Assembly: GCA_046563655.1 (NCBI GenBank)
Contig: CM102286.1
Span: forward strand, 8,804,001-8,868,000
Direction of reading: 5' to 3'
Length of the DNA: 64,000 nucleotides
Origin: Yuukianura sp. NJ FZ-2021
Lineage: Eukaryota
Part shown: positions 1 to 64,000 of the stretch, one piece after another
How the letters are laid out: every line of letters starts with the position of its first letter
Numbering within the stretch: the stretch's first letter is position 1
The notes under the pieces: model-generated
Database searches by the model: none
Seen by the model: the letters and a program-made list of their open reading frames with translations, nothing else
What the model was told of the DNA's origin: nothing
Made by a program: the position numbers and the translations under genes

Positions 1-447
1 AGTCTTCAAAAAGTCATTCTGGGCTATCTGAGGAGTCAAAATTGCAAACCGAAATTATGCTTGTGAAAGCCCATCTGAAGTGTACTAACCTCAATTTTCT
101 TCGAAAAAATCTATTTTTTTCATTAAAAACTCTCCAAAAAGTCATTCTGGGTTATCTGAGGAGTCAAAATTGCAAACCGAAATTATGCTTCTGAAAGCCC
201 ATCTGAAGTGTTCCAAGCTCAATTTTTCACCAAAAAATCATTTTTTTCATTTAAAACTCCCCAAAAAGTCATTCTGGGCTATCTGAGGAGTCAAAATTGC
301 AAACCGAAATTATGCTTCTGAAAGCCCATCTGAAGTGTTCCAAACTCAATTTTTCACCAAAAAATCATTTTTTTCATTAAATAGTCTTCAAAAAGTCATT
401 CTGGGCTATCTGAGGAGTCAAAATTGCAAACCGAAATTATGTTTGTG

Positions 448-601
448 AAATAAAGTTCATTAACCTTTCCTATTGCAAAACATTGCAAAAGACATTAGTA
501 GTGAAGATTTGTTTCATTTATTTTATCATTTCACTACATTTGGTGGTACGAGCTGCTGAATCCTATGGCTTCCACAGGAAGCGAAAATGCGAAAAGCGAA
601 A
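448..601 (+). mobile_element. 5'-truncated copy of the satellite-embedded LTR+PBS fragment
   Basis: Identical to the 3' part (AAATAAAGTTC...CACTACA TTTGGTGGTACG...GCGAAA) of the full insert at 6756. It joins the satellite through an AAA microhomology. Confidence 0.8.
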
Positions 602-1322
602 ATCATTTTTTTCATTAAATAGTCTTCAAAAAGTCATTCTGGGCTATCTGAGGAGTCAAAATTGCAAACCGAAATTATGCTTGTGAAGGCACATCTGAAG
701 TGTACCAACCTCAATTCTCCGAAAAATCATTTTTTTTTCATTAAATACTCTTCAAAAAGTCATTCTGGGCTATCTGAGGAGTCAAAATTGCAACCCGAAA
801 TTATGCTTCTGAAAGCCCATCTGAAGTGTTCCAAACTCAATGTTTTTCCGAAAAATCCATTTTTTTCATTAAATACTCTTCAAAAAGTCATTCTGGGCTA
901 TCTGAGGAGTCAAAATTGCAAACCGAAATTATGCTTCTGAAAGCCCATATGAAGTGTTCCAAACTCAATTTTTCTCCGAAAAATCCATTTTTTTCATTTA
1001 AAACTCCCCAAAAAGTCATTCTGGGCTATCTGAGGAGTCAAAATTGCAAACCGAAATTATGCTTCTGAAAGCCCATCTGAAGTGTTCCAAACTCAATTTT
1101 TCTCCGAAAAATCCATTTTTTTCATTTAAAACTCCCCAAAAAGTCATTCTGGGCTATCTGAGGAGTCAAAATTGCAAACCGAAATTATGCTTCTGAAAGC
1201 CCATCTGAAGTGTTCCAAACTCAATTTTTCACCAAAAAATCATTTTTTTCATTAAATAGTCTTCAAAAAGTCATTCTGGGCTATCTGAGGAGTCAAAATT
1301 GCAAACCGAAATTATGTTTGTG

Positions 1323-1476
1323 AAATAAAGTTCATTAACCTTTCCTATTGCAAAACATTGCAAAAGACATTAGTAGTGAAGATTTGTTTCATTTATTTTA
1401 TCATTTCACTACATTTGGTGGTACGAGCTGCTGAATCCTATGGCTTCCACAGGAAGCGAAAATGCGAAAAGCGAAA
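1323..1476 (+). mobile_element. 5'-truncated copy of the satellite-embedded LTR+PBS fragment
   Basis: Same sequence and same junctions as 448-601. Confidence 0.8.
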
Positions 1477-4400
1477 ATCATTTTTTTCATTAAATAGTCT
1501 TCAAAAAGTCATTCTGGGCTATCTGAGGAGTCAAAATTGCAAACCGAAATTATGCTTGTGAAAGCCCATCTGAAGTGTTCCAATCTCAATTTTTCTCCGA
1601 AAAATCCATTTTTTTCATTAAATACTCTTCAAAAAGTCATTCTGGGCTATCTGAGGAGTCAAAATTGCAAACCGAAATTATGCTTCTGAAAGCCCATCTG
1701 AAGTGTACCAAACTCAATTTTTCTCAAAAAAAATCCATTTTTTTCATTAAAAACTCCCCAAAAAGTCATTCTGGGCTATCTGAGAAGTCAAAATTGCAAA
1801 CCGAAATTATGCTTGTGAAAGCCCATCTGAAAAGTTCCAAGCTCAATTTTTCACCAAAAACTCCATTTTTTTCATTTAAAACTCCCCAAAAAGTCATTCT
1901 GGGCTATCTGAGGAGTCAAAATTGCAAACCGAAATTATGCTTCTGAAAGCCCATCTGAAGTGTTCCAAACTCAATTTTTCACCAAAAAATCATTTTTTTC
2001 ATTAAATAGTCTTCAAAAAGTCATTCTGGGCTATCTGAGGAGTCAAAATTGCAAACCGAAATTATGTTTGTGAAAGCCCATCTGAAGTGTACTAACCTCA
2101 ATTTTCTTCGAAAAAATCTATTTTTTTCATTAGAAACTCTCCAAAAGTCATTCTGGGTTATCTGAGGAGTCAAAATTGCAAACCGAAATTCTGCTTGTGA
2201 AGGCACATCTGAAAAGTTCCAAGCTCAATTTTTCACCAAAAACTCCATTTTTTTCATTTAAAACTCCCCAAAAAGTCATTCTGGGCTATCTGAGGAGTCA
2301 AAATTGCAAACCGAAATTATGCTTCTGAAAGCCCATCTGAAGTGTTCCAAACTCAATTTTTCACCAAAAAATCATTTTTTTCATTAAATAGTCTTCAAAA
2401 AGTCATTCTGGGCTATCTGAGGAGTCAAAATTGCAAACCGAAATTATATTTGTGAAAGCCCATCTGAAGTGTACTAACCTCAATTTTCTTCGAAAAAATC
2501 TATTTTTTTCATTAAAAACTCTCCAAAAAGTCATTCCCGGCTATCTGAGGAGTCGAAATTGCAAACCGTTATAAAACTTGTTAATGCCCAACTGAAGTGT
2601 ACAAATCTCAATTTTTCTCCGAAAAATCCATTCTTTTCATTTATAACTCACCAAAAAGTCATTCTGGGCTATCTGAGGAGTCAAAATTGCAAACCGAAAT
2701 TATGCTTGTGAAGGCACATCTGAAGTGTACCAATCTCAATTTTTCTCCGAAAAATCATTTTTTTTTCATTAAATACTCTTCAAAAAGTCATTCTGGGCTA
2801 TCTGAGATGTCAAAATTGCAACCCGAAATTATGCTTCTGAAAGCCCATCTGAAGTGTTCCAAACTCAATGTTTTTCCGAAAAATCCATTTTTTTCATTTA
2901 AAACTCACCATAAAGTCATTCTGGGCTATCTGAGGAGTCAAAATTGCAAACCAAAATTATGCTTCTGAAAGCCCATCTGAAGTGTTCCAAACTCAATTTT
3001 TCTCCGAAAAATCCATTTTTTTCATTTAAAACTCCCCAAAAAGTCATTCTGGGCTATCTGAGGAGTCAAAATTGCAACCGAAATTATGCTTGTGAAGGCC
3101 CATCTGAAGTGTTCCAAGCTCAATTTTTCACCAAAAAATCATTTTGTTTTCATTTAAAACTCCCCAAAAAGTCATTCTGGGCTATCTGAGGAGTCAAAAT
3201 TGCAAACCGAAATTATGCTTCTGAAAGCCCATCTGAAGTGTTCCAAACTCAATTTTTCACCAAAAAATCATTTTTTTCATTAAATAGTCTTCAAAAAGTC
3301 ATTCTGGGCTATCTGAGGAGTCAAAATTGCAAACCGAAATTATGCTTCTGAAAGCCCATCTGAAGTGTTCCAAACTCAATTTTTCACCAAAAAATCATTT
3401 TTTTCATTAAATAGTCTTCAAAAAGTCATTCTGGGCTATCTGAGGAGTCAAAATTGCAAACCGAAATTATATTTGTGAAAGCCCATCTGAAGTGTACTAA
3501 CCTCAATTTTCTTCGAAAAAATCCATTTTTTTCATTTAAAACTCACCAAAAAGTCATTCTGGGCTATCTGAGGAGTCAAAATTGCAAACCGTTATAAAAC
3601 TTGTTAATGCCCAACTGAAGTGTACAAATCTCAATTTTTCTCCGAAAAATGCATTTTTTTCATTTATAACTCACCAAAAAGTCATTCTGGGCTATCTGAG
3701 GAGTCAAAATTGCAAACCGAAATTATGCTTGTGAAGGCACATCTGAAGTGTACCAATCTCAATTCTTCTCCGAAAAATCATTTTTTTTTCATTAAATACT
3801 CTTCAAAAAGTCATTCTGGGCTATCTGAGATGTCAAAATTGCAACCCGAAATTATGCTTCTGAAAGCCCATCTGAAGTGTTCCAAACTCAATGTTTTTCC
3901 GAAAAATCCATTTTTTTCATTTAAAACTCACCAAAAAGTCATTCTGGGCTATCTGAGGAGTCAAAATTGCAAACCGAAATTATGCTTCTGAAAGCCCATC
4001 TGAAGTGTTCCAAACTCAATTTTTCTCCGAAAAATCCATTTTTTTCATTTAAAACTCCCCAAAAAGTCATTCTGGGCTATCTGAGGAGTCGAAATTGCAA
4101 ACCGAAATTATGCTTGTGAAAGCCCATCTGAAGTGTTCCAAGCTCAATTTTTCACCAAAAAATCATTCTTTCTTCATTTAAAACTCCCCAAAAAGTCATT
4201 CTGGGCTATCTGAGGAGTCAAAATTGCAAACCGAAATTATGCTTCTGAAAGCCCATCTGAAGTGTTCCAAACTCAATTTTTCACCAAAAAATCATTTTTT
4301 TCATTAAATAGTCTTCAAAAAGTCATTCTGGGCTATCTGAGGAGTCAAAATTGCAAACCGAAATTATGCTTGTGAAAGCCCATCTGAAGTGTACTAACCT

Positions 4401-6755
4401 CAATTTTCTTCGAAAAAATCTATTTTTTTCATTAAAAACTCTCCAAAAAGTCATTCCGGGCAATCTGAGGAGTCAAAATTGCAAACCGAAATTATGCTTG
4501 TGAAGGCACATCTGAAAAGTTCCAAGCTCAATTTTTCACCAAAAACTCCATTTTTTTCATTTAAAACTCCCCAAAAAGTCATTCTGGGCTATCTGAGGAG
4601 TCAAAATTGCAAACCGAAATTATGCTTCTGAAAGCCCATCTGAAGTGTTCCAAACTCAATTTTTCACCAAAAAATCATTTTTTTCATTAAATAGTCTTCA
4701 AAAAGTCATTCTGGGCTATCTGAGGAGTCAAAATTGCACACCGAAATTATGTTTGTGAAAGCCCATCTGAAGTGTACTAACCTCAATTTTCTTCGAAAAA
4801 ATCCATTTTTTTCATTTAAAACTCACCAAAAAGTCATTCTGGGCTATCTGAGGAGTCAAAATTGCAAACCGTTATAAAACTTGTTAATGCCCAACTGAAG
4901 TGTACAAATCTCAATTTTTCTCCGAAAAATCCATTTTTTTCATTTATAACTCACCAAAAAGTCATTCTGGGCTATCTGAGGAGTCAAAATTGCAAACCGA
5001 AATTATGCTTGTGAAAGCACATCTGAAGTGTTCCAATCTCAATTTTTCACCGAAAAATCATTTTTTTCCTTAAAAACTCCCCAAAAAGTCATTCTGGGCT
5101 ATCTGAAGAGTCAAAATTGCAAACCCATATTTTGCTTCTGAAAGCCCATCTGAAGTGTACCAAACTCAATTTTTCTCAAAAAAATCCATTTTTTTCTTAA
5201 AAACTCCCCAAAAAGTCATTCTGGGCTATCTGAAGAGTCAAAATTGCAATCCGATATTATGCTTCTGAAAGCCCATCTGAAGTGTACCAAACTCAATTTT
5301 TCTCAAAAAAATCCATTTTTTCCTTAAAAACTCCCCAAAAAGTCATTCTGGGCTATCTGAGGAGTCAAAATTGCAAACCGAAATTATGCTTCTGAAAGCC
5401 CATCTGAAGTGTTCCAATCTCAATTTTTCTCCGAAAAATCCATTTTGTTCATTAAATACTCTACAAAAAGTCATTCTGGGCTATCTGAAGAGTCAAAATT
5501 GCAAACCGATATTATGCTTCTGAAAGCCCATCTGAAGTGTACCAAACTCAATTTTTCTCAAAAAAATCCATTTTCTTCATTAAAAACTCCCCAAAAAGTC
5601 ATTCTGGGCTATCTGAGGAGTCAAAATTGCATACCAAAATTATGCTTCTGAAAGCCCTTCTGAAGTGTTCCAATCTCAATTTTTCTCCGAAAAATCCATT
5701 TTGTTCAAAAACTCCCCAAAAAGTCATTCTGGGCTATCTGAGGAGTCAAAATTGCAAACCGAAATTATGCTTCTGAAAGCCCATCTGAAGTGTTCCAGAC
5801 TAAATTTTTTACCAAAAAATCATTTTTTTCATTAAATACTCTTCAAAAAGTCATTCTGGGCTATCTGAGGAGTCAAAATTGCAAACCGAAATTATGCTTG
5901 TGAAGGCACATCTGAAGTGTACCAATCTCAATTTTTCTCCGAAAAATCCATTTTTTTCATTTATAACTCACCAAAAAGTCATTCTGGGCTATCTGAGGAG
6001 TCAAAATTGCAAACCGAAATTATGCTTGTGAAGGCACATCTGAAAAGTTCCAAGCTCAATTTTTCACCAAAAACTCCATTTTTTTCATTTAAAACTCCCC
6101 AAAAAGTCATTCTGGGTTATCTGAGGAGTCAAAATTGCAACCCGAAATTATGCTTCTGAAAGCCCATCTGAAGTGTTCCAAACTCAATGTTTTTCCCAAA
6201 AACCCATTTTTTTCATTAAATACTCTTCAAAAAGTCATTCTGGGCTATCTGAGATGTCAAAATTGCAAACCGAAATTATGCTTCTGAAAGCCCATATGAA
6301 GTGTTCCAAACTCAATTTTTCTCCGAAAAATCCATTTTTTTCATTTAAAACTCCCCAAAAAGTCATTCTGGGCTATCTGAGGAGTCAAAATTGCAAACCA
6401 AAATTATGCTTCTGAAAGCCCATCTGAAGTGTTCCAAACTCAATTTTTCTCCGAAAAATCCATTTTTTTCATTTAAAACTCCCCAAAAAGTCATTCTGGG
6501 TTATCTGAGGAGTCAAAATTGCAAACCGAAATTATGCTTGTGAAGGCACATCTGAAAAGTTCCAAGCTCAATTTTTCACCAAAAACTCCATTTTTTTCAT
6601 TTAAAACTCCCCAAAAAGTCATTCTGGGCTATCTGAGGAGTCAAAATTGCAAACCGAAATTATGTTTGTGAAAGCCCATCTGAAGTGTACTAACCTCAAT
6701 TTTCTTCGAAAAAATCTATTTTTTTTATTAGAAACTCTCCAAAAGTCATTCCCGG

Positions 6756-7257
6756 TGTTATGAAACAGTCAATTTCCATAATAACGAGAGTTCACTAGAG
6801 TTCATTGCCAAATTGAATTGTCACTCTAAAAGTAGCTCATTGTTATACTTTTAACAAACACAACCTATGTACAACTTGTCTTTTGTTGTAGTAATTAGAA
6901 GTTAGGCCTACAAATGATTTACATATATTCCAAGTAGGGTAACTTCTGACTCTATTCTACTCCAGTGGTTTCCGGTTGAGTCCCTATAAAAAGGGCTCAG
7001 TCCGGCCAGCAAGATTCATTCTGTTTTCTGCTCTTGACCTCTGGTCAATAGGACTTAGTGTCCTACTCCTACTCCTATGCCTTGTCACAAACTTTGTCCG
7101 TCAAAATAAAGTTCATTAACCTTTCCTATTGCAAAACATTGCAAAAGACATTAGTAGTGAAGATTTGTTTCATTTATTTTATCATTTCACTACATTTGGT
7201 GGTACGAGCTGCTGAATCCTATGGCTTCCACAGGAAGCGAAAATGCGAAAAGCGAAA
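6756..7257 (+). mobile_element. Retrotransposon LTR (6756-7194) plus PBS-like site and about 60 bp of leader, embedded in satellite (copy 1)
   Basis: Starts TGTTATGAAA and ends TTTCACTACA (reverse complement TGTAGTGAAA, 8/10 match). Contains TATAAAA and then AATAAA, and is followed by TTTGGTGGTACGAGC. Confidence 0.8.
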
Positions 7258-9607
7258 ATCATTTTTTTCATTAAATAGTCTTCAAAAAGTGATTCTGGGC
7301 TATCTGAGGAGTCAAAATTGCAAACCGAAATTATGCTTGTGAAGGCACATCTGAAGTATACCAACCTCAATTCTTCTCCGAAAAATCATTTTTTTTTCAT
7401 TAAATACTCTTCAAAAAGTCATTCTGGGCTATCTGAGGAGTCAAAATTGCAACCCGAAATTATGCTTCTGAAAGCCCATCTGAAGTGTTCCAAACTCAAT
7501 GTTTTTCCGAAAAATCCATTTTTTTCATTTAAAACTCCCCAAAAAGTCATTCTGGGCTATCTGAGGAGTCAAAATTGCAAACCGAAATTATATTTGTGAA
7601 AGCCTATCTGAAGTGTACTAACCTCAATTTTCTTCGAAAAAATCTATTTTTTTCATTAAAAACTCTCCAAAAAGTCATTCTGGGCTATCTGAGGAGTCAA
7701 AATTGCAAACCGTTATAAAACTTGTTAATGCCCAACTGAAGTGTACAAATCTCAATTTTTCTCCGAAAAATCCATTTTATTCATTTATAACTCCCCAAAA
7801 AGTCATTCTGGGCTATCTGAGGAGTCAAAATTGCAAACAAAAATTATGCTTCTGAAACACCTTCTGAAGTGTACCAATCTCAATTTTTCTCCGAAAAATC
7901 CATTTTATTCATTAAAAACTCCCCAAAAAGTCATTCTGGGCTATCTGAGGAGTCAAAATTGCAAACCGAAATTATGCTTCTGAAAGCCCATCTGAAGTGT
8001 TCCAAACTCAATTTTTCTCCGAAAAATCCATTTTTTTCATTTAAAACTCCCCAAAAAGTCATTCTGGGTTATCTGAGGAGTCAAAATTGCAAACCGAAAT
8101 TATGCTTCTGAAAGCCCATCTGAAGTGTACCAAGCTCAATTTTTCTAAAAAAAAATCCATTCTTTCCATTAAAAACTCCCCAAAAAGTCATTCTGAGCGA
8201 TGTGTGAGGTCAAAATTGCAAACCAAAATTATGCTTCTGAAAGCCCATCTGAAGTGTACCAATCTCAATTCTTCTCCGAAAAATCATTTTTTTTTCATTA
8301 AATACTCTACAAAAAGTCATTCTGGGCTATCTGAGATGTCAAAATTGCAAACCGAAATTATGCTTCTGAAAGCCCATCTGAAGTGTACCAAGCTCAATTT
8401 TTCTAAAAAAAAATGCATTTTTTCCTTAAAAACTCCCCAAAAAGTCATTCTGGGCTATCTGAAGAGTCAAAATTGCAATCCGATATTATGCTTCTGAAAG
8501 CCCATCTGAAGTGTACCAAACTCAATTTTTCTCAAAAAAATCCATTTTCTTCATTAAAAACTCCCCAAAAAGTCATTCTGGGCTATCTGTGAGGGCAAAA
8601 TTGCAAACCCATATTATGCTTCTGAAAGCCCATCTGAAGTGTTCCAAACTCAATTTTTTACCAAAAAATCATTCTTTTTCATTAAATACTCATCAAAAAG
8701 TCATTCTGGGCAATCTGAGGAGTCAAAATTGCAAACCGAAATTCTGCTTCTGAAAGCCCATATGAAGTGTTCCAATCTCAATTTTTCTCCGAAAAATCCT
8801 TTTTTTTTCATTTATAACTCACCAAAAAGTCATTCTGGGCTATCTGAGGAGTCAAAATTGCAAACCGAAATTATGCTTGTGAAGGCACATCTGAAAAGTT
8901 CCAAGCTCAATTTTTCACCAAAAACTCCATTTTTTTCATTTAAAACTCCCCAAAAAGTCATTCTGGGCTATCTGAGGAGTCAAAATTGCAAACCGAAATT
9001 ATGCTTCTGAAAGCCCATCTGAAGTGTTCCAAACTCAATGTTTTTCCCAAAAACCCATTTTTTTCATTAAATACTCTTCAAAAAGTGATTCTGGGCTATC
9101 TGAGGAGTCAAAATTGCAAACCGAAATTATGCTTCTGAAAGCCCATCTGAAGTGTTCCAAACTCAATTTTTCTCCGAAAAATCCATTTTTTTCATTTAAA
9201 ACTCCCCAAAAAGTCATTCTGGGTTATCTGAGGAGTCAAAATTGCAAACCAAAATTATGCTTCTGAAAGCCCATCTGAAGTGTTCCAAACTCAATTTTTC
9301 TCCGAAAAATCCATTTTTTTCATTTAAAACTCCCCAAAAAGTCATTCTGGGCTATCTGAGGAGTCAAAATTGCAAACCGAAATTATGCTTGTGAAGGCAC
9401 ATCTGAAAAGTTCCAAGCTCAATTTTTCACCAAAAACTCCATTTTTTTCATTTAAAACTCCCCAAAAAGTCATTCTGGGCTATCTGAGGAGTCAAAATTG
9501 CACACCGAAATTATGTTTGTGAAAGCCCATCTGAAGTGTACTAACCTCAATTTTCTTCGAAAAAATCCATTTTTTTCATTTAAAACTCCCCAAAAAGTCA
9601 TTCCCGG

Positions 9608-10110
9608 TGTTATGAAACAGTCAAAATTCCATAATAACGAGAGTTCACTAGAGTTCATTGCCAAATTGAATTGTCACTCTAAAAGTAGCTCATTGTTATA
9701 CTTTTAACAAACACAACCTATGTACAACTTGTCTTTTGTTGTAGTAATTAGAAGTTAGGCCTACAAATGATTTACATATATTCCAAGTAGGGTAACTTCT
9801 GACTCTATTCTACTCCAGTGGTTTCCGGTTGAGTCCCTATAAAAAGGGCTCAGTCCGGCCAGCAAGATTCATTCTGTTTTCTGCTCTTGACCTCTGGTCA
9901 ATAGGACTTAGTGTCCTACTCCTACTCCTATGCCTTGTCACAAACTTTGTCCGTCAAAATAAAGTTCATTAACCTTTCCTATTGCAAAACATTGCAAAAG
10001 ACATTAGTAGTGAAGATTTGTTTCATTTATTTTATCATTTCACTACATTTGGTGGTACGAGCTGCTGAATCCTATGGCTTCCACAGGAAGCGAAAATGCG
10101 AAAAGCGAAA
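9608..10110 (+). mobile_element. Satellite-embedded LTR+PBS fragment (copy 2)
   Basis: Near-identical to 6756-7257 with the same left junction CCCGG|TGTTATG. Confidence 0.8.
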
Positions 10111-10920
10111 ATCATTTTTTTCATTAAATAGTCTTCAAAAAGTCATTCTGGGCTATCTGAGGAGTCAAAATTGCAAACCGAAATTATGCTTGTGAAGGCA
10201 CATCTGAAGTATACCAACCTCAATTCTTCTCCGAAAAATCATTTTTTTTTCATTAAATACTCTTCAAAAAGTCATTCTGGGCTATCTGAGGAGTCAAAAT
10301 TGCAACCCGAAATTATGCTTCTGAAAGCCCATCTGAAGTGTTCCAAACTCAATGTTTTTCCGAAAAATCCATTTTTTTCATTTAAAACTCACCATAAAGT
10401 CATTCTGGGCTATCTGAGGAGTCAAAATTGTAAACCGAAATTATGCTTCTGAAAGCCCATATGAAGTGTTCCAAACTCAATTTTTCTCCGAAAAATCCAT
10501 TTTTTTCATTTAAAACTCCCGAAAAAGTCATTCTGGGCTATCTGAGGAGTCAAAATTGCAACCCGAAATTATGCTTCTGAAAGCCCATCTGAAGTGTTCC
10601 AAACTCAATTTTTCTCCGAAAAATCCATTTTTTTCATTTAAAACTCCCCAAAAAGTCATTCTGGGTTATCTGAGGAGTCAAAATTGCAAACCGAAATTCT
10701 GCTTGTGAAGGCACATCTGAAAAGTTCCAAGCTCAATTTTTCACCAAAAACTCCATTTTTTTCATTTAAAACTCCCCAAAAAGTCATTCTGGGCTATCTG
10801 AGGAGTCAAAATTGCAAACCGAAATTATGTTTGTGAAAGCCCATCTGAAGTGTACTAACCTCAATTTTCTTCGAAAAAATCTATTTTTTTCATTAGAAAC
10901 TCTCCAAAAGTCATTCCCGG

Positions 10921-11422
10921 TGTTATGAAACAGTCAATTTCCATAATAACGAGAGTTCACTAGAGTTCATTGCCAAATTGAATTGTCACTCTAAAAGTAG
11001 CTCATTGTTATACTTTTAACAAACACAACCTATGTACAACTTGTCTTTTGTTGTAGTAATTAGAAGTTAGGCCTACAAATGATTTACATATATTCCAAGT
11101 AGGGTAACTTCTGACTCTATTCTACTCCAGTGGTTTCCGGTTGAGTCCCTATAAAAAGGGCTCAGTCCGGCCAGCAAGATTCATTCTGTTTTCTGCTCTT
11201 GACCTCTGGTCAATAGGACTTAGTGTCCTACTCCTACTCCTATGCCTTGTCACAAACTTTGTCCGTCAAAATAAAGTTCATTAACCTTTCCTATTGCAAA
11301 ACATTGCAAAAGACATTAGTAGTGAAGATTTGTTTCATTTATTTTATCATTTCACTACATTTGGTGGTACGAGCTGCTGAATCCTATGGCTTCCACAGGA
11401 AGCGAAAATGCGAAAAGCGAAA
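10921..11422 (+). mobile_element. Satellite-embedded LTR+PBS fragment (copy 3)
   Basis: Near-identical to copy 1 with the same junctions. Confidence 0.8.
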
Positions 11423-13770
11423 ATCATTTTTTTCATTAAATAGTCTTCAAAAAGTGATTCTGGGCTATCTGAGGAGTCAAAATTGCAAACCGAAATTATG
11501 CTTGTGAAGGCACATCTGAAGTGTACCAACCTCAATTCTTCTCCGAAAAATCATTTTTTTTTCATTAAATACTCTTCAAAAAGTCATTCTGGGCTATCTG
11601 AGGAGTCAAAATTGCAACCCGAAATTATGCTTCTGAAAGCCCATCTGAAGTGTTCCAAACTCAATGTTTTTCCGAAAAATCCATTTTTTTCATTTAAAAC
11701 TCACCATAAAGTCATTCTGGGCTATCTGAGGAGTCAAAATTGCAAACCGAAATTCTGCTTCTGAAAGCCCATATGAAGTGTTCCAAACTCAATTTTTCTC
11801 CGAAAAATCCATTTTTTTCATTTAAAACTCCCGAAAAAGTCATTCTGGGCTATCTGAGGAGTCAAAATTGCAACCCGAAATTATGCTTCTGAAAGCACAT
11901 CTGAAGTGTTCCAAACTCAATTTTTCACCAAAAAATCATTTTTTTTCATTAAATAGTCTTCAAAAAGTCATTCTGGGCTATCTGAGGAGTCAAAATTGCA
12001 AACCGAAATTATGTTTGTGAAAGCCCATCTGAAGTGTACTAACCTCAATTTTCTTCGAAAAAATCTATTTTTTTCATTAAAAACTCTCCAAAAAGTCATT
12101 CCCGGCTATCTGAGGAGTCGAAATTGCAAACCGTTATAAAACTTGTTAATGCCCAACTGAAGTGTACAAATCTCAATTTTTCTCCGAAAAATGCATTTTT
12201 TTCATTTATAACTCACCAAAAAGTCATTCCGGGCAATCTGAGGAGTCAAAATTGCAAACCGAAATTATGCTTGTGAAGGCACATCTGAAGTGTACCAATC
12301 TCAATTCTTCTCCGAAAAATCATTTTTTTTTCATTAAATACTCTTCAAAAAGTCATTCTGGGCTATCTGAGATGTCAAAATTGCAAACCGAAATTATGCT
12401 TCTGAAAGCCCATATGAAGTGTTCCAAACTCAATTTTTCTCCGAAAAATCCATTTTTTTCATTTAAAACTCCCCAAAAAGTCATTCTGGGTTATCTGAGG
12501 AGTCAAAATTGCAAACCAAAATTATGCTTCTGAAAGCCCATCTGAAGTGTTCCAAACTCAATTTTTCTCCGAAAAATCCATTTTTTTCATTTAAAACTCC
12601 CCAAAAAGTCATTCTGGGTTATCTGAGGAGTCAAAATTGCAAACCAAAATTATGCTTCTGAAAGCCCATCTGAAGTGTTCCAAACTCAATTTTTCACCAA
12701 AAAATCATTTTTTTTTCATTAAATAGTCTTCAAAAAGTGATTCTGGGCTATCTGAGGAGTCAAAATTGCAAACCGAAATTATGCTTGTGAAGGCACATCT
12801 GAAGTTTACCAATCTCAATTTTTCTCCGAAAAATCCTTTTTTTTTCATTTATAACTCACCAAAAAGTCATTCTAGGCTATCTGAGGAGTCAAAATTGCAA
12901 ACCGAAATTCTGCTTGTGAAGGCACATCTGAAAAGTTCCAAGCTCAATTTTTCACCAAAAACTCCATTTTTTTCATTTAAAACTCCCCAAAAAGTCATTC
13001 TGGGTTATCTGAGGAGTCAAAATTGCAACCCGAAATTATGCTTCTGAAAGCCCATCTGAAGTGTTCCAAACTCAATGTTTTTCCGAAAAATCCATTTTTT
13101 TCATTAAATACTCTTCAAAAAGTCATTCTGGGCTATCTGAGATGTCAAAATTGCAAACCGAAATTATGCTTCTGAAAGCCCATATGAAGTGTTCCAAACT
13201 CAATTTTTCTCCGAAAAATCCATTTTTTTCATTTAAAACTCCCCAAAAAGTCATTCTGGGTTATCTGAGGAGTCAAAATTGCAAACCAAAATTATGCTTC
13301 TGAAAGCCCATCTGAAGTGTTCCAAACTCAATTTTTCTCCGAAAAATCCATTTTTTTCATTTAAAACTCCCCAAAAAGTCATTCTGGGTTATCTGAGGAG
13401 TCAAAATTGCAAACCGAAATTCTGCTTGTGAAGGCACATCTGAAAAGTTCCAAGCTCAATTTTTCACCAAAAACTCCATTTTTTTCATTTAAAACTCCCC
13501 AAAAAGTCATTCTGGGCTATCTGAGGAGTCAAAATTGCAACCCGAAATTATGCTTCTGAAAGCCCATCTGAAGTGTTCCAAACTCAATTTTTCACCAAAA
13601 AATCATTTTTTTCATTAAATAGTCTTCAAAAAGTCATTCTGGGCTATCTGAGGAGTCAAAATTGCAAACCGAAATTATGTTTGTGAAAGCCCATCTGAAG
13701 TGTACTAACCTCAATTTTCTTCGAAAAAATCTATTTTTTTCATTAGAAACTCTCCAAAAGTCATTCCCGG

Positions 13771-14271
13771 TGTTATGAAACAGTCAATTTCCATAATAAC
13801 GAGAGTTCACTAGAGTTCATTGCCAAATTGAATTGTCACTCTAAAAGTAGCTCATTGTTATACTTTTAACAAACACAACCTATGTACAACTTGTCTTTTG
13901 TTGTAGTAATTAGAAGTTAGGCCTACAAATGATTTACATATATTCCAAGTAGGGTAACTTCTGACTCTTTCTACTCCAGTGGTTTCCGGTTGAGTTCCTA
14001 TAAAAAGGGCTCAGTCCGGCCAGCAAGATTCATTCTGTTTTCTGCTCTTGACCTCTGGTCAATAGGACTTAGTGTCCTACTCCTACTCCTATGCCTTGTC
14101 ACAAACTTTGTCCGTCAAAATAAAGTTCATTAACCTTTCCTATTGCAAAACATTGCAAAAGACATTAGTAGTGAAGATTTGTTTCATTTATTTTATCATT
14201 TCACTACATTTGGTGGTACGAGCTGCTGAATCCTATGGCTTCCACAGGAAGCGAAAATGCGAAAAGCGAAA
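13771..14271 (+). mobile_element. Satellite-embedded LTR+PBS fragment (copy 4)
   Basis: Same junctions. Shares two diagnostic variants (GACTCTTTCTAC, GAGTTCCTATA) with copy 5. Confidence 0.8.
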
Positions 14272-16361
14272 ATCATTTTTTTCATTAAATAGTCTTCAAA
14301 AAGTCATTCTGGGCTATCTGAGGAGTCAAAATTGCAAACCGAAATTATGTTTGTGAAAGCCCATCTGAAGTGTACTAACCTCAATTTTCTTCGAAAAAAT
14401 CTATTTTTTTCATTAAAAACTCTCCAAAAAGTCATTCCCGGCTATCTGAGGAGTCGAAATTGCAAACCGTTATAAAACTTGCTAATGCCCAGCTGAAGTG
14501 TACAAATCTCAATTTTTCTCCGAAAAATGCATTTTTTTCATTTATAACTCACCAAAAAGTCATTCCGGGCAATCTGAGGAGTCAAAATTGCAAACCGAAA
14601 TTATGCTTGTGAAGGCACATCTGAAGTGTACCAATCTCAATTCTTCTCCGAAAAATCATTTTTTTCATTAAATACTCTTCAAAAAGTCATTCTGGGCTAT
14701 CTGAGATGTCAAAATTGCAAACCGAAATTATGCTTCTGAAAGCCCATATGAAGTGTTCCAAACTCAATTTTTCTCCGAAAAATCCATTTTTTTCATTTAA
14801 AACTCCCCAAAAAGTCATTCTGGGTTATCTGAGGAGTCAAAATTGCAAACCAAAATTATGCTTCTGAAAGCCCATCTGAAGTGTTCCAAACTCAATTTTT
14901 CACCAAAAAATCATTTTTTTTTTCATTAAATACTCATCAAAAAGTCATTCTGGGCTATCTGAGGAGTCAAAATTGCAAACCGAAATTATGCTTGTGAAGG
15001 CACATCTGAAGTGTACCAATCTCAATTTTTCACCAAAAACTCCATTTTTTTCATTTATAACTCACCAAAAAGTCATTCTAGGCTATCTGAGGAGTCAAAA
15101 TTGCAAACCGAAATTCTGCTTGTGAAGGCACATCTGAAAAGTTCCAAGCTCAATTTTTCACCAAAAACTCCATTTTTTTCATTTAAAACTCCCCAAAAAG
15201 TCATTCTGGGTTATCTGAGGAGTCAAAATTGCAACCCGAAATTATGCTTCTGAAAGCCCATCTGAAGTGTTCCAAACTCAATGTTTTTCCGAAAAATCCA
15301 TTTTTTTCATTAAATACTCTTCAAAAAGTCATTCTGGGCTATCTGAGATGTCAAAATTGCAAACCGAAATTATGCTTCTGAAAGCCCATATGAAGTGTTC
15401 CAAACTCAATTTTTCTCCGAAAAATCCATTTTTTTCATTTAAAACTCCCCAAAAAGTCATTCTGGGTTATCTGAGGAGTCAAAATTGCAAACCAAAATTA
15501 TGCTTCTGAAAGCCCATCTGAAGTGTTCCAAACTCAATTTTTCTCCGAAAAATCCATTTTTTTCATTTAAAACTCCCCAAAAAGTCATTCTGGGTTATCT
15601 GAGGAGTCAAAATTGCAAACCAAAATTATGCTTGTGAAGGCACATCTGAAGTGTACCAATCTCAATTCTTCTCCGAAAAATCCTTTTTTTTTCATTTATA
15701 ACTCACCAAAAAGTCATTCTGGGCTATCTGAGGAGTCAAAATTGCAAACCGAAATTATGCTTGTGAAGGCACATCTGAAAAGTTCCAAGCTCAATTTTTC
15801 ACCAAAAACTCCATTTTTTTCATTTAAAACTCCCCAAAAAGTCATTCTGGGTTATCTGAGGAGTCAAAATTGCAAACCGAAATTATGCTTCTGAAAGCCC
15901 ATCTGAAGTGTTCCAAACTCAATGTTTTTCCGAAAAATCCATTTTTTTCATTAAATACTCTTCAAAAAGTCATTCTGGGCTATCTGAGATGTCAAAATTG
16001 CAAACCGAAATTATGCTTCTGAAAGCCCATATGAAGTGTTCCAAACTCAATTTTTCTCCGAAAAATCCATTTTTTTCATTTAAAACTCCCCAAAAAGTCA
16101 TTCTGGGTTATCTGAGGAGTCAAAATTGCAAACCAAAATTATGCTTCTGAAAGCCCATCTGAAGTGTTCCAAACTCAATTTTTCACCAAAAAATCATTTT
16201 TTTCATTAAATAGTCTTCAAAAAGTCATTCTGGGCTATCTGAGGAGTCAAAATTGCAAACCGAAATTATGTTTGTGAAAGCCCATCTGAAGTGTACTAAC
16301 CTCAATTTTCTTCGAAAAAATCTATTTTTTTCATTAGAAACTCTCCAAAAGTCATTCCCGG

Positions 16362-16862
16362 TGTTATGAAACAGTCAATTTCCATAATAACGAGAGTTCA
16401 CTAGAGTTCATTGCCAAATTGAATTGTCACTCTAAAAGTAGCTCATTGTTATACTTTTAACAAACACAACCTATGTACAACTTGTCTTTTGTTGTAGTAA
16501 TTAGAAGTTAGGCCTACAAATGATTTACATATATTCCAAGTAGGGTAACTTCTGACTCTTTCTACTCCAGTGGTTTCCGGTTGAGTTCCTATAAAAAGGG
16601 CTCAGTCCGGCCAGCAAGATTCATTCTGTTTTCTGCTCTTGACCTCTGGTCAATAGGACTTAGTGTCCTACTCCTACTCCTATGCCTTGTCACAAACTTT
16701 GTCCGTCAAAATAAAGTTCATTAACCTTTCCTATTGCAAAACATTGCAAAAGACATTAGTAGTGAAGATTTGTTTCATTTATTTTATCATTTCACTACAT
16801 TTGGTGGTACGAGCTGCTGAATCCTATGGCTTCCACAGGAAGCGAAAATGCGAAAAGCGAAA
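16362..16862 (+). mobile_element. Satellite-embedded LTR+PBS fragment (copy 5)
   Basis: Same junctions; same variants as copy 4. Confidence 0.8.
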
Positions 16863-19209
16863 ATCATTTTTTTCATTAAATAGTCTTCAAAAAGTCATTC
16901 TGGGCTATCTGAGGAGTCAAAATTGCAAACCGAAATTATGTTTGTGAAAGCCCATCTGAAGTGTACTAACCTCAATTTTCTTCGAAAAAATCTATTTTTT
17001 TCATTAAAAACTCTCCAAAAAGTCATTCCCGGCTATCTGAGGAGTCGAAATTGCAAACCGTTATAAAACTTGCTAATGCCCAGCTGAAGTGTACAAATCT
17101 CAATTTTTCTCCGAAAAATGCATTTTTTTCATTTATAACTCACCAAAAAGTCATTCCGGGCAATCTGAGGAGTCAAAATTGCAAACCGAAATTATGCTTG
17201 TGAAGGCACATCTGAAGTGTACCAATCTCAATTCTTCTCCGAAAAATCATTTTTTTCATTAAATACTCTTCAAAAAGTCATTCTGGGCTATCTGAGATGT
17301 CAAAATTGCAAACCGAAATTATGCTTCTGAAAGCCCATATGAAGTGTTCCAAACTCAATTTTTCTCCGAAAAATCCATTTTTTTCATTTAAAACTCCCCA
17401 AAAAGTCATTCTGGGTTATCTGAGGAGTCAAAATTGCAAACCAAAATTATGCTTCTGAAAGCCCATCTGAAGTGTTCCAAACTCAATTTTTCACCAAAAA
17501 ATCATTTTTTTTTCATTAAATAGTTTTCAAAAAGTGATTCTGGGCTATCTGAGGAGTCAAAATTGCAAACCGAAATTATGCTTGTGAAGGCACATCTGAA
17601 GTGTACCAATCTCAATTTTTCTCCGAAAAATCCTTTTTTTTCATTTATAACTCACCAAAAAGTCATTCTAGGCTATCTGAGGAGTCAAAATTGCAAACCG
17701 AAATTCTGCTTGTGAAGGCACATCTGAAAAGTTCCAAGCTCAATTTTTCACCAAAAACTCCATTTTTTTCATTTAAAACTCCCCAAAAAGTCATTCTGGG
17801 TTATCTGAGGAGTCAAAATTGCAACCCGAAATTATGCTTCTGAAAGCCCATCTGAAGTGTTCCAAACTCAATGTTTTTCCGAAAAATCCATTTTTTTTCA
17901 TTAAATACTCTTCAAAAAGTCATTCTGGGCTATCTGAGATGTCAAAATTGCAAACCGAAATTATGCTTCTGAAAGCCCATATGAAGTGTTCCAAACTCAA
18001 TTTTTCTCCGAAAAATCCATTTTTTTCATTTAAAACTCCCCAAAAAGTCATTCTGGGTTATCTGAGGAGTCAAAATTGCAAACCAAAATTATGCTTCTGA
18101 AAGCCCATCTGAAGTGTTCCAAACTCAATTTTTCTCCGAAAAATCCATTTTTTTCATTTAAAACTCCCCAAAAAGTCATTCTGGGTTATCTGAGGAGTCA
18201 AAATTGCAAACCAAAATTATGCTTCTGAAAGCCCATCTGAAGTGTTCCAAACTCAATTTTTCACCAAAAAATCATTTTTTTTTCATTAAATAGTTTTCAA
18301 AAAGTGATTCTGGGCTATCTGAGGAGTCAAAATTGCAAACCGAAATTATGCTTGTGAAGGCACATCTGAAGTGTACCAATCTCAATTTTTCTCCGAAAAA
18401 TCCTTTTTTTTTCATTTATAACTCACCAAAAAGTCATTCTAGGCTATCTGAGGAGTCAAAATTGCAAACCGAAATTCTGCTTGTGAAGGCACATCTGAAA
18501 AGTTCCAAGCTCAATTTTTCACCAAAAACTCCATTTTTTTCATTTAAAACTCCCCAAAAAGTCATTCTGGGTTATCTGAGGAGTCAAAATTGCAACCCGA
18601 AATTATGCTTCTGAAAGCCCATCTGAAGTGTTCCAAACTCAATGTTTTTCCGAAAAATCCATTTTTTTCATTAAATACTCTTCAAAAAGTCATTCTGGGC
18701 TATCTGAGATGTCAAAATTGCAAACCGAAATTATGCTTCTGAAAGCCCATATGAAGTGTTCCAAACTCAATTTTTCTCCGAAAAATCCATTTTTTTCATT
18801 TAAAACTCCCCAAAAAGTCATTCTGGGTTATCTGAGGAGTCAAAATTGCAAACCAAAATTATGCTTCTGAAAGCCCATCTGAAAAGTTCCAAGCTCAATT
18901 TTTCACCAAAAACTCCATTTTTTTCATTTAAAACTCCCCAAAAAGTCATTCTGGGCTATCTGAGGAGTCAAAATTGCAACCCGAAATTATGCTTCTGAAA
19001 GCCCATCTGAAGTGTTCCAAACTCAATTTTTCACCAAAAAATCATTTTTTTCATTAAATAGTCTTCAAAAAGTCATTCTGGGCTATCTGAGGAGTCAAAA
19101 TTGCAAACCGAAATTATGTTTGTGAAAGCCCATCTGAAGTGTACTAACCTCAATTTTCTTCGAAAAAATCTATTTTTTTCATTAGAAACTCTCCAAAAGT
19201 CATTCCCGG

Positions 19210-19711
19210 TGTTATGAAACGGTCAATTTCCATAATAACGAGAGTTCACTAGAGTTCATTGCCAAATTGAATTGTCACTCTAAAAGTAGCTCATTGTTAT
19301 ACTTTTAACAAACACAACCTATGTACAACTTGTCTTTTGTTGTAGTAATTAGAAGTTAGGCCTACAAATGATTTACATATATTCCAAGTAGGGTAACTTC
19401 TGACTCTATTCTACTCCAGTGGTTTCCGGTTGAGTCCCTATAAAAAGGGCTCAGTCCGGCCAGCAAGATTCATTCTGTTTTCTGCTCTTGACCTCTGGTC
19501 AATAGGACTTAGTGTCCTACTCCTACTCCTATGCCTTGTCACAAACTTTGTCCGTCAAAATAAAGTTCATTAACCTTTCCTATTGCAAAACATTGCAAAA
19601 GACATTAGTAGTGAAGATTTGTTTCATTTATTTTATCATTTCACTACATTTGGTGGTACGAGCTGCTGAATCCTATGGCTTCCACAGGAAGCGAAAATGC
19701 GAAAAGCGAAA
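19210..19711 (+). mobile_element. Satellite-embedded LTR+PBS fragment (copy 6)
   Basis: Same junctions as copy 1. Confidence 0.8.
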
Positions 19712-22700
19712 ATCATTTTTTTCATTAAATAGTCTTCAAAAAGTCATTCTGGGCTATCTGAGGAGTCAAAATTGCAAACCGAAATTATGTTTGTGAAAGC
19801 CCATCTGAAGTATACTAACCTCAATTTTCTTCGAAAAAATCTATTTTTTTCATTAAAAACTCTCCAAAAAGTCATTCCCGGCTATCTGAGGAGTCGAAAT
19901 TGCAAACCGTTATAAAACTTGTTAATGCCCAACTGAAGTGTACAAATCTCAATTTTTCTCCGAAAAATGCATTTTTTTCATTTATAACTCACCAAAAAGT
20001 CATTCCGGGCAATCTGAGGAGTCAAAATTGCAAACCGAAATTATGCTTGTGAAGGCACATCTGAAGTGTACCAATCTCAATTCTTCTCCGAAAAATCATT
20101 TTTTTTTCATTAAATACTCTTCAAAAAGTCATTCTGGGCTATCTGAGATGTCAAAATTGCAAACCGAAATTATGCTTCTGAAAGCCCATATGAAGTGTTC
20201 CAAACTCAATTTTTCTCCGAAAAATCCATTTTTTTCATTTAAAACTCCCCAAAAAGTCATTCTGGGTTATCTGAGGAGTCAAAATTGCAAACCAAAATTA
20301 TGCTTCTGAAAGCCCATCTGAAGTGTTCCAAACTCAATTTTTCTCCGAAAAATCCATTTTTTTCATTTAAAACTCTCCAAAAAGTCATTCCCGGCTATCT
20401 GAGGAGTCGAAATTGCAAACCGAAATTATCCTTGTGAAGGCACATCTGAAGTTTACCAATCCCAATTTTTCTCTGAAAAATCCTTTTTTTTTCATTTATA
20501 ACTCACCAAAAAGTCATTCTAGGCTATCTGAGGAGTCAAAATTGCAAACCGAAATTCTGCTTGTGAAGGCACATCTGAAGTGTTCCAAGCTCAATTTTCC
20601 ACCAAAAAATCATTTTTTTTCATTAAATACTCTAAAAAAAGTCATTCTGGGCTATCTGAGATGTCAAAATTGCAAACCGAAATTATGCTTGTGAAGGCAC
20701 ATCTGAAGTGTTCCAAGCTCAATTTTTCACCAAAAAATCTTTTTTTTTTTCATTAAATACTCTTCAAAAAGTCATTCTGTGCTATCTGAGATGTCAAAAT
20801 TGCAAACCGAAATTATGCTTCTGAAAGCCCATCTGAAGTGTACCAATCTCAATTTTTCTCCGAAAAATCCTTTTTTTTTCATTTATAACTCACCAAAAAG
20901 TCATTCTAGGCTATCTGAGGAGCCAAAATTGCAAACCGAAATTCTGCTTGTGAAAGCCCATATGAAGTGTTCCAAACTCAATTTTTCTCCGAAAAATCCA
21001 TTTTTTTCATTTAAAACTCCCCAAAAAGTCATTCTGGGCTATCTGAGGAGTCAAAATTGCAACCCGAAATTATGCTTCTGAAAGCCCATCTGAAGTGTTC
21101 CAAACTCAATTTTTCACCAAAAAATCATTTTTTTTTCATTAAATAGTCTTCAAAAAGTCATTCTGGGCTATCTGAGGAGTCAAAATTGCAAACCGAAATT
21201 ATGCTTCTGAAAGCCCATATGAAGTGTTCCAAACTCAATTTTTCTCCGAAAAATCCATTTTTTTTCATTTAAAACTCTCCAAAAAGTCATTCCCGGCTAT
21301 CTGAGGAGTCGAAATTGCAAACCGAAATTCTGCTTGTGAAGGCACATCTGAAGTGTTCCAAGCTCAATTTTCCACCAAAAAATCATTTTTTTTTCATTAA
21401 ATACTCTAAAAAAAAGTCATTCCGGGCAATCTGAGGAGTCAAAATTGCAAACCGAAATTATGCTTGTGAAGGCACATCTGAAGTGTACCAATCTCAATTC
21501 TTCTCCGAAAAATCATTTTTTTTTCATTAAATACTCTTCAAAAAGTCATTCTGGGCTATCTGAGATGTCAAAATTGCAAACCGAAATTATGCTTCTGAAA
21601 GCCCATATGAAGTGTTCCAAACTCAATTTTTCTCCGAAAAATCCATTTTTTTCATTTAAAACTCCCCAAAAAGTCATTCTGGGTTATCTGAGGAGTCAAA
21701 ATTGCAAACCAAAATTATGCTTCTGAAAGCCCATTTGAAGTGTTCCAAACTCAATTTTTCTCCGAAAAATCCATTTTTTTTCATTTAAAACTCTCCAAAA
21801 AGTCATTCCCGGCTATCTGAGGAGTCGAAATTGCAAACCGAAATTATCCTTGTGAAGGCACATCTGAAGTTTACCAATCCCAATTTTTCTCTGAAAAATC
21901 CTTTTTTTTTCATTTACAACTCACCAAAAAGTCATTCTAGGCTATCTGAGGAGTCAAAATTGCAAACCGAAATTCTGCTTGTGAAGGCACATCTGAAGTG
22001 TTCCAAGCTCAATTTTCCACCAAAAAATCATTTTTTTTCATTAAATACTCTAAAAAAAAGTCATTCTGGGCTATCTGAGATGTCAAAATTGCAAACCGAA
22101 ATTATGCTTGTGAAGGCACATCTGAAGTGTTCCAAGCTCAATTTTTCACCAAAAAATCATTTTTTTCATTAAATACTCTTCAAAAAGTCATTCTGTGCTA
22201 TCTGAGATGTCAAAATTGCAAACCGAAATTATGCTTCTGAAAGCCCATCTGAAGTGTACCAATCTCAATTTTTCTCCGAAAAATCCTTTTTTTTTCATTT
22301 ATAACTCACCAAAAAGTCATTCTAGGCTATCTGAGGAGCCAAAATTGCAAACCGAAATTCTGCTTGTGAAAGCCCATATGAAGTGTTCCAAACTCAATTT
22401 TTCTCCGAAAAATCCATTTTTTTTCATTTAAAACTCCCCAAAAAGTCATTCTGGGCTATCTGAGGAGTCAAAATTGCAACCCGAAATTATGCTTCTGAAA
22501 GCCCATCTGAAGTGTTCCAAACTCAATTTTTCACCAAAAAATCATTTTTTTTTCATTAAATAGTCTTCAAAAAGTCATTCTGGGCTATCTGAGGAGTCAA
22601 AATTGCAACCCGAAATTATGCTTCTGAAAGCCCATCTGAAGTGTACCAATCTCAATTTTTCTCCGAAAAATCCTTTTTTTTTTTCATTTATAACTCACCA

Positions 22701-23902
22701 AAAAGTCATTCCCGGCTATCTGAGGAGTCGAAATTGCAAACCGTTATAAAACTTGTTAATGCCCAACTGAAGTGTACAGATCTCAATTTTTCTCCGAAAA
22801 ATTCATTTTTTTTCATTTATAACTCACCAAAAAGTCATTGCGGGCAATCTGAGGAGTCAAAATTGCAAACCGAAATTATGCTTGTGAAAGTCCATCTGAA
22901 GTGTACTAACCTCAATTTTCTTCGAAAAAAATCTATTTTTTTCATTAAAAACTCTCCAAAAAGTCATTCCCGGCTATCTGAGGAGTCGAAATTGCAAACC
23001 GAAATTATCCTTGTGAAGGCACATCTGAAGTTTACCAATCCCAATTTTTCTCTGAAAAATCCTTTTTTTTTCATTTATAACTCACCAAAAAGTCATTCTG
23101 GGCTATCTGAGATGTCAAAATTGCAAACCGAAATTATACTTGTGAAGTGTTCCAAGCTCAATTTTTCACCAAAAAATCTTTTTTTTTTCATTAAATACTC
23201 TTCAAAAAGTCATTCTGTGCTATCTGAGATGTCAAAATTGCAAACCGAAATTATGCTTCTGAAAGCCCATCTGAAGTGTACCAATCTCAATTTTTCTAAA
23301 AAAAAATCCATTTTTTCCTTAAAAACTCCCCAAAAAGTCATGCTGGGCTATCTGAGGAGTCAAAATTGCAACCCGAAATTATGCTTCTGAAAGCCCATCT
23401 GAAGTGTTCCAAACTCAATTTTTCTCAAAAAAAATCCATTTTCTTCATTAAAAACTCCCCAAAAAGTCATTCTGGGCTATCTGAAGAGTCAAAATTGCAA
23501 TCCGATATTATGCTTCTGAAAGCCCATCTGAAGTGTACCAAACTCAATTTTTCTCCGAAAAATCCTTTTTTTTTTTCATTTATAACTCACCAAAAAGTCA
23601 TTCCCGGCTATCTGAGGAGTCGAAATTGCAAACCGTTATAAAACTTGTTAATGCCAGCTGAAGTGTACAGATCTCAATTTTTCTCCGAAAAATTCATTTT
23701 TTTTCATTTATAACTCACCAAAAAGTCATTGCGGGCAATCTGAGGAGTCAAAATTGCAAACCGAAATTATGCTTGTGAAAGTCCATCTGAAGTGTACTAA
23801 CCTCAATTTTCCACCAAAAAATCATTTTTTTCATTAAATACTCTCCAAAAAATCATTCCCGTCTATCTGAGGAGTCGAAATTGCAAACCGTTATAAAACT
23901 TG

Positions 23903-24499
23903 TGTGGGGGTTATTCCCCACAAACCACTATAGCCACTTTGGTTCCCTTTCCCCTCTTCTCCCCCTTCGTCCTTCCAGTGACAGCACAACAAGAACTCCA
24001 CGTCTTCACCACCAAAACCACTCAACAACCAATCAGATGCACGGGAAGTTGCATCATCTATTTGGACATGCATCCCGTCATCATCATCTTCACCTCTGTC
24101 CACTTCTGCCTCCACACAGTCCAGCTCCAACCGTCACTCTGCCCGGATCTTGTCCCGTCTCTTTCCACATCTCCTCCATCTTGGATTGGCCACTGGACCA
24201 CGCCGGACCTACTGTTGTGACACGGACGTGACCTCTACAAGCCCCACCGGACCAGTACTTGGTCAATCCTGCACAGGACCGAGCCCCACCAACCTCTACA
24301 TTTCATCATTTCTGCATTTGGCCTAAAACCGTAACCGTATCTTTAGTTATACTAAAATAAACCAATTATTCATTGCAGCTCTTGACCTCCGTCTCCGTCC
24401 CACTTTATTTCTTTCGAGTGGCCTTTGTGCCAGTCGTCGGGGCATTGCAACCCCTCAGGTGGGATGCTCAGACGGGAAACGAGCCACCGTGACCTCACA
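23903..24499 (+). mobile_element. Candidate LTR ending the satellite; possibly the 5' LTR of the downstream Ty3/Gypsy element
   Basis: Begins TGTGGGGGTT exactly where a satellite monomer breaks off and has AATAAA at about 24356. The 3' end is either ACCCCTCA (24457, followed by GGTGGGATGCTC) or GACCTCACA (24499). No partner LTR is in the window. Confidence 0.5.
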
Positions 24500-25201
24500 G
24501 CCAAAGCCGAATCGTGCCACTAGGAGCCCTGTGACCCAGTGACCTCTCCAAAAACTAATCAAATTTTTTTTTAATTAAGCAATTGTAAAATTGTTTTAAA
24601 AATTGTGCTCATTTTGCATCAATTTTTTCAGAACATTTCCTGGAGCGAGCCACCAACCTGCCAGTAGCCACGAGCCACGAGCCAACATCATCCAAAAAGC
24701 CCACGAGGAGCTGACAAAAGCCACAACCGCCACGTCACACCCACTCTCCATCTCCACGCTCCAAGTCCACGCTCCAACTCATCACTTCCTGCCTCCACGT
24801 CATCTCGTCTTTTCTTCACTTCTGCCTCCTCCGTGCAGTCACTGACCGATTGAGGAAGGTCAACAAAGGTCAGCCGCTTTCTTTTTGGTTTCCCCCCCCC
24901 CCTGCGCGAGCGTTTTTTTAACGAAAAGTAGTAGCCCAGCGTAATTTCAAATTCAAAATCCTAACGTCCCCCTGTTCAAAATTTTTCAAAGGAGGAGTTT
25001 GGAAATGAATAGGAATCTGGGCCCAAACGCATTTCCAGTAGTGTTAAAACGTGGGCCCAACATTTAGTGACGTTTCACACATAACGTAACACCCTGTCGC
25101 CAAGGCAATATTTTTAGCGTTAAAATGCTTAAATGAAAATTCACTTGGATATGGGATATTCACTCGACAATCTCCTTCCGACACGCAGCGATTTGGTCAA
25201 G

Positions 25202-27196
25202 TATGGCGGCCCCAGAGTGCCAATGCTGTTTTTCCTATTTTGTAATTCAAAAGGCATTTTCAATTGCATTTCCAATTGCATTTCATTTTAAAAAGCATTT
25301 TTAAATGCATTTTCAATTGCATTTCATTTTAAAAAGCATTTTCAATTGCATTTCATTTCAAAAAGCATTTTGAAACGCACGTAGCTTAGGATGATGTGTA
25401 TACGGAAAGCTAATAATTCTCAAAGTTACCGATTTCTCAAAAACGAAAGGTCAGAATTTGATAAAACTTCATGGGTACAATGATAAAAGTGATTAGACTG
25501 TCCCATTTAATTTACAACTTCGCCACAAGTCATTCGTAAAGCGCTTCGCTCACCAAATTGAAACGACAGCCGCCGACTGTCGTCGCCACTTTTTCGTCTG
25601 ACTTTGGGCCAGCACACTGCCCAAAAAGTGAGACGACAACTTTCGTCTCAGAAAGTGAGACGAAAAGTTTCGTCTCACTTTGACTCATGACACCCGCACA
25701 CCGGGAGTCAAGTCGCGCGACAACTTTCGTCAGACAAAAGTGAAAAGAATTTTTTCTTCTCACTTTTGTCGTCGCACCCAGCACACCGCCGAGAGAATCC
25801 CTTTCGGCGGCCAGAATCTTGTCGTTTCGGAAAGTTGAACTTCTTCAACTTCCGAGACGAAAGTTGTCGGCTCCACTTTTTCTGTGCATACCGTACACCA
25901 AACGAGAAGCAATAATTTGGAACCTTTTGCTTCTTTCAATCAAAGAAGCACATTATACCAATTATCATGATAGAAATTATGCTCATTCCTCTTCGTATGG
26001 AGAATACTAGAGATTCAAAGATACGAAAATGTTTATAATTAGTGTAAGTGTAAATAATAAATTAACCTATAACTTAATTAGAGCTATAAATGCTTCTGTA
26101 ACCCCTTTTGGACTAAAACTGCAGCACAATTCCAGTTTAGGTACAAAAGGTTTTCATTGATGACATCCATAAACTACATAGCTATAGTAGCATAGCTCTA
26201 TGCTCTTTTGCTAATCAGCATATGTAATCAAGTTTGTAAACAAACCTTATTTTTGAATTTCTGAAAATGGCGCCAATCTATGGAAGACAGGAATTGAGAC
26301 ATACAGCACACCAAGTGAAACGAAAGTTGGCCGCCGAACGTCGGCGCTACTTTTTCGTTTCACTTTGGCAGTGTGCTGTGTGGAGAGAAAAAGTGGAGAC
26401 GAAAAAAGTTCTGCTCCAAAAGTGGCACCGACGCGCCGTCGTTTGAGTCATGGCAGTGTGCTGTACTCAGATTCTGAAAAGACAAAGTGGAGCCGACAAA
26501 TCGTCGTCGCCACTTTTTCGGGCCGAAAGTTTGGTGAGCGTGAAGCTTGATCAATAACATGATCAATTTAATCGCAACATTGCAGGATATCACCGTAGAT
26601 TATATCAATATTTAAATGAATAATTTAAATCAAGAGGTAAATGAATAGATAATTAATGTACAAACTTGAAAGTCACAAAACATCCCATAACTTGAGACTT
26701 TGCATATGTGCCCATTTGTGAACTGGCACTAGTGATGTCTATAGGAACTCAAGACTTTACCACTTTCAGATTCAAAAAAGTCACATGGCATGAAGAAAGC
26801 GCACTTTTTGAATAAGGAGCCCAAATGGGCCAAATGCATTTTCATTTTCAAATTGAATTTGAAATAGGAGCCCAGAAGGGCCAAGTGCATTTTCATTTTG
26901 AAATTGAAATTGAAATGCAAATGAAAATGCTTTTTGAAATGAAATGCAATTGAAAATGCTTTTTGAAATGAAATGCAATTGAAAATGCTTTTTAAAATGA
27001 AATGCAATTGAAAATGCTTTTTGAAATGAAATGCAATTGAAAATGCTTTTTGAAATGAAATGCAATTGAAAATGCTTTTTAAAATGAAATGCAATTGAAA
27101 ATGCTTTTTAAAATGAAATGCAATTGAAAATGCATTTGAAAATGCTTTCTGAATTGCAAAATAGGAAACACAGCATTGGCACTCTGGGCCACCATA
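25202..27196. mobile_element. Candidate non-autonomous foldback/TIR DNA element
   Basis: Long imperfect terminal inverted repeats (TATGGYGGCCC(C)AGAGTGCCAATGCTGT...) run into a shared minisatellite. It is flanked by a GTCAAG direct repeat (25196-25201, 27197-27202). No transposase is visible. Confidence 0.6.
26923..27150. repeat. 29-bp minisatellite (GAAAATGCTTTTTRAAATGAAATGCAATT), about 7 copies
   Basis: Visible directly. Inverted, more degenerate copies lie at about 25255-25375. Confidence 0.9.
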
Positions 27197-29329
27197 GTCA
27201 AGGATTTTGTTTTCAGTAACAAAAAAGTTGCAACTTTTTGTAGCAAACTCGTAATAATCAATGCACGCAATTAAAATGTTGGTTACCAGGGTGATTTCCT
27301 GCTCGTTTTGGAGTTCCCGGACCCCAAATCTTCCAAAATCGTCATAATTGTGAAATACATATCGATATGATGTGCATGGTACAGGAATATGAAAATTTGG
27401 CAATTTCAATATCGATGTTCCATGAACTTAACTTGAAAATTTTACGTTCCTGTAACATGCACATCAATGATTTTTTGGTGGGCCAAAATGAGCCCCTTAA
27501 CCAAAACCATCCTTTTCAAAAAACTTAGTCGTTTTCCCTGAATTTAAATTTTCTTTTTCAAAAAGCGTAACGCCCCACCTAACCTAAAGTACCCCCAGTC
27601 TTCCCTGCAAAGGTCAAGAGGCTATTCCCCTTTCCCTCCCTTCTGAAATTTTGGTCTGATAAATTTTTTAAACATAACTTAAATTCGAAAAACGTCTACC
27701 TATACCCAAACATTGTCAAAATTTTTTCTAAAATTAAAGTAGTTTAAAAATTTTCGGTTTTCAAAATTTTTTTTTGAGTTGAGACTGCCACACCTAGTGC
27801 CACCATTGAACAACGTTACCAAATTCACATTTTCCTTACCCCTTAACGGAACTCTGCCCAAATTTTCCTTGAATACAGGCACTTAGCAAAATTCCGAAAT
27901 TTGTTCACCCCCCACCTAACCTAATCCCCAGAGTCAGCGCCGATTCTTCTGATTTTTCAAGTCGCACGTAACTGCGATATCCCCCATTCCCCTGAATAGT
28001 TGGATTTTCCAGAATTTGGCTAAAAACTATTCCTAATTCCTAAATTACGTTACGTTCTAACTTTAAATTGATTAAATTTAGATTTCAATCCAAACTTCAA
28101 AAATTAAAAGCGGCTTTTCGTCCCAAAGCCCTGCCCAATTTTTCCAAACTCCTAAAAACTTAAAACTTTTTAGGTCGGTGTACTTTTAGTCAGTGATTGA
28201 GTAGGTCTGGCTAATCCCCTGACTTCGCCGATTCTTCAGATAACGCGATTTTACGTCGTGCCCTCCCCCTATGAAGTTCCCATTCCAATTTTTCGGTTCT
28301 TTTTCTGAAAGTAAAGCTCAGTTATGCAAATTATTGAGTGGTTTCTTTGGCTCGTCGGTTTCTTAATGTGGTTTGGCATTGCGTCGGTTGGCGTAAGACT
28401 CGTTTTTCTCGTTCTTCTGGTCCGATTGTTTCTTTATTTCGTCTAAAGTTCTGTTTTGGAGGAATTTGATTGTGGAATCATAGCCCCTAGACAGTAGCTA
28501 ATTCCAGATACCCTATTTTTTTCCAAATCCCATTTCTTTCTTTTTCTACATTTAAGGTTATAAATATTAATATTCATATTCATTATCTATTTAATAATTC
28601 CATTTATTTCAAGTATTTCTAGAAAGTCCCTGCCCAGTCCAGAAAACAGACGATGTACTCCCCATTCCTCTACATTGTCTTGATCGTTGTCATTGCTACG
28701 ATTGGTGGCATTGTCCAACGGATTGTCGTTTTCTTTTTGGTTTCCCTTCTCCTCCATTTTCTTGAATAAGCTTAAGTGCTGAAAAGCATTTAAGTTTTTT
28801 GGAAACCCAGCAAATGCGGATTATTTGGCCCTTTGTAAAAACAATCGTGTTTCTCGGTTTAGCAGCATTCTTTGGAATCTGCTTCTTTCTTTTGGTCATG
28901 GAAATTGTGTTTCTGATTTCCACATTCCTTTCCCACATTACCCATTCCTGTCTAATAGCGACATTTTCGGTTGTTTCTGACTACATTGCCCTCCACGTTG
29001 TCCCGATATTGTATTTACGACAAGCTCCGAGAACTTATCGTTACTTCTAGCGGGTCCTAATTGGAACCGAGTCTTACTACGTCCTAGCCCTATTTGTTCG
29101 AGTCCTCTACTACCACTGGGATTTCTTCGGTCCAATTTACCGGTGGTTGTTCAAAGCATTTGCCAACGCCCAAGGCTGGTTAGTGTTTGAGTCAGAACCC
29201 CGTGTAGATCCGAGACGCCGTCTCTAAGCGTTTTCCAAAATGTTTACGTATTTTGCGTGACCAACGGCCTCTACCCCCCAACAAGATGGACAGCCCCTTC
29301 AACAGATCCTATCCCAATCGACAATTCCC

Positions 29330-30341
29330 ATGGATACTGCTACCCAGACTCTTCCTCCTACTCTCAATTTGTCAACTCAAGGTCAACCTGCTGCAGTTCA
29401 TTTTGCCCCAACACAAGCCCAATTCGTTCCTACACCCCCCACCCCAGCAAGTACAATTACTAGTCCTGCAGCTGTACAAGCTCCCATTCCCCACATTTTT
29501 AGAAATTTCCCCCCACCCGATCCAAGCAAGCAGGATTTCAAGATATTCAAACACATTCGACAGTACGATGGAATGAGCGATCCTGCTGAATACATGGCCC
29601 GATACAAATACGACTTGAGCGGATCAGGCTTTGGTGCATTCGGAGCGCTCAGTCATTTTGACAGAGTGTTGCTAGTGCCTGGTTTGTTTCCATTTGGCCC
29701 CATTTCCATGAGCAGTTGCAGGTTCCCTACGCAGATGCAGAAAACATTTGGAGCAAATTTGAAAAAGAATTTGTTTCCCATTTTTCCCTTAAAGAGCGAC
29801 GGGAGGTTTTCAAAGCTCAAAGTAAAGCTCTGCGGTTCACAATAGGAGGTAACATTGATCAGTATGTAGCAGAGAAGATCAAAATTCTTTCCAAACTTGA
29901 TCCCATGATGCCAGAATCCCGGAAGGTTGAACAATTAGTTCGTGGTTTCCCACACGAGCTGGAACAAGCATTTGTCATGCAGAATATCAAGACCCCTTCC
30001 GAATTCCAGAAGATCCTGAGACGGGTTGCTGATGTCCATACCCGCTCTAAAGGAAGTTCCGATGCAATGGTTTCTCTTCGTGGACTTGAAACTCAAATGG
30101 CTCACGCCATTCCAAATGCTACTTTCCCTACAACTGTTCCCTACCTAGTCCAGCAGTACCAACGCCCTCCTGCTCAAACCCAAGCAGCAGTCCAAGCTGC
30201 TCCCCAGCCAGATCGTCCTTTCCCTCCACAACAGAATCGCCGTTCTGATGATGGAAAGCCAATTTGCGATTACTGCAACAATATTGGGCACATTGTTCGA
30301 TACTGTCACAAATGGTGGTGGAGCCAAGGCATTGACCCTTT
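29330..30341 (+). pseudogene. gag: Ty3/Gypsy gag, 5' part (frameshift near 29665; interrupted at 30342)
   Basis: Retrotransposon capsid-like segment (YDGMSDPAEYMARY...AWF...WSKFEKEFVSHF) and CCHC knuckle CDYCNNIGHIVRYC. Confidence 0.85.
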
Positions 30342-30771
30342 TGTGAGTAACCCCTCCGGGCGGGATTCCTCACTTCGTCTCCAAACAGAGGTGTGACGGC
30401 ACTCGGGATGAGGCTAAGATCTCAGTCATGTCCCGATGGTCAGTCAGTGAGTGGTGAGCGCTTGGTCGAGGAGGAACTATCTTCCAGATAGTTCCTCTTC
30501 CGACCGAGAGTCACGGCGGAGTCCAGTCACTGGAATAGGGGATTCTAGAGACAATAAAGCAGCGTAGCCACACTTTGCCTTCGTCTACGGCTTTCCTTGT
30601 GACAGCATTCAGCCATATTCCTCAGCCACGATTCTTAGAGCTGGCACCCAGGACCTGCGCCACTTCGGTGGTGTTCGGACCTGGGCACAGAGGTCGACGA
30701 ACCAGTGGACCGCCGACCAAGCGGCGACGTGTGTGACCCATGTCCAGGTTCACCCTGGCTGGGAGGTCACA
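30342..30771 (+). repeat. 5' LTR of the 16.5-kb element
   Basis: Direct repeat of 46452-46881, TG...CA ends, AATAAA at about 30553. Confidence 0.95.
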
Positions 30772-30774
30772 TAA

Positions 30775-30791
30775 TGGCCCTTCGACCGGAT
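30775..30791 (+). promoter_or_regulatory. Primer-binding site, tRNA-Tyr-like
   Basis: TGGCCCTTCGACCGGAT versus TGGTCCTTCGAGCCGGAT (complement of the metazoan tRNA-Tyr 3' end); 3 nt after the LTR. Confidence 0.7.
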
Positions 30792-31023
30792 CGACTTTCT
30801 TGCCCAGTTAAGGTAATGGAACAACAGGTAATGTAGGGTACGGTTTTTTTTCTTTTTCGTTATAATAGTAATTATCATTGCGCGACATACAAAACCAAAA
30901 CCACAAGCACCCAAACCCTTAAGGCGACATGTTGCCCAATACATCGGCAATACGTTTAGCGTTTATATATTATTTCACGTTAGGGAACTAGCAAATACAA
31001 TCCCAACACACGTAATGTTGGCT

Positions 31024-31322
31024 AAGAACTTTGGTTCCATGGCGTCAACGTTATAACAACTTATGCGCACTTTGATAACAGCCGCGCAATGTTTTTCAAC
31101 CTACATGCTAAGGCGAGAACGCAACTCCATGCAGATTTCAAATAGCAGAACCTGTTCAGCCATAGTGTGGTCAGAAATTGGTCAAGAACTTTGGTTCCAT
31201 GCCGTCAACGTTATAACACCTTATGCGCACTTTGATAACATCCTTGCAAAGTTTTACAACCGATATGCTAAGGGCAGAACTCAAATCCATGCAGATTTCA
31301 CACATATAACCTGTCAGCCATA
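31024..31322 (+). repeat. Two-copy tandem duplication of about 160 bp
   Basis: AAGAACTTTGGTTCCATG.CGTCAACGTTATAACA.CTTATGCGCACTTTGATAACA...CCATGCAGATTTCA occurs at about 31024 and about 31184. Confidence 0.85.
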
Positions 31323-34300
31323 ATTTATTCAGATATAAATTTCTTTTCAAGTTTATTTTACGACATTGAAATAATATCGCGAGACAACAAATTTGGTTAC
31401 AATTAAATAACTACAGGGTCACAATCTTCTTCATAATCGTTATTTCCCCCTCCATTTCCGAATTTCAATGCTATTTTGAAACCGGAAGACGGTTAGCTAG
31501 CGAGCCGTATTTGTACAGCAGATTCAGCTATTGCCCTAACATAAATTGCTTCCAATCGCGGGGATGGTTACAATGGGACCCACACTTGTTTCAGTCAACC
31601 CTACCAGCATGACTAACATAACCAAGCTCTACAGATAGCTGTATGAGGGTTAATTACCACCGAAATCAAATGTGTGACTACGGGATTCATAAGAACTCAC
31701 GTATTAAGTTACGTTACACCACAATTAATTACAATGCAACAGAGGTTCGCTTGTTCACTTAGGCTTTCCTGCGTTCTATGCGCGTACGATTTGCTGTTGC
31801 GTTTTGCAACAAACTATGAAAGTCACGCAGGAGCGAGGGTGAAAGCGTAAAAATTTCAGGAGATCACTTTTGTGGCCTTGGTGGCTCTAGGTTTACGAAA
31901 AACTGAGACGAGGAAACATTCAGATTCTCATTTTCATTTCTTTTTTTTTTAGTAGTTCTTGTTTCTTCTTATTAAAGCCGCATTCAGTTGTCCAGTCCAG
32001 GAAACATAATTATACTTGATTTCGAATCACATTACACTGCCCATACCCCGGCAGAAGCATGACGATGGGATGAGTAGACACGCCCTAACACAAAAAGCAG
32101 TTTCAGACACAACAACAATAATGTTCATTTGGGCGTAAATCTCATCCCCAACCTACTCAAGGAAGCACACGCTCACATTCTCGTCGCAACAAGGGAAAAA
32201 ACGTAATCTTTGTTCTTCACACAGTCCAATCTTTTTTGCTTGCTTTTTTGCTGCGTAATTATTAGTAGGGGTTTTTACAACTTCGCAAATTCTACGCAAT
32301 TAATTTCCACCACGAGGGATTTCGGACAAGGCGGATGCTGTAGGGAGGACAAAAAATAAGCAGAAAACAAAAATAACTAACATGTAGCATACAGTAGTTT
32401 GCAAAAAACTGGTTTTCCTGGTCATTAATTTCTTCCAATTGTGACACGTATTCTTTCAGACAAGAACTTTTTTAACTAATACTCAACGCGCATTGACTTT
32501 GTGCGTCAAAGGGTTTTTGAAACTTTTGATACAATTCATATTACAAATTCAGTCCGCCTTTAAATGACTCTCAATCGCACCCTGTTATTTGCTTTCAATT
32601 GTTGCAGAGGTTCATAACAATGGTGTTGAAAATTTTCTTTTAATCGGCTTTCAAACTCTGAAATCACTAACCGCTTTGGATTGGGCCCAAAATACTGCAC
32701 ATCAAGTACAAGGTTTATAAATTTAATTTGCCTTACAAGGTTGCGTAATACCTCATGTTTTCTTTCAATTCTGAAAGAAAGTTCACTTTTAGTTCACACC
32801 TTCACAAATCCGTTGTCATATATGAAATATATAAATGAATGATAAATGAAGCAATTCCAACTTTCTTAATTTTTTTTTGCTAATAAATGCTTCCAGTCAG
32901 AAACAATATGAGTTAATAGAACAGTGTTGACTTTTTTAGTATGTTATGTCTAGATTTTGCAGCTATAAACCTTCAATTTCAAGTGTCCGATCCTGATGAA
33001 CGTCCATACTCGAATGAATTTCTGAATTATTTCAGGTTCGACGTTTGGAAACTCTTTTGTTATGCACCAGTTTCAATCTGTAACGTTTCTGCAATGCCAA
33101 ATACAAATGCTGGACTTAAAATTACACTGAAAAATGTTACCTTTCGCAACAGGTTACAATTTTGGGAGCTACGATTTTTAACGTGTGAATCGAAACGGAA
33201 ACGGTTTCGAGAATCAAAACTCTTTTTATTGTTCCCAAGTTATATTGGCATTGGCATAATGATACTAACTTTTTTGTTATTTTCATTTTTATGGTGACCA
33301 ACGGAGGTATGACGCAACCTGTTAGAGAAGACGCAATGTTGTCAAGGAAGCTTGAATCCGGAATGTAGTTGTGAAATTAAACTGTCCGTCAGTCTCGGCG
33401 TGTTGTCGGTGGCTAAACGCGTTAGATCGATGCTCAAGGGTTGGATGTCGGTTTTACGCGAGTTGATGTTGTTGATGCGATTATTGGAAACGGACTTGTT
33501 GCAAAAGAACTTTTGCAAAATGCTAACTACATTGAGCTCTGAACTGTTGGCGTGCTATTTAAAATTATTTCCACCCACTTGGTGCCAAGTTGGCCCCACT
33601 CTCTTTACTACCAACATAAAACGTTGCGGACTCGTGCCAAATACATGCGTACTGTCCCAAATTACATACATCAACGGTTCTATAGTATCGCACGGCGCAA
33701 ATTTCTAGTATAGAATTTTCCTAGGCTATGCTTATGACTTTGAGACGGTAATCTTACGTTAAAGCCTAAATCGTCGCTAATCGAATCATAAAACGCTGCA
33801 TTCCATAATGCTGAAGAACAGAACCTCACTTCTGCTTTTCTGGTTTTAGGCTTAACGCCTTAACTTTTCTTTTTCTTTTTTTTTTCTAGCTCCAATCCCC
33901 CCACATTTTTTCACTTGTGCAGCGTCTTGCTTTTGCAGTAACGTTTAGCGCGTACTCGCATTGGAAAGTGGTCACGCTAACTATACAAACCATCCGTATA
34001 CTTCACCATAAGGGAAGTGGTCGCGTGCTAAATACACACTATCTTGAATACAAGTGTAATCACGCAAGTGGCAGGCAGCAAAGAATTTTATTTTTAGAAG
34101 GGAAATAAAGCCGATTGTTTTGAAACCAAAAAATATCCCGTAACCAAGAAGAAAAAATGGCGCTTAAGCCAGCTTCACACCGAACGCAAAAACATCTAAA
34201 TGATTGTTTCAATTCAAATTAGCGGTTGGTGTGTGAACCCGACTTTACACAGCGGGAAAAAACCGTTTTCGTTCCTTTGAAAATGGTTTCACAAATTTTG

Positions 34301-34826
34301 TTGGAATCAAGCCTTATTCCCCGTCTAGTCTAGAGAAAAACGTGGAAAATCGCCTTGACAATATCTGGCAGCCAGCTTCTTTCCAAGTTGTGACTGGACG
34401 AAAGATTGGGCAAGTAGTTGCGAGACCGTAAGATATGCGATGGGTCCTGGTGGCTCATTGGTCAGAGCAAGCTCCCGGAGTGGAGATTTGCGCGTGACCA
34501 ATTCCACCCTATTCAACCCCAGACTCAAACTTTTGGCATAGCGTTGGAATATGATGTCTCAATGTTGGCTCGAGGTATAGTTGCGTCATACACTTGAGCT
34601 TTCGGAACTCCTAGGAGGACCAGTAATCGCACGATTTACCAGAGTATAAATTCAAGTAAATCTAATGCACGTCCACGCAGTCTTTTCTTTCTCTCTCCAC
34701 GAACAGCAACAGATAACACCTCACCTCGTCAGTTTCGGTCCACACAACCCGAAGGCCCAGTAACTACCCTCAGACTCAACGCCGGCAGTACCGTAGGACA
34801 GTAAGTTTACTTATGTTTGAGCAATA

Positions 34827-36086
34827 ATGCCAAAGATAACAACACGGTCCTCCGCCCAATCACCTCCTCCTAATCCTGAAACCGAGCAATTACAAACTCC
34901 CGGGTTTTCACAACAACAGGTTAAACTCAACTTACAACCTCGAGTTGTTCTGCCGTCTACCATTCCTACAGCCCCACCTCTCCCGAAACCCAAGTCACAA
35001 GCGTCGCTTAATCCCACAAATCCACCACCATATATCCCTTCACCGCTACCTATCCCTCAAGTGTTCCCTCCGTCTGCCATCAGCGGTATTAAATTACCCT
35101 CGCACATCCCCACTTCCTTACAATTACCTACAACACCGTTGAAATCTTCACCCAGTCTTCCCATCACCATGTCCCAAGCAACACCGACGGGCGGTCCTAA
35201 GCCCGAATCAGGAAAAACATATTACAAAATTAAAGTACCAACGTTCAGCGGCAAACCAGGAGAAGATGTTGTGCGTTATCTTACCAAGTTTCAATTGGCG
35301 ATGACCGGGAACTCCATCCCGAAGTCCGAGTGGCCGATTTTGCTGAGTAATCATTTGACCGGTACGGCTGAAGCTTGGCTTTTCTCTTTCTTGGAATCAA
35401 CCCGATGTTCCACATCGCCTCCGGCTCCGGCCCTTTTGGTTGACTACTCTATGGTGGAACAAGCCCTGATTAAAGCGTTTGGAAACACCAGTACGATGTC
35501 AGCGGAACAAAAAGTTATCAATCGACGACAACACTTGAATGAATCCGCTACAGAATACACTTACGATCTGACCAACCTTCTCCGTCTGATGGATCCGGAT
35601 ATGCCTGAATCGCGTCAAGTACGTTGGTTAATACGTAACCTACGACCATCCAACTTAACTGCATTGGGCATCCACAAACCTCAAACCATTGACGAATTCT
35701 TAAAAGCGTTAAAATCCATAGAAGAAACGAACGAATTACTTTTACACCAAAAAGATGTCAATGTTATGACCCAAGCTCCAGCGGCCCTGGCGGCACAGAC
35801 AGAACAATTAGACAAATTCGGACGAATCATCGAGCAAATGCAAACATTTATATTACAACAGCAAAATTGTGGAGCGAGTGCAGCTTCTGGGCCCCACCTA
35901 ACTGAAAACGGCGTGTGGTGCTCATTGCATCAATCCGCGACACACGGCGACGCAGAGTGCCGTGCTCAGCCAAAAAACGGTCAGTGGATGGAGACAGCGG
36001 CCAACGCCCATCCGTTCTTGCCATCAGTGACGAGCCGCCAATCCGATCCAGTCATCGAATCATTGAACACCAGTTACTCCCATTAA
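34827..36086 (+). CDS. gag: Ty3/Gypsy-like Gag (419 aa)
   Basis: Pro-rich N-terminus, capsid-like KVPTFSGKPGEDVVRYLTKF...LTGTAEAW...RRQHLNES, and a C-terminal CSLHQSATHGDAEC (CHHC-type) knuckle. Confidence 0.85.
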   Translation: MPKITTRSSAQSPPPNPETEQLQTPGFSQQQVKLNLQPRVVLPSTIPTAPPLPKPKSQASLNPTNPPPYIPSPLPIPQVFPPSAISGIKLPSHIPTSLQLPTTPLKSSPSLPITMSQATPTGGPKPESGKTYYKIKVPTFSGKPGEDVVRYLTKFQLAMTGNSIPKSEWPILLSNHLTGTAEAWLFSFLESTRCSTSPPAPALLVDYSMVEQALIKAFGNTSTMSAEQKVINRRQHLNESATEYTYDLTNLLRLMDPDMPESRQVRWLIRNLRPSNLTALGIHKPQTIDEFLKALKSIEETNELLLHQKDVNVMTQAPAALAAQTEQLDKFGRIIEQMQTFILQQQNCGASAASGPHLTENGVWCSLHQSATHGDAECRAQPKNGQWMETAANAHPFLPSVTSRQSDPVIESLNTSYSH

Positions 36087-36169
36087 CCACTACAATGACA
36101 ATCAACTCAATTTGTATTATATCGCCATCCCTACATTTAAAAGATTCTTACCCGACATCGCTCTTTGTT

Positions 36170-36420
36170 TTAAAAATGGGTAAAAATGGTCTTTTGAAGG
36201 TATGTGGTTATGTCGTAGAACGCCCACATGAAATTATGCTAAATACCGGAGCGGGAGTAAGCTTAGTCAATTCCACTTTAGTTAATTCTAACTATATTCA
36301 GCCGCCAGATCATACAATAATGTTGCAAGATTTTGCTCTAGAAGTACTTTTGGGAACCGATTTTCTTCGGAATCAACGTGGCATAATCGATTTCGACCGT
36401 TTAGCTAGTAATTGGGAAGG
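36170..36420 (+). pseudogene. Degenerate retropepsin (aspartic protease) remnant
   Basis: IMLNTGAGVSLV (catalytic DTGA appears as NTGA) and VLLGTDFL, unusually close together. No RT or IN motifs follow. Confidence 0.65.
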
Positions 36421-38727
36421 CACAACACACGATGGTAGAATTTTAATGTGTTGTGCTGTAGATACATTTACGATGCCACAAAAGAAGATTACACAGCCCA
36501 GGCTGTCCCTCTTACTCCCATGCTCTGGTTCTCCCTCGGCGCCAAAACGAAATAGTGTGGGTTGGTGTTCCCAAAGTTTTGTTTCGACGGAAATAGGACT
36601 TGGTCGACCTGTAATGCCCAACCTACACGTTTTCGAAACGAACACGAGCATGATGACATACACTAACGATAACATGGAGCATTTCAATGAGTTAATCGAG
36701 AGTCCCGCTGAAACTCCGAATTTGATTCATACAAGGGTCCCTGAGTCAGATTTGTCAGAGTATAGCGAAGAGTTAAACCCCGGGAAGATTGCAATGAGAT
36801 ATGCAATGAAACCTTCTTCGATATCAGTGGCCATGGTACGAAGGAGCACTGGCGCGAAGGTCCTCACCTCCCCTGTGAAATACAGTATACACATGGTCTA
36901 TACACGTTGATAAATCATCATCCCATAGCGGAGGGAATCGACCCAAGTACGGCAGAGCAAGAAGCAGAATAAAATTTACCGACTTTAGTATTTTTAACCT
37001 AACAGGAGATCGCAATGAACTATCACACCGATCGGACATTACTGAGAAATCCCGAGTCGGAACCAGACCAAAGGCACAGTTACAGGGACTTTTGGTTAAG
37101 GTCAACGATAGTTTTGCTTACACGAGAGACATTGGCGAAATTATACTATATCCTTCTATGTAACCTATGTACTAATTACACTATGCACATCACGTAATTC
37201 TTCAGGGTAATGCCCATACCTTCAAAGCCAACCGTCCCGTCGAACAACGGAAATGCCGTCATTCTATAATAACAAATTCAAAAATTACTAAAACACAATG
37301 AATGGTACCATGAAATACTTCTACTTTTCAGACAAAGATTTAGTCCCAAATCGATTTTGTGTAGATTATTTTGTACTGGATTCGCTTATTACATTTATTT
37401 GGCGGTGACTAACAATCGGGACTTCCGACACTAAACAAGAAGCATTCCAAGCATTAGGGTCGCAAATTCATACTGCGATTGCAGAGCAACAACGCAAAGC
37501 CAATTCTATACCGCAAGAATCCAAGTACTGATGCACAAATTTAACTCAACTTGTTTAGCGCACAAATTTACTGATATTATTCCGATTAATTCTGTGAACC
37601 CTATAACGTAAAACATTAACAAATCTAATAACACTAAGGCGCAATTAACCAGTGGGATGGGTTTTTTATTCATCTGTTATCAAATCCGGTTAATCTCTGG
37701 AAATATATAGAAACTCGAGGCAATTTACTGTCTACCGATGCTCCTATTATTGGGGAAGGTTGGGAGGAGTGTTTTCCTTCTCCTTATTTCTTTCTTCGAT
37801 GCACCATCGAATGTACATTTAATTTTTTGGTGGTCTGATGCACATTTTGACGCAATCAAAGCATTATGACTGAATTTTAAGTTTCTTGGAAGCTGGGAAA
37901 TGTGGGTTTCAGAAGGAGGCACGCTGCTCAACATTGGCGCCATTAGACGCTCCCTTACCCAGTACTGAGCGGCGAGCTGTTAAGTTTGACCTTCATACCG
38001 AAATATGGCCAGAAAAATGGTCGCACGCCCTTCCAATGTCTCCAGAGTTACCTTCGCTTCCTCCTAAACTTACCTCGTGTCTACCCGGACTCCACCCCTC
38101 ATAAATCTGAGCAACAGACTCCAGAGCAGGAAGCACGCGAACACGTAGGATCACTAAAACACCAGATCGCCTTACCTATTAGTTTTGAGTTGGCCACAAG
38201 CATTTTGGTTTTAGTTTTAACTCGTATTTCACTCTCTAGTGTGAATGTTCATAATTTAAGTCAAAATTATCAACTTAGTTTTAATGTTAGTCTAACCCTT
38301 TTTCATTTACAATTGTATCATCGAAAGGCAGCGTCGACAACATGCGACTTCTACTCGTCGAGATAATCCTTCTTCTCCACATCTCCACGATCAATTGTGC
38401 GCTTCCTTCCGCCGAAGATGAAGTATTACATCGTGTTTACTTTTCATCTTTAGCTCCAAAGCATACTCTGTGACCCCTACGTTGGATCGTTTACTTTTCG
38501 ACTTCCAGCAACGCCTACATGCTAATTGCCTGAACTTGTCACTCCGACTCGAATTGCGTCCACGATTTGGATCCATTACCAACAGTCCCTCTGCGAGCGC
38601 CTGGCTTTGTCTCAAGATATAGTCAGTTTACCATCCCACTGTCATTCTCATTATCGCCTGCGCTATTCGTCCATCGGAATAGTTATTTGTCGTGTCTACA
38701 CTGGAAGAGACCGAGCAGCTTGATTAG

Positions 38728-41700
38728 TGTTGAATAAACGAGCCAATTTCAACTTAGGCACAGATCAACTACCCGTTGATCAGTGGCTATCAAATCCCGG
38801 ACACTTTAACCCTCGACTAATGAAAACTGGAAAGTCTGAACTGATCTTTGATTTGTTTATGTTTATTTAACCTTTAAATCAATGCCAAATTAATCAAATC
38901 TTTAAATTCCTAATCAGAGCCAATTCCTTACTTCTTATCGGATCTCTTTCCAAGTACTTACTACTAAAATTCCCTCTTTTTCCACTAGCAGTCGAAAAGG
39001 AAACGACGCTATCCCTTTTCAAATATATTTAGCGCCGTTTTCTCAAATTTCCCAAAAAACCAGAATTTAAAAATAGCCATATTTCTAACATTATTCCCAC
39101 TTTTCCTTTCGACCGCTAGTAGAAAGGAAACTCCGTTAAATCTATCAACTCAAAATTGAAACAAATGAAATCTTAAAGTTAAAATTAACCTAAGTCCAAA
39201 TTAAAACTGAAAAAACCTTAATTCTAAACTTTAAATCAGAAAACCTTAAATCTAGAGTAAATCTAATCCAATTAAATCAGAAAAAACTTACATCTAGAAT
39301 TAAATCGAAAAAAATCTTAAAACTAAGAATTAAATCGGAAAACCTTATAACTAGAAATTAAATCGGAAAAATCTTAAAACTAAAACTTATCCGAATCCAG
39401 TTCCGTTGTCTTCTTAATTTCCAAAGCGTTCCGGTTTCTTCACAGTACGTCCAGATTTAGTCACAACCGGTACTTCGACTTGAATGTCGTCTGCTTCTTC
39501 TTTAACGTAGTCAATGGTCGTCTCATGCTTGCGTTTCTGCTTTCCAGTCGGCTTACGAGCATCTCCGACTGTCTTCTTGTCTCCAATCGGCTCACGAACA
39601 TCTCCGACTTTCTCCGGATCAGCTTCTTCGACTGGTAGCTCGTCCCTCCTCACTTCCAATGGCACTAAACGTTGAATTGGACGAGTTAGAATTCCAGTCT
39701 TGGTCCGAACTTTTGCGACACGAATTTCCCCGTCATTGCCAGGAATCAACTCGACAATCTTCGCCATTGGCCACAGAATCTTCTTCACTTTGTCCAATTC
39801 CACAATGACGATTTCTCCAACTTCAAATTGTCGAATCTTCTTTTCGTTGCCCCGCTGAACAAGTTGGCCCAAATAATCACTTCTGAATGCCTCCTTCAGT
39901 TCAGCCAGTAGTTTCCCCAGTTGTCGTTTCTTGTCATGTAGAGATGACACTTTCACTGTCGATGCTTCTGGAACTTCACTTTCTGGTAGATCGTGGAGGA
40001 ACATTGCTGGGGTGATAGAAACGAAGTCATCTTGATCCTCTGTGACGTACGTTAGTGGACGGTGATTCACAGCTGATTCCACTTCACACAAGGCAGTCTC
40101 TAACTGTACGTACGTCAATTTGGCAAATCCCAGCATCCTTCTTAGCAGATCCTTCACGCTCCTAACCAGTCGTTCCCACCATCCTCCCCACCATGGTGCA
40201 GATGGAGGGTTAAACACCCACTTCACACGATGAACTTGAGTTTTCTTTTCAACTGACTCCCAGTTGATTCCTTTGAACAAGTTGACCGCTCCAACGAAGT
40301 TGGTGCCGTTGTCTGTGTAGACGATAGTTGGTCTCTGTTTTCTTTTGATGAATCTAATAAAAGACAAAATAAAGTCTTCAGTTGACAGAGATTCAACCAA
40401 CTCCAAATGAATGGCACGGTACACAGCACAAGTAAAAAGCACAATGTAAACTTTAGTTTGGTTCTTAAGTGTCAATGGGCCTGTCAGGTCAATCCCAGTG
40501 ACCTCAAATGCTTTTGCGTCTCTGACTCTTGGTTCCGGTAGTGGGCAGATTCTGGTTTCCCCTTTTCTTCCGTCAAATCTGGTACATCTGACGCACTTCC
40601 GGATGACTTTCTTGATGGCTCTGCGACTTTGAACAATCCAAAACTTCTCTCGTAGTTTAGCCATCATCAGCTGAGTGCCACCGTGAGAATTGAGTTCATG
40701 GGTCTCCCTAATAATCAGAGTCACGAATGGATGGAAGTTCGGTAGCAAAATAGGACGACGAAACAAATCACTGTCTTGTCTGTTTGTAATCTTCGTTTTC
40801 ACTCGGATGATTTCGTCTGTGTCCTTCTCTACTCTGAGTCCTTCGATGACACTTTTCTGAGTGGAAAACGATTCCAACTGCACAATTTTGATGAATCGTC
40901 GTTCCACACAGTCTAATTCTTCTGCCGTTGGTCGTATGCTGTTCTCTCGTTGTCCAATCTTCCGTGTGTTGTTCAGGAACCGAAAAATAAAGGCCAAAAC
41001 ACGGAGATTAGAACTGTAATTATTTTTTACAACGTACCAAGGCCTAAAATCAGCAGTGACGTTGAGAGTCGAGATTCCCCGTTTCCTCTCCTGATCGACT
41101 GCTTCTTCGTCTGTCGGTTCTTCTGCTAGTGGCCACAATTCCTTTCGCAGTCGAAGCCAACCGGGTCCTTCCCACCATCTCGACTCGACAAATTTGGTGG
41201 GGGTGATACCTCTGGATGGTAAATCGGCTGGATTATGTATTCCGGGAATGTGGTGCCACTGCGATGACTGAGTTAACTGGCAAATCTCCTTCACCCTGTT
41301 TCCTACGAAAGTCCCCCATTCGTTGCTTCTTTTGATCCAGGAAAGTGCAGTAGTCGAATCTGACCAAAAGTAGCATGGGACGTTGTCCAAATTCAGGGCC
41401 GTCTTCACTGACATTGCCAGTCTTGCCGATATGGTGCATGCAAGTAGCTCGAGACGTGGAATTGAAGCTCCCTTGATAGGAGCAACTCTGGATTTCGCCT
41501 GTAGAAGATGAACTTTGACACCTTCCCTGGTTTCCACTCGTAAATACACCACCGTAGCGTACGCTTTCTTGCTGGCATCTCCGAAAATGTGAAGTTGGTA
41601 ATTGTCAAAGTCATTGATCTTCTCTCCACTGACATCTCTGCGTAGTATCACTTTGTCCATGACTTGAGAGAGTTCAACTGACCAATTCACAAATTCGTTC

Positions 41701-44700
41701 ACAATGTTTGGAGTCACCTCGTCGTCCCAATTTTTGTCTTCTATCCAGGCTTGTTGCATGAGGATTCTGGGAACGATGAGTACTGGTGACCAAAGTCCAA
41801 GGGGGTCAAATACCTTCTGTAAAGAAGACAAAATAACACGTTTAGTTATTTTCGTAGGTATTTCTGTAGGGATGACGTCACAAAACAAACAATCTTCGTC
41901 CTTGTCCCACTTTAACCCCAAAACGTTAGTCACACACTGATCTTCACAACTTCCACTTCTTTCCCATTGTCGTAGCTCCATCTTTGCAGTAGACAAAATG
42001 CTGGTAGACACTTCCTTCACAATTTCGAATTCTGTCAAAGTGTCCACTGCCAAAACCAAATTGTCCACATACAAAGACTTGATGATTTGACTTACGACCG
42101 AGGGATTTTCACTGTGATGTTGGTTCAAATGATGAAAAATAACTGCACCCAGTAAAAATGGGCTACAGTTCATACCAAACACCACTCGATTGTGCCTGTA
42201 AACTTTAACGTTCTTACGTTCCACATCGTCCCACCACAGGAATCTGATGAATTCCCGGTCTTCTGGATGAACTTCAATCATCAAGAATGCCTTCCGAATG
42301 TCTGCGATGATCCCAATTTTTCCCATCCGAAATCGAAGTAAAATTGAAGGGATGAGATCCAGTAAATTCGGGCCTTTCTCCAGGCATTCATTCAGAGACG
42401 GGTGTCTTCCCACTTTGCACGATGCATCAAAAACGGGACGAACTGGAGTGGTGACACTGTTTTTGTAGACAGCACGATGAGGCAAAAAATGACATCTCGT
42501 GTTCCCACCGTCTGCTTCATCCTTGACAACGGAAATGATCCCCTCAGCCTCCCAATCGTTGAAAACTTTCTCGTAGTCTGAGTATTTTCCATTTGACATC
42601 AATTTCCGGGTCGTGTTCTCTAGTCGTTTCATCGCCACTTCACGATTTGACGGTAACACTGGAGTCTGACTAATCCACGGAAGTCGGACGGAATATCTCC
42701 CAATCTGATCACGACTCACGGTCTTCTGAAAATGTTCCAGTGCTTCTTGTTCATGCTGTTCTTTTGACATTTTCTCCACAGGGTCACGGATACCGAGTGT
42801 GTCCAAACTCCAGAGTTGACTGACGGTTGAATTGGAAACTGTCATAGAAAAAACAGACATAATTAGTTCATTGGACACTTTCCGTCTGTCAATTTCCCCC
42901 ATCACTGCCCATCCAAGTTGAGTTTCTGTAGCAGTGAGGCCGTTCTGCAAACGCTGGATCTTCCCTGTCAAAATGTCACCTAAAATGTCAGCACCAATTA
43001 GAAATTCAATTTCTGTGGGGTTACGCTCGTTCAAGTCGTTGACAAAAATTCCGAGCCGTTTTAACTCCCCCATCCATGGACCTTTCGTTACACGGGGTAA
43101 CGATCCGCACAATGATTCATGGTCCATCACTTTCACATTTAAACAAAACGAACCGTGAACACTCTGCACCTGGAAGTCGTAAACAAAATGAGGCACATTA
43201 CGCACTTCCGTTCCACCAAACAACTGATGGTTAATTGAGAGAGTGTCAATTGGTTTCAAGTTCAAGTCCAATGCCGTCTTCTTCAGGAGGTAGCTACGCT
43301 GAGACCCGCAGTCAATCAGGACACGAACAGTCTTCGTCTGCTGACTTGATGGATTCACTAGTCTAACCATCATCGTTTGTAGAATGACTTCATTCGTGCA
43401 GTTGAGGTTAGACTGTGTAGTGACATCCGTTTTCTTCTGTTCGTCCTTCTGACTATTCCTCGGATTCTGCGGACACTGTAGTAGCTCGTGACGTTTTGTA
43501 CACAATGGGCACTTAATGTTCGCCTTACATGATTTGGACATATGCCCCGGTTTTAGGCAAACGAAACAGGCCCCCTTCTTCTTCAACTTGTCACTACGTT
43601 CGTTCTTCGTCATTTTCAGTGCTGCATAGCAGTCTTTGGAAGAATGTGACTTGTCACAGAAGACACACGAAGGTTTAGAATTTCCACTGAAGAGACCGGC
43701 AGCAGTAGGAAAACTTTCATCAGTTGACTTGACTTTTCTGGATTCTTTCTTCTTGTCAGCTGATTCGAAACCACTACGTGCCAATTTTCGATGTTCTTCA
43801 TTTTCTATTTCCAAACGGAGAAAATCCATGAGGAAATCCATTTCAGTTTTCGGTGGTGTAAGTACGGATCCGTCGACTCCAAAATTCGGACTCCGTTGCC
43901 ATGCGACCAAAATTTCCTCTGGAAGACTTGATTCTACCATCGGGAACAGAACTACTTCCATGGCCTCCACCGACAGATTAAGTGACTCCAACGAGCGAAG
44001 ATGTGAAATCAAACGGTCGTACAATGAAGACAAGGTCACTTTCTCACGAACACGAAGTAAAATCATGGAGATGACTTCTCGTACATAGTACTGCTGCAGG
44101 AGTTTCGTTTTACCAAAACGATTTTTCAAGGCCTCAATCGCCTTCTGATAATTTTTCTTCGATTGAGGGTAGCCCTTGATCAATTCCTCAGCCCTTGATC
44201 CTTTCTCCATGCTTTGAATAAGATAAGTGAACTTATCAGATTCATCTAAATCTTCATCCAAGTGAATCTTCTCGAATTGCCCCCACCACCCGAGCCAGTC
44301 TTTCAAGTCTCCTCCGAATTTTGCAAGTTCAATTTTAGGATACTTGATCGTTTTCTGCCGATGTGTGGTTGAGCAGTTTTCACTTGGGTCATGCACACTG
44401 CTGTGATGTGACTGTGGATAGAAGATAGCGTTGACTCTGACACGAACAGCACTCACTTTCAATTGATACTCTTGAGTGTGTGTCAATTCTTCATCCAGCA
44501 TCTCATCCGTTGTTGAATCAGAATCCAACATCATGGACTTGACAGTGTCATCCGCTTCGTTCAGTTTAATAAACTGGCCTTCAAGTACTGCGAGAATGGT
44601 TTCCAATTGTGAATTGTCTTTCTTCTCCTTCTCCAGTTCCAAATTGAGAGAGTTCACCAGTTTCGTAACGGCTGACCGAAGATGTCTTCTTTCCTTCTTT

Positions 44701-45493
44701 AGCTTGTCCATCGTTTGTTCGGAAAGTAAAAGAGCAAATACAAACGATTAGAACCAGGTACCAACGATTATGATAGAACGATCTGCACCTGGGTCAATCC
44801 CGTTCCGGTAGGGATACACCTCGACGTAAACGTTTGGTTTAAGTGAAGAACGTAGCTTCCAAGTCTCGTCACGTCAGATCAATTTGTTTCCCAAAGTCCG
44901 ATCAGGTATGGCTCCGTCAATCCAATTCAAATTAAAGATTCTCGATTAGTTAAGATCAATCTTAAAATCAGTCGGAAAGATATCACCTTAATCAATCCCA
45001 CTCCGGCAGGGATACGCCTCGATGTAAACAGTTGTTTTATGTGATGATCGATCCACTTCCTTCAATTAGCAGGTTCCAGTATCCCGTGTCAAGGTTAAAG
45101 CCACAAGTAGTCCGGCCAGGGTCACCAAAATGTTGAATAAACGAGCCAATTTCAACTTAGGCACAGATCAACTACCCGTTGATCAGTGGCTATCAAATCC
45201 CGGACACTTTAACCCTCGACTAATGAAAACTGGAAAGTCTGAACTGATCTTTGATTTGTTTATGTTTATTTAACCTTTAAATCAATGCCAAATTAATCAA
45301 ATCTTTAAATTCCTAATCAGAGCCAATTCCTTACTTCTTATCGGATCTCTTCCAAGTACTTACTACTAAAATTCCCTCTTTTTCCACTAGCAGTCGAAAA
45401 GGAAACGACGCTATCCCTTTTCAAATATATTTAGCGCCGTTTTCTCAAATTTCCCAAAAAACCAGAATTTAAAAAATAGCCATATTTCTAACA
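38728..45493 (-). mobile_element. Full-length BEL/Pao LTR retrotransposon
   Basis: 363-bp LTRs at 38728-39090 and 45131-45493, differing only by two homopolymer indels by eye. TSD ATTAG at 38723-38727 and 45494-45498. PBS TGGTGACCC on the minus strand next to the 5' LTR. Confidence 0.97.
39414..44711 (-). CDS. pol: BEL/Pao Gag-Pol polyprotein (1765 aa, uninterrupted)
   Basis: Pao-type Gag with three Cys/His knuckles, protease LIDCGSQRS, RT DIRKAF...YVDN, RNase H FGDAS, integrase HHCC and D..D..E (GIDLTGP, TDNGTNF, WERLV). Confidence 0.97.
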   Translation of the reverse strand: MDKLKKERRHLRSAVTKLVNSLNLELEKEKKDNSQLETILAVLEGQFIKLNEADDTVKSMMLDSDSTTDEMLDEELTHTQEYQLKVSAVRVRVNAIFYPQSHHSSVHDPSENCSTTHRQKTIKYPKIELAKFGGDLKDWLGWWGQFEKIHLDEDLDESDKFTYLIQSMEKGSRAEELIKGYPQSKKNYQKAIEALKNRFGKTKLLQQYYVREVISMILLRVREKVTLSSLYDRLISHLRSLESLNLSVEAMEVVLFPMVESSLPEEILVAWQRSPNFGVDGSVLTPPKTEMDFLMDFLRLEIENEEHRKLARSGFESADKKKESRKVKSTDESFPTAAGLFSGNSKPSCVFCDKSHSSKDCYAALKMTKNERSDKLKKKGACFVCLKPGHMSKSCKANIKCPLCTKRHELLQCPQNPRNSQKDEQKKTDVTTQSNLNCTNEVILQTMMVRLVNPSSQQTKTVRVLIDCGSQRSYLLKKTALDLNLKPIDTLSINHQLFGGTEVRNVPHFVYDFQVQSVHGSFCLNVKVMDHESLCGSLPRVTKGPWMGELKRLGIFVNDLNERNPTEIEFLIGADILGDILTGKIQRLQNGLTATETQLGWAVMGEIDRRKVSNELIMSVFSMTVSNSTVSQLWSLDTLGIRDPVEKMSKEQHEQEALEHFQKTVSRDQIGRYSVRLPWISQTPVLPSNREVAMKRLENTTRKLMSNGKYSDYEKVFNDWEAEGIISVVKDEADGGNTRCHFLPHRAVYKNSVTTPVRPVFDASCKVGRHPSLNECLEKGPNLLDLIPSILLRFRMGKIGIIADIRKAFLMIEVHPEDREFIRFLWWDDVERKNVKVYRHNRVVFGMNCSPFLLGAVIFHHLNQHHSENPSVVSQIIKSLYVDNLVLAVDTLTEFEIVKEVSTSILSTAKMELRQWERSGSCEDQCVTNVLGLKWDKDEDCLFCDVIPTEIPTKITKRVILSSLQKVFDPLGLWSPVLIVPRILMQQAWIEDKNWDDEVTPNIVNEFVNWSVELSQVMDKVILRRDVSGEKINDFDNYQLHIFGDASKKAYATVVYLRVETREGVKVHLLQAKSRVAPIKGASIPRLELLACTISARLAMSVKTALNLDNVPCYFWSDSTTALSWIKRSNEWGTFVGNRVKEICQLTQSSQWHHIPGIHNPADLPSRGITPTKFVESRWWEGPGWLRLRKELWPLAEEPTDEEAVDQERKRGISTLNVTADFRPWYVVKNNYSSNLRVLAFIFRFLNNTRKIGQRENSIRPTAEELDCVERRFIKIVQLESFSTQKSVIEGLRVEKDTDEIIRVKTKITNRQDSDLFRRPILLPNFHPFVTLIIRETHELNSHGGTQLMMAKLREKFWIVQSRRAIKKVIRKCVRCTRFDGRKGETRICPLPEPRVRDAKAFEVTGIDLTGPLTLKNQTKVYIVLFTCAVYRAIHLELVESLSTEDFILSFIRFIKRKQRPTIVYTDNGTNFVGAVNLFKGINWESVEKKTQVHRVKWVFNPPSAPWWGGWWERLVRSVKDLLRRMLGFAKLTYVQLETALCEVESAVNHRPLTYVTEDQDDFVSITPAMFLHDLPESEVPEASTVKVSSLHDKKRQLGKLLAELKEAFRSDYLGQLVQRGNEKKIRQFEVGEIVIVELDKVKKILWPMAKIVELIPGNDGEIRVAKVRTKTGILTRPIQRLVPLEVRRDELPVEEADPEKVGDVREPIGDKKTVGDARKPTGKQKRKHETTIDYVKEEADDIQVEVPVVTKSGRTVKKPERFGN

Positions 45494-46451
45494 ATTAGTC
45501 AACGGTGGATACAATTGACACTACTGTCAAATGCTCTGTTCACATCTTCGCTCACCCGACACATAACGATGGCATACGACCAACTTTCTGAACCCAAACT
45601 CTCAAATTCGTCTCACATACAAAGGCCCCGAAGCAGTTTCCCAAACCACAATCCTTCCACATACCCCTCGTCATATCAAGTGGAAGGAACCTTCCCCCAG
45701 AATTTAACTGAGCAAAGTAGCAACGGGTATATCAAGAACTAGAACCGCTGCTCAGTCGTGATCTGCGGATCCATCCAACGACCAATTTCTTCATCCAATT
45801 TCTTTTAAGAACGGCCTGCTCTATCCTTGTTCTAACTATCCACAATCAACCGCTCAACAAATATACAAAATACAGAATCCACAAAGCATACTTAAAAATG
45901 GGTTTGGACACTTCTGGGTACCCTAATGATAACCGAGAAATCCATCAAAAGTAAACAAACAGTTTTCGAAAAGTAAAACACACACACATAGCTCTAATTT
46001 AGTGTAGATTTATTTCCAATCCTTGAGTTTTTTTTTTCATGTTTCACCATACTTTGCTTTTCTTCATTACCTTATACAATGTTTTTTCTCTGTTCCGTTT
46101 AAGTAATACACTGTAAGTTCTAACACTTACTCTATTTTTTCCCCTTTAATTTGTACATTCTCCATACAATATAATATAACATCGTTTGACAGTGGTATGC
46201 ATGTGCTTACAACTTTTTAAAGTTTTTCTTTCTATATTAGGAATCTATTACTAGCTATGTAGTAACATACATATACTGTAATCCAACACTATATTGACAT
46301 ACATATTATTTGAATGTTGTACGAATTAGGCTAATAGCAAGTAGTCAAAAACCCATAAAAATATCAAAATGTTAGAATATTGAGCTATGACTTTTGTAAA
46401 CAGACTCTGTTCAAATTCCTTGATAGGAATTTCGCCGTGACCTGGGGAGTA

Positions 46452-46881
46452 TGTGAGTAACCCCTCCGGGCGGGATTCCTCACTTCGTCTCCAAGCAGAG
46501 GTGTGACGGCACTCGGGATGAGGCTAAGATCTCAGTCATGTCCCGATGGTCAGTCAGTGAGTGGTGAGCGCTTGGTCGAGGAGGAACTATCTTCCAGATA
46601 GTTCCTCTTCCGACCGAGAGTCACGGCGGAGTCCAGTCACTGGAATAGGGGATTCTAGAGACAATAAAGCAGCGTAGCCACACTTTGCCTTCGTCTACGG
46701 CTTTCCTTGTGACAGCATTCAGCCATATTCCTCAGCCACGATTCTTAGAGCTGGCACCCAGGACCTGCGCCACTTCGGTGGTGTTCGGACCTGGGCACAG
46801 AGGTCGCCGAACCAGTGGACCGCCGACCAAGCGGCGACGTGTGTGACCCATGTCCAGGTTCACCCTGGCTGGGAGGTCACA
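46452..46881 (+). repeat. 3' LTR of the 16.5-kb element
   Basis: Direct repeat of 30342-30771, preceded by purine-rich GGGGAGTA. Confidence 0.95.
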
Positions 46882-47172
46882 CCTTTGACCCGCAACTGTA
46901 GACCACTGCGCCCCAGAAACAATCCCACTAATCAGCAACCCCAGCAGCTGGCTAGTTATAGCCAAGCTGTTCAACGTCCCTTCCCTAACGTTGATTCAAG
47001 ACCACTACAAACCAGCCCACATCAGCCGCAGTCATTTCAAAATCCACAAACTGGACCACCAGCTCAGGAAAACCAATGGGTTCCTTCGATGATGTCTGCT
47101 TTCTCTACAATGACGGATCTTCTTACAAACATCGCATCCGCCGTACTTCCCAAACCTCCGGAAAACCAATAG
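46882..47172 (+). pseudogene. gag: Ty3/Gypsy gag, 3' part
   Basis: Removing 30342-46886 restores the frame: ...SQGIDP-LTRNCRPLRPRNN...PPENQ*. Confidence 0.85.
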
Positions 47173-49694
47173 AGCTGCCGTTGCAGGGACGTCACCTTCT
47201 ATTACCACCCAATCCAGTCTCTCAAATTAAGGTACAAGCCCCACCCAGGGTTTGTCCAACACGTCCCAAATTCCGAAAAATCAAACAACCTAGATTTCAT
47301 ACACACAAGAATTGTTCAGCTTTTGGCAGGAAGCACAATTCTAAAATTCCAATTATCCCAGAAGAGTTTCTTTCCAAAATACTAGCTCTTTTTGATTACC
47401 ACCGAACTTGTCCTAAATCTAACCCCCAGCCTACTTCACCTTTGGTCGTTGGGGAGGTTACTACAACATTCCCAAACTTTTGTTCTGACGCTGCAATTCC
47501 TACAGTCCCTACTTCTCTTCGTAACTCCGCCGCTACTGATCCTACTTCCCTTCTGAGACCTACAACTATAACTACAACCGCCGCTACTACTACTTCTGTT
47601 CTTCCCCCTACTCAACCTACTGCTGCAGTACCAAAGTTTGCTTCTGTTTGTGTTGGCCCTTCTGAACCTTGCCCTTCTGAATTTGTGTGTGGCCCTACTC
47701 AACTAAACCCATTAGCCGTTTCTCTCACTTCCAGATTTGGTATTAGCCCCTCCAATGTAAGCCGCGTCGCTGACTGGGTAAATTATTCCGCTCCTGAACT
47801 CTCAGCTGCAAATTCCAATTTTCCGGATCCCACTACTTTTGATTTTGACTCCCCACCCAAGTCCCCAAGCCATGATTCCGAGTTTCCTTCGGGAATCTCA
47901 GCTGCAGTTCATTTCTGGAATTGACTCCACCCCCCACTCCACTTTCCATACCGATGTTGTCTTTGGTTCTACGACTCTTCGAGTCCTGTGTGATACAGGT
48001 GCTTCTCTTTGTTGTGTCCACCCTGATTTTCTAAGGAGGTTCTCCAATATTGTTTCCCAAGCGGTTGATGTTCAACCTGTTCGTGTCAAACTTTCTTTTG
48101 GTTCTTACGTTCGTTGTGGTTCCCCCCAAACTACAATGATTACTTTCTCAATTGCTGGCGTCTCCTTCCAATACCCATTTTACATTTTCCAGCACCTTTC
48201 AAATGAGATCGTTTTGGGCTCAGATTTCCTCCGTTCCCAACATTTTCTTTTGGATCCCGCGAATGAGCGCCTTGTAAAGCGTGAACTGCCGTACACAGAC
48301 CTCAGAAATGAGTATGTTTGTATTCCAAAATCCCAAGTCCCTGTCCTTAACAAATTAACTTTGTCAGAAACTGAAGAAGTTTCTGATAGCCCCAGTATTC
48401 CAAAGTCTTCGGAAGCAGAACCAGAGTCGATCCCTCCTAAATGTACGGCCATTCCCAAAACCCCAAATACTACCTAGCTATTGACATGGCTCTGAATTCA
48501 TCTCAGTCCCCAGATACTTCAAATTCCCCTTCACTACTTGACTCCGAAGCGTCCTTCGTGAGCAATTCGAATTTATCTCAAAATTCTACTCCCCCTCCGT
48601 GCCTGAGACTGGCCAGGTCAATCGTCATCAACCCAAGAACAATGAAGCGAGTCAGTATAAAAACTGATTTACCTTTCACAGGTGACATTTTGGTTTCCCC
48701 TCGTCGTGAACTCCAACACGCAAAGCATATTGCCATTGGGAATTCCATTTCTACGCTTAAAGATGGCTGTGGAGTTACGTTCCTGTGGAATTTGAGTGAC
48801 CGCCCTGTGAAACTTCTTCAAAACGTCTCTATTGGCCCCTTCGAACCCTTCGCAGAGTTTTCAGTACTCTGTGACCTTGATGAACTCGACCATGTTAGCT
48901 CTAAATCCTCCCAATCTTCCCTCCCAGCGCACGAGATCCTAGGACTTTCGGTTAATGATGACGCTGAAATAGCAACACGGAAACTGCAAAAGAGGATCGA
49001 GGCGTTCCAGATTTCAAATACCCTAACCCCTGAACAGCGCCAAATCATGCAAGATTTTCTTGTAGCGAATTTGGATGTTTTCAATTTTGCTCCTGCTACC
49101 CTTGGGCGTACTCCCTTAACCACCCACAAAATCGACACAGGTTCTGCTAAACCGATTGCTTCCCATCCCCACGGAACTGGATTTAGGGAGGGAGCGGAGG
49201 GAAATTCAAAACCAAGTCGAGCATCTTTTAAATCTCAATGCTATTACTCCGAGCGATAGCCCTTGGTGTTCCCCAGTCCTTCTGGTCAAAAAGCCCGACG
49301 AAAGTTGGCGGTTTTGTGTTGACTTTCGTAAGGTCAACGCAGTGACTCGGAAAGATTCTTACCCCCTCCCCCGAATTGATGATACCCTCGACAGACTTAA
49401 TGGCGCCAAGTATTTTTCCTCCATGGATTGTGATCAAGCGTATTACCAGGTTGAGGTAGAGCCTGAGGACCGAGAAAAGACCAGTTTTGTTACCCCCGAC
49501 GGACAATATGAGTTCGTTGTAATGCCCTTTGGTCTAACAAACGCTCCAGCGACGTGGTAACGCCTAATTGACAATGTCTTAGGTCGTTTAAAGTGGTCCA
49601 TAGCACTCGTTTATTTAGACGATGTGGTTTGCTACTCCCGAACTTTTGAAGAGCATTTGGATCACTTAGCCTAAATTTTTTGCGCCCTTAGACG
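47160..49694 (+). pseudogene. pol: Ty3/Gypsy pol (protease plus N-terminal RT), frameshifted and truncated by the Polinton
   Basis: Protease LCDTGAS...VLGSDFL. RT SPWCSPVLLVKK..WRFCVDFRKVN..YPLPRIDD..MPFGLTNAPAT, then YLDD beyond an in-frame stop at 49558-49560. Confidence 0.92.
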
Positions 49695-49760
49695 AGTGAT
49701 GAGTGAGGTGAGCCACTTCTACCCCCGTATTTCTCAAATTGCCCCAGGTCAACATGCGCA

Positions 49761-49903
49761 AAAGGACAATTACGGTTGCGCGGTATTACTGTATTTCCGG
49801 TGGTACGGTGACACTTTATTCACGGTTGCGGTGACCTGAAAGGACAATTACGGTTGCGCGGTATTACAGTATTTCCGGTGGTACGACGACACGTTATTCA
49901 CGG
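49761..49903 (+). repeat. Subterminal direct repeat (two copies, 78-bp period) in the presumed left TIR
   Basis: AAAGGACAATTACGGTTGCGCGGTATTAC.GTATTTCCGGTGGTACG..GACAC.TTATTCACGG at 49761 and 49839. Confidence 0.9.
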
Positions 49904-50230
49904 GTTCACGGTATATATTCAATCATTGCTCTACGGTTTTTATCCCGTTTTGAGATACTTCATCATCTCCAGTTTCGCGATACGTACGACTCTGGAGAAT
50001 TTTCTTTGGTTAAGTGCAATCAAGCTAGGTGAAGAATTTACGTCACAAACAATATATGTGAAAAGAAGCACTATGCGCTATGTTCATTTAAAAAGTGTAC
50101 ATTGTAATTCCCTTAAATATGAATGAGTGCTAAAACGAAAAAGAAAGAATTAGGTAGCTATTATCAAATCCTAACTAAAACCTGCAGTATCTATCGAGAA
50201 GCTGAACTAGACACATCGTTGAAAACAACC

Positions 50231-50710
50231 ATGAGGCAAAAGTACGTGTTCCATCACGAACATTATTATAATACTTTGAGGGACCAAATTGGGCATGGTA
50301 TCCCTGTATTTCATGGTGTGCGTCAGAGAGGAGGAGGCATTGGTTCTATCTTGGGGGGTTTGGCAAAATATGCTTTACCAATCATTATGAAGTGGATCAT
50401 CCCGCACGCACGACAAGCGGCGGCTAAAACTGTAAGTGAAGTTACTGGTGGAACTCATTCAGTTAAAAGTGCTCTCAAGAAAAACAGCATTGGCTTCCTC
50501 AAAGACGTCGGTACCGACTTGCTGAATTCTGCAATTAGGGGTCAAACCGGGAAAGGGGTTCGTTCTAAAGCGAAAAAGACTTATACCAAAAAGAAACCCC
50601 GAAAACAAAGTAAGAAGGTTAAAACGAAATCCGTTGCGAAGAAAAGGAAGGCTTCGTCATCTTCAAAAAAAAGTACATCCAAGAGATCAAAGCTTGACAT
50701 ATTTGCATAA
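50231..50710 (+). CDS. Polinton putative core protein with QxGxG motifs and a Lys-rich C-terminus
   Basis: QIGHGIPVFHG..QRGGGIGSILGGL resembles a conserved Polinton ORF. An alternative in-frame ATG lies at 50123. Confidence 0.7.
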   Translation: MRQKYVFHHEHYYNTLRDQIGHGIPVFHGVRQRGGGIGSILGGLAKYALPIIMKWIIPHARQAAAKTVSEVTGGTHSVKSALKKNSIGFLKDVGTDLLNSAIRGQTGKGVRSKAKKTYTKKKPRKQSKKVKTKSVAKKRKASSSSKKSTSKRSKLDIFA

Positions 50711-52008
50711 TGTCACTCCTTCACTCAAGGTCTAAGCCAGCGATTCGGGGTGAAGTTGATTTGTTTTCGATCCCCGCAACAGATACTACCTGCGATTATA
50801 GCATGTATGAAGAATATCAACCTGTAGTGAACGTTCAAGACTCTTCTAACAAAATTGAGTTTAAGATTCCCGGGAATGGGAATCATTATTTGGATTTAGC
50901 AGATAGTTTCTTGCGGATCAAGCTGAAGGTAGCTCAGAAGAACGGATCACCATTGGGGACAGACTCGACCGTTGGAACAGTTAACTTGTTCATGCATGCA
51001 CTATTTTCTCAGCTTGATATTTACTGCAATGAAAAACTGGTATCCACTAGCAACAATGGGTATTCTTACAGAGCATACATCGAAACGTTATTGTGCTATG
51101 GGAAAGATTATAAGAGCTCTCAAGGCGGATGTGCCCTTTATTACGAAGATACGAATGGTGGAATTGCGGATTCATCAAATACTGGATGGGAAAAACGGAA
51201 ATCTTACATCAGTGAGTCCAAAACCGTAGAGTTAATTGACAAACTCAGGTTTAATCTGGCAAACCAACATCGTTACATTCTGAATGACGTCAACGTAAGA
51301 ATTTGCCTGACAAGATCTTCAGATTCGTTTGCACTTTTCTCAAAGACGAAAGGCGAGGAAGGTACAATCAAGCTCCTGTCAGCAACTTATTATATTCGTA
51401 AGCAAGTTCCATTCCCGAGCATAATTCTGGCACACCAAAGGCTCCTAGAAAAGGGGGAGATAGCCCAATACCCATTTAAAGCAACAGAAATGAAGTACTT
51501 CACTATCGCACAAGGAAATTCGTCAGCATTGGAGGAGAATCTGTTTGCGAACACTGTGCCCAGTCGCATTGTGATTGGATTTGTAGACAGTTTAGCCTTT
51601 AACGGAGACGTCAATTCAAATCCTTTTCGGTTCCATCATTTTCACATCAAAACGATTTCCATATCTGTCAACAACGTTTCAATACCAATACGTCCCTTGA
51701 CACTAGATTTTGCAACAGATGATTGTCTTTTGGCGTACTACCTACTTTTCACGAGCACAGGGATTGCAGGTCAAGACGTTGGACTATCATTTGGGCGTGA
51801 GGAGTATAAAGAAAACAACGCACTCTTTACATTCGACATTCAGCAACCCACGGGAAATGAATCATTGCTTCACTTAGAAAAATCTGGAAACGTAAAAGTT
51901 GAAGTTCAATTTGGCGTAGCGTTGGAGAAGTCAGTTCATTGTATCGTCCTATCTGAACATCAAGGGGTTCTGGAAATCGATAAGTTCAGACAAGCAGCTG
52001 TGCAATGA
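50710..52008 (+). CDS. Polinton major capsid protein (double jelly-roll; PY)
   Basis: 432 aa with EVDLFSIP, IEFKIPG..YLDLADSFL, HALFSQLDI, NGYSYRAYIETLL, PSRIVIGFV and NPFRFHHF, as in Polinton MCPs. Confidence 0.88.
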   Translation: MSLLHSRSKPAIRGEVDLFSIPATDTTCDYSMYEEYQPVVNVQDSSNKIEFKIPGNGNHYLDLADSFLRIKLKVAQKNGSPLGTDSTVGTVNLFMHALFSQLDIYCNEKLVSTSNNGYSYRAYIETLLCYGKDYKSSQGGCALYYEDTNGGIADSSNTGWEKRKSYISESKTVELIDKLRFNLANQHRYILNDVNVRICLTRSSDSFALFSKTKGEEGTIKLLSATYYIRKQVPFPSIILAHQRLLEKGEIAQYPFKATEMKYFTIAQGNSSALEENLFANTVPSRIVIGFVDSLAFNGDVNSNPFRFHHFHIKTISISVNNVSIPIRPLTLDFATDDCLLAYYLLFTSTGIAGQDVGLSFGREEYKENNALFTFDIQQPTGNESLLHLEKSGNVKVEVQFGVALEKSVHCIVLSEHQGVLEIDKFRQAAVQ

Positions 52009-52568
52009 ATACCACAGAAATCCGGAATATTCTTAGAAGAGGCAGCAAAAACTCATACCAGACGGCGGTACTACCCTCCGACAAGTTAAATGCAGTCACT
52101 TCAGACCAATTTGCAATTGTGGCAAACTCTCAAACATCTAAAGAGCCAGGCATGCACTGGATAAGTATGTTTAAAAAACGAGGAAGTAATGAGGTAGAGT
52201 TTTTCGATAGTTGTGCCATGCCAATTGAATTTTACAACACTAGTTTTGTCAGTTTTCTTTTTTCAAAGAGCAATGTCATCAGAATGAGTAAATTTAGGGT
52301 ACAACCTGAGCATAGCAACGCTTGTGGGCAATTTTCATTGTATTATCTCTTTCACAGGATTAGTGGGGAGTCGTTTGAAACAATTCTGAGTAAATTTGAC
52401 GAAATTGACTTAGTTAAAAACGACACTCTTGTTAGAAACTATTTATATGCTAACTTTGGGTACGATAACTCATTCAACATCGAGAGTGGTAGCAACCACG
52501 ATATCCGTACTGAGGTGCAGGAAATTGTGCAGTGTTGTGAAATTCTGGAAGTTCTTCTTTGCTTGTAA
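52005..52568 (+). CDS. Adenain-like cysteine protease
   Basis: Catalytic H-D-C arrangement: GMHW...EFFDS...Q..SNACGQF. Confidence 0.92.
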   Translation: MNTTEIRNILRRGSKNSYQTAVLPSDKLNAVTSDQFAIVANSQTSKEPGMHWISMFKKRGSNEVEFFDSCAMPIEFYNTSFVSFLFSKSNVIRMSKFRVQPEHSNACGQFSLYYLFHRISGESFETILSKFDEIDLVKNDTLVRNYLYANFGYDNSFNIESGSNHDIRTEVQEIVQCCEILEVLLCL

Positions 52569-52670
52569 GTGGGTAATAATTACAAATGTAATATTAATAA
52601 TAAACTTATGATTCACTAATGTTTGAAATATATGTTAATTAATAAATATTTCAAAATTTTATTGAAGACA

Positions 52671-53590
52671 ATGAAATCCAGCGTTGCAAAACAGTATAAA
52701 CGCATAGGAAGAATCGGTTATTTGGGCAGCAAAAGAGTTCTGAGTAAGTTGTGCGGAATTCCAGAATCCGAAGCTTTGAAGTTCATGCAGTCACAAGACT
52801 CATACACTCGTCACAAAAGTCGTAGATGCAAGTTCCGTAGGAGGCGAGTGATTTCACCTGGACTAAACTACCTATGGCAAGCAGACATTGTCTTCTTGCC
52901 AAAGTATACTGACGAGAACGATGGATATTCGTGTCTTCTGACTGCGATAGATGTCTTATCCAAATTCGGATTTGCTGTTCCCATGAGGTCCAAAAAAACC
53001 TGTGAAGTCATTCAAGCATTTAAAAAATTCTGTCGTCTGGAAGACGGCCAACAACACTCGAGTGTGACCAAGGTGGTGAATTTTGGTCGGCAGCTTTCAA
53101 GAAATGGGCCAAGTCACAGGGAATACTAATGTATCATAACTTCTCAGACTTTGGCTCATCTGTCGTGGAAAGATTTAACAGAACAATTTGTACTGCCATT
53201 TCTAAGCATCTGACACAAACCGGAGAGAAAAGATACATTGAAGCACTACCTTTACTATTGAAGACATACAATAGCAGGGTGCATTCTCGTACGAATCACG
53301 CCCCAAGCAATGTCGATAAATATAACGAAATGGACGTATGGCTGGAATGCTACAAGGATTTGTATATGAACCCAAAGCGCAAGCCTTCTTTAAAATTGTA
53401 CGACAGAGTCCGTTTAGATAAAACAAAGAAGATATTTGAGAAAGGTTATTGGCCAGCATTTACAACCGAAGTTTTCGAAATTGCTGAAGTTATAAATTCC
53501 ATTCCTGTGACGTACCGTGTCAAAGACCTGAATGGTGATCTAATTTCTGGTATCTATTACAGTCAAGAACTCAGCAAGATAAAGAACTAG
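52671..53590 (+). pseudogene. Polinton retroviral-type DDE integrase with a single frameshift (A run at 53022-53027)
   Basis: WQAD and IDVLSK lie in the first frame. Adding one A gives KILSSGRRPTTLECDQGGEF, continuous with VVERFNRT...FEKGY. Confidence 0.9.
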
Positions 53591-53598
53591 TTAACGAC

Positions 53599-54357
53599 AT
53601 GGCCTTCTACGCTACACTTCCGTCAAACGGCTCACGTTATTTCGCTGATAACCGAACGGCAAACTATAGGATAAAACTTCCATCAAAAGTGAAACTTGAA
53701 CCCTCGTCATACGAAGTTGGGCTCACCGAATTAACCTATATTTGTTCAATAAAAACTATAACAGGAATTGAACAAGATAACGTAATTAGGTTTACTGGAG
53801 TTAATAGAGCTGGAAAAATAGAGCTTCCAACATTTCATTATGTTGGTGTTGAGGATATAGTTCAGACAGTGAATAGGTTCTTCCGAAAACACGAAGTGCC
53901 TTGTAACCTAAAATATTATGCAGTAAAATGTCGTATTAGTTTGGAGGTTGGTGGTGGATATTCTATTGAGCTGAGCGACAAACTTTCTGATATTTTGGGT
54001 TTTAATGGGGAAACCGAATTTAACTCTAACCTACCGGAAGGATCATCGTCAGCTTATTACATAGCACCATTCAGACCCGATTTGCTTGGAGGGAGGTACC
54101 ACATGTTTATTTATTGTGACATAATCGAATCTCAAATCGTCGGTTCTTCGTTTGTTCCTCTTCTACGTATGGTTAATATCATTGGAAACGAGGGACAAGC
54201 AGTAACTCAAACTTTTGCACATCCGTTCTACCTACCAGTTTCTCGAACAGAATTCGACATCATCTCAATTCTCTTGTGCGACGAATTTGGCGAGGAGTTA
54301 CCGATCGACAAAGGTCAGGTCACATTGACCCTTCATTTCAGAAAAGTATCCACCTAA
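53599..54357 (+). CDS. Polinton minor capsid/penton protein (PX)
   Basis: FYATLPSN...YEVGLTEL and FIYCDIIESQIVG....LLRMV...TLHFRK signatures. Confidence 0.85.
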   Translation: MAFYATLPSNGSRYFADNRTANYRIKLPSKVKLEPSSYEVGLTELTYICSIKTITGIEQDNVIRFTGVNRAGKIELPTFHYVGVEDIVQTVNRFFRKHEVPCNLKYYAVKCRISLEVGGGYSIELSDKLSDILGFNGETEFNSNLPEGSSSAYYIAPFRPDLLGGRYHMFIYCDIIESQIVGSSFVPLLRMVNIIGNEGQAVTQTFAHPFYLPVSRTEFDIISILLCDEFGEELPIDKGQVTLTLHFRKVST

Positions 54358-55077
54358 TGGAAAAGGACACGTATGAGTTCAACACCATTCAATTGCGTCA
54401 CCCGTTTACATACATTGTTGCTGGTGGGACGATGTCGGGGAAAACAACGTTTGTCTGCAAATTAATTGAAAACCTGGATCTTATGGTTACGCCAAGAATT
54501 GATGACGTAATCGTTTTTTATAAAGTATATCAAAGTGGATATGACGTAATGAAGTCATCCAACTCAAGAGTCAGCTGCATACAAGGTTTGAAGTTGGATG
54601 AAGTCTATGCACCGAATACGTTACTTATCATTGACGACCAGATGGCAGATTCACTAAAGGATAAGGCAGTTCAAGAACTTTTTACTTGTGGTGTTCACCA
54701 TAGGTAATTACACATTGTTCATTGTAAATTATCATAAGAATTTCGTCGTTCACACATTACTTTGGAATTTCAGGTCAATATCCGTTATATTCTTGTCGCA
54801 AAATCTGCTGCCTCAGGGGAAATATGCGAGGGATATTCGTTTGAATACACATTACATGACGATTTGCAAAACTCCCTCCTTCCCTTCGCAAGTGATGTAC
54901 CTGAGTAGACAACTTAATCCAAGAAAGCCTAGTGCGATTTTAACAGCATATGAAGAGGCAACTCGGAAGCCTTATTCCTACTTGTTTTTAAACTTGCATC
55001 CAAGCTGTCACGATAATTTACGAATTCAGTCAGGGATTTTTCCTACGGAAGAGCACATTGTTTACGTGCCAAGTTAA
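54357..55077 (+). CDS. DNA-packaging ATPase (A32/FtsK-HerA-like), 2 exons: 54357-54703, 54774-55077 (216 aa)
   Basis: Walker A GGTMSGKT and Walker B LLIIDD. Removing the 70-nt GT-AG intron 54704-54773 restores HHRSISVIFLSQN. Confidence 0.9.
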
Positions 55078-55088
55078 AGTACTTCAGA

Positions 55089-55436
55089 ATGACAAAGCGG
55101 TTAGTAAGGAACAGAACGTTTCTGGAAGAGGTGAAGAAGTGTAAACCGTCTAAGCGTAGAAATTTAATAAAAAAAGCTACAAAAGACAACATTGACGCCC
55201 TTTCTGAAGTCGCACTAAATACACTGCTTGGGAACGTTCCATTGAACAGGGCACATAAGAAAAAACTTCGACGACACAAGGTCAGCATCCGAAATCTAGC
55301 AAAAAAGTTTTCAATTAAAAAGAAAAAAGATTTCCTGATACAAAAAGGTGGGTTTCTACCTTTGCTGGTTACGCCTGCTTTATCTATACTTGGTGGTCTC
55401 GCAGCGAACGCCCTGAGTCATATCGTTGGTTTGTGA
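55089..55436 (+). CDS. Small basic protein with a QKGGFLPLL hydrophobic tail (reminiscent of adenovirus pX)
   Basis: Lys/Arg-rich body followed by GG-FLPLLVTPALSILGGL. Confidence 0.75.
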   Translation: MTKRLVRNRTFLEEVKKCKPSKRRNLIKKATKDNIDALSEVALNTLLGNVPLNRAHKKKLRRHKVSIRNLAKKFSIKKKKDFLIQKGGFLPLLVTPALSILGGLAANALSHIVGL

Positions 55437-56281
55437 TGTCTAAGAAAATGAAGCTAATACCACATTTAGAGTACGAAAAACTCATTGCATTACAACGGGC
55501 GCCTCAACTTTTACACAAATCGGCCGCTGTCCAACTCATACACCGAAAACACGCTGCTGCCACAAATATTCTAAAATGGAATTCGGTTTCAGACGACATC
55601 AAACTAGCTTTGTTCAATAGCATGGTAAAAGGTTTACATGAAAATATTTCGGCCTTGTCGAACATTCCACTTCGCGTCGAATCTGAAAAATTAACTAGCG
55701 AACCACAAAAACCGGTAGAAATACCTAAAAACGATGCTGAAACAACAGTAGACCAGTTACTGTACAACTGTCATCTTGCCAAATTTCTACCAAAAAAGTA
55801 CCAGGAAGTTGCTTTAAAAATCATGCAAATTCTTTCGAGTTCTGCATTCAACGACATATCCTGGGATGAAGCTGGTCAGGTTTCATATAAAGGTGTGCCC
55901 AGAAGCGGAGCAAACATCATTGAGTTGCTGACATATGTTCTTAAACCTCCGGCAAAAGTGACTCCTCCTAAAGGAATTAGAACATTTATTTATATTTTGA
56001 AGAAGGTGCACATTCCAAAGGAATTACTAGGAATTCACATTCGCAGCAAGCTGAATTTGAGCACTGTCACGTTACTCTCGCAGAGGACGCCGATGGTTGG
56101 TCAAACGGTTTTGGCAGAAGAGGAAAATGAAGATGAAGAGGAGGAGGAGGAGGAAGACGATGAGGGCAATGACCTGGAAAACGATATTAGTGATGACGTA
56201 GACGATGATGAAAGGGTTTCGGAACCGGAGGACTATCGAACTCCAGGTATAAAACCTTCGAAGTGGAGCATATTCAATTAG
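55436..56281 (+). CDS. Conserved Polinton hypothetical protein with an acidic tail
   Basis: Long ORF in a tightly packed gene run. It has an ISWDEAGQV...GANIIELL...PKG segment and an E/D-rich C-terminus. Confidence 0.7.
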   Translation: MSKKMKLIPHLEYEKLIALQRAPQLLHKSAAVQLIHRKHAAATNILKWNSVSDDIKLALFNSMVKGLHENISALSNIPLRVESEKLTSEPQKPVEIPKNDAETTVDQLLYNCHLAKFLPKKYQEVALKIMQILSSSAFNDISWDEAGQVSYKGVPRSGANIIELLTYVLKPPAKVTPPKGIRTFIYILKKVHIPKELLGIHIRSKLNLSTVTLLSQRTPMVGQTVLAEEENEDEEEEEEEDDEGNDLENDISDDVDDDERVSEPEDYRTPGIKPSKWSIFN

Positions 56282-56308
56282 TCTCATGTTAAACTCGAAA
56301 GAAGAACA

Positions 56309-57002
56309 ATGGCTGAAAGTGAAGACGAGTGTGAAATCATTGCCATGCCAGTGCTAGTGCAAACAAACGGTGGACCATATTTTAAAGACTTCTCAGACCT
56401 TGAAGTGCGATTAGCGACATATAACTCGTTTCTTCGAGACGGATTGCCTCCTTTTCAAAATATGGCAAAAGCAGGGTTTTTCTACACGGATTTTGCAGAT
56501 GCTGTGATTTGCTTCTATTGCGGATTATGCTTGACCTCTTGGTCACCACTTGATTCGCCATGGCTCGAACATCGAATTCACTCTCCGAATTGCGCCTACT
56601 TAAATTTGCATCATCCGGTCACAAATGTAATAGCATATTGTATATTACAGTTTTTAAATTTGTCTAATGAGTGTAAAATAACTGGTTATTCATTATTGAA
56701 ATCTTCTTTTAGATGCCTACGGAGGCTGAGTCAGTCGATACTAACATTCAGCAAAATATTGAAGCCGGTAAGAAGATATCTAAAAAGTCATTTGTTGATC
56801 CGATTAAAAAATTCAATAACATTTTACAGAGCTAAACAACCTCAAGGCCTTGGTACAGTGTAAGATTTGCATGACCCGCCAAGTATCCTACATGTTTGCT
56901 CCTTGCTGCCACATGGTAACGTGTCTCGAATGCTGCACTACCCAGTCAATATGTCCACTATGCCGCACAGAAGTTCGGCTTATTTTGAAAGTCTTTTTAT
57001 AA
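56309..57002 (+). CDS. Inhibitor-of-apoptosis-like protein (BIR + RING), 3 exons: 56309-56626, 56713-56767, 56830-57002 (181 aa)
   Basis: BIR: RLATY...MAKAGFFY...CFYC...W....PWLEH....PNC. RING: CKICM...FAPCCHMVTCLEC.....CPLCR...KVFL*. Both GT-AG introns preserve the frame. Confidence 0.9.
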
Positions 57003-57048
57003 TGAATGTAAGGTACATTATTACAAGTTAAACATAAAGGTTTAGGTT

Positions 57049-60000
57049 TTATTTTCTCAATAAGTAGTGACCGTACGGCATTGTTGAAATTCCGTCTTCT
57101 AGTATATATCGTTTTGAATCAAAACCATGTAATGCAGCCTTTTTCGTTTTGATATTGTAAACTTTATGTTTAAAGGAACGCATTGAGTTTGTTGAGCAGC
57201 ATAGCATCTTTTGCTTAAATAAAACTTTCTTTAACATTTCAAATGATATTGAGTTTTGTTGTATTCTTTGCGGTACTCCTTTCATTGCTGTCTTCTTAAA
57301 CACGGATTCATCATAATCTTCACCTTCAAAGCAATACGACTTCGGGGCAAGTCCAACAAACTTTGTAAGAATTTTGCCTTTAACTTCGTCTTTCATTTTT
57401 CCTGTAACACCAGCGTTTTTCGTGGAATAATTAGGATGTGAAGTCGGTAAGTTGCTGGTGTCGAACAAGTGAAGATCATTTTCAATATCCTTGTAAATAT
57501 CAGCAGTGCTAATCAAGTATGATAAGCTGTCCGTATCAGTCATCAGTAGTGTTGCATTTTCACCCCATTTTTCTTTCACATAGTCGTAATGGAAACGTGC
57601 CATATGAAGTTTGCTTAACTCTAGCACGGAAAATCCGGTGTAGATTGCCTTGTTTAGTGTAACAACTGATTTCTGCATTCGGAAGCAAGCCAGGTTTGAT
57701 CCCAAAATGTCATGTGACAGAAATTGACACTTGGATATTAACTTGGAAGCAGTTTTTCTGTCGTTCACAACTTTAACGTTCATGCGCTTTCGTACGGATT
57801 CCATCCCTTTCCCGAAGACCGCGTTAACACATAGTTTGAAGAACATTCTCTGGAAATCATTTTTGGCCATACGGCGCTGAGTGCTGTTGAACTCGACGTA
57901 AGACTTGAGCCAAGCCATTTGCCTAAATGCAAGTATTCTGGAAATTTTGTCGATCACCAAACCCTTCTGGACGTAAAATTTTAGATTTGCAACATGGCAA
58001 ATGTAGTTTTTACGAGGGTAAAAGTGACACACCAACTTATCTTGTGCCTCCATGTAGTTGATTGGGAGTTGCTCAAGCATTTTCTTTTGGACACGACTAA
58101 AATGGCGCGAGTTTACCGAAGTCTTCTCACATGCCAATGGATAGCACTTGTGTTTATTGTGCAACTCCGCTAACATATTTTTGAGGTTAAAATATATTCA
58201 TTAACCGCAAATAAATATTTATAACAACATGTACCTGGATAAGATAGATCTACTTCCAGAATATATCCAATCTCATCATCAGGATCAACGTCGTCAATTT
58301 TGAAGTTGCTGATAAGTTCTGTGGAAAAAAAATGTAGTAGAAATGGAAAAGTAGAAAAAACATTTGAATTATAAAATTTTTAATATAAAGAAAAATACCT
58401 TTGTTTAAGAAAACAAATCTGTCTACGGGTAGTTTGCTTTCCATCGCTTTCCCATATAGGTTTACCATGTCCCATAACACGATATACAGTTGATTTATAT
58501 TTCTCTCGTCACCAGTATAGTTTTTCATGTATTTGTTCTTCGCCTCTGCGTACCGATGAGATATTTGTGAAACGCCACCTAATAATTATAACCAGCAGTT
58601 TATCACAAAAGCTAAGTTGAAGAATGATTATTAGTAAATACAAATTTTATACCTCTCATTCCTTTCTCAAGGAATGTGTACATGTCGATATCGGTGAGAA
58701 GCTCCAATTTCACACCTGAAAGCTTCAACGCCGCGTCCCATGCGAGACCAGGCAAGGAGAAATAATGGACCGGATCAAGCTTGAAGTTCCGTAACGCCAT
58801 AGTCCGGAATTCTTCAAATACACAAGCCAAAAGTAGTGCGTCCGTTAACAAGTACAGATCATGGTACTCCCCAAGTGATGTCAGTCCAAAGCTTTCAAAA
58901 ACTTGTTTAGCATATACGTAGTCGGAGGTTGTAATGTGACTGTTTGTAAGCGTGTTGAAAAATTTCGATTGTGTTGGCAGAGACGGTTCATCAAATCGTT
59001 CCCAGGAGTCGATGTAATCATAAGGGTACACACCTTTTCTTGTTAGGAATTCAAATTTACTTCCGAAGACTTCCTGGAGCAATCGAAATCCAGTATTTCC
59101 ATTTTCTTTTAAGTTTGCGGTAAGTTCACTCAACGAACAATTCATGAACTGAAGGCTGTCAATGAACTTCAAAGACTCAATTGTAACCGACATGTACTTC
59201 TCCGTATTTGTAGGTATAACTTTTATATTCTTCGCACGAACATTGTTGAGTCCTTTTATTATGAGGTGGTGATCGTAGCCACTGAAGTTGTGCATCTGCA
59301 AAAAACATAACAAAGCTTATAAGTTAAAGCAAAAAGTGTTCATGAATATATGATAAATGTATGATCCTCTGACCACTACTGGAAGAATTTCCTTGTGTTG
59401 AAATTGTAGATTACAGCTATCATGTGCAGCCCCACGAAAAACACCTAATAAAAATAATTTGTATCAAACTACATTTAAGGAAACATGAATCTAATTTTTT
59501 CTGGCTTTCTTACCTGTGAGGTGATCATGGTCACGACATTTTGTCCTCCCATTTGCACCGTCAAACTCTCCACCACAAATATGACAATTTGTGCTGCTGT
59601 GAAACATCGCTTCATCGTTCTCTGTCATTTTCATAGGAACATTAATTTTGTACAGTTCCAAGACATTTTTTGCAATATGCAAAAGATCCTCAAGGAAAAT
59701 TTCAATGGCGTCCTTGCCACGATAAACGCGGTATGTCACTAACTCGCCGGTATGTTTCACCAATGCATACGCAAACCCAGTGGGAACATGTCGTTTCTCT
59801 TTGGTTATGGTGGTGCTGCTTAATGACGGACTGAGACGCTTTAGTAATGATTCAAGGTCGGCATAGACAACATATCCGGCCTTCATCTGGTTTGAAACGT
59901 TTTCAAAGCTGACTTCTGGTGGACATTCACTGCCTGACTTGGGCATTTTTATTTTCTGAAACGTGAACATTTCACAGTCAAGTCTGTGTTTATGTAACAG

Positions 60001-61230
60001 ACATTTCCCATCACAATTGATTGTTTCACATGATTTCTGACACTTTTTAATCCTCTGTAGACAATTGAAGCATAATACGCGTCGTTTACAGTTTCTTTTC
60101 CCGAGTAATCTATTTATGTTCCGAATTCCAACAAAGTGCCAGGAATCCGTTTTTTCGTTGCACAGGAGAATTAAATTCGCGGTTTGAGCACTTACATAAT
60201 TTTTTTCAGAAATTCGAATTGGAACAATCCCCTCAAAAGAGCATGACTCAAACACATTCACCGCAACATTATTCATTTCTTCAAACTTGGAAATTTCTGT
60301 CAATGAAACTGGGTACTTTACACAATCGAAGTCGTGTAGGTGTTCAAACTGTTTGTACGACGAGGCGCGGGAAGTTTCCTTTGCAGCACGGTATAATGAG
60401 CTTAATATAGCCCACTTAAAACAGTAGTTTCCTCTAGCTTTGATATTGACAGTTGATCTTTTTGCCTGTAGAAATTTGGGAAGCTTTTTCCAAGCGCCAC
60501 CGGAGAAGGCTTGAAATCTGCCGATTCGAATATCCGCTCCGCATATTTTAGACAATTGCCACCCGGAACCATACACCTCAAAAATGCTAATGGAGTGTTC
60601 AATTTTAGAGATGCAATGCTTCAAAAATCGTCGCAAACTGTCTTGGTTGTTTAAAACATTCAACATATTAGAGTTCACCATTTTAGTCTGGTACTCATAA
60701 ATATCACTTCCGTCTTTTGAGGAACACAAATAACGCTTGAACTCCACTTTCACAGATAATTGGCATTTAATGGCTTTTAACGAAATGAGACAATCCTTGA
60801 TAATGTTTTGTATTGGAGTTTGACACTTGTAAAAATACAAGTTGAGATTACTCACTCCATTTTTAAGGCGATGACGATAGGTACGGACATAACCACGGAA
60901 GGCTTGAATTTTCTTAAATGGAAGGATTTCCAATCTCGTATTACCGCGAACATTCGAACCACCAATTTGGACTTGCTTTTTAATGAGTTTCGCAATGTGG
61001 TTGTGCACAATTTTTGAATGGACAACAGCGGAGTGATTTTCAAGAAGGAGATGTGATTGAAATATTTTGTTGCATATAACACATCGATGAACTCGTGGTG
61101 TCTTTCTTCTATTACAGTTTCTTGCACATTTTCTGCGACAGTTAGAAACATGCCGAAGGTAGTCAAGTTTCCGGTTTTCACGCTTCCCGCAAACTTCGCA
61201 AATATTAGATTTTGGCTTGATATTTTCCAT
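57049..61230 (-). CDS. polB: Protein-primed family-B DNA polymerase, 6 exons (61230-59514, 59444-59374, 59295-58653, 58578-58399, 58318-58235, 58169-57049; 1271 aa)
   Basis: Exonuclease motifs YADLES, HNFSGYD and KGVYPYDY. Polymerase motifs DMVNLYG, KLCVNAVFGK and TDTDS. All five GT-AG junctions are phase-compatible. Confidence 0.95.
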
Positions 61231-61948
61231 TTGCTCCTAAAAAATATTTTACTTGTTTGATTAAATAATACCTTTGCTCCCTCTCCTGTATTCATTGATC
61301 AATTTTAAATGAAAATAATTACAACAGATGGCGCTTGTGGTTAGATTTTTCAAAAACAAATGAAATAAAAAACAAGCTACAATCTTCAAAAATCAATTCC
61401 AAAATTTGAACAGACTCAGTTAATCCTGAAACTTGGGAATTGAATTGAAAACTTGGAAACTAGAAATTGAATTTCTTACAGATGACAAGTCTTCTTTTTC
61501 TAATTTAAGTAATTCTTCCGTAGAAAAAAAATCAATTTTCAAAATTTTAGATTTTTCTTCGATTGAACTTTGACAATTCTGGTTTTGAAAACTTCTTCTA
61601 GCGATTGAAATTTCTTCTCACTCTCATCTCTTGTTACTGCTGATGTGGCTTTAAAGAAGGTTGAAAGCCGTCTAAAAATGCTACGTCATTAGTTTTTCAT
61701 TTCATTTCAAAAAAATAATTTCCAAAAAATGAATCCAAGGACTAACTAGTATCTCTAAAATCAATTAGTATGCATTTTCACACGATTTGAAGGACTTTAA
61801 AGGACTTTTGGTTGCCGGAGACAATGCTAAAATTAAACGTAGTTTTAAGAATCAGTAAGTGTCTGAAAGCGGAAGAGCAAACATCTAATTTCAAAAAGGT
61901 TGCAATTGAAAAACGTTCATCACTTCGGTTTTGACCACGACTTCCAGC

Positions 61949-63598
61949 ATGAGTCAAAAGTTACGAAAAGGTAAGAAACCTACCTTCTTAAGTTTAGAAA
62001 GTTTATATTCTCAAAATATTTTTCAAAAAAAGTTCGTATTAACATATTTGAATAGACGTGGTGTTAATGTACGCTTGAATTATTGTTTAATCTTTTAGCA
62101 AACACAGTTGACCTTGAAGAAAAGGAAATTCCGGTAACGGATTTGACGAGTGAAGCAGAAGGAATGAGCGAAACGCAGGCAACACTTGTAGTTTCAAAGA
62201 AAATTGGCTTATCAAGAAGCCAGCAATATAAGGAAGCTGTAATTGACGCCATGAACAAATCTACTAAGGCCGCAGCCGTGGAGGTAATTTCCAAATTGAT
62301 TCCAATTGAAGTATGTATGACTTGTAGTAATACAATATTAACTCTAGTCTGATCCGGAATTTGATCCCGACGAGGAAGAGGAAGAGTCAGAGGAAGAAGA
62401 GGAAGAAGAGGAAGAGGAGAACGTCGACGACGACAGCAGTCAACATGATGCTGAGGTCAAAGTTTCAAAACTTGAAAAACAAATGAAAATCGGAAAAAAA
62501 CCAGCTTTTGTGAAGGTAAGTCACAGCTATTTCGAAACGACATAGCCTAACCTAATTAAGTTTCTCATATATTTTCCGGCTTTCAGAACTTGGCCACTGC
62601 ATTCAACGTCGTCGCTCCTTCAAAAGCAACTGGACGGAACCGACATTGCAATCTTTCTAAAAGTGTTGCTGGAACATCGAGAGCTGCTTCAAGTTCTGAA
62701 TTATCGATGGTATAAAGCGTTTAACTTTTTTAACGATAACCATAATGATAATGATCAAAATATTGACCTTGCTTAGGTGACTTATGGCCAGGGTTGCAAA
62801 AAATATTTACTAAAAACCAGCGAAATATTTAAATAAATGCAATATTTACTGAAAAAGCTGGAAATATTTACTAGCTTAACATTACGGGCATGGGGAAATA
62901 AATAAATATTTCGTAACAAAAATGCTCGAAATATTGATTTTGTTAACATTACAGGCATGGGAAGTAAATATTTTTTGCAACCCTGCTTATGGCGTTGAAC
63001 CGACTAACCAACAGAAGAGAAAAGTGGCTACGCAATCCAAAGGAGCTTCAAAGGCATCCACTGCTAAAAGAGTTCCAAAAATTGTAAGTAGATTACGGAC
63101 TTATGGGTCAGCCGATTATTTTCTATTTTAGGTAATGTCAATATTTCTTTTAATCAGGCAACGTCCCAAAGATGTCCGTCTGACGAATCGGATGATTCTT
63201 TCGATTCACCAATCGAAGTCGAAGAGGAAACGAAGCGCAGCGGAAGACGATGTAAATATATTAATTATGGTTATCATATTTCAGCAACTTTCTCTATTTT
63301 AGGTAAAGATATCAACTAATTTTCATGTATAAATTTACAGGAATTGGTGCTGGATTTTGCGCCGAGCGAGCACGGTTCGGAATCTTACAAGAAAATGCGT
63401 GAGGGGGATGTTCATATTGGACTTGGTGTTCATGTGAAATGGCATCGCTTCAAAGGGACGGATTACATTATGGTGAGACACTTTAGCAAGGGCGTTCCGG
63501 ATGGCAGACGAGGGATCAATATTGAAACTAAATATCTCCCAAATCTCAAGAAAGCAGTTGATACCGCTTATAAATGTTATTTGGAAGCCCAATCTTAA
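61949..63598 (+). pseudogene. Multi-exon gene with an acidic/basic low-complexity body and a C-terminal PC4-like ssDNA-binding domain, disrupted by a MITE
   Basis: In-frame GT-AG junctions at 61971-62098, 62284-62347, 62516-62586 and 62710-62776. The last exon has VKWHRFKGTDYIMVRHF...RRGINI. The junctions between 63084 and 63340 are ambiguous. Confidence 0.6.
62789..62985. mobile_element. hAT-type MITE (197 bp)
   Basis: Perfect 23-bp TIR CAGGGTTGCAAAAAATATTTACT and 8-bp TSD CTTATGGC (62781-62788, 62986-62993). Confidence 0.93.
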
Positions 63599-64000
63599 GT
63601 CCATCATACTTGCATTCTTGAGCGGAGCTTTTTGAATTAGAAGTTCATCCTACCAATTGTAAAAATTAATAGCAAATCTACGTTATTAACAGTTGGAAAA
63701 ATAAATTGGAACATTAAATTCGGTAATAAGATGAAATGATGTACACAACGAATTTATTCTATTTCTGTTTTGAAGAACTAATATCCGTCTTAGTTGCATT
63801 TTCACTGCAAGAGGAAAGAATACGCTGTCTTTCTTGCATATTTTTTTTGTCTCTTTTTTGATCTCTTTCAAAGCGACGGCGATGGCGAATTCGATTTTGA
63901 GTTTTGTCAGGCTTTTTCTAAAAAAAAAAGAAAAGTAAATAGATAGAAGATGCACTTGTCTACAGTTAGGTTTGCATAAGGGTGTGGCTAACATACTATT

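Follow-up and report, generated by a model that had tools for sequence, protein, structure and literature searches.

The question raised by this locus is whether the end of a retrotransposon can become part of a satellite repeat and be copied together with it, and whether such a passenger might act on the array that carries it. The window (the whole stretch of 64,000 nucleotides that was analysed, from an arthropod-like genome) begins within a 128-bp tandem array that is open at the window start and is reported by TRF at 3-450, 599-1325 and 1474-23890, with array-wide matches of 79%. Its 3' end lies inside an F-type monomer that abuts another TG-starting element end. Monomers were assigned to types A to I by means of a 28-nt anchor (Table 1). 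Where their order is uninterrupted, B is followed by C in 9 of 19 cases, C by F in 8 of 11 and F by E in 6 of 10. A BEL/Pao polyprotein is located in the neighbourhood, and searching for it in the Protein Atlas yielded no taxa. A BLAST search with a monomer dimer as the query reveals eight gaps without satellite inside the array. Six of these are long, at 502-504 bp (6752-7254, 9604-10107, 10917-11419, 13767-14268, 16358-16859 and 19206-19708), and two are short, at 149 bp (450-598 and 1325-1473).

The gaps are filled by six inserts of about 500 bp and by two 5'-deleted derivatives of 151 bp, all of them on the + strand. Over 503-504 bp the six long copies have 99.6-100% identity to one another, with only 5 variable alignment columns in about 500, and both short copies exactly match the last 151 bp of the long insert. 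As had been predicted, the six full copies have the same two junctions, and the right junction is common to all eight copies. The range originally assigned to the feature, 448..19711, does contain the six full copies, but it also takes in the two truncated ones, from which the TATA motif is absent. A C-type monomer precedes every long insert, and the monomers that follow are either C-F-E (three copies) or E-I (three copies). There is no similarity between the satellite monomer and the insert, which matches only insert copies in BLAST searches of the window. The idea that the satellite originated from an LTR-derived monomer was rejected on this basis.

Table 1. Coordinates of the satellite array, the insert copies and the features of the first full copy
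Feature	Position	Strand	Remark
128-bp satellite array	1..23890	+	TRF; 160 monomer anchors; array end read
Short derivative 1	448..598	+	AATAAA, U5, PBS-like site, leader and filler only
Short derivative 2	1323..1473	+	identical to derivative 1, 875 bp downstream
Full copy 1	6756..7254	+	LTR 6756..7194, through to filler end 7254; both junctions same as in other long copies
Full copy 2	9608..10107	+	class I flank: then E-I
Full copy 3	10921..11419	+	class I flank; identical to copy 1
Full copy 4	13771..14268	+	class II flank: then C-F-E
Full copy 5	16362..16859	+	class II flank; two private variants in common with copy 4
Full copy 6	19210..19708	+	class II flank
Interrupted F-type monomer head, AAAGTCATTCCCGG	6742..6755	+	left junction of copy 1
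LTR of copy 1, 439 bp, TGTTATGAAA...TTTCACTACA	6756..7194	+	TG directly after satellite homology
TATAAA	6985..6990	+	motif position in LTR
Initiator-like TCATTC	7016..7021	+	A at 7018, 33 nt after TATAAA
AATAAA poly(A) signal	7105..7110	+	motif position in LTR
PBS-like site, TGGTGGTACGAG	7197..7208	+	TT then TGG, 2 nt past LTR CA
Retained leader	7209..7246	+	element-copy homology stops at 7246
Filler, 8 nt, GAAAAGCG	7247..7254	+	fits neither element relatives nor satellite
B-type monomer tail, 31 nt	7255..7285	+	right junction

The sequence features of the insert strongly indicate that it is the 5' end of an LTR retrotransposon, consisting of a putative LTR, a PBS-like site and a short leader. 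All of the elements named in the original prediction (TG...CA ends with an 8/10 inverted match, a TATA box, a poly(A) signal and a TGG-initiated PBS-like site) are found in copy 1. The inverted match pairs TGTTATGAAA at 6756 with the CA-ended TTTCACTACA at 7185-7194. These dinucleotides had been taken as the ends of the approximately 500-bp spacer, which is correct for the TG at the left junction, but the CA is internal and lies 60 nt before the right junction. At the level of motifs only, the signals of U3, R and U5 occur in the proper order inside an LTR that ends at 7194, wherein R probably covers about 7018-7130 and U5 about 7130-7194. The distance between the TATA and initiator-like motifs accords with the TATA-to-initiator consensus spacing, and each of the six long copies has both motifs intact.

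There are eight matches to TGGTGGTACGAG in the window, all located within inserts, whereas 0.14 would be expected. If this site is taken to be complementary to the 3' end of a tRNA, it ceases, by eye, to resemble a tRNA after some 12-16 nucleotides. ARAGORN finds no tRNA genes in the window. Neither the PBS-like 12-mer nor its complement or RNA form was found in the literature, where a 10-mer returns only an unrelated, widely used primer. A scan for bacterial-type promoters and terminators, which is not relevant to animal DNA, gave no hits. Two intact LTR elements located in the window have the layout of an LTR, 2-3 nt and then TGG, with 5-bp TSDs, and this similar arrangement favours the LTR anatomy proposed for the insert.

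An alternative is that the insert is a random piece of another kind of dispersed repeat, or of unique DNA, which the array took up at a breakpoint, and that its LTR motifs are coincidental. Indeed, each motif is weak when considered alone, as the 8/10 inverted match with a CA end recurs in 5269 of 20,000 shuffles (26%). If a TGG within 5 nt is also demanded, 342 of 20,000 shuffles qualify, and none of 20,000 does so once an ordered TATAAA then AATAAA is added, although this set of features was picked after the sequence had been seen. The ordered TATA, initiator-like motif, AATAAA and CA-TT-TGG are thus jointly absent from the shuffles, and the TG falls exactly at the satellite junction, both of which speak against a coincidence.

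The genomic relatives of the insert bear on the same issue. Diverged contigs cover the insert in four public runs from two studies. Among the 34 variant rows listed, 27 fall in 6853-6981 (U3) and the other 7 in 7066-7127, while 7128-7246 is free of them, and such a combination of a variable U3 with a conserved U5, PBS and leader is the pattern of an LTR family rather than of a captured fragment. Furthermore, four contigs (two from run X1 and two from run X4) depart at 7246 into GC-richer, non-satellite DNA, of which 30 nt are seen, and therefore a dispersed family exists. The full-length parent that had been anticipated was not recovered: diverged copies do run past 7246, but no parent is found in the window or in the collections scanned, which is a point in favour of a captured piece. 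Specifically, no second LTR or gag-pol of such a parent came to light, the insert matches nothing in the window apart from its own copies, and there a 20-nt motif from the continuation beyond 7246 has no match with up to 3 mismatches. Exact scans of metagenome contigs (for the LTR end plus PBS, and for the leader) and of viral contigs (for the PBS) likewise gave no matches, in collections that are unlikely to contain this animal. Also favouring capture is one X4 contig that matches from 6751, and thus includes the CCCGG located immediately upstream of the TG, in another context. Unless this contig represents a diverged hybrid copy, these 5 nt would travel with the element. Taking both sides together, we consider the capture of an arbitrary piece to be quite improbable, and favour the end of an LTR retrotransposon.

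The junctions reveal where this element end entered the satellite and how it was cut. On the left, F-type homology stops at 6755 and the TG begins at 6756, with the same arrangement in all six long copies. The 14-nt monomer head at this junction is shared by 7 of the 10 F-type monomers and is absent from types A-E and G-I. On the right, the 31-nt tail has 0-1 mismatch to 11 of the 19 B-type tails and at least 3 mismatches to the tails of other types, with the exception of two E-type tails with 1 mismatch. It had been proposed that the body of the element was deleted through a GAAAA microhomology. A simple closure of this type within one monomer is contradicted in two ways: element homology ends at 7246 and satellite begins at 7255, which leaves 8 bases between them, and the satellite side of the joint is a B-type tail and not the tail of the interrupted F-type monomer.

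Contigs from the public runs corroborate these boundaries. Satellite-only contigs join the window sequence at 7255. The left junction is bridged by X1 record 1 (6701-6943) and X3 record 17 (6701-6920), and the right junction is bridged by X2 record 16 (7217-7308), from a run of the second study. X1 record 8 (7117-7284) extends 30 letters beyond 7254, where the bridging rule demands 31. Of the short copies, derivative 1 has its left junction within a C-like monomer (GTGAAA|TAAAG).

Solo LTRs arise from recombination between two LTRs, by which TSDs are kept and the PBS is lost. The insert resembles solo and truncated LTR remnants in that the LTR stays after the body of the element is gone. However, it keeps its PBS and a leader of about 50 nt while the 3' flank is missing, which rules out a solo LTR formed by LTR-LTR recombination and instead indicates an illegitimate deletion with filler bases. 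Because the 3' side of the insertion has been lost, the absence of a TSD that was originally noted is uninformative.

The common junctions, the near identity of the copies and the conserved order of the flanking monomers together demonstrate the insertion site, a single origin and amplification at the DNA level, as the original prediction of one insertion followed by amplification had it. Repeated independent insertions are ruled out by the identical junctions, and retrotransposition of a composite unit is ruled out by the common flanking monomers. Blocks that flank the inserts are 97-100% identical over 256-1280 bp, after which identity falls to 83-93%, and a mosaic of this type is expected from repeated unequal exchange. 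The long inserts are spaced at 2852, 1313, 2850, 2591 and 2848 bp and the short pair at 875 bp, where copy number and spacing depend on a single assembly of this repetitive DNA. A step of about 2.85 kb recurs, yet the array is a mosaic and not a clean HOR. Compared with array-wide matches of 79%, the 99.6-100% likeness of the inserts means that the copies of the large unit resemble each other more than neighbouring monomers do.

Given that repetitive arrays are prone to assembly error, it could be argued that the hybrid unit is real while its sixfold repetition and spacing are artefacts of a collapsed or mis-expanded satellite, and indeed none of the listed contigs spans a whole insert. This reading is very unlikely, since private variants set copies apart and their right-hand flanks are of two types, and since contigs that match the insert exactly are deep in three runs (summed word depth), which fits multiple copies.

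The same regularity could also be produced if the array were a tandemised non-autonomous LTR element that contains the 128-bp satellite as its internal repeat. Tandem arrays with common LTRs, of the Cassandra/TRIM type, have been described for plants (excerpt of PMC7215508). The co-oriented LTRs, the PBS-like site that is followed by satellite each time and the recurrent 2.85-kb spacings would all fit such an element. Nevertheless, the LTR is not preceded by a purine tract, the bases in front of it (...CTCCAAAAGTCATTCCCGG) are those of an ordinary monomer head, and F-type monomers with this same head continue uninterrupted elsewhere. The leader breaks off at a monomer tail, with filler bases between the two, other genomic copies run beyond 7246 into non-satellite DNA, and the spacings are irregular. 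In run X1, moreover, the summed word depth is about 1e6 for satellite-only contigs versus about 2-5e3 for insert contigs, a comparison that is rough and is not a copy number. We therefore regard an origin as a tandemised LTR element as exceedingly unlikely.

The best explanation, in which we have considerable confidence, is a single LTR insertion that was followed by deletion of the element body and by amplification as part of a satellite unit. An LTR retrotransposon would have integrated once into an F-type monomer within a ...B-C-F-E... satellite. A deletion would then have begun some 50 nt beyond the primer-binding site and ended in the tail of a B-type monomer further downstream. It would have removed the coding body and some monomers along with the 3' LTR, and 8 filler bases would mark the joint. 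What survived, the 5' LTR with the PBS and a short leader, would have joined the local repeat, and unequal exchange or segmental duplication of blocks of 1.3-2.9 kb would have copied this stump at least six times. A further internal deletion of about 430 bp would have yielded the short form that lacks a promoter, which was then presumably duplicated once. The order and the mechanism of the deletions are our inference.

Among the known satellites that are derived from LTRs are Ctenomys RPCS and wallaby sat23/KERV-1. Satellites built from parts of LTR retrotransposons are reviewed in PMC12628747, and, as far as the excerpt of this review describes them, they likewise present LTR sequence that is tandemly repeated in heterochromatin-like DNA. 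In those cases the monomer itself is derived from the transposable element, whereas here the LTR is a spacer added to a pre-existing 128-bp satellite.

Parallels are also provided by composite units. In Drosophila melanogaster, the Rsp-Doc5-ProtoP unit of transposable elements and satellite was duplicated at the DNA level (excerpt of PMC5411766), and in rye tandem repeats are co-amplified with adjacent transposable elements (excerpt of PMC4857426). In the portions of these reports that are considered here, as in our array, a junction between transposable element and satellite that was made once recurs at the same insertion site, which indicates composite duplication at the DNA level and not repeated insertion. 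The Drosophila unit, as described in that excerpt, differs in that it has one inverted duplicate at a distance of 100 kb, while our locus contains six direct tandem units and two derived ones over about 19 kb, and the passenger is a stump of 5' LTR, PBS and leader. The array also agrees with models of unequal crossover and accretion (Smith 1976; McAllister and Werren 1999, both as cited in the excerpt of PMC5411766) in its mosaic blocks of near identity, its higher-order monomer order and the presence of transposable-element material towards the array end, with inserts at 0.4-19.7 kb and the array end at 23890. According to the same excerpt, these models predict that transposable elements pile up at the ends, but in this case the stump is itself a repeated part of the array. 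The original observation is confirmed as a real and well-explained event of a known kind.

It is less evident that the captured LTRs have a role. One possibility is that they are functional and serve as periodic promoters of satellite transcription in heterochromatin or at the centromere, and that the unit has spread for this reason. Each of the six long copies, which are also co-oriented, preserves the TATA box and the initiator-like motif at canonical spacing. However, tandem duplication gives co-orientation automatically. The copies that lack a promoter have been duplicated too, and so amplification needs no promoter. In addition, the AATAAA is located about 87 nt past the predicted start and transcripts may therefore stop before they reach the satellite, which argues against easy read-through. 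Judging from the motifs, short terminated transcripts would be at least as likely as read-through into the satellite. We consider it improbable that functional LTRs drive satellite transcription and have thereby spread the unit, and there is similarly little reason to expect that six co-oriented predicted LTR promoters and their poly(A) signals act as start and stop sites at intervals along the array. If they did, the satellite block would give rise to defined LTR-satellite transcripts or small RNAs, which would contribute to heterochromatin or to the specification of the centromere, and the LTR-bearing unit would be spreading through the satellite owing to its promoter activity. The stump is most likely a passive passenger that brings along a potentially active predicted promoter as well as a poly(A) signal of its own.

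This locus offers a clean and datable case in which a simple satellite acquires a complex repeat unit, wherein the monomer types record every step of the gain: one integration, one illegitimate deletion with filler and unequal exchange on the kilobase scale. A retrotransposon end that is copied with its satellite represents a real and ordinary route to satellite complexity. The stump is also a practical marker, because its private variants and two classes of flank trace exchange within the array, and it should be usable for the comparison of individuals or sister taxa, given that the run from the second study contains the same right junction. If the LTR promoters prove to be active, they would provide a defined start site for satellite transcription, and the finding would have greater importance.

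From its start to 23.9 kb, the window is taken up by a 128-bp tandem repeat array, for which TRF reports 173.6 copies with 79% matches over 1474-23890 and further segments (see table). When this array is masked with a monomer dimer, eight non-satellite gaps remain. The six long copies of the insert are 99.6-100% identical, with five variable alignment columns, and the insert has zero matches in the rest of the window besides its own copies. Both junctions are the same in all six, as originally described; the right junction is common to all eight copies. The last 151 bp of the long insert is the exact sequence of both short copies.

Features of the inserts, the array and the Maverick/Polinton-like block (window positions)
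Feature	Position	Detail	Location or method
Long gaps (n=6)	6752-7254, 9604-10107, 10917-11419, 13767-14268, 16358-16859, 19206-19708	502-504 bp	monomer-dimer masking
Short gaps (n=2)	450-598, 1325-1473	149 bp	monomer-dimer masking
Further 128-bp array segments	3-450, 599-1325		TRF
TATAAA	6985		inside 439-bp unit
TCATTC	7016	A 33 nt past first T of TATA	
AATAAA	7105		inside 439-bp unit
rve integrase	52620-53129, 53024-53590	split across two frames	Maverick/Polinton-like block
A32/FtsK-like ATPase fragment	54177-54707		Maverick/Polinton-like block
BIR/IAP-domain ORF	56282-56863	E 3.7e-19	Maverick/Polinton-like block
Protein-primed polB fragment	58612-59316	minus strand; E 8e-4	Maverick/Polinton-like block

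In copy 1, the first long copy, a TG directly follows the last satellite-homologous base (6755). Aligned to the reverse complement of 7185-7194 (TTTCACTACA), the ten bases that begin with this TG (TGTTATGAAA) agree at 8 of the 10 positions, and this inverted match bounds a 439-bp TG...CA unit. The sequence TCATTC inside this unit and its distance from the TATA fit the arthropod initiator consensus and spacing. A PBS-like site, TGGTGGTACGAG, begins two bases past the CA of the LTR and occurs 8 times in the window (0.14 expected), exclusively in the inserts. The features of the LTR-like spacer that had been described (TG...CA ends, 8/10 inverted match, TATAAA, AATAAA and PBS-like TGG site) are all present in copy 1. 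Among 20000 shuffles with the first ten bases held fixed, an 8/10 inverted match with a terminal CA arises in 5269, the match plus a TGG within 5 nt in 342, and both together with TATAAA and then AATAAA 40-250 nt on in none, although significance is overstated because these features were picked after inspection of the sequence. Judged from its sequence, the layout of the insert is U3-R-U5-PBS, wherein the PBS is putative. The arrangement of LTR, 2-3 nt and TGG recurs in both intact LTR elements of the window. These carry 5-bp TSDs; a TSD of the insert can no longer exist.

The insert is also present in four public sequencing runs (X1-X4), three of one sample and one of another study under another organism label, and none is recorded as RNA. 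Contigs from these runs were compared with window positions 6700-7310. The left junction is bridged by X1 record 1 (6701-6943) and X3 record 17 (6701-6920), and the right junction by a contig of the second study, X2 record 16 (7217-7308); X1 record 8 (7117-7284) extends 30 letters beyond 7254, one below the 31-letter rule for bridging. Many diverged contig pieces cover the insert, and the 34 listed rows of variant positions (27 in 6853-6981, within U3, 7 in 7066-7127 and 0 in 7128-7246) are distributed as would be the pattern of an LTR family.

Two X1 and two X4 contigs, representing two sequence variants, track the insert to 7246 and then diverge into non-satellite sequence that is absent from the window, and satellite-only contigs join at 7255. 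This indicates that element sequence ends at 7246 and that satellite starts again at 7255. Between these points lie 8 bases, GAAAAGCG, which resemble the adjacent GCGAAAA and form filler at the deletion joint. Because filler occupies the joint, the proposed deletion via GAAAA microhomology is undemonstrable; the original observation itself is confirmed, and its interpretation finds partial support. In one X4 contig, the match starts at 6751, five bases ahead of the TG, and is preceded by unrelated sequence; this is a single contig, in a run where 0 of 26 pieces are at least 99% alike. A full-length parent of the insert was not recovered in the window or among run contigs over 6700-7310.

Long inserts are spaced 2852, 1313, 2850, 2591 and 2848 bp apart. 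Their flanks are 97-100% identical across 256-1280 bp and drop to 83-93% beyond, a mosaic of the kind that recurrent unequal exchange should produce. The array was cut at 160 anchors and its monomers were clustered into types (A-I), wherein the order B-C-F-E recurs in uninterrupted stretches (B to C, 9/19; C to F, 8/11; F to E, 6/10). A C-type monomer precedes every long insert. The 14-nt head ahead of each (AAAGTCATTCCCGG) is found in F-type monomers only (7/10), and the 31-nt tail behind belongs to type B, differing from 11 of the 19 B tails at no more than one position. The monomers that follow are C-F-E-A-B-H-D-G-A for the inserts at 13767, 16358 and 19206, and E-I for those at 6752, 9604 and 10917. 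The simplest history has four steps: an element would have integrated into an F-type monomer between CCCGG and CTATC; an illegitimate deletion would have fused its leader with the tail of a B-type monomer downstream, one that normally precedes C-F-E; C-F would have been lost in one lineage; and blocks would have been duplicated.

In the short form, the LTR is entered at TAAAG from a C-like monomer at ...TTTGTGAAA, and the two sides overlap by 3 nt (AAA). Since its right junction is that of the long form, the short form corresponds to a ~430-bp internal deletion of the latter, and once made it would later have been duplicated 875 bp away. The short copies lack the candidate promoter and were duplicated too, which argues that amplification is independent of the promoter. 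The co-orientation of the proposed periodic promoters is an automatic outcome of tandem duplication. The AATAAA lies ~87 nt after the predicted start (~7018), and therefore a solo copy may yield only short polyadenylated RNA; its AATAAA would also tend to terminate transcripts entering from upstream.

The array ends inside an F-type monomer abutting TGTGGGGGTTATTCCCCACA (23891-23910), which resembles the end of a further element that starts with TG. The CpG observed/expected ratio is 0.44 in a satellite sample (2001-6000), 0.47 in the insert and 0.92 in the TE-rich remainder (24000-64000); the low value in the array could reflect methylation-driven decay or merely base composition. A 29-bp minisatellite spans 26904-27141 (8.2 copies, 96% matches), and 29/41-bp repeats related to it lie 1.6 kb upstream (25249-25371).

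Transposable elements are dense beyond the array and include an intact BEL/Pao element, pieces of Ty3/gypsy-like gag and protease, and a degraded Maverick/Polinton-like block (~50100-62000). An LTR element at 30342-46881 (LTRs 30342-30771 and 46452-46881, 99.5% identical; TSD CCTTT) has Ty3-capsid-like ORFs inside and aspartyl-protease-like ORFs immediately downstream of its right LTR. Nested within it is the BEL/Pao retrotransposon (38728-45497, minus strand), which is apparently intact and young (LTRs 38728-39093 and 45131-45497, 99.2% identical; TSD CTAAT). It carries a PBS-like TGGTGACCCTGG 3 nt past the LTR and one 1777-aa ORF (39414-44747) with DUF1759, RT, Pao protease, integrase zinc-binding (H2C2) and DUF5641 domains. 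Among named proteins, its polymerase is closest to springtail, pseudoscorpion and fly sequences, none of which exceeds 61% identity; the host is accordingly an animal and probably an arthropod.

Cases described for Drosophila include TE insertions into satellites, TE-satellite units whose duplicates share one insertion site, unequal crossover, and TE accretion at array ends (PMC5411766). One review includes TE parts turned tandem repeats and composite satellite monomers (PMC12628747), and plant accounts include tandem repeats that were amplified together with neighbouring TEs in rye (PMC4857426) and LTR elements in tandem arrays (PMC7215508). We consider it quite likely that the insert derives from an LTR retrotransposon, of which a truncated 5' end was passively carried through unequal exchange. 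The unit of satellite and LTR stump is a tidy, fresh example of a known process rather than a novel kind.

Follow-up and report, generated by a model that had tools for sequence, protein, structure and literature searches.

Is the spliced gene that lies between positions 56309 and 57002 of this Yuukianura sp. NJ FZ-2021 sequence truly an inhibitor-of-apoptosis (IAP) gene, and does it belong to the Polinton around it? By the window we mean the whole stretch of DNA analysed, 64,000 nucleotides long. A first-pass annotation made from the letters alone had proposed that a BIR exon, a 55-nt linker exon and an IAP-type RING exon form one gene carried inside a Polinton, 27 bp from a Polinton ORF and 46 bp from the convergent polymerase, pPolB. 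This anatomy and its coordinates agree with Pfam, with PDB and with the sequence itself, and both gaps are confirmed. The predicted gene is laid out as follows.

56309..56626, + strand: IAP exon 1, with the ATG, a conserved N-terminal stretch and a single BIR (106 codons, end phase 0)
56627..56712, + strand: intron 1, 86 nt, GT..AG, phase 0 (AAT/GTAATA ... TTTTAG/), with a pyrimidine tract at the acceptor
56713..56767, + strand: IAP exon 2, an acidic linker mini-exon of 55 nt (18 codons + 1 nt)
56768..56829, + strand: intron 2, 62 nt, phase 1 (CCG/GTAAGA ... TTACAG/)
56830..57002, + strand: IAP exon 3, an IAP-type C3HC4 RING running to the C-terminus, and the stop codon

In the sequence as in its translation, the ATG at 56309 opens the BIR reading frame, 27 nt past the stop of the preceding Polinton ORF (which ends at 56281); the IAP stop falls at 57002 and the convergent minus-strand pPolB ORF ends at 57049, leaving a gap of 46 nt. 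The first-pass annotation had made its claim depend on a BIR HMM match: this match is strong (56309-56626 against Pfam BIR PF00653, E 1e-19, 71.2 bits, cut-off 22.9), as is that of the RING (56820-56999 against Pfam zf-C3HC4_3 PF13920, E 5.3e-10, 39.4 bits, cut-off 27). The BIR zinc signature C-x2-C-x16-H-x6-C can be read in the translation, and C68, C71, H88 and C95 are invariant in 8/8 family members. Searched against PDB with phmmer, the BIR exon finds 82 distinct BIR chains, with NAIP, cIAP1, ML-IAP, XIAP and DIAP1 among the best, and in a language-model atlas its neighbours are BIR clusters (score 0.96). For the RING, the top ten PDB matches are without exception IAP RINGs; those of cIAP1, cIAP2, XIAP and ML-IAP (E 5e-11 to 1e-9) match over residues 5-60 and align to the last residue. 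The resemblance of the locus to a BIR + RING gene is thus far beyond chance.

The genes around this locus are those of a Polinton, and most can be assigned a place in its gene set, several on matches that fall below the profile cut-offs. L001 to L006 denote the related loci described further below.

50698..52008, + strand: candidate major capsid protein, double jelly-roll type (Atlas clusters; 81% amino acid identity to L004)
51984..52568, + strand: putative adenain-like cysteine protease (Peptidase_C5 E 1.5e-3, below cut-off; L004 homologue E 2e-3)
52620..53590, + strand: rve integrase in a broken frame (overlapping ORFs 52620-53129 and 53024-53590)
54177..55077, + strand: putative FtsK/A32-type packaging ATPase (Pox_A32 E 4.7e-4, below cut-off), with a 70-nt intron
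55017-55436, + strand: ORF55017, with homologues at 53-76% amino acid identity in L001-L006 and no Pfam family
55319..56281, + strand: ORF55319, a stop-to-stop frame with an acidic tail, with homologues at 26-54% amino acid identity in L001-L006 and no Pfam family
57049..61236, - strand: pPolB, a putative multi-exon family B polymerase (DNA_pol_B_2, PHROG 1907, motifs)

The candidate capsid protein has no match in Pfam; in the atlas it lies nearest to F54H12.2-like clusters (score 0.98-0.99), which hold double jelly-roll proteins from nematodes, arthropods and echinoderms and in which 14-24% of the members carry PF21738 DJR-like. The Walker A (GGTMSGKTT) and Walker B (LLIIDD) motifs of the ATPase are legible. 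Support for the candidate pPolB is weak but consistent: PF03175 DNA_pol_B_2 is matched at E 8.4e-4 (below cut-off) and phrog_1907 DNA polymerase at E 9.5e-5, and the sequence shows the exonuclease and polymerase motifs DTDS, KxY and HNFSGYD; PDB gave no match to a profile built from the C-terminal part. The long N-terminal extension of the polymerase (59491-61236, - strand) shows C2H2-like zinc-finger patterns (zf-C2H2_jaz, E 0.018, weak). In the integrase, the two pieces match rve at E 2.9e-6 and 7.6e-3 (below cut-off), and the L004 homologue is a single ORF (rve E 4e-16, above cut-off); the frame break may be genuine or may stem from an error in sequencing. A short homopolymer run lies in the overlap of the two integrase ORFs.

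How well preserved is this copy? Terminal inverted repeats of at least 25 nt were not found within 44000-64000, self-BLAST returned none, and a comparison of 61200-62200 with 23800-50800 gave nothing beyond 16-nt chance matches as terminal repeats. The left end of the Polinton may have been truncated by retrotransposon insertions, and the retroelement remains at 46995-49259 may be what truncated it. Because the integrase frame is broken, terminal repeats were not found and the surroundings are made of satellite and retrotransposons, the window copy itself may be inactive. These surroundings begin with a satellite array (1-23890; 128-bp unit, ~174 copies, 79-93% matches, GC ~0.35), followed by nested LTR retrotransposons at 30342-46881: the outer LTRs (30342-30771 and 46452-46881, 430 bp) are 99.5% identical, and within them sits a BEL/Pao element, whose own LTRs (38728-39093 and 45131-45497) are 99.2% identical and which has an uninterrupted ORF at 39414-44747 (1777 aa, Peptidase_A17 E 2e-44). 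Given what is established about the BEL/Pao family, this insertion indicates that the host is an animal. The remains at 46995-49259, between the outer LTR and the Polinton, include a gag-type aspartyl protease (E 3.7e-5). On the right-hand side of the element, 62348-63598 (+ strand) probably belongs to a host gene: one exon there is acidic and rich in Ser/Glu, and another matches PC4 (transcriptional coactivator p15) weakly (E 0.032).

Relatives of the IAP gene were sought in proteins and in contigs. Word-index protein searches with the BIR exon alone (longer or near lengths) gave no match. An exhaustive search of 1.84 billion representatives gave 6963 matches at E up to 1e-3. Nearly all of the top 150 are to proteins with several BIRs, at 31-44% identity; among these 150, a single protein lies above 44%, the single-BIR P0060 (115 aa, 52% identity), which is a singleton from a contig of 783 bp. 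Of the cellular BIRs that bear a name, those closest belong to scallop multi-BIR proteins, at 42-44%. An alignment of the BIR exon with P0060, used as query, yielded 13 proteins from 58 candidates: P0060 and P0151-P0154 are 51-54% identical to the window BIR, P0155 is 41% and P0156 38% identical. Scanning metagenome contigs with the BIR family alignment gave 14 loci, and tblastn of the window element proteins against them marks 6/14 (L001-L006) as syntenic relatives; the other eight have BIR or RING matches only. Four scans of a viral contig collection (with the BIR exon, the capsid, the BIR alignment and a pPolB alignment) found no relative, and comparison with NCBIfam gave nothing informative. 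More distant BIR/RING segments, with no Polinton neighbours, lie at L007:364-1485, L009:614-1801 and L008:10001-10213; L007 has two BIR and two RING matches, and L008 is part of a 115-kb contig.

The six syntenic loci keep the arrangement of the window. Homologues of the ATPase, ORF55017 and/or ORF55319 stand directly upstream of the BIR exon, which follows the ORF55319 homologue in 6/6, and the gene order in the relatives reads capsid (81% amino acid identity), protease, integrase, putative penton, ATPase, ORF55017, ORF55319, BIR exon (44-55%), RING exon (60-69%) and convergent polymerase. The first-pass annotation had named absence from sister copies among the findings fatal to its claim; the gene occupies the same position in all six, a sample that was baited with the BIR and is biased towards carriers, so that it speaks for antiquity and fixed position and not for frequency. 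The RING exon is seen in 4/6 syntenic contigs (in L001 in part), and the L002 and L006 contigs end 199 and 73 nt past the BIR match; the RING is conserved at 59-61% amino acid identity and keeps all zinc ligands, the introns around it being far less conserved. The convergent pPolB is present in L003 and L005 (66-72% amino acid identity on the two long pieces). Over long aligned stretches the DNA of the window is 65-71% identical to that of L001-L006, and two of these, L004 and L005, represent the same element seen twice (exon 1 dS 0.015).

Relatives also bear on the exon model. In the window, 64 three-exon and 4 two-exon GT-AG combinations stay in frame, so the reading frame alone does not select among them, and the choice was made on splice-signal quality and comparison with relatives. 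The best-signalled GT-AG model (56309-56626 / 56713-56767 / 56830-57002) is in frame and gives 181 aa; one two-exon alternative leaves out the mini-exon, takes the following AG in ACAGAG as its acceptor and gives 162 aa. In the window, L001, L003, L004 and L005 alike, the homologous three-exon model keeps the frame. The donor after the BIR is found at the homologous place in L001-L005 (GTAAG or GTAAA, read through as V-R or V-K), the G/GT donor that closes the mini-exon is invariant in 6/6 aligned sequences, and introns of 61-71 nt stand at the place of intron 2 in L001, L003, L004 and L005. The mini-exon varies in length (55 nt in the window and in L003, 58 in L001, 46 or 19 in L004/L005), every length being 1 mod 3, and the peptide SVDTN is common to the window and L003. 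L004 and L005 allow only 2 in-frame three-exon models and no two-exon model, and L001 allows no two-exon model from the homologous donor. Strong indirect support is thus available for the predicted three-exon model, which would place BIR and RING on one polypeptide.

Two other readings of the locus have to be weighed against a spliced, resident gene. BIR and RING might be unjoined, an unspliced message giving a BIR-only protein of ~110-180 aa and the RING being a relic or part of another transcript: the BIR frame of the window does stay open through intron 1 to 56863, which would give 184 aa from the ATG, and on the related contigs the proteins called by gene finders have the BIR alone, at 109-131 aa. 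The latter predictions arise because in L001-L005 the BIR ORF meets a stop just past the conserved donor. Against this reading, the RING is conserved with all its zinc ligands, far better than the flanking introns, the splice sites and frame-keeping mini-exon lengths are conserved, and the distant relative P0156 has BIR, acidic linker and RING within one ORF of 185 aa. Moreover, in 5/5 sequences (window, L001, L003, L004, L005) no Met precedes the RING in its frame, and because the RING exon lacks a start codon we reject separate BIR and RING genes; that the two are unjoined seems to us highly improbable, and the splicing of RING to BIR that the first-pass annotation had proposed appears sound on these signals. 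A host IAP gene or pseudogene merely flanked by Polinton pieces is scarcely credible. Such an accident could be suspected where the element is not delimited by terminal repeats and lies amid a mosaic of satellite and nested retrotransposons, but six independent contigs, at 65-71% nucleotide identity, hold the same gene between the same element genes, the intergenic gaps in the window are just 27 and 46 nt, and no cellular BIR exceeds 44% identity among the best 150 matches. It is the synteny in L001-L006 that leads us to reject a chance-placed host gene and to return to a gene resident in the element.

How old and how constrained is this resident gene? A quick maximum-likelihood tree of 172 BIR segments over 92 columns (the best BIR per protein, from 427 detected) has a single clade (SH-aLRT 95) made up of the window, L001-L004, P0060 and P0151-P0155; L006 joins this clade at SH-aLRT 82, and P0156 falls outside, its placement not resolved. 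In exon 1, L003 against L001 is the one unsaturated pair (dN 0.197, dS 1.54; dN/dS ~0.13); the window against L001 gives dN 0.38 and dS 1.66, and for most pairs dS had reached saturation or could not be computed. On this codon comparison the IAP gene is constrained where synonymous change is unsaturated. We therefore consider it likely that the three-exon IAP gene is real, resident in the Polinton, ancestral to the window and at least five other diverged lineages, and under purifying selection. Its product, of ~181 aa, would have a single BIR, joined by a short acidic linker to an IAP-type RING at the C-terminus, and the element appears to represent one Polinton/Maverick (adintovirus-like) lineage in which the IAP would be a resident accessory gene and not a host gene placed there by chance. 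A BIR+RING IAP gene carried inside the Polinton, the central proposal of the first-pass annotation, is thus supported by domains, position, synteny, splice sites and constraint.

The introns themselves had been taken as a possible sign that the gene was captured at the DNA level. Introns of similar size are also found in the core genes of the element: the ATPase intron (54704-54773, 70 nt, GT-AG, phase 2) interrupts VHH-R/SISV, and removal of a 69-nt intron from the polymerase (59513..59445) restores HLTG-VFRGAAH. The window, L001, L002 and L004 have the ATPase intron at the same site and L006 (L006:1-460) lacks it, suggesting that introns were gained or lost within the lineage. Short introns are, as far as these predicted structures tell, a trait of this element lineage, and they point to nuclear transcription and reliance on host splicing; introns have reportedly been noted before in some genes of Polintons. 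Because the ATPase and pPolB carry such introns too, those of the IAP (86 and 62 nt) are by themselves no mark of DNA-level capture, and this part of the earlier argument falls. What stands is a resemblance of phases and of the terminal RING exon to hard clam IAP genes: as described in section 8 of Song et al., 2021 (PMC7831173), the RING of these genes lies in a single terminal exon, and after the BIR part comes an exon that has a phase-0 intron on one side and a phase-1 (or 2) intron on the other. The Polinton IAP likewise has intron 1 in phase 0, intron 2 in phase 1 and a single terminal RING exon, but its BIR is held in one exon, whereas in the clam the BIR usually extends over two, according to the same section. 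The phase match, with a chance expectation of ~1 in 5, is a lead only.

What would such a gene do for the element? Following what its protein family suggests, the IAP mRNA would be transcribed in the nucleus and spliced by the host machinery, the BIR would bind host caspases and/or IAP-antagonist proteins, and the RING would dimerise, recruit an E2 and ubiquitinate the bound proteins, so that apoptosis might be delayed in the cell where the element replicates. Like the IAP RINGs that dimerise, this RING extends to the C-terminus. The anti-apoptotic function, the binding partners, the E3 activity and splicing in vivo are all inferred by analogy. The BIR residues L75, W78, D82 and E87 are invariant in 8/8 family members, and they may correspond to groove positions of XIAP BIR3 and other peptide-binding BIRs. 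A conserved regulator of cell death in a Polinton would fit a virus-like life in which the infected cell is kept alive, as opposed to that of a plain transposon.

The main rival to caspase control concerns signalling: an element-borne IAP-type E3 could mainly rewire innate immune or NF-kB/IMD-type signalling, or ubiquitinate restriction factors or proteins of the element itself. BIR+RING proteins are not all caspase controllers, and cIAP1/2 and insect DIAP2 act mainly in signalling. In keeping with such a role, the window BIR matches type I and type II structures about equally, with similar E-values (cIAP1 8e-14 and 7e-13; ML-IAP 1e-12; XIAP 1e-12 to 1e-11), and its groove may be of either class. 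The layout of a single BIR and a RING, however, and the match of the RING are those of the ML-IAP/XIAP-type apoptosis inhibitors, the four presumed groove residues are invariant, and viruses that carry IAPs use them against apoptosis. We thus regard a role in signalling rather than in caspase control as unlikely, while giving it more weight than the other rivals, and keep the delay of apoptosis as the preferred reading of function.

Among known proteins, ML-IAP/Livin (BIRC7) is close in plan, with one BIR and a RING at the very C-terminus, and its chains match the window BIR at E ~1e-12. ML-IAP, XIAP, cIAP1 and cIAP2 differ from the window protein in being cellular vertebrate proteins with longer linkers; identity is moderate, and their RINGs read PCGH where that of the Polinton family reads PCCH. 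Baculoviruses, entomopoxviruses and iridoviruses have captured cellular IAPs with a C-terminal RING and use them against host cell death; baculoviral IAPs usually have two BIRs, are intronless and belong to much larger genomes. The likeness of the window gene to the IAPs of these large insect DNA viruses, as they are generally described, would lie in the C-terminal RING, the capture from a cell and the use against cell death. Planarian Burro elements, giant Gypsy-like retrotransposons, are reported to contain BIR and BCL2-like motifs (PMC6431247, in the portion covered); these lie inside a retrotransposon polyprotein of ~4,900 aa, unlike the separate spliced BIR+RING gene of a DNA element found here.

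IAPs have been noted before in elements of the Polinton type. Section 3.2 of Starrett et al., 2021 (PMC8502044) states that homologues of Bcl2 and IAP were observed in adintoviruses, a 2024 preprint, in the portion covered, holds that most mammal-associated adintoviruses appear to encode anti-apoptotic homologues, and a 2026 leafhopper adintovirus preprint (10.64898/2026.07.28.741253) names an IAP in the figure legend of its genome maps. Polinton-type IAPs are therefore, as a class, already in print (PMC8502044), and the window gene is a better-resolved case. As appears to hold for the window, the IAP of the adintoviruses in the covered part of PMC8502044 is an accessory gene of an element that also encodes pPolB, an rve integrase, hexon, penton, adenain and an FtsK-type ATPase; the covered text of that paper and of the preprint differs in giving neither architecture, position nor exon structure, and the likeness is one of description and not of sequence. 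In the text of one supplementary file of PMC8502044, the terms IAP, BIR and apoptosis were not found. In the portions covered of the Polinton, Maverick and adintovirus literature on IAP, apoptosis and introns, a BIR+RING gene that is spliced and syntenic across a lineage of Polintons is not described.

Could this Polinton lineage be a vehicle that multiplies and spreads IAP genes in invertebrate genomes? We consider this quite improbable. If it were true, part of the 'massive IAP expansions' of bivalves would be integrated Polinton copies and not retroposed host genes, the mini-exon and RING exon of such bivalve copies would have been missed by annotation, and the lineage could bridge the exchange of IAPs between hosts and large DNA viruses. 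In the parts of PMC7831173 covered, a clade of 49 clam IAPs is described, 42 of them dispersed and mostly silent, single-exon and BIR-only, and DNA transposons are enriched around hard clam IAP genes; Mavericks account for 1.7-1.9% of the clam assemblies that PMC8905726 compares. The resemblance of the Polinton intron phases to those of clam IAP genes is a hint in this direction, as is the fact that gene callers left every relative found here with its BIR alone (109-131 aa); an identity of just 42-44% to the closest mollusc BIRs that bear a name argues against it. As a warning to annotators, ORF-based or automatic calling shrinks this gene to its BIR, and IAP counts in invertebrates may include Polinton cargo.
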